From Candidatus Saccharimonadota bacterium (GTDB lineage Bacteria > Patescibacteriota > Microgenomatia > UBA1406 > GWC2-37-13), in contig CP064967.1 in NCBI GenBank assembly GCA_016699265.1, positions 1-32,000 of the forward strand: a DNA stretch of 32,000 nucleotides, in the 5' to 3' direction. The position numbers and the translations under genes were made by a program. Each line of letters starts with the position of its first letter. Position 1 is the stretch's first letter. Positions 1 through 32,000 of the stretch are shown one piece after another. Below the pieces are notes generated by a model, which did no database searches, was not told the origin of the DNA, and worked only from the letters and a program-made list of their open reading frames with translations.

Positions 1-70
1 AGAGAGCCAAAGAAAAGTAAAATAACCATATGATGCACCAAGCGCGAGTCCTACCAAAGCATTTTCCCAA
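1..70 (-). CDS. possible 5' end of a gene running off the left edge (start and frame uncertain)
   Basis: AGGAGG (complement of 79-84) lies 8 nt upstream of a TTG (complement of 68-70). That TTG opens a stop-free hydrophobic frame (GKCFGRTRAWCIIWLFYFSLAL) to the window edge. An ATG at 29 in another frame is an alternative. Too short to identify. Confidence 0.25.
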   Translation of the reverse strand, partial: MGKCFGRTRAWCIIWLFYFSLAL

Positions 71-199
71 AGGTTGAGCCTCCTAATTAAAAAATAGATA
101 AAGAAGCCCGAGCAGTATACGAGAAATCTCGTCGATTCATTTACTCCCTGCGAAAGACATACGGATGCCGCAATAAACAACAGAAAACTATAGAAGTAA

Positions 200-1132
200 T
201 CAGTTCTTTTTGAGGCCAAATAACGAAGGAAGTTCATAGGTTCGAGTCGAACTTATAAAGTGCATGAGAGTAAGAATGAGAAAGAGGTTGTAGCTAAACA
301 AATGGATTAGGATTGGTTGCTGAGTGGCCCTCATCGTCAGGAAGAGACCCACAATAAGAACGTTGCTCAAAGCTACTACCGATAAGTATCCCACCCTCTT
401 ATGAAGAATCGACTTTGCCTTTGGCTCAATAGATTTTATCTTAAGGAAATAGTGAAAATAATATACGAGATAGTGGTAGATGCCCATAAAAGTAAGTACG
501 AGGAGGTGCTGCGCTATAAATTGAACACCCGAAAAGTAGATGAGGAACGATGCCGTTACGAGAAAGAGAAAGAAATAGTCTGGGGATGCCCATGATTGTC
601 TACCCGTTTCCTTTTCTCGAGCGATGAGAAGTAAAAATACAAAGGATACGAGAAAGAAGACCCAAGAGTACTCGAATGCAAACTGCCATCTAAGATGAAG
701 TCCGGTAAGCGCCGACATGAGGCTGAATATTTGTAGTTTTTGTACTTTTGAATAGTTGGGGCTAAAGAAGTTGAGGGTAAACTGATCGTCAGCAGCCACG
801 TGATAAATCGCATAGAGAGTTGTGACTAAAAGAAGCGACTCGAGTCGAAAGTCCGGAAAGTTAATGCGATAAAAATATGCAAATATTCCAGCAGACACTG
901 CGACAAAAATTAGAAAGTTTTTCAAACGAATTTTACGTGAAACAAGTTTGTAAAAATATGCGAGCATAAAATGACTTTGTCCGAGCACGATAGCAAGCAT
1001 CATGAAGTTGTAACCAGGCTTAAAGTATATGAAGGCAGCGAGAGTAATTACAAAGGCGGAAAGTTTTTGAAGAATGAGCGTATTGATAAGCTTTGAGTCC
1101 ATGATGATCTCTAGTATACCCGATTCGCTCAA
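200..1132 (-). CDS. polytopic membrane protein, unknown function
   Basis: 310-aa ORF with many hydrophobic segments. Its start lies 3 nt downstream of the dnaB stop, so it is probably co-transcribed. No motif I can name. Confidence 0.6.
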   Translation of the reverse strand: MSESGILEIIMDSKLINTLILQKLSAFVITLAAFIYFKPGYNFMMLAIVLGQSHFMLAYFYKLVSRKIRLKNFLIFVAVSAGIFAYFYRINFPDFRLESLLLVTTLYAIYHVAADDQFTLNFFSPNYSKVQKLQIFSLMSALTGLHLRWQFAFEYSWVFFLVSFVFLLLIAREKETGRQSWASPDYFFLFLVTASFLIYFSGVQFIAQHLLVLTFMGIYHYLVYYFHYFLKIKSIEPKAKSILHKRVGYLSVVALSNVLIVGLFLTMRATQQPILIHLFSYNLFLILTLMHFISSTRTYELPSLFGLKKN

Positions 1133-1135
1133 AAC

Positions 1136-2479
1136 CTAAATAGCGTTTTTATCAACACTGTAGAACTTAACTCTGTCGCCACGGAACATAAGATCGATCT
1201 CACCCGTTGCGCCGTTTCGGTGTTTTGCGATGTAGAGTTTAATGAGTCGTTTGCTTTGATCAAGTAGATCCTCGTTGTCATCCTCGTAGTATAGGAAGGC
1301 CACAATGTCTGCGTCCTGCTCAATCGATCCTGACTCTCGAAGATCCGAGAGCTGTGGTTTTTTGCTTCCGCGTTGTTCAACAGCACGAGATAACTGCGAT
1401 AGTGCAATAACTGGCACCTTAAGTTCGCGCGCCAAGTTCTTTAGTCCCTGTGAAATCATAGAGACCTCGGTCACGCGAGAATCAAATCGTCGTCCAGCAT
1501 CTGCAAGCTGCAGGTAGTCCACAATAATTAATTTTACATCACGCTCGATCTTGAGTTTTCGCGCCTTTGTTCTCATCTCGAGAATAGTTGCTCCTGGAGT
1601 ATCATCGATAAAAATTGGAGCCTCTGCTAAATCACCCATAGCATCTGTTAGTTTTTTATAGTCTTCATCAGAGAGTCTTCCGGTCTTCAGTTTCCATGCG
1701 TCGATATCAGCGTGACCTACCAATAAACGATCCACCAACTCCTCCTTACTCATCTCGAGTGAGAAAAAACCAACCGCTTTCTTTTCTTTAAGTGCAACAT
1801 TTAGGGCTATGTTAAGGGCCAAAGTAGTTTTACCAATACCCGGTCTTGCCGCTAGAACGATAAGGTTGGAGTCCTGAAGTCCTGCAAGTTTATTATCGAG
1901 ATCGATATATCCGGTTGGAAGACCGCGGTGTTGGACTCCCTTTTTAAGGAATTCTTCGAGTCTCTCGAAGCTCTCAGCTAAAACTTCCTTAAGCTCGACA
2001 AAGTCCTGATGGAGATGCTCCTGAGCAAGGGCAAAGATCTCTTTCTCTGCCTCATCAAGTAATTTTTTCGTATCACCTGAGTCGTCAGACGCTTTTTGAA
2101 TAGTACGTGAGGAGAATGAAATTAACTTACGTTTTGTGTAATGGTCTTTAACAATTCTGCCATAGTGTTCGATGTAGGCAGATGTGGGAACAGTGTTTAT
2201 TAGGTCGGAGAGGTACGAGGTGCCGCCGATATCTTTGAGTTTACCCTCCTTTTTAAGTTGATTCTGAAGGGTGATAACGTCGATTGGTTGTTGCTTTTCA
2301 AAAAGAGAAAGCATGGCAGCGTAGACGTTTTGATTTTCTTGGGAGTAGAAGTGCTCGACTCGAAGGAACTCGACAACAAGGTTCATTGAGGATGCGTCTA
2401 CTAAAACCGCACCAAGAACCGATTTTTCGGCCTGCAGATCTTGTGGAGGTACCTTGAGTGTATCGCTAGTAACTGCCAT
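1136..2479 (-). CDS. dnaB: replicative DNA helicase DnaB
   Basis: 447 aa. N-terminal DnaB domain (PPQDLQAEKSVLGA), Walker A (AARPGIGKTT), SLEMS, Walker B-like IIVDYLQL, SQLSR. Normal length, no intein. Confidence 0.95.
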   Translation of the reverse strand: MAVTSDTLKVPPQDLQAEKSVLGAVLVDASSMNLVVEFLRVEHFYSQENQNVYAAMLSLFEKQQPIDVITLQNQLKKEGKLKDIGGTSYLSDLINTVPTSAYIEHYGRIVKDHYTKRKLISFSSRTIQKASDDSGDTKKLLDEAEKEIFALAQEHLHQDFVELKEVLAESFERLEEFLKKGVQHRGLPTGYIDLDNKLAGLQDSNLIVLAARPGIGKTTLALNIALNVALKEKKAVGFFSLEMSKEELVDRLLVGHADIDAWKLKTGRLSDEDYKKLTDAMGDLAEAPIFIDDTPGATILEMRTKARKLKIERDVKLIIVDYLQLADAGRRFDSRVTEVSMISQGLKNLARELKVPVIALSQLSRAVEQRGSKKPQLSDLRESGSIEQDADIVAFLYYEDDNEDLLDQSKRLIKLYIAKHRNGATGEIDLMFRGDRVKFYSVDKNAI

Positions 2480-2491
2480 AGTAATAAATTT

Positions 2492-2527
2492 CTAATTATC
2501 CTAATTGCCCTAATTAACCTAAATAAA
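2492..2527. repeat. four tandem 9-nt units CTAATTATC / CTAATTGCC / CTAATTAAC / CTAAATAAA between the four-helix-bundle gene stop and the dnaB start
   Basis: Read directly from the sequence. The third unit is part of the 13-nt inverted repeat CTAATTAACCTAA (2510-2522). Confidence 0.85.
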
Positions 2528-2567
2528 TCCCAAAAACGAATTTCTAAATAATATAGGGATACATATT

Positions 2568-2930
2568 TTACTGCACTTTCCTATAAATAGCGTTGAAGAT
2601 CAGATTCAACTCCTTTGCTTCTTGCCAGAGGAGTCTAATCTCAGTTTCCATCTCTGGTACTGCGAGAATAAACATTCTTAAGAAGTGTTTGGTCTCTCTT
2701 GCCTCTTTTTTGCAAATTCCTATTTTATGTCTAAAGTCCTGTTTGCTCTCTGCATCGTCAGCCTCTGAATAGTTGGCTCCGACACTTGTGCCAGATCTTA
2801 CAAGTTGGTTTATGAGAGGGCTGGTAATCGGATTTCTCGGAACTTTTTTACAAAATTCAATAATAGACTCACCGAATTTAGCAGTTCTTTCTTCTAGATC
2901 GAATTTTTTACTACTCAATGTTTGTGACAT
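2568..2930 (-). CDS. four-helix-bundle protein (23S rRNA intervening-sequence protein / Avd family)
   Basis: 120 aa. Typical family signature: RSGTSVGANYSEA ... FRHKIGICKKEARETKHFL. Confidence 0.85.
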   Translation of the reverse strand: MSQTLSSKKFDLEERTAKFGESIIEFCKKVPRNPITSPLINQLVRSGTSVGANYSEADDAESKQDFRHKIGICKKEARETKHFLRMFILAVPEMETEIRLLWQEAKELNLIFNAIYRKVQ

Positions 2931-2933
2931 TGA

Positions 2934-2970
2934 TTAGGTTAATTAGATATTAGAGTGCTTAGGTTAATTG
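2934..2970. repeat. two copies of TTAGGTTAATT(AG) directly upstream of the four-helix-bundle start, inverted relative to 2510-2522
   Basis: 2934-2946 TTAGGTTAATTAG is the exact reverse complement of 2510-2522. 2959-2969 repeats TTAGGTTAATT. Confidence 0.85.
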
Positions 2971-3617
2971 CTGATTTTTAACAAAATCAGTTTGGTTTCT
3001 TCAGGGACATCGTCCTTTTTCATGTTTAGCACATCTAGTGTTTCTGCAGGCGCTGAGCCATAGACCTTTATAAACTCGTCCAGTCCGGTGAGTTCACCGA
3101 AAGCTTTTTGATCGAGACCCTCGTGGTTGTAGTGCATAGGGATTACGATTGCTGGTTCAATTTTATGAACTACACTTAATGCCTCAGCAGAGTTAATTGT
3201 GTAGTGACCACCGACCGGAATAAGAAGAATGTCGACGTCGCCAATCTCTTCGACAAGATCATCGGTCAATGTATGACCGAGATCTCCGCAATGGAGAATC
3301 GAGATATCATCAGCCTCTATTTTATAGATGATATTCTCACCTCGTTGTGCGCCTTTCTCTTTGTCGTGAAAGGTTGAGTATCCCGTGATTCGAACGCCCA
3401 TTTTTTCATACTCTCCTGGCCAGTCCACAACAAGCGCTTCGGCAGAGACCCCTGCAGAGTGGTTGTGATCAGCATGACCATGGGACATCGTCACAATGTC
3501 AGCTTCCTGTTTGGGAAACTTAAGACCTACAGCTTTAGGATCGAACGGGTCGGTAACGACCTTTGCATCTTTAGACTTAATAAGAAATGAGGAGTGGCCG
3601 AGGTATTTGAGCTGCAT
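2964..3617 (-). CDS. MBL-fold metal-dependent hydrolase (UPF0173-like)
   Basis: 217 aa. MQLKYLGHSSFLI start, HGHADHNH metal motif, later HCGDLGH. Confidence 0.8.
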   Translation of the reverse strand: MQLKYLGHSSFLIKSKDAKVVTDPFDPKAVGLKFPKQEADIVTMSHGHADHNHSAGVSAEALVVDWPGEYEKMGVRITGYSTFHDKEKGAQRGENIIYKIEADDISILHCGDLGHTLTDDLVEEIGDVDILLIPVGGHYTINSAEALSVVHKIEPAIVIPMHYNHEGLDQKAFGELTGLDEFIKVYGSAPAETLDVLNMKKDDVPEETKLILLKISN

Positions 3618-3720
3618 AGTGAACTAAGGATAGCAAAATTACACTGACTTTACAATTTGGACTTCACTGAGCTCTATGATTGAATTTGCAGACGCCATTT
3701 GATAGCATGTGCACACTCAC

Positions 3721-4734
3721 ATGAGAACAGAAAGCTCTTTTCAATTTAGGCCCGATATAGAAAAAATCGGTTCTCTTCCAGATCACTTAGTTTTATTAAG
3801 TGGTAACTCGAATAGGGGTCTTGCCGAGAGAGTTGGGAAAGAACTGGGGATGCATATTGGGTATCCGGTCCAGGCGCCTTTTGCCGATGGTGAAGCGAAC
3901 GTTCAGATTCCAGGAAATCTTCGAAATCGAGATGTCGCAATAATCCAGTCAACCTCTTTTCCTGCGGCGGCAAACATATGGGACCTTGCTCTTATCGCAG
4001 ATGCAGCACGCAAAGCATCGGGAAATAAAATTACCGCCGTTATTCCTTATTATGGCTATGGAAGACAGGACAGAAAAGATAGGCCGCGTGTCCCAATTTC
4101 TGCTGCTGTAGAAAGTACTGTTTTGGTTTCGAGCGGAGTAGATCATTTTGTAACAGTAGATCTTCATTCGGCACAAACTCAAAGTTCGGTTCCGAATCCT
4201 TGGGACGATCTCCCAGCGAAAAAAGTACTCATACCTCAAATAATGAAAATACATACCGATAATTTAGTGATAGTATCCCCTGATCTAGGAGGAGAACGAA
4301 GGGCTAGTCGGTATGCTCAAATTCTTGGATCAGACTATGCCACAATATCTAAGGGACGTAATCCAGAAGTTAAAAACAAAGCCACCCAGCACGGGATAAA
4401 TGGGAATGTCGAAGGGATGGATTGTGTACTCGTAGACGACATGATAGATACCGGAGGAACGCTAGTTGCCGCAGCGCAGCTATTAATTGCAAATGGAGCA
4501 ACGTCGGTAGCGGTAGCTGCCACCCACGGTGTTTTTTCAGACGGAGCTGTGCACAGACTCCATAACTCTCCGATTTCTCAAATTATTATCACAGACACCA
4601 TTCATCCAAGTAGGCGGGTTGGTGAAGCCATGCATAGATCTGGTAAATTTAGGAGAGTCACGGTGGCGCCGATTCTCGCTCATGCAATTTACTCAAACCA
4701 AACAGGTGATTCTTTAAGCGACGCGCTCTTTTAA
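3721..4734 (+). CDS. prs: ribose-phosphate pyrophosphokinase (PRPP synthetase)
   Basis: GNSNRGLAERV N-terminus, DLHSAQ, PRPP loop VLVDDMIDTGGTL. The ORF opens at a GTG at 3709 and the first ATG is 3721, so the start is uncertain. Confidence 0.9.
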   Translation: MRTESSFQFRPDIEKIGSLPDHLVLLSGNSNRGLAERVGKELGMHIGYPVQAPFADGEANVQIPGNLRNRDVAIIQSTSFPAAANIWDLALIADAARKASGNKITAVIPYYGYGRQDRKDRPRVPISAAVESTVLVSSGVDHFVTVDLHSAQTQSSVPNPWDDLPAKKVLIPQIMKIHTDNLVIVSPDLGGERRASRYAQILGSDYATISKGRNPEVKNKATQHGINGNVEGMDCVLVDDMIDTGGTLVAAAQLLIANGATSVAVAATHGVFSDGAVHRLHNSPISQIIITDTIHPSRRVGEAMHRSGKFRRVTVAPILAHAIYSNQTGDSLSDALF

Positions 4735-4758
4735 GATCTATTTACAGATCTGTTTTTT
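4734..4758 (+). terminator. candidate intrinsic terminator of prs
   Basis: AGATCT (4734-4739), 6-nt loop, AGATCT (4746-4751), then G plus T6. It overlaps the 3' codons of the convergent small gene. Confidence 0.45.
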
Positions 4759-5031
4759 GATTTCTTCTTGTTTATTTTTCGGTAGTTTATTGTACTGATC
4801 GATCACTGGCTTAGTGGCTTCTTTAAAGACTATCATCCCAAGGAAAGACGTAGACTTAGAGACTTGATCTGTAGCAACCTTTGTTGCGGTGCCGAGTACG
4901 TTATCGGTGAGTTTTTTGGTCTGCGGACTGTTTTTAGAAAGGAAGGTGGAGCCATAGGTTTGGTAGAGATAAAATGCGCCCGCAACAATGAGTACGAGGA
5001 AAAAGATCTTTTTTAAAACCCAACCAACCAT
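4738..5031 (-). CDS. small N-terminally membrane-anchored protein, unknown function
   Basis: The 155-aa ORF is trimmed to the internal Met (MVGWVLKKIFFLVLIVAGAF...) because its upstream part is the antisense of tRNA-His. TATACT (complement of 5038-5043) lies 6 nt upstream of this ATG. Confidence 0.5.
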   Translation of the reverse strand: MVGWVLKKIFFLVLIVAGAFYLYQTYGSTFLSKNSPQTKKLTDNVLGTATKVATDQVSKSTSFLGMIVFKEATKPVIDQYNKLPKNKQEEIKKQICK

Positions 5032-5122
5032 ATCTATAGTATATATAGAAATAGTAGTCCTTGTGTGGTAACGGACTGTCGAGTAGAGAAAAGTCATCAA
5101 AATTGATAAAATAGACCTATCT

Positions 5123-5199
5123 GGCGGTCGTAGCTCAGCTGGTAGAGCATCAGATTGTGGATCTGAATGTCGCGGGTTCGAGCCCCGTCGATCGCCCCA
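5123..5199 (+). tRNA. tRNA-His (anticodon GTG) with encoded G-1 and 3' CCA
   Basis: Hand-folded. Acceptor GCGGTCG/CGATCGC, D arm GCTC..GAGC, anticodon stem TCAGA/TCTGA with loop TTGTGGA, T arm GCGGG-TTCGAGC-CCCGT. G-1 (5123) lies opposite C73 (5196). CCA at 5197-5199. Confidence 0.9.
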
Positions 5200-5215
5200 C
5201 GTCAAACGCGGCTTC

Positions 5216-5232
5216 GCCGAGTCTGACTCGGC
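5216..5232 (+). other. GC-rich hairpin just after tRNA-His, within a direct repeat of CGGCTTCGCC
   Basis: GCCGAGTC-T-GACTCGGC. CGGCTTCGCC occurs at 5209-5218 and 5229-5238. No T-run, so a processing or terminator role is a guess. Confidence 0.3.
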
Positions 5233-5251
5233 TTCGCCACAACAACAAACA

Positions 5252-6274
5252 ATGAAGTATAAACACGTAGTGCTGGGAGGAACCTTTGACCATCTTCATA
5301 TAGGGCACACTTCTCCATTACGGGTCGCATTCGAGATCGGCGAACAAGTGACGGTAGGACTCTCAACTTCAAAGCTCTACCAAAACAAACCACTTTGGCG
5401 AACGATTCAGCCTTATAAAGTCAGGAAGGCTAAGCTGCTATATGAAATCAAAACAAGATGGCCTAAAAGCATCGTAACAGTGGTACCAATTAATGATATG
5501 TTTGGGCCATCTATCTCTAATTCTGAGTTTGATGCAATTGTCGTTACCGAGCCACTCGCTGCGAAAGCAGAATTAGTAAATGAAAAAAGGGTGAAGAACG
5601 GTCTAAAAAAACTTGAGGTGATTCTTGCTCCGCAGATAGAAGCAGATGACGGTAGCGAAATGAGTTCGAGCAGGATACGTATGGGAGAGATCGATAAACT
5701 CGGATTCACATACACCGACTTATTCAAGAGGACTCTTCATTTACCAATATTATTAAGATCCGAGCTTCGTAAGCCTTTGGGGATAGTTATAAAAGGGTCC
5801 GAAAGAGAGCTTTCAGAAGCTGCGAGTAAGGCGAGTAGATTGCTTATAAATAAAGAGATACCGCTTAGCGTTGCTGTTGGAGATGTCGTGTGTTCTTCCC
5901 TCGAGAAAGTTGGATTCATCCCAGACATTAAAATAGTCGACTTCAAAACTCGGAGGAAAGCACTTGTAATGTCCGAAAAGAATATTATTTTCGATGTAAA
6001 AAATAACTCGGGAACAGTGGACGCAAAGGCGGCTAACTTTATTTCAGAACGTATTATGAAAGCTATAAAGAGTGAAACAAAATTTGAAATACGGGTAGAT
6101 GGAGAAGAGGATTTGTTAGTTTTGCCGGCTGTTCTCTGCGCTCCGCTTGAGTCTGTAATCTTTTATGGTCAGCAAAAGTTGGGAATAGTTATGATTATAG
6201 TGACAGAGGAGATAAAGCAAAAGATGAAAGCACTCATAAGGTGCTTCAAGGTAGGAGAGAGTGCTTTAATCTGA
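5252..6274 (+). CDS. fusion of an archaeal-type phosphopantetheine adenylyltransferase with a DUF359 domain (GTP-dependent dephospho-CoA kinase family)
   Basis: N-terminal half: GGTFDHLHIGH nucleotidyltransferase motif and SSSRIRMGEID. C-terminal half: LRKPLG, VGDVV, IVDFKTRR, VDGEEDLLVLPAVLCAP, YGQQKLGIV, as in DUF359/UPF0218. Confidence 0.7.
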   Translation: MKYKHVVLGGTFDHLHIGHTSPLRVAFEIGEQVTVGLSTSKLYQNKPLWRTIQPYKVRKAKLLYEIKTRWPKSIVTVVPINDMFGPSISNSEFDAIVVTEPLAAKAELVNEKRVKNGLKKLEVILAPQIEADDGSEMSSSRIRMGEIDKLGFTYTDLFKRTLHLPILLRSELRKPLGIVIKGSERELSEAASKASRLLINKEIPLSVAVGDVVCSSLEKVGFIPDIKIVDFKTRRKALVMSEKNIIFDVKNNSGTVDAKAANFISERIMKAIKSETKFEIRVDGEEDLLVLPAVLCAPLESVIFYGQQKLGIVMIIVTEEIKQKMKALIRCFKVGESALI

Positions 6275-6293
6275 TAAAATGGAAGATTAACTC

Positions 6294-6364
6294 GCCCGGA
6301 TAGTTAAGTGGCAAAATAAGCCCTTGGTAAGGGCTAGGCACGGGTTCGATTCCCGTTCCGGGCT
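6294..6364 (+). tRNA. tRNA-Thr (anticodon GGT), CCA not encoded
   Basis: Hand-folded. Acceptor GCCCGGA/TCCGGGC, anticodon stem AGCCC/GGGCT with loop TTGGTAA, T arm ACGGG-TTCGATT-CCCGT. Weak 3-bp D stem. The last base overlaps the stop codon of the convergent PBP gene. Confidence 0.85.
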
Positions 6365-8013
6365 CATCTTTCTTCGAAGTAAGTATTCAGAAGCTCCTTT
6401 GCAATTGGCGCTGCTATATCCGAACCTTGCCCTCCATTTTCTACCAATACCGTAAGAACTATCTCGGGTTTTTCATATGGAGCAAAGATGGTGAACCACG
6501 CATGTGGCTCTGGAGAACTATAACCGTGTGCCTCTGCGGTTCCGGTTTTACACCCAACATTTATCCTCTTGCCGTTTACTTTATACTCAAAAAAAGGCCA
6601 ACCAGTACCGCCGGTGTCACAGGCCTGCCTCATCCCCTCGCGTATAACCTTGATAGTATCGCTGGAGACCGACATCTTTAAGCAGTTTGATTTGTCATCT
6701 TGGCTAAGTAGAGGATCGCATAGATATCCTCCATTTGCGAAGACGGCGGTAGCCTGAGCAATTTGTATCGGAGTAGTGAGAACATAGCCCTGACCAATAG
6801 AGAGATTGTAAGTGTCGCCCAGATACCACTGTTCTTTTAGAATTTCTTCCTTCCAGAACTGTGAAGGAATTAGGCCTTCAGACTGAGAAAACGGAAATTT
6901 AGTTACTCTCCCTAGCCCAAATCTTTCTGCCCATTTTTTTATGTTTTCAACCCCGAGCCGTTCCCCAGCTTTATAAAAATATATATCATTGGAGCGTTTA
7001 ATAGCCTTAACCATATCAACCTCCCCCTCGGTCTTTCCATACTGCAAAAAGTACCAGTTTCCAAACTTAAGTGGACCGGCGGTTATCTGCCCTGTGTCTT
7101 CTATGATGGTGTCTGACTTCATCGCTTTTTCCTCAAGAGCGCCTGTTGCAATAAATAATTTAAAGATTGAGCCTGGAGGGTATACTCCCTCAGTCACTCT
7201 ATTGAAGAGAGGTTGTTTTTTATCTGTTAGGTAGGTTGTTATTTTCTCCGAATTTTTCTTATAGAAATCGTTTGGATCAAAGGATGGATTTGAGTAAAGG
7301 AGTAGCGTCTTTCCAGTCTTAGGTTCAAGAGCGACTACAGCAGCCTTTGTAAGAAGTTCCTTTTTGGGAAAGCCTGCGCTTTGGGAGCTAAGGTTCTCAG
7401 TGAATAAATCCGAGGCTCTTTCTTGAAGTTTTTGATCAATAGTGAGTTGGACGGTTTGACCGTCGATAGGTTCAATCTGACCTAGTACCTTTAGTTGTTT
7501 TCCTTCTGCATTTAATTCGAGAAGCTTGCGACCATTTACACCTCTAAGCTTACAGTCGTATAGCTTTTCTACTCCTTTTTTCCCCGTCGAATCTCCAAGT
7601 CGCAATTTATTGAGACAGAGATCATTGGTGAGAGCATTTTTATCAGCAAGTTGAGTATAGCCAAGTATATGGCCCAAAGAACTACCATAGACAGTAGATC
7701 GTAAAGAGGTAAACCTATCTTTTACCAAACCGCTTATCGGCGATTGACTACTTGACATAACTATCCCTTTGCGATCAAGAATTACACCTCTTTTTGCCTC
7801 AATTACAAGCTCCTTAATTCGATTTTCTTCCGAAAGTCTTCTGTAGTAATTTCCTTTTACAACGGTCAGCTGGAATAACCTAACCGTCAGGATAAGGAAC
7901 AGACCGGCACTTAGAATTAAAAACAAAGTCAGAGAGGGAATGCGAGATTGATTCGATCCAAATCTCATTCCATGATCTTTGCCCGCTTTTTCTATGATTG
8001 GTAGTTTGTTCAT
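6364..8013 (-). CDS. class B penicillin-binding protein (PBP2/FtsI-type transpeptidase)
   Basis: SxxK (GSIFK), SxN (SND), KTG (KTGT), N-terminal membrane anchor. Start set at MNKLPIIEK, whose ATG overlaps the upstream gene's stop as ATGA (8010-8013). The ORF is open up to 8079. Confidence 0.9.
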   Translation of the reverse strand: MNKLPIIEKAGKDHGMRFGSNQSRIPSLTLFLILSAGLFLILTVRLFQLTVVKGNYYRRLSEENRIKELVIEAKRGVILDRKGIVMSSSQSPISGLVKDRFTSLRSTVYGSSLGHILGYTQLADKNALTNDLCLNKLRLGDSTGKKGVEKLYDCKLRGVNGRKLLELNAEGKQLKVLGQIEPIDGQTVQLTIDQKLQERASDLFTENLSSQSAGFPKKELLTKAAVVALEPKTGKTLLLYSNPSFDPNDFYKKNSEKITTYLTDKKQPLFNRVTEGVYPPGSIFKLFIATGALEEKAMKSDTIIEDTGQITAGPLKFGNWYFLQYGKTEGEVDMVKAIKRSNDIYFYKAGERLGVENIKKWAERFGLGRVTKFPFSQSEGLIPSQFWKEEILKEQWYLGDTYNLSIGQGYVLTTPIQIAQATAVFANGGYLCDPLLSQDDKSNCLKMSVSSDTIKVIREGMRQACDTGGTGWPFFEYKVNGKRINVGCKTGTAEAHGYSSPEPHAWFTIFAPYEKPEIVLTVLVENGGQGSDIAAPIAKELLNTYFEER

Positions 8014-9170
8014 GATACGAAATAGCCTTGAATAAACAGTGTTACCAATGCTACATGAAGCAGTGCAAAAATGAAACAAATAAGCAGTCTCATACGTACG
8101 TTCTTCAGAAGGCCGATATATATAAAGAAGGATAGCGATAAAAGAGAATATCTCGGAATTGACGATAGAGTACCCGTGAAGGTTGGGATAAGAAGGTTGG
8201 CGAATGAAAAGATGTTGAGACCAAGTAGAGCTTTGTTTTTTGAACTAAGAATGACCTTAAGCTGGACAAGGAGAATAGTAAACACAAAGATGAAGATTGA
8301 GAGTTCGAGTAGTGCTACAAAATAACCCACGTTCCACTGAGTGGTCAAGAAAATCTTTGCGTATCTGTAAAGAACCTGTGGTAGAAGTATTAGGTGAGTC
8401 GAGCGTCCTGCCCCAAATGCAGTCTGAGAACTGAAAAAAGCTAGGGGATCGCCGGTTGTTTTCCACAAGTAGTATATATATGTACAAAGACCAAGAAACG
8501 GAGAAAGAAGCAATAGATAGTTCTTGTTAATTTGAAGTTTGAAGTTTGAAGTTTGAAGTTGAGTCAAAGCTATTGGTATAAATAAAAATACTCCTAAAAA
8601 GCGCGTAAGAGACGCTAGGTAAGAAAAGAGCGCTACGAGTACATATTGTTTTTTGTCAAGGAAATAAAACACCGAAACCACAAGTAGAAAAAATACCCCT
8701 TCCGTATAGGCAGCTCCAAAGAAGAAGGATGTAGGGAATAGTAAAAAGCAGATAAGTATATATTTAATGCCGTCATGTTGATTTTTGGGAAGGTTGTTCT
8801 CCAGATATTTTTTGAAAAGAGCCAGACCCATAAGGAAAGAAATATTAGAGATCGCAAAAGAAGTCATTAAGTGATTACTCATTACTAATGGTGAAAGAGC
8901 GCGGATTAGGAGGGGATACAGAGGGAAAAAAGCCTGCTCAAACTGCGAGTATCCGTTCTGGGCGATTCGTAGATAGAAAATACCATCAAACTGAGCAAAT
9001 AACTTTATCCACAGAGGGAAATCGTAAGCATTTAGAGTGTTTGGATGAGAAAAATTACCAAGATAGGGTAGGAAGTTGGGAGCAAGATATGCGAGGACAA
9101 AATCAAACGTTCTCCATAGAATAAAAAGGGGAACTATGCTTTTGAAAAAAATGTATTGAAAACGAGCCAT
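8010..9170 (-). CDS. polytopic GT-C-type membrane glycosyltransferase, PIG-V (GPI mannosyltransferase 2)-like
   Basis: 386 aa, more than 8 TM segments. The N-terminal loop motif FDGIFYLRIAQNGY...AFFPLYP resembles the PIG-V family hallmark. It is not SEDS/RodA-like. Confidence 0.6.
   Translation of the reverse strand: MARFQYIFFKSIVPLFILWRTFDFVLAYLAPNFLPYLGNFSHPNTLNAYDFPLWIKLFAQFDGIFYLRIAQNGYSQFEQAFFPLYPLLIRALSPLVMSNHLMTSFAISNISFLMGLALFKKYLENNLPKNQHDGIKYILICFLLFPTSFFFGAAYTEGVFFLLVVSVFYFLDKKQYVLVALFSYLASLTRFLGVFLFIPIALTQLQTSNFKLQINKNYLLLLSPFLGLCTYIYYLWKTTGDPLAFFSSQTAFGAGRSTHLILLPQVLYRYAKIFLTTQWNVGYFVALLELSIFIFVFTILLVQLKVILSSKNKALLGLNIFSFANLLIPTFTGTLSSIPRYSLLSLSFFIYIGLLKNVRMRLLICFIFALLHVALVTLFIQGYFVS
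8531..8558. repeat. perfect heptanucleotide microsatellite (TTTGAAG)x4 inside the glycosyltransferase CDS
   Basis: Read directly. It encodes LQTSNFKLQ in a loop between hydrophobic segments. Confidence 0.9.
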
Positions 9171-10480
9171 ATATTCAATACAGCGATAATGAATGCAACA
9201 CTGTATGAAAGTATTTTAATCCACAATGGATTAACAAACGGTCCCATTTTAGCCTTCTCACTTGTAAATTTGACCAAAGGAAAAACTGCAAATGAAAGTT
9301 GCATACTTAAAATAACTTGACTCAAAATTAGAAGTTGGTTTAGACCGCTGTTTCCATAGAGACCTACTACCAAAATAGCCGGAAGTATCGCGATAAGTCG
9401 AGTAATCAGTCTACGAAGCCAAGGCTTAAGTTTGATATTGAGAAACCCCTCCATGATGATCTGCCCAGCGAGAGTCCCCGTGATCGTAGAGTTTTGGCCA
9501 GAGGCAAGGAGAGCAAGAGCGAAGACAGTACTTGCAAGAGATGTCCCCAATAGTGGAGCTAGTAACTTATACGCATCCTGAATCTCTGCCACATCGCCTA
9601 CCCCCTTACCATGAAAGGTGGCTGCGGCGGTTATTAAAATAGCAGCATTAACGAAAAAAGCTAGGAATAATGCAAAGGTAGAGTCGATGGTAGCAAACTT
9701 GACCGCCTCTTTTTTACCTTCTAGAGTCTCTTCGTAACTTCTTGTTTGAACAATCGCAGAGTGCAGATAGAGATTGTGTGGCATTACGGTCGCTCCAAGG
9801 ATTCCAGCCGCTATATATAGCATTTCAGAGTTTGCAATAATATTTTGTGTAGGAATAAGGCCCTGAAGAATTCCGATTACTGATGGTTGAGAAAGCCAAA
9901 TTTCTAGACCAAAACAGCCAATTATTGTGAAGATTAAAGTGACAACAAGGGCTTCAAGATAACGAAAACCCTTATGTTGCAAAAGGAGTAGTAGTAAGAC
10001 GTCAAGAGCCGTTATCACTATTCCCAACATAAGCGGAATCTTAAAAAGAAGGTTTAGGGCGATCGCAGATCCAATTACCTCCGCAAGATCGCAGGCTGCG
10101 ATAGCGATTTCGGCAAAAATCCAAAGCATAAATGCAACTGGTTTTCTGTAGTGATCTCGTGAGGCCTGAGCTAAGTCTCTCCCAGTGACCACTCCCAGCT
10201 TTATTGATAGATGTTGAAGAAGAATTGCCATGAGATTCGATATGAATATGACAGAGAGAAGCGTGTAACCAAATCGTGATCCTCCGGCAAGGTCGGTTGC
10301 CCAGTTTCCTGGGTCCATGTACCCAACCGCAACAAGGAACCCAGGCCCGGCAAAGGCCATCAGCTTTCGCCAGAAAGAAAAAGTTACAGGAACGGGAATT
10401 GAACGATGTACCTCTTCGAGACTAATATTAGAACGATCTCGCCTCCAACCTCTCGACTCAAAAAAATTTGTATGCGTCAT
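9134..10480 (-). CDS. mntH: NRAMP-family divalent metal (Mn2+/Fe2+) transporter
   Basis: 448 aa. GPGFLVAVGYMDPGNWATDL and MPHNLYLHS signatures, about 11 TM segments. Confidence 0.95.
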   Translation of the reverse strand: MTHTNFFESRGWRRDRSNISLEEVHRSIPVPVTFSFWRKLMAFAGPGFLVAVGYMDPGNWATDLAGGSRFGYTLLSVIFISNLMAILLQHLSIKLGVVTGRDLAQASRDHYRKPVAFMLWIFAEIAIAACDLAEVIGSAIALNLLFKIPLMLGIVITALDVLLLLLLQHKGFRYLEALVVTLIFTIIGCFGLEIWLSQPSVIGILQGLIPTQNIIANSEMLYIAAGILGATVMPHNLYLHSAIVQTRSYEETLEGKKEAVKFATIDSTFALFLAFFVNAAILITAAATFHGKGVGDVAEIQDAYKLLAPLLGTSLASTVFALALLASGQNSTITGTLAGQIIMEGFLNIKLKPWLRRLITRLIAILPAILVVGLYGNSGLNQLLILSQVILSMQLSFAVFPLVKFTSEKAKMGPFVNPLWIKILSYSVAFIIAVLNIWLVFNTFFSKA

Positions 10481-10511
10481 GGACTAGTTTAAAAATTGTA
10501 AGGTTATAAAG

Positions 10512-10925
10512 TTATAAAGTTTTAATTTTGCTTCCATGAGGATCTACTTTCGGTTTGCCCAGTAATTTATCGAGTGCTTTTATAGAGCTATCGCTGAACG
10601 CATGCTCCAAAAGATGAGCCTCGTTGTGGACTGTGTCCATTGGTTGTTTCAATACTTTGTACAAAAATACCTCAATTACTCTGTGTTTATAGGTAAGATT
10701 TTGAGCAATTTTTACTCCTTCCGATGTCAAGGAAACAGATCCATACTTTTTATAATTAACAAACGCTCCTTTTGCAAGTTCCTGTAAGCGCTCTGTGACA
10801 GTTTGTTTTGTTAGATTTAAGTATCGGGCTATTGCGCTTGGTTGTGCAGTCGATTTGCCTCCAAGATAGAAGATAGCTCTTAGGTAGTCTTCCTGCGTAG
10901 TGGTTATTTTTAATAGCTTTTTCAT
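10512..10925 (-). CDS. mntR: DtxR/MntR-family metal-dependent transcriptional regulator
   Basis: 137 aa. TTQEDYLRAIFYL winged-helix start, then a dimerisation/metal domain with HRVIEVFL and LEHAFS. Lies directly upstream of mntH. Confidence 0.85.
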   Translation of the reverse strand: MKKLLKITTTQEDYLRAIFYLGGKSTAQPSAIARYLNLTKQTVTERLQELAKGAFVNYKKYGSVSLTSEGVKIAQNLTYKHRVIEVFLYKVLKQPMDTVHNEAHLLEHAFSDSSIKALDKLLGKPKVDPHGSKIKTL

Positions 10926-11023
10926 CTTGAGTTATGGGTTACAAGCTACACGCTTCGTGCAAAATGTTCGCATAAACGAACTTTCAGTATACTGTACTGC
11001 TTATCAGAAGCAATAGGAAGATG

Positions 11024-11094
11024 TCGGGGTGCGGGGAATTGAACCCCGGTCTCACGACCCCCAGCCGCGAATTCTGCCGTTAAACTACACCCCG
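11024..11094 (-). tRNA. tRNA-Pro (anticodon GGG), CCA not encoded
   Basis: Hand-folded on the minus strand. Acceptor CGGGGTG/CACCCCG, anticodon stem CGCGG/TCGTG with loop CTGGGGG, T arm CGGGG-TTCAATT-CCCCG, discriminator A. Confidence 0.85.
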
Positions 11095-11133
11095 ATTCGT
11101 CTATTCTACCAGCATTTTGATACAATGAGCCAC

Positions 11134-11613
11134 ATGGGCCGAATGAAAAGACCAAACTGGAATACGTACTTTATGCAGCTTGCTGATGTAGTGGCAACGA
11201 GATCGAATTGCATAAGAAGAAGCGTTGGCGCTGTTTTGGTACAGGATAAAAGAATCATCGCAACAGGATATAACGGAACTCCCCATGGGATACCAAACTG
11301 CGATGAAGGTGGCTGTAATAGGTGCTCCGAGCGCGAAAGCGGAAAACTTAAGTCCGGAGAGCGAGAGGAGACCTGTGTCTGTATCCATGCCGAGCAGAAC
11401 GCAGTGATTCAGGCAGCACTCCACGGAGTATCAACCCTTGGAGCAACTTTATACACAACCATTCCGCCCTGCTCCCAGTGTGCGAAAATACTAATTAATG
11501 CTGGAATTAAACACGTCCTATACCGAAAAGATCCGCACTTTATAGAAGGAATTCTTCTATTAAATTCTGCCAATATTAACTCAACTGCGCTACTCCTCAG
11601 CAAGTCTGCATAA
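11134..11613 (+). CDS. dCMP deaminase (zinc-dependent cytidine/deoxycytidylate deaminase family)
   Basis: HAEQNA and PCSQCAK zinc motifs, RPNWNTYFM N-terminus. The ORF's 5' extension from 11029 is the antisense of tRNA-Pro. Candidate starts are 11125 and 11134. 11134 is preferred because TACAAT (11121-11126) lies 7 nt upstream. Confidence 0.85.
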   Translation: MGRMKRPNWNTYFMQLADVVATRSNCIRRSVGAVLVQDKRIIATGYNGTPHGIPNCDEGGCNRCSERESGKLKSGEREETCVCIHAEQNAVIQAALHGVSTLGATLYTTIPPCSQCAKILINAGIKHVLYRKDPHFIEGILLLNSANINSTALLLSKSA

Positions 11614-11734
11614 CGGCACTTGGATCCCACTTTGTTATGGTTCAACGTTAGATAATAAATCGGCATTGATTGGGTTTCCTAAGTAGAGTAAGATCAAAAT
11701 AGGCTGTTTTTTCGGCTATTTTAATGAAATATAT

Positions 11735-13435
11735 ATGATCATATCTAACGATCAACTCGCTCAGTTAGTGCTCAACAACGGGCTGGTAGATAAAGCTGGA
11801 CTCGAGGAGTTGTCTCAGTATGCGAAGAACGCTAACCTCAATCTTGATCAAGCGATCCTTGAGAAAAATGTTATCCCCGACGAGACGTTAGGTCTTTTGA
11901 TCGCCAACTATATAAAGGTGCCGTTTGTAACTCTTACGAAGCTCGCGATTCCTGAGGAGGTTTTTCATATTGTGCCGGAAAAGGTCGCGCGTAAACAAAA
12001 GGTAATCGCTTTTGAGAGATCTCCGAAAGGTATTAAGATCGCCATGGCTAATCCCTACAACCAAGAACTTATAAAGTTGGTAGCGCAGAAAACAAGCCAA
12101 TCAATCATTCCATATATGGCAACTGAGAAGGATATTTACAACACCTTCCACATCTATCGTAAGGAGCTACAAAAAAACTTCGACGACCTTATAAGTGAAG
12201 AGGCAGAGAAAGCTGGTTCGGTTGCGGCGGCAGAGAGCGAGGCCCCAATCGCAAAGATCGTTGATCTTTTAATTAGCTTTGCATATCAGGATAAAGTTTC
12301 GGATATTCACATTGAGCCGGAAGAGAAAAACTCATTGGTGCGCTTCCGAATTGACGGAATTTTGCACGATGTGCTATTTCTGTCAAAGTTTCTTCATGAC
12401 AGAATTGCAACGCGTATCAAGGTGATGGCAAAGCTGAGAACTGATGAGCATTTGGCTCCTCAGGACGGAAAGATTCGAGTTAAGGTTGAGGATGAGGATC
12501 TGGATATTCGCATATCAATTCTTCCAGTTTCACAAGGTGAGAAGATAGTAATGCGACTTCTTTCGTCCCGCCTTGGGAAGTTGTCTCTTTTGGATCTTGG
12601 TATGAGTGAGATTGATCTAAAAAAGGTAAGCAATGCATATAGTCGGTCCTACGGTATGATTTTATCGACTGGTCCAACGGGATCGGGTAAAACGAGCTCT
12701 ATCTACTCGATACTTAAGATACTAAACACGAGAGAGAAGAATATCACGACAATTGAGGATCCTGTCGAGTATCAAATTCGTGGAGTCAATCAGATCCAGG
12801 TAAATACAAAGACCAATTTAACCTTTGCAAATGGGCTACGATCAATTCTTCGTCAGGATCCAAATATAGTCTTTGTAGGAGAGATTCGAGACAGTGAAAC
12901 GGCTGGTATTGCTGTGAACGCAGCCCTTACAGGCCATTTGGTTCTATCTACACTACACACAAATGATGCCGCAACAACAATGCCGCGTTTGATAGATATG
13001 AAGGTGGAACCGTTCCTCGTGGCCTCGACCGTAAATGTTGTGATAGCACAGAGACTCATCAGAAAGATCTGTGAAAACTGTCGAATCTCGTACATTGTTA
13101 CCGAGGACGAGCTAAAGAAGAATCTGCCGGAAGAAATCATAAAACGACATTATCTAACGACAGGCGATAAAAAAGAAATAAGACTATATAAAGGTCAGGG
13201 CTGTAAGATTTGTCACTTCACTGGATACTCGGGTCGGGTTGGTCTGTTTGAGGTTATGGAAATAACAGAGAAACTCAGATCTTTAATTGTCCAAAAATCG
13301 AGCGCAGATGAGATAAAAAGACAGGCAGTCGCAGACGGTATGCATAGCATGTTGGACGATGGATTACAAAAGGTTGCGAGAGGAATGACAACGGTTGAGG
13401 AGGTTTTACGTATAACAAAGGTTGACTCATTATGA
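11735..13435 (+). CDS. pilB: type IV pilus / type II secretion assembly ATPase (PilB/GspE family)
   Basis: 566 aa. N-terminal GSPII_E_N-like domain, Walker A GPTGSGKT, Walker B and Asp/His boxes, tetracysteine CENC...CKIC. Confidence 0.9.
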   Translation: MIISNDQLAQLVLNNGLVDKAGLEELSQYAKNANLNLDQAILEKNVIPDETLGLLIANYIKVPFVTLTKLAIPEEVFHIVPEKVARKQKVIAFERSPKGIKIAMANPYNQELIKLVAQKTSQSIIPYMATEKDIYNTFHIYRKELQKNFDDLISEEAEKAGSVAAAESEAPIAKIVDLLISFAYQDKVSDIHIEPEEKNSLVRFRIDGILHDVLFLSKFLHDRIATRIKVMAKLRTDEHLAPQDGKIRVKVEDEDLDIRISILPVSQGEKIVMRLLSSRLGKLSLLDLGMSEIDLKKVSNAYSRSYGMILSTGPTGSGKTSSIYSILKILNTREKNITTIEDPVEYQIRGVNQIQVNTKTNLTFANGLRSILRQDPNIVFVGEIRDSETAGIAVNAALTGHLVLSTLHTNDAATTMPRLIDMKVEPFLVASTVNVVIAQRLIRKICENCRISYIVTEDELKKNLPEEIIKRHYLTTGDKKEIRLYKGQGCKICHFTGYSGRVGLFEVMEITEKLRSLIVQKSSADEIKRQAVADGMHSMLDDGLQKVARGMTTVEEVLRITKVDSL

Positions 13436-14490
13436 AAAATCCGAAGAAGATCACTTTATCAACCGTTGAAAAGGTAGGCTTCATTAGCAACCTCTCCACG
13501 ATGTTAGCCGCTGGTATCTCGATCATCGAGATTATCGACTCGCTGATGGAGGACGCAAAAGGAAATACTTTATTCCTTCTGCAGTCCGTAAAGGCAGATA
13601 TTAATCAAGGAAACAGAATATATATTGCTTTTGAAAAATTCCCTCAGGTGTTTGATAAGGTAACAATTAATATCATAAGGGCTTCTGAAGAGGCTGGCAC
13701 GCTTGACACTACTCTCATCGATCTCAAGGATACTATTAAGAAGGAGCAGGAGTTTATGGACAAGGTTCGTTCGGCATTCATCTACCCATCCCTTATTTTA
13801 GTAATGTTCCTCGGAGTACTGATCCTAATCCTCACCTTTGTAATTCCTAGAATTGCAGTAGTTTTTTCGCGTCTAAAATCAGAACTGCCATTGCCTACAA
13901 AGATTCTTATCTTCATGTCGGATTTACTGTTGAAGCAAACGATACCTCTCTTACTTGGACTTGCGATAGTTGTCGGAGGATTCATAATGCTCGTCAAGAT
14001 GAATAGAAAAGGAGTTCTAAATGCTGTATTTTCACTACCCTTAATATCTAACCTGATGAGATATATTGACCTGACAAGATTTACCCGTAGTTTACATTTG
14101 CTGCTCAGTGCTGGAATCCCAATTGTGACGGCGCTTGATCTTACGAAGGACACGGTGAGTAAAAAAAATGTAAGAAAAATGATTGAAAGATGCGGAGAGA
14201 TGGTCTTAGCAGGAAAGCCTTTTTCTGAAGGATTGAGGAGTGAGAAAAAAGTTGTGCCTCGGATCATGCTTAAAATTATTGAGGCCGGCGAGAAGAGTGG
14301 AGGCCTCGACAAGGCCTTATTGGATATATCGCAACACCTTGACTATGAAGTCACCACCACTCTAGCCACTATCACTACCTTGCTAGAACCGATGCTTCTA
14401 ATGGTTGTTGGAGTAATGGTTGGAGGCATGATGCTTTCCATCATCGCTCCAATATATGGACTCATCGGATCCGTTGGAGGAGGAGGGTAG
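13432..14490 (+). CDS. pilC: type IV pilus platform protein (PilC/GspF family)
   Basis: 352 aa. Two GspF-type repeats with 3 TM segments. ATGA overlap with the pilB stop. Confidence 0.85.
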   Translation: MKNPKKITLSTVEKVGFISNLSTMLAAGISIIEIIDSLMEDAKGNTLFLLQSVKADINQGNRIYIAFEKFPQVFDKVTINIIRASEEAGTLDTTLIDLKDTIKKEQEFMDKVRSAFIYPSLILVMFLGVLILILTFVIPRIAVVFSRLKSELPLPTKILIFMSDLLLKQTIPLLLGLAIVVGGFIMLVKMNRKGVLNAVFSLPLISNLMRYIDLTRFTRSLHLLLSAGIPIVTALDLTKDTVSKKNVRKMIERCGEMVLAGKPFSEGLRSEKKVVPRIMLKIIEAGEKSGGLDKALLDISQHLDYEVTTTLATITTLLEPMLLMVVGVMVGGMMLSIIAPIYGLIGSVGGGG

Positions 14491-14504
14491 TGCGCAAAGT
14501 GACC

Positions 14505-14592
14505 CGTATATCGTATTTGGCCTGCCTGCCGGCAGGTATCTAGTATTTCGTCTCGTTTTTACGACATACGGAATACGCTATACAAATACGAA
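14505..14592 (+). repeat. non-coding copy of the pilin-leader module: 2 CGTATNN heptads, GC hairpin, 4 NATACGN heptads
   Basis: CGTATAT CGTATTT (14505-14518). GCCTGCCTGCCGGCAGGTAT (14520-14539) is identical to 24106-24125. CATACGG AATACGC TATACAA ATACGAA (14565-14592). There is no ATG or Lys-rich segment between them. Confidence 0.8.
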
Positions 14593-15024
14593 CTATTTCT
14601 TTAATGGTTGTACTGGCGTAGGTTGTGGGTTGACAGAGGTCGGTTGAACAGTTGGGAGATACTTCTGGACCATAGCGACGACTTGATTTGGGGCAAGGTC
14701 CGCCTTCACAAGAACATTTGTCGCTCCTTTTTGCATTGCTTCTTTGATCGCTGGGTCATGGGATAAATTTGTCCAGACAATGATTACAGGCATCTTTGCC
14801 GGTTTAGGTGACTCAGTCTGAAGCTTGGTAAGGACACCAAGACCATCCAATTTAGGCATCATAACATCTAGAAGAACTAAGTCATAGCCTCCTGTTCTAA
14901 TTTTGTTTAGACCCTCTTCCCCGTCCACCGCAAACTCAATCGTGTAGCCTGCTGTTTTTAGTACTTCGTCATAGAGCTCTCGAAGCGTAGGATCGTCATC
15001 AACGACTAAAATTCTGTTTGCCAT
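14593..15024 (-). CDS. receiver-only (CheY-like) response regulator with a Pro/Gln/Thr-rich C-terminal tail
   Basis: MANRILVVDDDP, LLDVMMPKLDG, conserved Lys region. No output domain. The tail reads PTVQPTSVNPQPTPVQPLKK. Start trimmed to the Met at 15024. Confidence 0.85.
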   Translation of the reverse strand: MANRILVVDDDPTLRELYDEVLKTAGYTIEFAVDGEEGLNKIRTGGYDLVLLDVMMPKLDGLGVLTKLQTESPKPAKMPVIIVWTNLSHDPAIKEAMQKGATNVLVKADLAPNQVVAMVQKYLPTVQPTSVNPQPTPVQPLKK

Positions 15025-15081
15025 AATCAAAGATACTATAGATAACTTCAATAACGATGTCAAATCCTCAACTTGCATCAG

Positions 15082-15087
15082 TATAAT
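15082..15087 (+). promoter_or_regulatory. consensus -10 box TATAAT, 6 nt upstream of the pdaD ATG
   Basis: Read directly. No convincing -35 box and no SD. Confidence 0.4.
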
Positions 15088-15093
15088 GTTCAG

Positions 15094-15585
15094 ATGGAAA
15101 TACAGATAGTTACTTCAAGTGGTGAAGGGAGAACCTTGCTCTCCGCCTTTGACAGTGCACTACAGAATGCTGGTGTGTCTAACTATAATCTGATCGTACT
15201 TTCCTCAATAATTCCTCCCAATTCGACATTGGTAAAAAAAAGAATGTACACAACTCCGCCAGAGGAGTTTGGTCATCGACTCTATGTAGTAAGGGCTGAA
15301 ATGCGTAGCAATGAGGCGGGAAAGTTTATTGCAGCGGGAGTAGGTTGGTATCAACTCGAGGATGGAAGAGGCTATTTTGTCGAACATGAGATAGTTGGAG
15401 AAACAAAGATTGCAGTACAGTCAGAGATAGAGAATAGAATTCACAACTCATTGTCCGATATGTGCTCCTTCAGGAAGGTAAGATTTGTGAAAGAGAAGGC
15501 TCAATCTGCAATAGCTGTTTCGCAGGTGGTTGATAAGCCAGCATGTGTGTTGGCGGTCGCTGTTTATAGGTCCGAGCCATGGTAG
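15094..15585 (+). CDS. pdaD: pyruvoyl-dependent arginine decarboxylase (archaeal PdaD type)
   Basis: GEGRTLLSAFDSALQNAGVSNYNLIVLSSIIPP, including the Ser-Ser self-cleavage region. Length about 163 aa. Confidence 0.85.
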   Translation: MEIQIVTSSGEGRTLLSAFDSALQNAGVSNYNLIVLSSIIPPNSTLVKKRMYTTPPEEFGHRLYVVRAEMRSNEAGKFIAAGVGWYQLEDGRGYFVEHEIVGETKIAVQSEIENRIHNSLSDMCSFRKVRFVKEKAQSAIAVSQVVDKPACVLAVAVYRSEPW

Positions 15586-16472
15586 TTCTTACGGATAATG
15601 CGGTATTTCATAAGAAACTTCATAGGTCTCCAAAGAGTCTTTGCTGCTCTCAGATTCTGTTCACCGAGGTCCTGTTGAAAGTTGAGATAGCGATATCCTG
15701 TATTCGTTAGGTGTTCTGCAGTTTTCTTCATGAGATACTCTGTAACTCCGGTTAAGTTGTGATCGGTTTTTTCATAATGAATCATGGCGTGCTGACCATG
15801 AAGGTTTTCCACTATCGCGAATGCGACAAGTTCCTTGTTATGATAAATACCGGTCCCAAAAACATGTTTATGTAGATGGAAAACATTCTTGAGACCTATC
15901 AGCTCATCTTCATTGAGCGGTCCCTTTTTATTTTGTTGCCACCTATCAACTAATGAAAAAATCTCTTTCTGAACATACTTATCGGATAGAGTTAGTAGTG
16001 AAAAAACACTGTCGGCGCCGTACTTTTTTTCGAATGTATGAGCTAAGTTACGCTTTTTCTTATAATTTTTTCCCTGGAGCTCTGCAATAGCCTCCAAATC
16101 ATATATATAGTCGTGCTGATCTCGATCTTCTAGAATTGAAAAGTGATGTCGAAGTTGTTTTAGTCGCCCTGCGATTACTGCAGGAATAAGACTGAGTTCT
16201 AACGATTCGGAATGGTCCATAAGTGTCTGAATTGATTCAGTAAGTTTTTCAGTACCTAGGATCGAGTATACAACGCCTTCTTTGGTGTAGTTCTTCAGTT
16301 TAATGATGAGGTTATTATTAAGGATGGAAAGTTCGGTTTTCCCGTCTGTATTCCAACCAAATAAACTCACGAAGTTGAAATCTGAGTAAGGGTCATACCT
16401 CCGAGTTATTAGATCTACGTGAGATTTATGCGACTTGATTATAGGAGCGAATCGAGGGAATGCGGGAATCAT
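15564..16472 (-). CDS. stand-alone DUF2156 / lysyl-phosphatidylglycerol-synthase C-terminal-like (GNAT-fold) protein
   Basis: About 302 aa. The N-terminal DFNFVSLFGWN pattern and the length fit DUF2156. Start at 16472, 4 nt after the EamA stop. 22-nt convergent overlap with pdaD. Confidence 0.55.
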   Translation of the reverse strand: MIPAFPRFAPIIKSHKSHVDLITRRYDPYSDFNFVSLFGWNTDGKTELSILNNNLIIKLKNYTKEGVVYSILGTEKLTESIQTLMDHSESLELSLIPAVIAGRLKQLRHHFSILEDRDQHDYIYDLEAIAELQGKNYKKKRNLAHTFEKKYGADSVFSLLTLSDKYVQKEIFSLVDRWQQNKKGPLNEDELIGLKNVFHLHKHVFGTGIYHNKELVAFAIVENLHGQHAMIHYEKTDHNLTGVTEYLMKKTAEHLTNTGYRYLNFQQDLGEQNLRAAKTLWRPMKFLMKYRIIRKNYHGSDL

Positions 16473-16476
16473 ATTT

Positions 16477-17373
16477 TTAGGTAATGAGGAGAATGCCAAA
16501 CACCGTGAAAATGGCAAGTATAAACTTCTTGATTAAGGTAGACCTTCGGATATCCTCCTTAAATATTTTAGGAAACTTTTTTGTAAGAAACCAACCATAA
16601 AGGACACCGAACAGCACCTGTGTTCCTCCAAGAACGCTGACCTGCGCCGTTGGACCAAGTGAATATGCGTAATATGTAACTGACTTTGCGATTACGAAGA
16701 TTACTTCATTTACAAAAACAATAAAAATAATCTTAAGACCAGCGGTTTGTACAGTTTTGTGGAAGGCGCGTCTTTTTTTTGGGAAAAAAAGGTAAAGGAT
16801 AAGTCCTCCAACTCCAATTCCCCAACTTTCGTAACTTAAGATCTCGGTGAAGGAGTTGGCGTTAATCGCAAGTGTAACTAAGACCGCCGCAACGGCCCAA
16901 AAAGCATCAGCTATCAATACGAGTATTAGAGCTTTGTTAAGTCGGAATCGTGCACCACCTGTTTTTTTAAGAGCATACGTTGTGGCCGCTAAAATTATTA
17001 AAAAACCAAATCCCTGAACGGTAGTGAGTGACTCATGAAGAAAAATAATAGAAAGTACAAGCACCATCAGAGGGATAGCCTGAAAAAATAGGACGACATT
17101 ACTGGCTTCTTCTGAGGACAGAGCTTTAAAATAAAAAACAGTCCCCCAAATGGTAAAGACACCGCTCAATATGAGAATGAGAGCATCGAATGGTTGGAGA
17201 ATGGGGTAGTTGGACAAAGCCCAAAATAATAACCCAATGACAAATCCTGTGATAGATCCGAAGATTGGCATTGCCGAGTAGTCCTTAATTTTACGACTAA
17301 TGATGTATTTATCGATGAAGTTAATAATTACATAGATGGCAGGTCCAAGAAGTGCGAAGAATAACCAATTCAT
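16477..17373 (-). CDS. EamA/DMT-family transporter
   Basis: 298 aa. About 10 TM segments arranged as two similar halves. TATACT (complement of 17380-17385) lies 6 nt upstream of the ATG. Confidence 0.6.
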   Translation of the reverse strand: MNWLFFALLGPAIYVIINFIDKYIISRKIKDYSAMPIFGSITGFVIGLLFWALSNYPILQPFDALILILSGVFTIWGTVFYFKALSSEEASNVVLFFQAIPLMVLVLSIIFLHESLTTVQGFGFLIILAATTYALKKTGGARFRLNKALILVLIADAFWAVAAVLVTLAINANSFTEILSYESWGIGVGGLILYLFFPKKRRAFHKTVQTAGLKIIFIVFVNEVIFVIAKSVTYYAYSLGPTAQVSVLGGTQVLFGVLYGWFLTKKFPKIFKEDIRRSTLIKKFILAIFTVFGILLIT

Positions 17374-17430
17374 TCAGCTAGTATACAAGCCTCTTGCTTG
17401 ACTAACAATAAACAAGTATTCTAACTACAT

Positions 17431-18243
17431 ATGCATCTGGTCCGCAAGCATTGGCAGTCGCAGATTGTGGTACTTTACTTTTTGGGTTTCCTCATATGGT
17501 GGACACTCGTAACTATGGGTGAGCAACCAGGGAGCATATATCATCAGTCCTTTGCGGCTTTATACGGACTTATTGCTATCTGGGGAGGAATCTGGGGTCT
17601 TGTTGCAGCAAAGAAGTGGGGAGGCCTCTCAAGTATTATGGGGAAAGCTCTTACTGCATTTTCCCTAGGACTATTTGCACAGGAATTCGGGCAACTGTCG
17701 TACTCATATTACATCTACTATCTTCATCAGGAAGTGCCATATCCTTCAATCGGAGATTTAGGTTATTTTGTCAGCATTCCACTCTACATCATCGGAACAT
17801 GGCATCTACTCCATGCCTCAGGAGCTAAGGTTAGTGTACGTACATTACGTAACAAGGTCGTTGCAATAATTATTCCAGTTGTCATGTTGGTAGCATCCTA
17901 TGCGTTTTTTCTAAAGGGTTATCAGATAGATTCTTCTCAACCTCTCAAACTTTTTCTTGATTTTGGTTACCCACTCGGTGAGGCAATTTATGTTTCTATA
18001 GCTCTCCTAACTTATGTACTCTCCAGACATTCATTAGGTGGCATTGTGCGCTCAAGAATAATTTTTATTCTCTTTGCTATGTTTATCCAATACTGCGCAG
18101 ATTTCATGTTTTTGTTTCAAGCTCAATATCAGACATGGTATGCGGGTGGGGTTAATGATCTTGTATATTTTGCAGCATACGTGGCGTTGTCGCTTGCTCT
18201 GATGGAGTTTGATATTCTTGGAAAAAAACTTGCACAAAAATAA
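17431..18243 (+). CDS. polytopic membrane protein, unknown function
   Basis: 270 aa, 7-8 hydrophobic segments. First gene of a co-directional string ending in the histidine kinase. Confidence 0.55.
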   Translation: MHLVRKHWQSQIVVLYFLGFLIWWTLVTMGEQPGSIYHQSFAALYGLIAIWGGIWGLVAAKKWGGLSSIMGKALTAFSLGLFAQEFGQLSYSYYIYYLHQEVPYPSIGDLGYFVSIPLYIIGTWHLLHASGAKVSVRTLRNKVVAIIIPVVMLVASYAFFLKGYQIDSSQPLKLFLDFGYPLGEAIYVSIALLTYVLSRHSLGGIVRSRIIFILFAMFIQYCADFMFLFQAQYQTWYAGGVNDLVYFAAYVALSLALMEFDILGKKLAQK

Positions 18244-18244
18244 T

Positions 18245-18532
18245 ATGAGTACTACCATCTTTTCAAAGTTGATTATTCGCATAATTCAAGCCCAAGAAGG
18301 TATCATCGGGCCGATCGCCCTTGAACAAGCACAAAAAGTCTCAGGACTTAATGTCGACTGGAAACAGAAAGAAGTGGAGATTAGCGGAGATGAAAAAAGC
18401 GTTGTCGACGGTCTTATCCAACAGTATAAACAGCTTTTTGGACAGTCATCTGTTGAGTTCTGCAAAGAGGCGGTCAAGGAGCTGATTGGCGAGATTCCCT
18501 CCGATCAAAGGCCTTCATTGCTCTTACCCTAA
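18245..18532 (+). CDS. small soluble protein, unknown function
   Basis: 95 aa from the ATG 2 nt after the preceding stop (the ORF is open from 18209). No motif recognised. Confidence 0.45.
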   Translation: MSTTIFSKLIIRIIQAQEGIIGPIALEQAQKVSGLNVDWKQKEVEISGDEKSVVDGLIQQYKQLFGQSSVEFCKEAVKELIGEIPSDQRPSLLLP

Positions 18533-18591
18533 ACTGCTTAATTTTTTTGCAGAGAAACATATAGGGTTCAACATATGACATAATGATTTTT

Positions 18592-19977
18592 ATGTCTACA
18601 ATTTCTGGTACTGTTACATCCCCGAGCAATGGCAGTGATCTAAGTCACATCAATGAGGAGATCTACAAAAAAAATGCCGAGCTTGCTGGGAAGAATAAAG
18701 TTCTGCAACTTCTACGCAAAATCGATGAAATAGTACTTAGCACTATCACCGATCCAAAACAGATTGGCGAGCAGGTAACAGAGTTAATTGTGCAGGAGAT
18801 TGGGTTTAGGTGTGTGGGGATATTTAAACTTCAAAACGGGATACTTGAAAACATAGGATTAGGGCTTTCGGGAGAGATTCAAGAACAAGAAAGAAAATTG
18901 AAAGATTTGTTCAGAGACAATGCCCTTGTAGCAGTTGAGAGTGCGGATAATCTCATTGTGAAGGCGACTAATGAAAAACAAAAGAAGGTTACCAAGTATC
19001 TGTTTGACGTACTTCATCCAATGACCGATATGAACGATGCTTCCCTCATACAATCTACACTGCATATAAAAACAGCCATTGTCTTTCCTATGATAGTGAG
19101 AGATGACCTGCTTGGTGCGCTCATGATATTACTTAGTGAGGATGAAGAGGCAATCACCCGACTAAAAGGCGATGTTATGGAGAGACTTGCGGGCGTAATT
19201 GGTATCGCACTTGATAACGCGCTGCTTTACAAAGAGACTCAGGAGGCAAACATAAAACTCAAGCAGCTTGATAAATTAAAGGATGAGTTTGTTTCAATAG
19301 CGTCTCATGAACTTAGAACGCCAATGACAATTGTTCGTTCATATCTTTGGATGTTAATGCAGGCTCAAAATGGTGCTCTAAGCGAAAAGCAAAAACTATA
19401 TGTTGATAGAGCGTATGGATCTACGGTTCGATTAATCCACCTCATAAACGATATGCTTGATACTTCTCGGATTGACTCTGGAAGAGTGGTGATAAATCTC
19501 GAACCCATCGATATGGCGTCACTTGTTCAGGAAATTGTGTCCGAAACTCAGACAAGAGCTGAACAACTCGGACTTACCTTGCAGATGGAGAGTCGAGCGT
19601 TACCAAAGGTAATGGCAGATCGTGAAAAAATTAGAGAGGTGATAGTTAATCTGGTTGGAAACTCTATGAAGTTTACGTCAAAAGGTGGCACTATTCTTAT
19701 CAAATTCGAGATTGGAGAAGATATGGTAACCACGAAGGTGGTAGATACGGGAATGGGATTTACTAAGGAGTATGAGGGAATGCTATTCCAAAAATTCGGT
19801 TTCATTAAAACTTCATACCAGATGAACAAGAGCGATAATGGAGGTACGGGTCTTGGACTATACATCTGTAAATCGATCTTAGATATGCATGGAGGGTCTA
19901 TAAGCGCAATGTCACAAGGACCCAACAAAGGATCGGTATTTAGCTTTACACTAAAACAATATCATGAGACGAAATAA
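18592..19977 (+). CDS. cytoplasmic GAF-domain sensor histidine kinase
   Basis: H box SHELRTPMT, N box NLVGNSMKFT, G boxes DTGMGF and GGTGLGLYICK. No TM segment. GAF-like region upstream of the H box. Alternative ATG at 18583; 18592 is preferred because CATAAT (18579-18584) lies 7 nt upstream. Confidence 0.85.
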   Translation: MSTISGTVTSPSNGSDLSHINEEIYKKNAELAGKNKVLQLLRKIDEIVLSTITDPKQIGEQVTELIVQEIGFRCVGIFKLQNGILENIGLGLSGEIQEQERKLKDLFRDNALVAVESADNLIVKATNEKQKKVTKYLFDVLHPMTDMNDASLIQSTLHIKTAIVFPMIVRDDLLGALMILLSEDEEAITRLKGDVMERLAGVIGIALDNALLYKETQEANIKLKQLDKLKDEFVSIASHELRTPMTIVRSYLWMLMQAQNGALSEKQKLYVDRAYGSTVRLIHLINDMLDTSRIDSGRVVINLEPIDMASLVQEIVSETQTRAEQLGLTLQMESRALPKVMADREKIREVIVNLVGNSMKFTSKGGTILIKFEIGEDMVTTKVVDTGMGFTKEYEGMLFQKFGFIKTSYQMNKSDNGGTGLGLYICKSILDMHGGSISAMSQGPNKGSVFSFTLKQYHETK

Positions 19978-20509
19978 GTGGTCGAAATTAGAGCTCGCCT
20001 CACTAGAGCTAAAAAAAATCAATAAACTCATTTGGCGAAGTGGGTACTCAATTCCAGAGCTTCTGGTAGTTATGGTAATCATAGGAGGGCTGTTCTTTTT
20101 GGGAAGCGATACGCTATTTGCTCCACAGCGCAAGAATACCTCTGAGACAACGATAAACACATTACTTGCAGAGATATCTAATCAGCAAAATAAAAGCATG
20201 AGTGGAGATATAGGATCTGGAACTGTGCAAAATAGCTATGGACTTTACTTCACATCTACAAGCTACACTACATTTAGAGGAACAGTGTACTCTGGCGGGA
20301 ACAGCACAAACTTCACAACTACGTTGCATCCTGATCTGAGATTTAGCACGATTGATCTTCCAAGCTCGCAGATAATTTTTGCCACATCGAGTGGATCGAT
20401 TCAAGGATATTCAGCATCCCACAACTCGGTTGTCTTGCAGGATTCAGTAGGAAGCGTCACTAAAACACTACGATTTAATCAATATGGAGTTGTGGAAAGC
20501 GTTCAGTAA
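19964..20509 (+). CDS. minor pilin / pseudopilin-like protein with a 27-aa leader
   Basis: Class III signal: ...IWRSG then YSIPELLVVMVIIGGLFFL, with Gly at -1 and Glu at +5. Overlaps the kinase stop by 14 nt. Confidence 0.7.
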   Translation: MRRNKWSKLELASLELKKINKLIWRSGYSIPELLVVMVIIGGLFFLGSDTLFAPQRKNTSETTINTLLAEISNQQNKSMSGDIGSGTVQNSYGLYFTSTSYTTFRGTVYSGGNSTNFTTTLHPDLRFSTIDLPSSQIIFATSSGSIQGYSASHNSVVLQDSVGSVTKTLRFNQYGVVESVQ

Positions 20510-20510
20510 A

Positions 20511-20608
20511 CGTATCTCGTATAACGTATATCGTATGAAAAAAACTCGAAAAAAAATGTCAAAACAAATAGTGGATACGGTATACCAAATACGAAATGCG
20601 GTATACGA
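20511..20608 (+). repeat. pilin-leader module: 4 CGTATNN heptads (covering the ATG), an A-rich spacer, 5 NATACGN heptads
   Basis: CGTATCT CGTATAA CGTATAT CGTATGA (20511-20538). GATACGG TATACCA AATACGA AATGCGG TATACGA (20574-20608). Confidence 0.85.
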
Positions 20609-23519
20609 AAAGGGTCAGATGCTCGTTGAACTGATTCTTGTAATGGGACTATTCGCTCTATTAATACCGGCTTTGTCTGAAGGGTTTCTTTCTACGCGTG
20701 ATGGAAAAGCACAGCAAAGCCAAAGAATAAATGCCGTAGCTTTTTTACAAGAGGCAAAAGAAGCGGTTAGGGTAATTAGAGAGAGTGGGTGGGTAAATGT
20801 CTCCACAGACGGAATGTATCATCCTGCAGTTTCAGGATCAACATGGTCACTTGTATCGGGCACGGAAACTATCGCGGGCCTGACTCGAAGTATAACGATT
20901 AGTAGCGTGCAGAGGAATGCTTCTGGAGCAATTGTGACCACTGGTGGTTCGGTTGATCCATCTACAAAAAAGGTAGACGTTATCGTAAGTTGGACACAAC
21001 CAAGATCCTCATCGATTACAGCAAGCCTGTATCTAACTAGATATCTCGATAATGGAGCATTTATACAAACGACACAAGCAGAGTTCGATACGGGAACCAA
21101 GACAAATACAGCTACAACGAATACGAGCGGAGGTGAGGTTCAGATGTCGAATAATAACAAAGCGAAGTGGTGCTCCCCAGCTTTTTCTTCAGGTACGATT
21201 GATCTTCCTGATGGCCCGCCAGTAGCCGTATCTGCTACCGCAAGTGCATCGGTGAATAACCCGAATGATGTGGTTGCCGTTGTGGCACCATTTGCTACAA
21301 CCTCGGCAAAGATGGCTCATGTTCGAGTCACGGCAAATACAGATCCACCATCGTCAACTCTTCGTGGAACCTTTACTCTTGACGCGAGTAAGTACAGTGA
21401 TGCAGGTTACGTACCGTCCGGTATAGATCTGACCAATAGTTTCAAAACCAATGATGTGCAAACATACACATCCTCCAGTGGAAAAAAATATGCACTCATC
21501 GCTACAGACCTTCCAGATCATGAAGTCGTTGCCGTGCTGTATGACGATGGAAATGCAGCGAATGATACCGACGCATCTGGTGAATTTGCAGATCCCGTTA
21601 GCAAGATTTATAAATACTGGACTTTTTTTAATACCACCATATATAGCGCGACCGATACTGGGATGAGAAGTCCCTCTGCAAACAGCGTAGATACTGGTGG
21701 AGACGGAAATGGATTTGAATCAAACCCTACACGGGCATACTCGATCAACAATTCCTTTGCGGTGGACACTAATAGTGGAAGTGGAACGGGTACGAGCTGT
21801 ACTGGGTCGGATAAAGATAGGCACCGATACTACAACTATAGCCTAAGTATACCTTCAGGTGCTGCAATACAAGGAGTTGAGGTGCGACTCGACTCGAAGG
21901 CTGACAGCAGTACTGGTAATCCTCAGCACTGTGTCCAGCTTTCTTGGGATGGCGGATCTAACTGGACTACGGCAAAGACGACGAGCACACTCGCCACCGG
22001 AACGTCTACCTTTACCCTTGGTGGATCGGCAGATACATGGGGTAGGTCATGGAGCGATACCCAATTCTCAAATGCCAACTTTCGAGTTCGAGTAATTAAT
22101 GTAGCGAGTAATATTTCAAGAGATTTTTCGCTCGATTATGTAGGTGTAAAGGTGTCTTATAGCGGAGGAACATCTCCAACCAACGATCAGTCACCATTTG
22201 GGTATGGAGCTACTTCCTTAACCGTTATGCAGGATAAAGGCTATGTTGCCTCAGGTGGCTATTTGTACGTCATGGATCTGAGCAATATTGACAGTAAATC
22301 GCCAACAAATGGACTTGATGTTGTTGGATGTAGGATTGAGGTTGATGGTTATGAATGTAAGCCAGCCGATGGCACCGATAGAAAATATGCATCGGGCGAG
22401 ACCGGTACTTCATGGAGTGATACGACAACTCCCGCCCATGCCAGCACCTGCGCAGATGGAGGAAATATTGAGCTATACGCAACGAATGATGTCTTTCCCG
22501 TATATTCGGGTGGTAGGACATATATTTATGCTGCCGTTGGTGCTGGTACAAATCCTGAATTCGATATAGTCGATGCTACCGACGTTCCCAATTCATCAAG
22601 CAGTCCCGCAGTTAGTAGTAGTTCATGCGGGCGTTCCTCCGGTGGAAACAGCGGATGGAAGAAAGTGGGATCATTCGATTTTAACACCGCATCAGGGACT
22701 GAAGAAGCAGCGAACTCTGTTTTTGCTAAGTCGGATGGAACTAGAGCCTACGTTTCTTCAAACGGAGGTGCTGACAGTAAACAGTTTTACATTTTGAATA
22801 CGACTACCAAAACAGCTCCAACCTTCCTATCAGGTGCGAATAATGGCACAGGTCCAGCAACGGGCTATTACAACGCTGCCGGTGCGGATGGTGAGATGTA
22901 TCCAAGAAGATCGATGACTGTACTAAATGGTCAAAGAGTCGTATTGGTCGGTAAAGATGGGATCACTAATGGAACCGATGCTCAGGAGTACCAGGTTCTT
23001 AATAGTGAAACAGAAGCAACGCCAACATACTGTGGGGGTCTCAACTTTGATCAAGGATTTAATGATCTCACATCTGTTTCAGAGGCTGATTATGACAATT
23101 TTGTATATATGGTCGCCAATACTAACTTAAATGAGCTTAAGATTATTCAAGGAGGACCGGATGGAACGTACAACGCAAACGGAACCTTTGAGTCGCCAAC
23201 CTTTGATCCTGGATTTAATGCAACCTTTAACCGATTTTTTTCGACGACAACAATTCCGGCGTTGACCAACGTGCAGTACCAATTTGCTACTGCCGATCCC
23301 ATCTCAGGAAGTTGTTCTGGAGTGAGCTTTAATTTTCTCGGACCTGATGGAACGGCAAGCACATACTATACCCCATCTGGAAGCCCCGTTCTACTTGATG
23401 ATGACGGATCGGGGTATGAGAATCCTGGTCGTTGTTTTAGATATAAGGCTTTTTTTGACTCGACCGATCAAAATCAGACAGCTGTGATTCAGGATATGAC
23501 CGTTAACTATTCACCATAA
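20535..23519 (+). CDS. giant pilin-fusion surface protein (about 994 aa): prepilin-type N-terminus plus a large Ser/Thr/Gly/Asn-rich extracellular region with propeller-like repeats
   Basis: Leader MKKTRKK...YQIRNAVYEKG, then QMLVELILVMGLFALL with Glu at +5. A pseudopilin-like globular start follows (VDVIVSW). Repeats such as YVASGGYLYVMDLSNIDSKSP and YIYAAVGAGTNPEFDIVDATDV resemble LVIVD-type blades. The ORF is open from 20484, but the MKKT start parallels the paralog at 24138. Confidence 0.75.
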   Translation: MKKTRKKMSKQIVDTVYQIRNAVYEKGQMLVELILVMGLFALLIPALSEGFLSTRDGKAQQSQRINAVAFLQEAKEAVRVIRESGWVNVSTDGMYHPAVSGSTWSLVSGTETIAGLTRSITISSVQRNASGAIVTTGGSVDPSTKKVDVIVSWTQPRSSSITASLYLTRYLDNGAFIQTTQAEFDTGTKTNTATTNTSGGEVQMSNNNKAKWCSPAFSSGTIDLPDGPPVAVSATASASVNNPNDVVAVVAPFATTSAKMAHVRVTANTDPPSSTLRGTFTLDASKYSDAGYVPSGIDLTNSFKTNDVQTYTSSSGKKYALIATDLPDHEVVAVLYDDGNAANDTDASGEFADPVSKIYKYWTFFNTTIYSATDTGMRSPSANSVDTGGDGNGFESNPTRAYSINNSFAVDTNSGSGTGTSCTGSDKDRHRYYNYSLSIPSGAAIQGVEVRLDSKADSSTGNPQHCVQLSWDGGSNWTTAKTTSTLATGTSTFTLGGSADTWGRSWSDTQFSNANFRVRVINVASNISRDFSLDYVGVKVSYSGGTSPTNDQSPFGYGATSLTVMQDKGYVASGGYLYVMDLSNIDSKSPTNGLDVVGCRIEVDGYECKPADGTDRKYASGETGTSWSDTTTPAHASTCADGGNIELYATNDVFPVYSGGRTYIYAAVGAGTNPEFDIVDATDVPNSSSSPAVSSSSCGRSSGGNSGWKKVGSFDFNTASGTEEAANSVFAKSDGTRAYVSSNGGADSKQFYILNTTTKTAPTFLSGANNGTGPATGYYNAAGADGEMYPRRSMTVLNGQRVVLVGKDGITNGTDAQEYQVLNSETEATPTYCGGLNFDQGFNDLTSVSEADYDNFVYMVANTNLNELKIIQGGPDGTYNANGTFESPTFDPGFNATFNRFFSTTTIPALTNVQYQFATADPISGSCSGVSFNFLGPDGTASTYYTPSGSPVLLDDDGSGYENPGRCFRYKAFFDSTDQNQTAVIQDMTVNYSP

Positions 23520-23626
23520 AGCTTAGAACTCGAAACATAGAATTTGGAACTTAAGAATACTATGACAAAAATAACAAACACTTTTTCAATAAACGCAGCC
23601 ACAGCAAGTTCTATGTTCCACGCTCT

Positions 23627-24094
23627 ATGAATAAAGGCACAACTCTCATCGAAATTATTATCTACATGGGTATTTTTGGAATTATTCTTATTGTCTTGTC
23701 TAATTTCTTTATCTCTACGATTGAGATAAAGCGAGAATCCGAGGCTGTTTCATACACGGCACAGGATGTGCGATTTTTGCTACAACGTCTAACGTATGAC
23801 ATCAAGAATGCTACCTCGATTACTACGCCAGCCACACTTGGAGCTCAAGGGTCCGTGTTGACCGCTGTGGTTAACGGAGTTACAAACACCTATACATTAA
23901 CAGGAACGAATCTAACCCTAAACGGTGTTCAGCTCAACGGTTACAATACAAACATAAGTAACCTTTCATTTCAGCGCCTTGGAAACAACGGAGGTAAACA
24001 CTCTATTAAGATAGCTCTTACCGTAACGGGTAAGGTGCGGAAAGCTAGTGGCCTAGAAGTAGCGATTGTACAGACAGCAGTTGCGTTGCGGTAG
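23627..24094 (+). CDS. minor pilin / pseudopilin (PulJ/PilW-like) with a short leader
   Basis: MNKG then TTLIEIIIYMGIFGIILIV, with Gly at -1 and Glu at +5. 155 aa. Confidence 0.75.
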   Translation: MNKGTTLIEIIIYMGIFGIILIVLSNFFISTIEIKRESEAVSYTAQDVRFLLQRLTYDIKNATSITTPATLGAQGSVLTAVVNGVTNTYTLTGTNLTLNGVQLNGYNTNISNLSFQRLGNNGGKHSIKIALTVTGKVRKASGLEVAIVQTAVALR

Positions 24095-24211
24095 GTTAGT
24101 ATTTCGCCTGCCTGCCGGCAGGTATAACGTATAGCATATGAAAAAAACAAAACAAAAAAGAAACAGGATCTTACCTAGTACTAAATACCAAATACGAGAT
24201 ACGGCATACGA
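24095..24211 (+). repeat. pilin-leader module: TAGTATTTCG, GC hairpin, CGTAT-like heptads at the ATG, A-rich spacer, 4 NATACGN heptads
   Basis: GCCTGCCTGCCGGCAGGTAT (24106-24125). GGTATAA CGTATAG CATATGA (24121-24141). AATACCA AATACGA GATACGG CATACGA (24184-24211). Confidence 0.85.
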
Positions 24212-24572
24212 ACATGGGCAGGCTCTTGTGATGCTTATTTCCTTTGTCGCAATTGCTATTGTTGTGATCTCGAGCGCGCTTATCAATATGTTTATAAATA
24301 TGACGGCAGCAACACGCACTCAGGTAGGAGATATAGCATATTCAGTTGCCGAAAGTGGTGCGGAAAACGCATTGCTAAGATTATTGCGCGATACCTCCTA
24401 TGCGGGTGAAACCTTAGCTGTTGGATCCGGGAGTGCGGTTGTTACTGTAAGCGGGACAAATCCCAAAACAATCATCTCTACGGGTACTTACGGATCATTT
24501 AAAAGAAAGATTCAGGTTGTTGCTAGTGACAGTGCGGGTATACTTAGTGTAACGTCCTGGAAGGAGCAGTAA
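24138..24572 (+). CDS. PilX-like minor pilin-like protein with a 27-aa leader, lacking Glu+5
   Basis: Leader MKKTKQK...YQIRDTAYEHG, then QALVMLISFVAIAIVV. AESGAENALLRL and a C-terminal ...STGTYGSFKRKIQVV resemble PilX_N-type proteins. Confidence 0.65.
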   Translation: MKKTKQKRNRILPSTKYQIRDTAYEHGQALVMLISFVAIAIVVISSALINMFINMTAATRTQVGDIAYSVAESGAENALLRLLRDTSYAGETLAVGSGSAVVTVSGTNPKTIISTGTYGSFKRKIQVVASDSAGILSVTSWKEQ

Positions 24573-24577
24573 TCAGT

Positions 24578-25618
24578 ATGGCAGATAAAAAAGTATCACT
24601 CATTTTAATTGACAAGAATAAACTTTGGTTGTATTCAGGCGCAACGGGAGAGATTCTTAATCTCGATTTTCCCACAACGGTCATGAAGGACATGGAGGTC
24701 CTAAACAGAGATCTTCTAATAAAACAGTTCGAGTCATTTCTAAGTGTCCATAAAGTCGACGGCCCACGCGTTGATATAGTTATTGCTCCGTCACTTCTTT
24801 TTATCAAAGATTTTTCAGGAATAGAGGAGCCTAAGAAGGAGGAGGCGATTAAATCATTTGTAGATAATGTTCCCTTCGATTCCACAGCTAAAACTACGAT
24901 GCATATGGACAAAGTTGTAAGAGTGATTGTTGCCAATAAAGACCTCATCATTCTCATTAAGCACTCACTTGAGAAACGGAAGTGTGAGGTTCCTTTAATT
25001 CTTCCAGCTACGGTAATTACAAATGTATCAATCTCATCTGCGCTCGATCCACAGATAGCCAAGGCGGTACTCGGACAGACCGACTCACTAAAAGCCTATA
25101 ATCTATTAGACACGGGTCCGGCTATTAATCCACTGAAAAATATTACGGCAAACGCCGCTGATAAAAGCCATCCGAAGCGACTCCCATTATTGCTCAGCAT
25201 GTTTGGTGGACTAATTTCGGTACTTATTGGGGTTGCGGTCGTTACCAATAGACAACCAACGATTCCGGCATCCCAAGCATCCGTCGTACTCAACCCTTTT
25301 CCGTCTTTGGCAAAACCTACAATAGTAGCGTCTCCAAGCGCAATAATAAGTACGCTAAGAATTGATCTTATGCGCACAGACCAGGCTGCATCTAAGTCTT
25401 CACAGCTTCGAACTTCACTTAAAAATTTAGGAATAACAGATTTGAAAGAGCTGGTCGATAACACGATCGTATTAGAGTCTTCACAGCTAGTTTTCTCTCA
25501 AGCGATTCCAGTCGTGGTCCAGGAACAAATAATAAACATCGTCAAGACAGTTGAGCCAGTATTCTCCACGAAGGTTGTAACCGGACTTAGTAGGGATGTA
25601 GAGATTCGTTTAAAATGA
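24578..25618 (+). CDS. bitopic membrane protein, candidate pilus assembly platform component (GspL/PilM-PilN-like topology)
   Basis: 346 aa. About 195-aa N-terminal soluble part, one TM (LPLLLSMFGGLISVLIGVAVV), about 130-aa C-terminal part. The only gene in the block with a clear SD (AAGGAG, 11 nt upstream). No sequence motif recognised. Confidence 0.5.
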   Translation: MADKKVSLILIDKNKLWLYSGATGEILNLDFPTTVMKDMEVLNRDLLIKQFESFLSVHKVDGPRVDIVIAPSLLFIKDFSGIEEPKKEEAIKSFVDNVPFDSTAKTTMHMDKVVRVIVANKDLIILIKHSLEKRKCEVPLILPATVITNVSISSALDPQIAKAVLGQTDSLKAYNLLDTGPAINPLKNITANAADKSHPKRLPLLLSMFGGLISVLIGVAVVTNRQPTIPASQASVVLNPFPSLAKPTIVASPSAIISTLRIDLMRTDQAASKSSQLRTSLKNLGITDLKELVDNTIVLESSQLVFSQAIPVVVQEQIINIVKTVEPVFSTKVVTGLSRDVEIRLK

Positions 25619-25661
25619 AGACCGTCAATATCTTCCAAATCTTTGTCTCTTTATTTACCCC

Positions 25662-25690
25662 TTGACAAAGTTCAGCACTTTCTTTTTAAT
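25662..25690 (+). promoter_or_regulatory. sigma70-like promoter of the major pilin gene
   Basis: TTGACA (25662-25667), 17-nt spacer, TTTAAT (25685-25690). The -10 ends 2 nt before ATG 25693 and 8 nt before ATG 25699. Confidence 0.5.
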
Positions 25691-25692
25691 GG

Positions 25693-26187
25693 ATGTATAT
25701 GATAAAAAATGGATCAAACCTAAACAAAAAGGGTTTTACCCTTATCGAGCTTTTAGTAGTTATTGGAATCTTGGCAGTGTTGCTAGCAATCACGATTATT
25801 GCTATTAACCCAGCAAGACAGTTTGCAAATGCGAACAATACGGCACGACGAAGTGCGGTTACACAGATCTTAAATGCTGTCGGAGCATATGTAGCTGAGA
25901 ACCAAGGTCAGTTGCCAGCAGAAGTAACAGCATTAGTAGCTGCTACGCCAACAACCTTAAATGCTACGAACTTTCCAGCACTTTGCGCACAGTTAGTGCC
26001 AACATATATTTCGGCACTACCTACCGATCCAACTTTGAATGATGGAAATGGTATCGAGTCAGCTGACTGTGCAGCGGCAACCCCAGTATGGAACACTGGA
26101 TACAGCATCTCACGCGATGCAAACAACAGAATCACTGTTGCAGCACCAAGCGCAGAGAATGCGGCTGTGATCTCGGTCACAAGATAA
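25693..26187 (+). CDS. major type IV pilin
   Basis: Canonical prepilin signal NKKG then FTLIELLVVIGILAVLLAI. Two Cys in the C-terminal region (CAQL, ADCAA). It has its own promoter and a strong terminator. The true start may be ATG 25699. Confidence 0.85.
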   Translation: MYMIKNGSNLNKKGFTLIELLVVIGILAVLLAITIIAINPARQFANANNTARRSAVTQILNAVGAYVAENQGQLPAEVTALVAATPTTLNATNFPALCAQLVPTYISALPTDPTLNDGNGIESADCAAATPVWNTGYSISRDANNRITVAAPSAENAAVISVTR

Positions 26188-26204
26188 GTCAAACAACGTT
26201 AATT

Positions 26205-26237
26205 AAAAATCCTCCGACGAGTTCGGAGGATTTTTTT
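26205..26237. terminator. strong intrinsic, potentially bidirectional terminator
   Basis: A-run, 9-bp stem ATCCTCCGA / TCGGAGGAT with loop CGAGT, then T7. Confidence 0.85.
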
Positions 26238-26316
26238 ATATAATTAAGTCCATAGCGGACATTGTTGGTATGGTTGTATTGTGATTACGGCCATGGAGCC
26301 ATGTAACTATGCAACT

Positions 26317-28023
26317 ATGTTTCTACAGAGGTTTTGGATTACGTTATTTTTAGTCTTTATTTCTTGCTTCGGACTTAATAGTGCGGTCGATGCATTCGAT
26401 CAGTCGCGCACAAATAACATGTTTGGCATTCACGTGGCAACTCCAAGTAGGGAAGAACTTGAGAATGCAGCTAAGCTGGTTAATACAAACGGAGGTAACT
26501 GGGGATATGCAACCGTCGTAATTCAGGAAAATGATAGGAATAAGCAAAAATGGCAGGAAGCATTTGATCGAATGAGAGAATTGCGGCTCATACCAATAGT
26601 CCGACTAGCTACAAAACCAATAGGAAGTACATGGGCACGTCCAAAACCCGATGAAATTAGTAACTGGGTGAATTTTTTAGACTCATTAAACTGGGTAGTA
26701 AAAGACCGATATATAGCGTTGTTTAATGAACCAAATCACGGCCAGGAATGGGAAGGGGAGGTTTCTCCTGAGGAGTTTGCAGATATTAGCCTAAGGTATA
26801 TAAAAGCCTTAAAAACCTCAAATAGTGAGTATTTTACAATGCTTGGAGGGCTGGATCTCGCGGCCGCAAGCAACGGTGAGGACATGGATGAGTACGAATT
26901 TTTAAGAAGAGTCTTTATAAGTAAGCCAGAGTTGAAAGAGTCAATAGACGGTCTAAGTTCGCATTCATATCCAAATCCTGGATTCAGTGGGAGTCCAAGC
27001 GCGGTTGGGAGGCTGTCGATACATGGATATGAGTGGGAGTTGGAACTATTGAAGGAGTTGGGTGTGAAGAAAGAGCTTCCAGTTTTTATTACTGAGACCG
27101 GTTGGATTCATAGTGGAGCCGATCCTACAGGTCTTGATGAAAAATTTATAACTGCATTTTCTATATGGAAGGCCGATCCTAGAGTCAGAGCTGTTACACC
27201 TTTTATTCTAAGCTACCAAAGTGATCCATTCCTTCAATTTTCATGGCAAAAACCAAATAGCCAGGAGTTTTATTCTCATTATCATGCTGTTACCGAAATG
27301 AATAAGATCTTGGGAGATCCAGATCAGGTTCAAAAAGGCGAACTTAAGCAGACGCTTCCAAACGATCTTCTAGCCGACTCAACCTACCACTTTACTGTGA
27401 AGTTACGCAATGATGGACAGGCTGTCTGGACAAGTAAAGATGGATATGCGATGAAGTTCGCTATTCCAGAGAAGAAAGAAGGACTTGAGTATTTTTTTGG
27501 CAACTTAGACGGAATTAAGCCTGGAGATGAGCGGGAGATAGATCTATACATGAAGACCTCAGATCAAGGACATGCAAGACAAGCAGAACTAAATCTGTAT
27601 AAGAACGACAGAGAGGTTCTCAAGAGCGTTAAGTGGTCGTTTAGGGTTTTACCATTGCCCAGTTTAGTTATTAAGACGTCTTTATTTCCAAGAATTCGAG
27701 CAAAAAAAGAACGAGATTTCGAACTTCAAATATTTAATAATAAGGAAGAGCTTGTATTTAAACAGAAGGGAATAAGACGAATAAACGGAGAGCTACAGGT
27801 TCCCGAAGTTAAAAATGTATACCTAAAAGGAACGTTCCGAGTTGTAATCCTGTCACAGTACTATCTTCCTAGGCAAACCTTCGTCCGTTTTGAGAAAGGA
27901 TTAAATACTGCGAGTATTAAGGCAATGTTGCCGCTCGATTTCTTTCCTGACGGCACCTTCAGTTGGAGAGATATATTCGAAGTTCTTAAAAACCCACGAC
28001 TACTTGGTCTTTTTCTTCCCTGA
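26317..28023 (+). CDS. secreted clan GH-A-like (beta/alpha)8 glycoside hydrolase-like protein with a C-terminal beta-rich extension
   Basis: Signal-like MFLQRFWITLFLVFISCFGLNSAVDA. NEP motif (ALFNEPNHG) and FITETGW about 120 aa later fit acid/base and nucleophile spacing. The ORF is open from a GTG at 26281. Confidence 0.55.
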   Translation: MFLQRFWITLFLVFISCFGLNSAVDAFDQSRTNNMFGIHVATPSREELENAAKLVNTNGGNWGYATVVIQENDRNKQKWQEAFDRMRELRLIPIVRLATKPIGSTWARPKPDEISNWVNFLDSLNWVVKDRYIALFNEPNHGQEWEGEVSPEEFADISLRYIKALKTSNSEYFTMLGGLDLAAASNGEDMDEYEFLRRVFISKPELKESIDGLSSHSYPNPGFSGSPSAVGRLSIHGYEWELELLKELGVKKELPVFITETGWIHSGADPTGLDEKFITAFSIWKADPRVRAVTPFILSYQSDPFLQFSWQKPNSQEFYSHYHAVTEMNKILGDPDQVQKGELKQTLPNDLLADSTYHFTVKLRNDGQAVWTSKDGYAMKFAIPEKKEGLEYFFGNLDGIKPGDEREIDLYMKTSDQGHARQAELNLYKNDREVLKSVKWSFRVLPLPSLVIKTSLFPRIRAKKERDFELQIFNNKEELVFKQKGIRRINGELQVPEVKNVYLKGTFRVVILSQYYLPRQTFVRFEKGLNTASIKAMLPLDFFPDGTFSWRDIFEVLKNPRLLGLFLP

Positions 28024-28752
28024 GATCCATTTGGCCTTGGTTAATATCGGCGCAAATACGTCATCTTCTATGGAGATTGAGAGACTTTTTAACTCCTCCG
28101 AAGTTGGATTGCGGCGCTGGTACCTTACAAACGATGTATCTTCAACGATGGCTATAGGAGTAGATTCGGCGCCTTCTCCCATGGCAAGAACGGTTGAAGC
28201 CCCTAGACCTTCATATATACTCGATCTAGTTACCCGCATTCGATAGTTAAAAAGATCCTTCTTTCCGACATAATTATTTAGAGCACTGAAGCCACTATAA
28301 GCGAGAGTTGTCCCTACAGTTCCCCAGCGCAGAGGTGTTGTTTTACTATCAACAATTATCACGCCTAAATTTTTAACTTTATGTTTACGAACAAGATGGC
28401 TACGAATTCCGTTTACTGTTTTCTGCATATTACGTGGCCAAAGAACGTAGAAACCATTACCATTTGACTCGTCAATACCTGCCGAAGCAATCATTGTTCC
28501 ATTTTTTATCGTCAGATGAAAACCGTATTTATTTGAAGCAAGTGGAAGATAGAGATCAGCCTCTTTCTCAACAAGCGATTGTTTTTTAAGATTGCCCTTA
28601 GGAACAACCGCTCCTTCGCAGATTGAAATAATTTTTGAAGTAATTGCAACTATGGATCTTTCCTTTAGCTTTGGTACGTATCTGTCTAAAATCTTAAGTA
28701 GATCGGAGTCCTTTACGGTGATCTTATGAGTTTTGATTGGGGTTATTTTCAT
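28000..28752 (-). CDS. CofE-family (F420-0:gamma-glutamyl ligase-like) protein
   Basis: MKITPIKT..., IVAITSKIISICEG, GIDESNG, IIVDSKTTPLRWGT, GLGASTVLAMGEGAESTPIAIV. Start trimmed to 28752. 24-nt convergent overlap with the GH-like gene. Confidence 0.7.
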   Translation of the reverse strand: MKITPIKTHKITVKDSDLLKILDRYVPKLKERSIVAITSKIISICEGAVVPKGNLKKQSLVEKEADLYLPLASNKYGFHLTIKNGTMIASAGIDESNGNGFYVLWPRNMQKTVNGIRSHLVRKHKVKNLGVIIVDSKTTPLRWGTVGTTLAYSGFSALNNYVGKKDLFNYRMRVTRSSIYEGLGASTVLAMGEGAESTPIAIVEDTSFVRYQRRNPTSEELKSLSISIEDDVFAPILTKAKWISGKKKTK

Positions 28753-29407
28753 CTTTGAATACCTCGGTGAGATATTGTACACGGTCTTCGACATTTTCGG
28801 CTCTTGAAAAAAAACTTCCGGGGCAGATGTAGTCTGGGTGATATTTCTTGTTTTTAATAATCTCTAGCGAGTCTTTGTTAATTCCTCCATCTAGAAAAAT
28901 ATTATGCTTATAGCCAAGTTCTCTCAGCTGATCAATTTTATTGATCGTAAAAGGTATGAAAGGGTTTCCCTGAGGTCCAGGAATAATGCTCATTATTTGA
29001 ATATTCTCAATTCTCGGAAGGTCGTAAACATGTTCTATAGTATCGATTGAATCATCTGGATTTAGAATTAAACCATAGTTATATGGTTGAGGAGGCTCTA
29101 AAAAGAGGTCAGGAGGCGGAGTTGCGCCATGATGGACGAAGATAGTAGGTATCTTTATTATTTTATTGTAAGGCTTTATTTCGTTCAAGGCTTTCTGATA
29201 GTCCGCAGTCATTAGGTGAAAGTCGAACTTAAGATCTTTGAAAGGAGTAATAGTCTCGAGAAGGGAAATAAGGGGCGGTGTAGCGAAATCAACAAATATT
29301 CCGTCCGCAAAATCAATTTGAAATCTTTGATAAAAAGGAATAAGTCTTTCAATCTGTGTGATTAAATCAGATACATTAGATACGTCAAGAGATGGGATTA
29401 CCTGCAT
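28724..29407 (-). CDS. divergent ribulose-phosphate 3-epimerase-like TIM-barrel protein
   Basis: The pattern IPSLDVSN, IDFADGIFV, FDFHLM, IMSIIPGPQGNPF, FLDGGIN, PGSFF parallels RPE strands. The first metal His of RPE (HxDxMDG) is Gln here. TACAAT (complement of 29414-29419) lies 6 nt upstream of ATG 29407. Confidence 0.55.
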   Translation of the reverse strand: MQVIPSLDVSNVSDLITQIERLIPFYQRFQIDFADGIFVDFATPPLISLLETITPFKDLKFDFHLMTADYQKALNEIKPYNKIIKIPTIFVHHGATPPPDLFLEPPQPYNYGLILNPDDSIDTIEHVYDLPRIENIQIMSIIPGPQGNPFIPFTINKIDQLRELGYKHNIFLDGGINKDSLEIIKNKKYHPDYICPGSFFSRAENVEDRVQYLTEVFKDENNPNQNS

Positions 29408-29450
29408 CTCTACATTGTAGCGTATATTAATTTCGTGTATATCTAAATAT

Positions 29451-30542
29451 ATGGACACAAGTCTTCCATACTATCTCGGTTTTTCTCACTTTTTAGGTAT
29501 TGGACCAATTAAGTTCAATGCTCTACTTAGTAAATACGAGATAGAAGAGGCCTACAATCTATCGGAAGATGTACTGGCTGGAATTGTGGGAGCACAAACG
29601 AGTAGGAAGTTTGTACAGTTCCGAAAAGATTTTGATCCTCAAAAAAAACAAGAGGAGTTTGCGCACAGGAAAATTGAGGTTGTGAGTCGTAAAGATAGCA
29701 GATATCCAAATCAGCTAAAAGAGCTTTCAGATGCTCCAATTTGCTTATATGTAAAAGGAGATAGCCGACTTTTTACAGATGAGAGGCAATTTCATTTTGC
29801 AGTAGTTGGGACTAGGAAGGCATCGCCATATGGACTGAAAATAACAAGGGAAATCGTGCAGGATCTTTGCGGTCGCAACTCCAATATCTGTATAGTCTCG
29901 GGTCTTGCTTATGGAGTTGATGCTGTCGCGCATGAAACCACGCTTGAGTTTGGAGCAAATACAATAGCCTTTCTTGGCTGTGGAGTTAATATTATGTATC
30001 CGTATGGGAATAGACATATATATGACAAGATTATTTCAGGCGGAGGAGTAGTTGTTTCGGAATTTCCACCAGATCAGACGGTTGTCCCAGGGTTGTTTAT
30101 AGCCAGAAACAGGTTAATATCCGGGCTGTCTCGAGGGGTGTTGATCGTTGAGGGAACGAAGACCTCTGGGGCGCTTATCACCGCTCGGTATGCCGCCGAG
30201 CAAGGGAAAGATGTATTTGCATTACCTGGACAGATAAATACGACCTTATCAGAGGCTCCGAACATTCTCATTAAAGAAGGAGCGATTATCGTTACCTCAA
30301 CAAACGATATTGCAGATTATTACGCTTTTGGTCAGAAGGTTTTAAAAAGTGAAAGGTCCGAACTTAAGTTATCTGTGGACGAACTGGCAGTATATAGTTA
30401 TTTAGAAAAGAACCCTAGGCTTATTGACGAGGTAGTACAGGAGCTTCAATACCCAGCTCAGCACATAATGACGCTTCTTTCGAGACTTGAACTCGAAGGA
30501 GTGGTGGTGCGTCGATCTGATGAGAAATACTACGTTAAGTAG
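29451..30542 (+). CDS. dprA: DNA-processing protein DprA (Smf)
   Basis: 363 aa. VVGTRKASPYG, SGLAYGVDAVAHE, SGALITARYAAEQGKDVFALPG, C-terminal winged-helix-like tail. Confidence 0.9.
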   Translation: MDTSLPYYLGFSHFLGIGPIKFNALLSKYEIEEAYNLSEDVLAGIVGAQTSRKFVQFRKDFDPQKKQEEFAHRKIEVVSRKDSRYPNQLKELSDAPICLYVKGDSRLFTDERQFHFAVVGTRKASPYGLKITREIVQDLCGRNSNICIVSGLAYGVDAVAHETTLEFGANTIAFLGCGVNIMYPYGNRHIYDKIISGGGVVVSEFPPDQTVVPGLFIARNRLISGLSRGVLIVEGTKTSGALITARYAAEQGKDVFALPGQINTTLSEAPNILIKEGAIIVTSTNDIADYYAFGQKVLKSERSELKLSVDELAVYSYLEKNPRLIDEVVQELQYPAQHIMTLLSRLELEGVVVRRSDEKYYVK

Positions 30543-30552
30543 GTCGGCAGAG

Positions 30553-30558
30553 TATAAT
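30553..30558 (+). promoter_or_regulatory. consensus -10 box TATAAT, 5 nt upstream of the RNase H ATG
   Basis: Read directly. No good -35 box and no SD. Confidence 0.35.
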
Positions 30559-30563
30559 TAGAC

Positions 30564-30968
30564 ATGGTTTTGCAAATATTTACTGACGGTGGGTCAAAAG
30601 GTAACCCAGGTCCTGCCGCAGTTGGCGTTGCCTACTTTCTAGATGGACTCAAGGTTGAGACTTACCGCGAAGACATTGGAACCGCAACTAATAATGAGGC
30701 TGAGTACACCGCGCTCATCCGCGCATTGGAGCAGCTCTTAAAAAGCTCTAAGCTAAAAGCTCTAGGCTATAAGAGTATAGCGGTTCATAGCGATTCGAGA
30801 CTCATGGTGAATCAAGTAAAGGGTCTTTTTAAGGTGAATGAATCAAGAATTCGAGAGTTTATTCTTAAGATCAGATCGCTTGAGAGCGAAATAGGACTAC
30901 CAATAAGCTACATAAACATTCCAAGAGAGCAGAATGCCATAGCCGATGCATTAGTTAATAATAAGTAA
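30564..30968 (+). CDS. rnhA: ribonuclease H (RNase HI family)
   Basis: 134 aa. TDGGSKGNPGPAA, NNEAEYTALI, HSDSRLMVNQ, NAIADAL (DEDD catalytic pattern). Confidence 0.85.
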   Translation: MVLQIFTDGGSKGNPGPAAVGVAYFLDGLKVETYREDIGTATNNEAEYTALIRALEQLLKSSKLKALGYKSIAVHSDSRLMVNQVKGLFKVNESRIREFILKIRSLESEIGLPISYINIPREQNAIADALVNNK

Positions 30969-30977
30969 CAACTAATT

Positions 30978-32000
30978 ATGAACGATAGATTTGAGTTTGG
31001 AACATATTCTTTAGACCTCGAGACTCTTGAATGTTCGTTCAACTACATATCTGTACATAATGGGGTCAAACGTACCTTCGTTGAGAAGCTGATCCTTCCG
31101 TATAAGCCGAGCAGACTCAACATACCTCAAGAACTTCTTGATCGTGTACTCAAATATCTTCATCTTACGATCGGGGTAAGCTACTTCAAGATTTTTGTGC
31201 AGGACACCGTCGTCGTTCCGTACGTTTTAAGTACGGAAGAGGCTGCTTTTTTTACAATACTATATAAAAAAGGACTCGGTGAGTTCTATTACCGAAACAA
31301 CCTTTCTTTGAAAAAAGCTCCAATCTTTCCATCCGATGAATCTATAAAGCGCGAACCATTTACATTAGAGAGTAGCACTGACAATATATTAGTTGGACTT
31401 GGAGGTGGGAAAGACTCGATAGTGGCTTTAGAATTACTCAAGGAGCAAGGGTTTGCTCCATCGGTTTTTATTGTTGGAGGCGAACAGGAAACTGCACTGC
31501 ATAAAAGTTTGGTTGAAAAAACCAAGTCACCAGCATATCAGGTAAAGCGAATCCTTGACCAGCAATTATTCAGTCCGATACAAGACTCTTATAATGGTCA
31601 CGTACCGGTTTCTGCCATCTACTCGTTGGTTGGCTATCTTCTTGCATTACTTTATCACTTTTCCTATATAGTGGTGGGAAATGAGCACAGTAGTAATTTT
31701 GGGAACATCCTATTTGAGTCAACCGAGATTAATCATCAATGGAGTAAATCAATTGAATATGAACATTTGTTTCAAGACCTTTGTCGATCATCTTTAAGTC
31801 CGAATATTGTATATTTTTCTCTTTTAAGGCCGTTTTATGAGATAAGAATCGTGGAACAGTTTATGAAATATCCAGAGTATCTACACAGTTTTACTAGTTG
31901 CAACAGAGCATTTCGTATTAAAAAACCAACTGAACAGCTGTGGTGTGGAGAGTGTCCAAAATGCGTGTTCGTATTTCTCCTATGTTCTGCATTTATGAAT
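30978..32000 (+). CDS. PP-loop (adenine nucleotide alpha-hydrolase superfamily) protein, 3'-truncated by the window edge
   Basis: Not in the ORF track because no stop is reached. I translated ATG 30978 to 32000 (341 codons) with no stop. It contains LVGLGGGKDSIVALELL (an SGGxDS-like PP-loop), GNEHSSN, HQWSKS and WCGECPKC. Confidence 0.5.
   Translation, partial: MNDRFEFGTYSLDLETLECSFNYISVHNGVKRTFVEKLILPYKPSRLNIPQELLDRVLKYLHLTIGVSYFKIFVQDTVVVPYVLSTEEAAFFTILYKKGLGEFYYRNNLSLKKAPIFPSDESIKREPFTLESSTDNILVGLGGGKDSIVALELLKEQGFAPSVFIVGGEQETALHKSLVEKTKSPAYQVKRILDQQLFSPIQDSYNGHVPVSAIYSLVGYLLALLYHFSYIVVGNEHSSNFGNILFESTEINHQWSKSIEYEHLFQDLCRSSLSPNIVYFSLLRPFYEIRIVEQFMKYPEYLHSFTSCNRAFRIKKPTEQLWCGECPKCVFVFLLCSAFMN

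Follow-up and report, generated by a model that had tools for sequence, protein, structure and literature searches.

A Microgenomates gene for a probable modular type IV minor pilin with a predicted nested propeller and jelly-roll head, likely displayed at the pilus tip

The DNA analyzed here, a stretch of 32,000 nucleotides referred to as the window, comes from a Microgenomates bacterium that has a small genome and has not been cultivated; it carries a type IV pilus locus in which a 994-codon gene stands among genes for small pilins (Table 1). The gene order, pilB-pilC...pilin-X-pilin-pilin-(227–376 aa)-major pilin, is kept in four other loci (L001, L080, L081, and L082); among the related loci, the genome records that were relied on by name are those of Woesebacteria, Levyibacteriota, Shapirobacteria, Roizmanbacteria, and Microgenomates. 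Position X, the second minor-pilin slot, is filled by proteins of 295 residues in L080, 651 in L081, 800 in L082, and 1035 in L001, and by one of about 990 residues here, and slot 1 is likewise occupied in all four loci. The pilus context that a first-pass annotation had proposed for the gene is borne out by its minor-pilin neighbors and by the conserved pilB-pilC operon.

Table 1. Genes of the pilus locus and parts of the 994-codon gene product, with positions in the window
Feature	Position	Strand	Remarks
PilB extension ATPase gene	11735-13435	+	T2SSE, E 6e-126, with MshEN
PilC platform protein gene	13432-14490	+	T2SSF, E 8e-48
Response-regulator gene	14593-15078	-	Response_reg match
Histidine kinase gene	18583-19977	+	HisKA, HATPase_c; overlaps start of slot-1 pilin gene
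Slot-1 minor pilin, 181 aa	19964-20509	+	Motif G/YSIPE; TIGR02532 17.9 bits (above cutoff); weak N_methyl and PRK10506
Whole gene, probable modular minor pilin	20535-23519	+	994 codons and stop; ORF list and translation
Leader peptide (predicted), residues 1-27	20535-20615	+	Basic, last residue Gly27; leaders in the family variable, basic, 5-30 aa
Pilin module (predicted), residues 28-172	20616-21050	+	Hydrophobic alpha1-N with Glu32 (+5), helix to 84, antiparallel beta-sheet 93-168
Beta-sandwich, N-terminal strands, residues 173-205	21051-21149	+	Directly joined to C-terminal domain in P0245 and P0198
Conserved linker and blades 1-2, residues 206-372	21150-21650	+	LPDGPPVAV, C213; DSSP strands 231-281, 305-365
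Jelly-roll cassette, 171 residues, 373-543	21651-22163	+	Inserted between blades 2 and 3; CBM-like
Blades 3-7, residues 544-876	22164-23162	+	DSSP strand sets; with Cys-rich hairpin 599-639 and Ser-rich loop 686-697
C-terminal beta-sandwich, residues 877-994	23163-23516	+	With C927/C967; DSSP strands 882-993
Slot-3 minor pilin, 155 aa	23627-24094	+	Motif G/TTLIE; weak N_methyl (E 0.0018) and ComGF (E 0.005); slot conserved
Slot-4 pilin-like protein, 144 aa	24138-24572	+	Motif G/QALVM; without Glu+5, GspK/PilX-like; weak GspK (E 0.03)
Bitopic protein, 346 aa	24578-25618	+	Conserved in operon; position conserved in L001, L081, L082
Major pilin, 164 aa	25693-26187	+	Canonical G/FTLIE; N_methyl E 2e-8, TIGR02532 E 4e-8, GspG/ComGC-like matches

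The pairing of a histidine kinase with a response regulator recurs in L001 and L082. The slot of the bitopic protein holds 376 residues in L001, 346 in L082, and 227 in L081; the protein encoded here, which had no match in Pfam or NCBIfam, is possibly a component of the assembly platform. The leader of the slot-4 gene and the 994-codon gene have a 28-nt segment in common. In scans of positions 18000–28200, promoters and terminators were no more numerous than expected from shuffled sequence, and the limits of the operon were therefore set by gene spacing only.

The open reading frame of about 994 residues described in the first-pass annotation is present in full. Its product has 487 homologs, the best 120 of which share 55–76% identity with it over the full length, so that a chance open reading frame can be dismissed. 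Full-length homologs occur by the hundreds in Microgenomates-group Patescibacteria, and the exact database match is annotated as a hypothetical protein of a Microgenomates MAG. An alternative start at an upstream ATG (20484) would give a product of 1011 aa. No Shine-Dalgarno sequence was visible ahead of either ATG (20535 and 20484), and both are thus candidate starts; the start falls in the predicted cleaved leader. The richness in Ser, Thr, Gly, Asn, and Asp and the number of cysteines were also read correctly at first pass: these five account for 46% of all residues (48% beyond residue 200), and there are exactly 10 Cys (residues 213, 422, 466, 599, 608, 639, 698, 833, 927, and 967). Each of the 10 is 100% conserved in an alignment of 61 close homologs (A1), which was used alongside an alignment of 72 distant relatives (A4).

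The N terminus has the appearance of a class III signal, as had been suggested. It reads ...YEKG27/QMLVE32LILVMGLFALLIP, that is, a basic leader, Gly, about 20 hydrophobic residues, and Glu at +5, and the predicted prepilin-peptidase cleavage site is G27/Q28. In the family, the basic leader is followed by the motif G/Q-x-[LI]-[VI]-E, and in both alignments Gly-1 (G27) and Glu+5 (E32) reach a conservation of at least 90%. The secondary structure of the AlphaFold2 model has a 61-residue helix (residues 24–84) followed by six strands between residues 93 and 168, with pLDDT values of 84–89; from this, a pilin lollipop fold is predicted. N_methyl (PF07963) is matched by 24 of the 72 distant relatives, TIGR02532 by seven, and ComGE by 33, with GspI/XpsI matches also among them, and short homologs exceed the Pfam cutoff for N_methyl. 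Searches of Pfam and NCBIfam with the 994-aa protein itself gave zero matches at E ≤ 1, including N_methyl, TIGR02532, and LVIVD; profile searches of PDB sequences with the full-length protein, with the cassette, and with the pilin head likewise found nothing, as did a search of PHROGs. The missing N_methyl, TIGR02532, and LVIVD matches count against a pilin with a propeller, as do residue +1, a Gln that is atypical when compared with Phe or Met, and the result that no prepilin peptidase (pilD) gene was found within the 32,000-nt window.

As a rival reading, the protein could be held in the membrane without ever being polymerized, its N-terminal helix left uncleaved as a signal anchor and its head working at the cell surface. 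The lack of an N_methyl match and the Gln at +1 fit this idea, and PilX1 and PilX2 of TM7x are also not predicted to be PilD substrates (PMC11623550). However, Gly-1 and Glu+5 are kept in relatives that are only 30% identical, which a simple anchor would not readily account for, and the predicted pilin fold, the fixed place among pilin genes, and the short homologs that score above the N_methyl cutoff also speak for a pilin. We regard an unpolymerized anchor as quite improbable.

The AlphaFold2 model of the whole protein has a mean pLDDT of 83.6 and a pTM of 0.59, and the packing between domains is therefore uncertain. How many blades there are and which cysteines pair was deduced from secondary structure and conservation only. 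Behind the pilin module, the chain begins a beta-sandwich that appears to be completed only at the C terminus, by a domain that the first-pass layout had missed. In P0245 and P0198, homologs of 295–309 aa, the equivalent of residues 173–205 runs straight into this C-terminal domain, which all size classes of the family retain, the 295-, 651-, and 800-aa forms among them, and which in P0245 has a weak F5/8-type-C match (E 0.07). We infer that the two segments form one sandwich, split by an inserted propeller, with the halves in contact in three dimensions.

For the insert, AlphaFold2 predicts a putatively closed propeller with seven four-stranded blades; DSSP gives seven strand sets, those of blades 3–7 being four-stranded at residues 561–596, 652–714, 726–776, and 788–836 and three-stranded at 842–873. 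The five repeats that had been noticed at 22230–23160 correspond to blades 3–7, and two blades upstream of them (residues 231–365, about 21225–21629) had been overlooked. A Foldseek search of the PDB with the whole model returned 209 matches at E ≤ 1e-3, mostly propellers; these are generic propellers with low TM values that do not separate propeller families or rank PilY1. Pfam LVIVD (PF08309) is matched by 37 of the 72 relatives (best E 5e-39), choice_anchor_B (TIGR04312) by 20, and Beta_propel by eight, and the LVIVD match of homolog P0137 aligns with blade 4 of our protein. Structure prediction, proposed at first pass as a check on the propeller, thus favors it. The first-pass annotation had also named outcomes that would speak against its reading, namely a predicted structure lacking a propeller or adhesin-like fold and an N terminus not recognized as a prepilin, with neither an N_methyl match nor conserved Gly-1/Glu+5 in homologs; none of these was seen.

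The beta-sandwich module placed at about 21870–22160 at first pass is real, although it begins further upstream and lies inside the propeller, not in front of it. Modeled alone, this cassette gave a beta-jelly-roll fold with a pLDDT of 96.7 and a pTM of 0.92. Within it lie an Asp-box-like motif (SWDGGSNW), the pair C422/C466, and Trp residues 477, 502, and 506, all three of which are invariant. Foldseek places it near CBM4-2, CBM22, CBM32, CBM16, BcsB, and SGBP-B (E ~1e-4, TM 0.45–0.55), the first four CBMs being its top PDB fold matches, each with a probability of 1.00; with TM values of about 0.5 and an identity of about 10%, this likeness is at the fold level only. Phage tail and fiber proteins reach TM values of up to 0.77, and since a tblastn search of 50,697 phage genomes gave no match, that likeness, too, is restricted to the fold. 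No match to the cassette was found in Pfam, NCBIfam, PDB sequences, or PHROG, and it falls into no defined CBM family.

The cassette is nested within the propeller and is mobile across phyla. Homolog P0020 lacks it cleanly, with flanks that are 86% identical to our protein, and versions of the cassette with 50–65% identity are also part of proteins that Chloroflexota, Nitrospirae, and further phyla secrete. In 34 of 52 host proteins it ends at most 5 aa from the C terminus, and 19 of the 52 carry at least two copies. Hosts also carry CBM96, CBM64, PA14, PKD, CHAP, and M14 peptidase domains, and an esterase is among them; the CBM96 and CBM64 matches fall outside the cassette. The presence of the cassette on hydrolases (M14 peptidase, CHAP, and esterase) could suggest a pilus-delivered enzyme, with the propeller as glycosidase or lyase and the cassette as the CBM that targets its substrate, and the Asp-box-like motif and a sialidase at rank 49 of the propeller matches point in the same direction. 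Against this, the list of fold matches is headed by scaffolds that are not enzymes, and searches of Pfam, NCBIfam, and PDB sequences gave no catalytic family. LVIVD propellers are not known to have any activity, and we consider an enzyme very unlikely.

A role in DNA binding, raised at first pass, would make the protein a ComZ- or ComEA-like DNA receptor of a competence pilus. There is a dprA gene about 3 kb downstream, both here and in L082, and type IV pili of Patescibacteria have been linked to DNA uptake (PMC6744442). However, in its folds the protein resembles carbohydrate-binding proteins and propellers, and its mature form has an acidic pI of 4.5, with 95 Asp and Glu versus 60 Lys and Arg and no domain with a pI above 5.9. 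Because of this acidity we rejected the DNA-receptor role on charge and leave it a very small probability.

In the reading that we favor, and to which we give a probability of roughly 0.6, the protein is a minor pilin of modular build that belongs to a type IV pilus of Microgenomates (Patescibacteria) and has a tip-displayed, glycan-binding head. The leader would be removed by a prepilin peptidase after Gly27, and the hydrophobic helix with Glu+5 would dock into the filament core beside the three small minor pilins of the same operon. Docking would place the protein in the priming complex, so that it would end at the pilus tip with its remaining residues, about 820, exposed as a beta-sandwich with an inserted seven-bladed LVIVD-type propeller, which in turn holds the inserted CBM-like jelly-roll cassette. 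Five conserved Cys pairs probably stabilize this head; the invariance of all 10 Cys and a DsbD-thioredoxin gene that adjoins the operon in L001 speak for disulfides. The target of the head may then be a glycan, conserved on the surface of partner cells or substrates, and pilus dynamics would attach or pull the cell. By analogy, the function is most likely that of a tip-displayed, glycan-binding adhesin, the experimental precedent being the propeller and jelly-roll pilins PilX2 and PilX1 of TM7x (PMC11623550).

The pattern of conservation is less easily accommodated. The first-pass annotation had suggested a survey of homologs for variability of the C-terminal region, and we found the opposite: pairwise identity is 61–77% in the head, with the linker as the best-conserved region (77%), versus 50% in the pilin module. 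This is unexpected for a determinant of host specificity and is equally consistent with conservation of a ligand or of a structural role. The protein could mainly be a structural or priming part, in which a PilV/GspI-type pilin with a PilY1-like propeller nucleates the minor-pilin complex, starts assembly, and opposes retraction, adhesion being secondary. Propeller and linker are indeed best conserved, the slot is always occupied, even by the 295-aa form that has no propeller, and PilY1 with minor pilins primes assembly in Myxococcus and Pseudomonas, according to passages in PMC11623550 and PMC8179133. Yet forms without the propeller or the cassette occur in otherwise identical operons, so both parts are dispensable for assembly, and deletion of pilX2 in TM7x leaves filament extrusion intact (PMC11623550). 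Nor is there a sequence tie to PilY1: the PilY1/PilC propeller signature (IPR008707 and the Pfam model) was found neither in our protein nor in the 72 relatives, no PilY1 chain in the PDB was matched by profile at E ≤ 10, and PilY1 is absent from the top 50 Foldseek matches. A mainly structural role is in our view unlikely.

A broader scenario, which we put forward tentatively and with some doubt, is that the cassette represents a new, very widespread family of carbohydrate- or cell-wall-binding modules, exchanged between phyla at 50–65% identity and recruited into a Microgenomates tip pilin. The size series of 295, 651, 800, and 990 aa might then record the stepwise build-up of a host-capture device by nested insertion, in which the propeller would take over the role of PilY1 (priming and adhesion) within one pilin chain.

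Among the devices by which Patescibacteria may attach to the other cells that they rely on, type IV pili have the best support; experimental tests of such pili have so far been made only in an oral Saccharibacteria system. The present locus indicates that environmental Microgenomates likewise carry a propeller-bearing pilin, putatively at the tip. Since the family is unusually well conserved, it lends itself to use as a marker and to binding studies with recombinant protein in search of hosts or ligands. The cassette, a well-conserved cross-phylum domain without a family assignment, could be characterized alone as a possible new CBM, and the way in which pilins gain modules is clearly illustrated by the nested series of sizes within a single operon slot.

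In its jelly-roll fold, and in being an accessory module that occurs terminally or in tandem on secreted enzymes beside true CBMs, the cassette resembles CBM4, CBM22, CBM32, CBM16, and the BcsB CBD, from which it differs in its low identity (~10%) and TM (~0.5) and in belonging to no Pfam CBM family. LVIVD and choice-of-anchor B propellers are found in bacterial and archaeal cell-surface proteins, typically with Sec signals and other anchors. The relatives of our protein match both families (PF08309 and TIGR04312), while the protein itself falls below the threshold and has a pilin module. Large minor pilins of the GspK/PilX and CofB/TcpB types are also tip-located and enlarged by inserted (GspK) or C-terminal beta (CofB) domains. 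GspK lacks Glu+5 and has an alpha-helical insert, whereas our protein keeps Glu+5 and its inserts are a propeller and a jelly roll; it is the neighboring slot-4 gene product that lacks Glu+5. PilY1/PilC tip adhesins are likewise large propeller proteins that accompany four minor pilins at the tip and act in adhesion, a role that is putative here. PilY1 is a non-pilin, while the protein described here has its own pilin module, and membership in the PilY1 family was rejected because there was no Pfam or PDB match.

Modular type IV pilins are widespread and act as adhesins, examples being PilB (vWA) and PilC (ConA-like lectin) of S. sanguinis, and they include an 860-aa pilin of Candidatus Falkowbacteria with 12 IPR013211 motifs (PMC8179133); IPR013211 is LVIVD (PMC10210494). 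Our protein shares with them a small pilin module with a bulky functional module, presumably at the tip. Their modules are appended by a short linker, whereas here the propeller lies inside the sandwich and the cassette inside the propeller; as the cassette has no database signature, a domain-based survey would miss it. The closest parallel is TM7x (Nanosynbacter lyticus, Saccharibacteria), in which host binding requires PilX2, a minor pilin that has a seven-bladed propeller of the RCC1 type and a similarity to lectins; a jelly roll is present in PilX1, and host glycans matter for binding (PMC11623550). The fusion design is thus already known in related bacteria, and the first-pass view that a pilin-propeller fusion is unusual is outdated and overstated its novelty, since pilin-module fusions, including propeller-bearing ones in Patescibacteria, have been published (PMC8179133 and PMC11623550). 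Like PilX2, our protein comes from Patescibacteria and combines a predicted lollipop N terminus, a predicted seven-bladed propeller, a non-canonical signal missed by standard predictors, and minor-pilin gene neighbors. Compared with PilX2 as described, it differs in that neither it nor its 72 relatives match RCC1 and the relatives match LVIVD instead, and it differs from both PilX2 and PilX1 in uniting propeller and jelly roll in one chain, as a nested insertion.

The gene at 20535–23519 (+) is uninterrupted over 994 codons in the ORF list and translation; starting from an alternative in-frame ATG, at 20484, would lengthen the protein by 17 residues. An identical protein, annotated as hypothetical, occurs in a Microgenomates-group MAG. 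There are 487 homologues, the best 120 of which align along the entire protein at 55–76% identity. Scanning a single genome for each species gave 227 loci, the named ones being from Woesebacteria, Levyibacteriota, Shapirobacteria, Roizmanbacteria, and Microgenomates, and 4286 related proteins came from scanning all 1.84 billion representatives. We conclude that this is a real gene. The composition reported in the first-pass annotation was confirmed: Ser, Thr, Gly, Asn, and Asp account for 46% of the residues, and the cysteines number exactly ten, all invariant in a 61-sequence alignment. Relevant to these cysteines, two homologous loci (L001, 15821–17551; L002, 6149–7879) encode, directly after the major pilin gene, a 576-aa fusion of a DsbD transmembrane domain with thioredoxin/AhpC domains, which is absent from the corresponding position in the window.

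The N-terminus reads MKKTRKKMSKQIVDTVYQIRNAVYEKG27/Q28MLVE32LILVMGLFALLIP. Leaders in the family vary in length and sequence; they are basic with a terminal Gly, and Q-x-[LI]-[VI]-E comes next, ahead of a hydrophobic segment. Conservation of Gly27 and Glu32 is at least 90%, both in close homologues and in 72 relatives at only 30–55% identity. The query itself matched neither N_methyl nor TIGR02532 (Pfam, NCBIfam); among the 72 relatives, 24 matched N_methyl, 33 matched ComGE, and a few matched GspI, XpsI, or GspH. Gln at +1 is unusual among bacterial pilins; it is present in the archaeal Class_IIIsignal model, to which one relative had a weak match. The AlphaFold2 model, built on the 61-sequence alignment (mean pLDDT 83.6, pTM 0.59), has a helix (residues 24–84) followed by an antiparallel sheet (residues 93–168), together the predicted pilin lollipop.

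Beyond the pilin module, the model shows a head with seven predicted blades (see table), and the five propeller-like repeats noticed in the first pass are blades 3–7 of this predicted propeller. A Foldseek search of the PDB gave 209 matches at E ≤ 1e-3, mostly β-propellers (DDB1, WD40 proteins, and phage nozzle proteins), with low TM scores because the query is multi-domain. Pfam LVIVD did not match the query itself; it matched 37 of the 72 relatives (best E-value 5e-39), Beta_propel matched 8, and the NCBIfam choice-of-anchor B model matched 20. In one related protein, P0137, the LVIVD match aligns with query blade 4. The protein is not a member of the PilY1 family: no Pfam PilY1/PilC model matched it or any of the 72 relatives, and a profile search of the PDB gave no PilY1 chain at E ≤ 10.

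Features of the 994-aa protein (residues; assigned by DSSP on the AlphaFold2 model) and of its surroundings (window nucleotides unless stated)
Feature	Position	Remark
Short strands	174–204	DSSP
Blade 1	231–281	DSSP
Blade 2	305–365	DSSP
Separate β-rich unit (cassette)	373–543	DSSP
Blade 3	561–596	DSSP
Blade 4	652–714	DSSP
Blade 5	726–776	DSSP
Blade 6	788–836	DSSP
Blade 7	842–873	DSSP; three strands
C-terminal β domain	882–993	DSSP
tRNA-His	5124–5199	
tRNA-Thr	6294–6365	
tRNA-Pro	11023–11094	
ORF (−)	4738–5205	begins antisense to tRNA-His
ORF (+)	11029–11613	begins antisense to tRNA-Pro
Three-gene segment	15073–17373	between pilC and kinase–pilin block
28-nt segment	20582–20609; 24185–24212	
TATAGCG flanks	21640–21650; 22150–22165	single junction in L082, 7020–7040
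346-aa protein gene	24578–25618	between minor and major pilin genes
580-aa protein gene	26281–28023	directly after major pilin gene
dprA	29451–30542	

Modelled alone with 121 sequences, the cassette gave a pLDDT of 96.7 and a pTM of 0.92. Among solved structures, the nearest folds are those of jelly-roll carbohydrate-binding modules (CBM4-2, CBM22, CBM32, CBM16, the BcsB carbohydrate-binding domain, and SGBP-B), at E ~1e-4, TM 0.45–0.55, and ~10% identity. Better matches came from predicted phage proteins, tail fibres among them (TM up to 0.77, 25% identity). No sequence match was found in phage genomes or in Pfam, NCBIfam, PDB, and PHROG. At 50–65% identity, the cassette occurs in proteins labelled Anaerolineae/Chloroflexota, Nitrospirae, Manganitrophaceae, Micromonosporaceae, Methylobacter, and Acidobacteria, alongside PA14, PKD, fn3, CARDB, CHAP, M14 peptidase, CBM96, and CBM64 domains. 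It ends within 5 residues of the C-terminus in 34 of 52 carrier proteins, and 19 of the 52 have at least two copies; this pattern of occurrence is the behaviour of accessory binding modules. The cassette has three invariant Trp, along with a Cys pair and an Asp-box-like SWDGGxxW motif that are both conserved at 90% or more. Large secreted proteins of other bacteria (P0126, P0128, P0131, and P0136) carry two or three tandem cassettes adjoining RHS, TIG, He_PIG, and lipase-like domains. The cassette looks like a substantial domain family that lacks an assignment.

Match mapping revealed four size classes: ~990 aa (query-like), ~800–830 aa (without residues 373–543), ~620–700 aa (central blades smaller), and ~300 aa (pilin module to residue 205 joined directly to the C-terminal domain, 877–994). 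The 800-aa protein P0020 lacks exactly residues 373–543, and both flanks are 86% identical to the query. A single operon slot (X) holds 295-, 651-, 800-, and 1035-aa forms, in the order pilB–pilC...small pilin–X–two small pilin-like genes–gene for 227–376 aa–major pilin, and locus L082 has the 800-aa form at X but elsewhere keeps synteny with the window, from a deaminase gene through dprA. We therefore read the query as a pilin plus a β-sandwich that is interrupted by the propeller, which is in turn interrupted by the cassette. The short forms imply, from sequence, that 173–205 would pack against 877–994. Both sides of the cassette insertion carry TATAGCG (Tyr-Ser codons), and cassette-free L082 has a single junction there; the flanks may be microhomology or chance.

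The arrangement of these genes is similar to H-I-J-K in type II secretion and among type IVa minor pilins. The query (slot 2) would occupy the GspI/PilV position, a placement kept tentative because the supporting matches are weak. Slot 1 has the motif G/YSIPE, slot 3 G/TTLIE, and slot 4 G/QALVM (without Glu+5; weak GspK match), and the major pilin has the canonical G/FTLIE. A histidine kinase gene adjoins the pilin cluster, with a response-regulator gene between it and pilC.

Several further observations concern this neighborhood. The window contains exactly two copies of the 28-nt segment ATACCAAATACGARATRCGGYATACGAA (0 expected by chance), one in the leader-coding part of the big gene and the other in that of the slot-4 gene. 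These two genes have a common start, ATGAAAAAAAC, and unrelated mature parts; the leader of P0002, the closest homologue, differs. Either recent gene conversion in the leader or a cis element common to both genes could account for the repeat. The 346-aa protein has one predicted membrane span and no Pfam or NCBIfam match; all loci examined keep its slot (376, 346, and 227 aa), and the protein may belong to the assembly platform as a component so far unrecognised. The 580-aa protein has an N-terminal hydrophobic segment and weak matches to GH5 cellulase/TIM barrel and fn3, and its position is not kept in L001. The major pilin gene is followed ~3 kb downstream by dprA (DNA_processg_A, E 5e-71), which has the same relative position in L082, a hint of a connection between the pilus locus and DNA uptake. 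The three-gene segment encodes a pyruvoyl-dependent arginine decarboxylase, a homologue of the MprF C-terminal domain (LPG_synthase_C), and an EamA transporter; pilB and pilC come immediately before the pilin genes in L001 and L080. Because two ORFs begin within the antisense strand of tRNA genes, the N-terminal residues predicted for them are artefacts of translation.

Conservation of the class III motif, the predicted pilin fold, and the operon slot suggest that the query would be incorporated with the minor-pilin priming complex and thus sit at the pilus tip. The propeller and the cassette are dispensable for filling the slot, since forms lacking them exist. The head is more conserved than the pilin module (61–77% vs 50% pairwise identity), which points to a conserved ligand or a structural/priming role and away from a host-range determinant that varies. 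The DNA-binding role raised in the first-pass annotation, with the query as a DNA receptor, is unlikely because the mature protein has a pI of 4.5, and the Pfam, NCBIfam, and PDB sequence searches gave nothing in support of an enzymatic role.

A propeller-bearing minor pilin of Patescibacteria has already been studied genetically: TM7x carries a propeller on PilX2, which is required for host binding, and a jelly roll on a separate minor pilin, PilX1, and its binding is affected by host cell-wall glycans (PMC11623550). The query differs in having both fold types in one head. Given these fold types and the host glycan effect, we favour, at a probability of about 0.6, an exposed head that would act as a glycan-binding adhesin at the pilus tip. 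This reading is moderated by the higher conservation of the head than of the pilin module and by the forms that fill the slot without propeller or cassette. A pilin–propeller fusion is less unusual than first supposed, modular pilins being an established class whose survey includes an 860-aa Falkowbacteria pilin with 12 IPR013211 motifs (PMC8179133), IPR013211 being the LVIVD repeat (PMC10210494). What appears to be new here is the series of nested insertions, together with how strongly the family is conserved across Microgenomates and the cross-phylum cassette, which belongs to no classified family.
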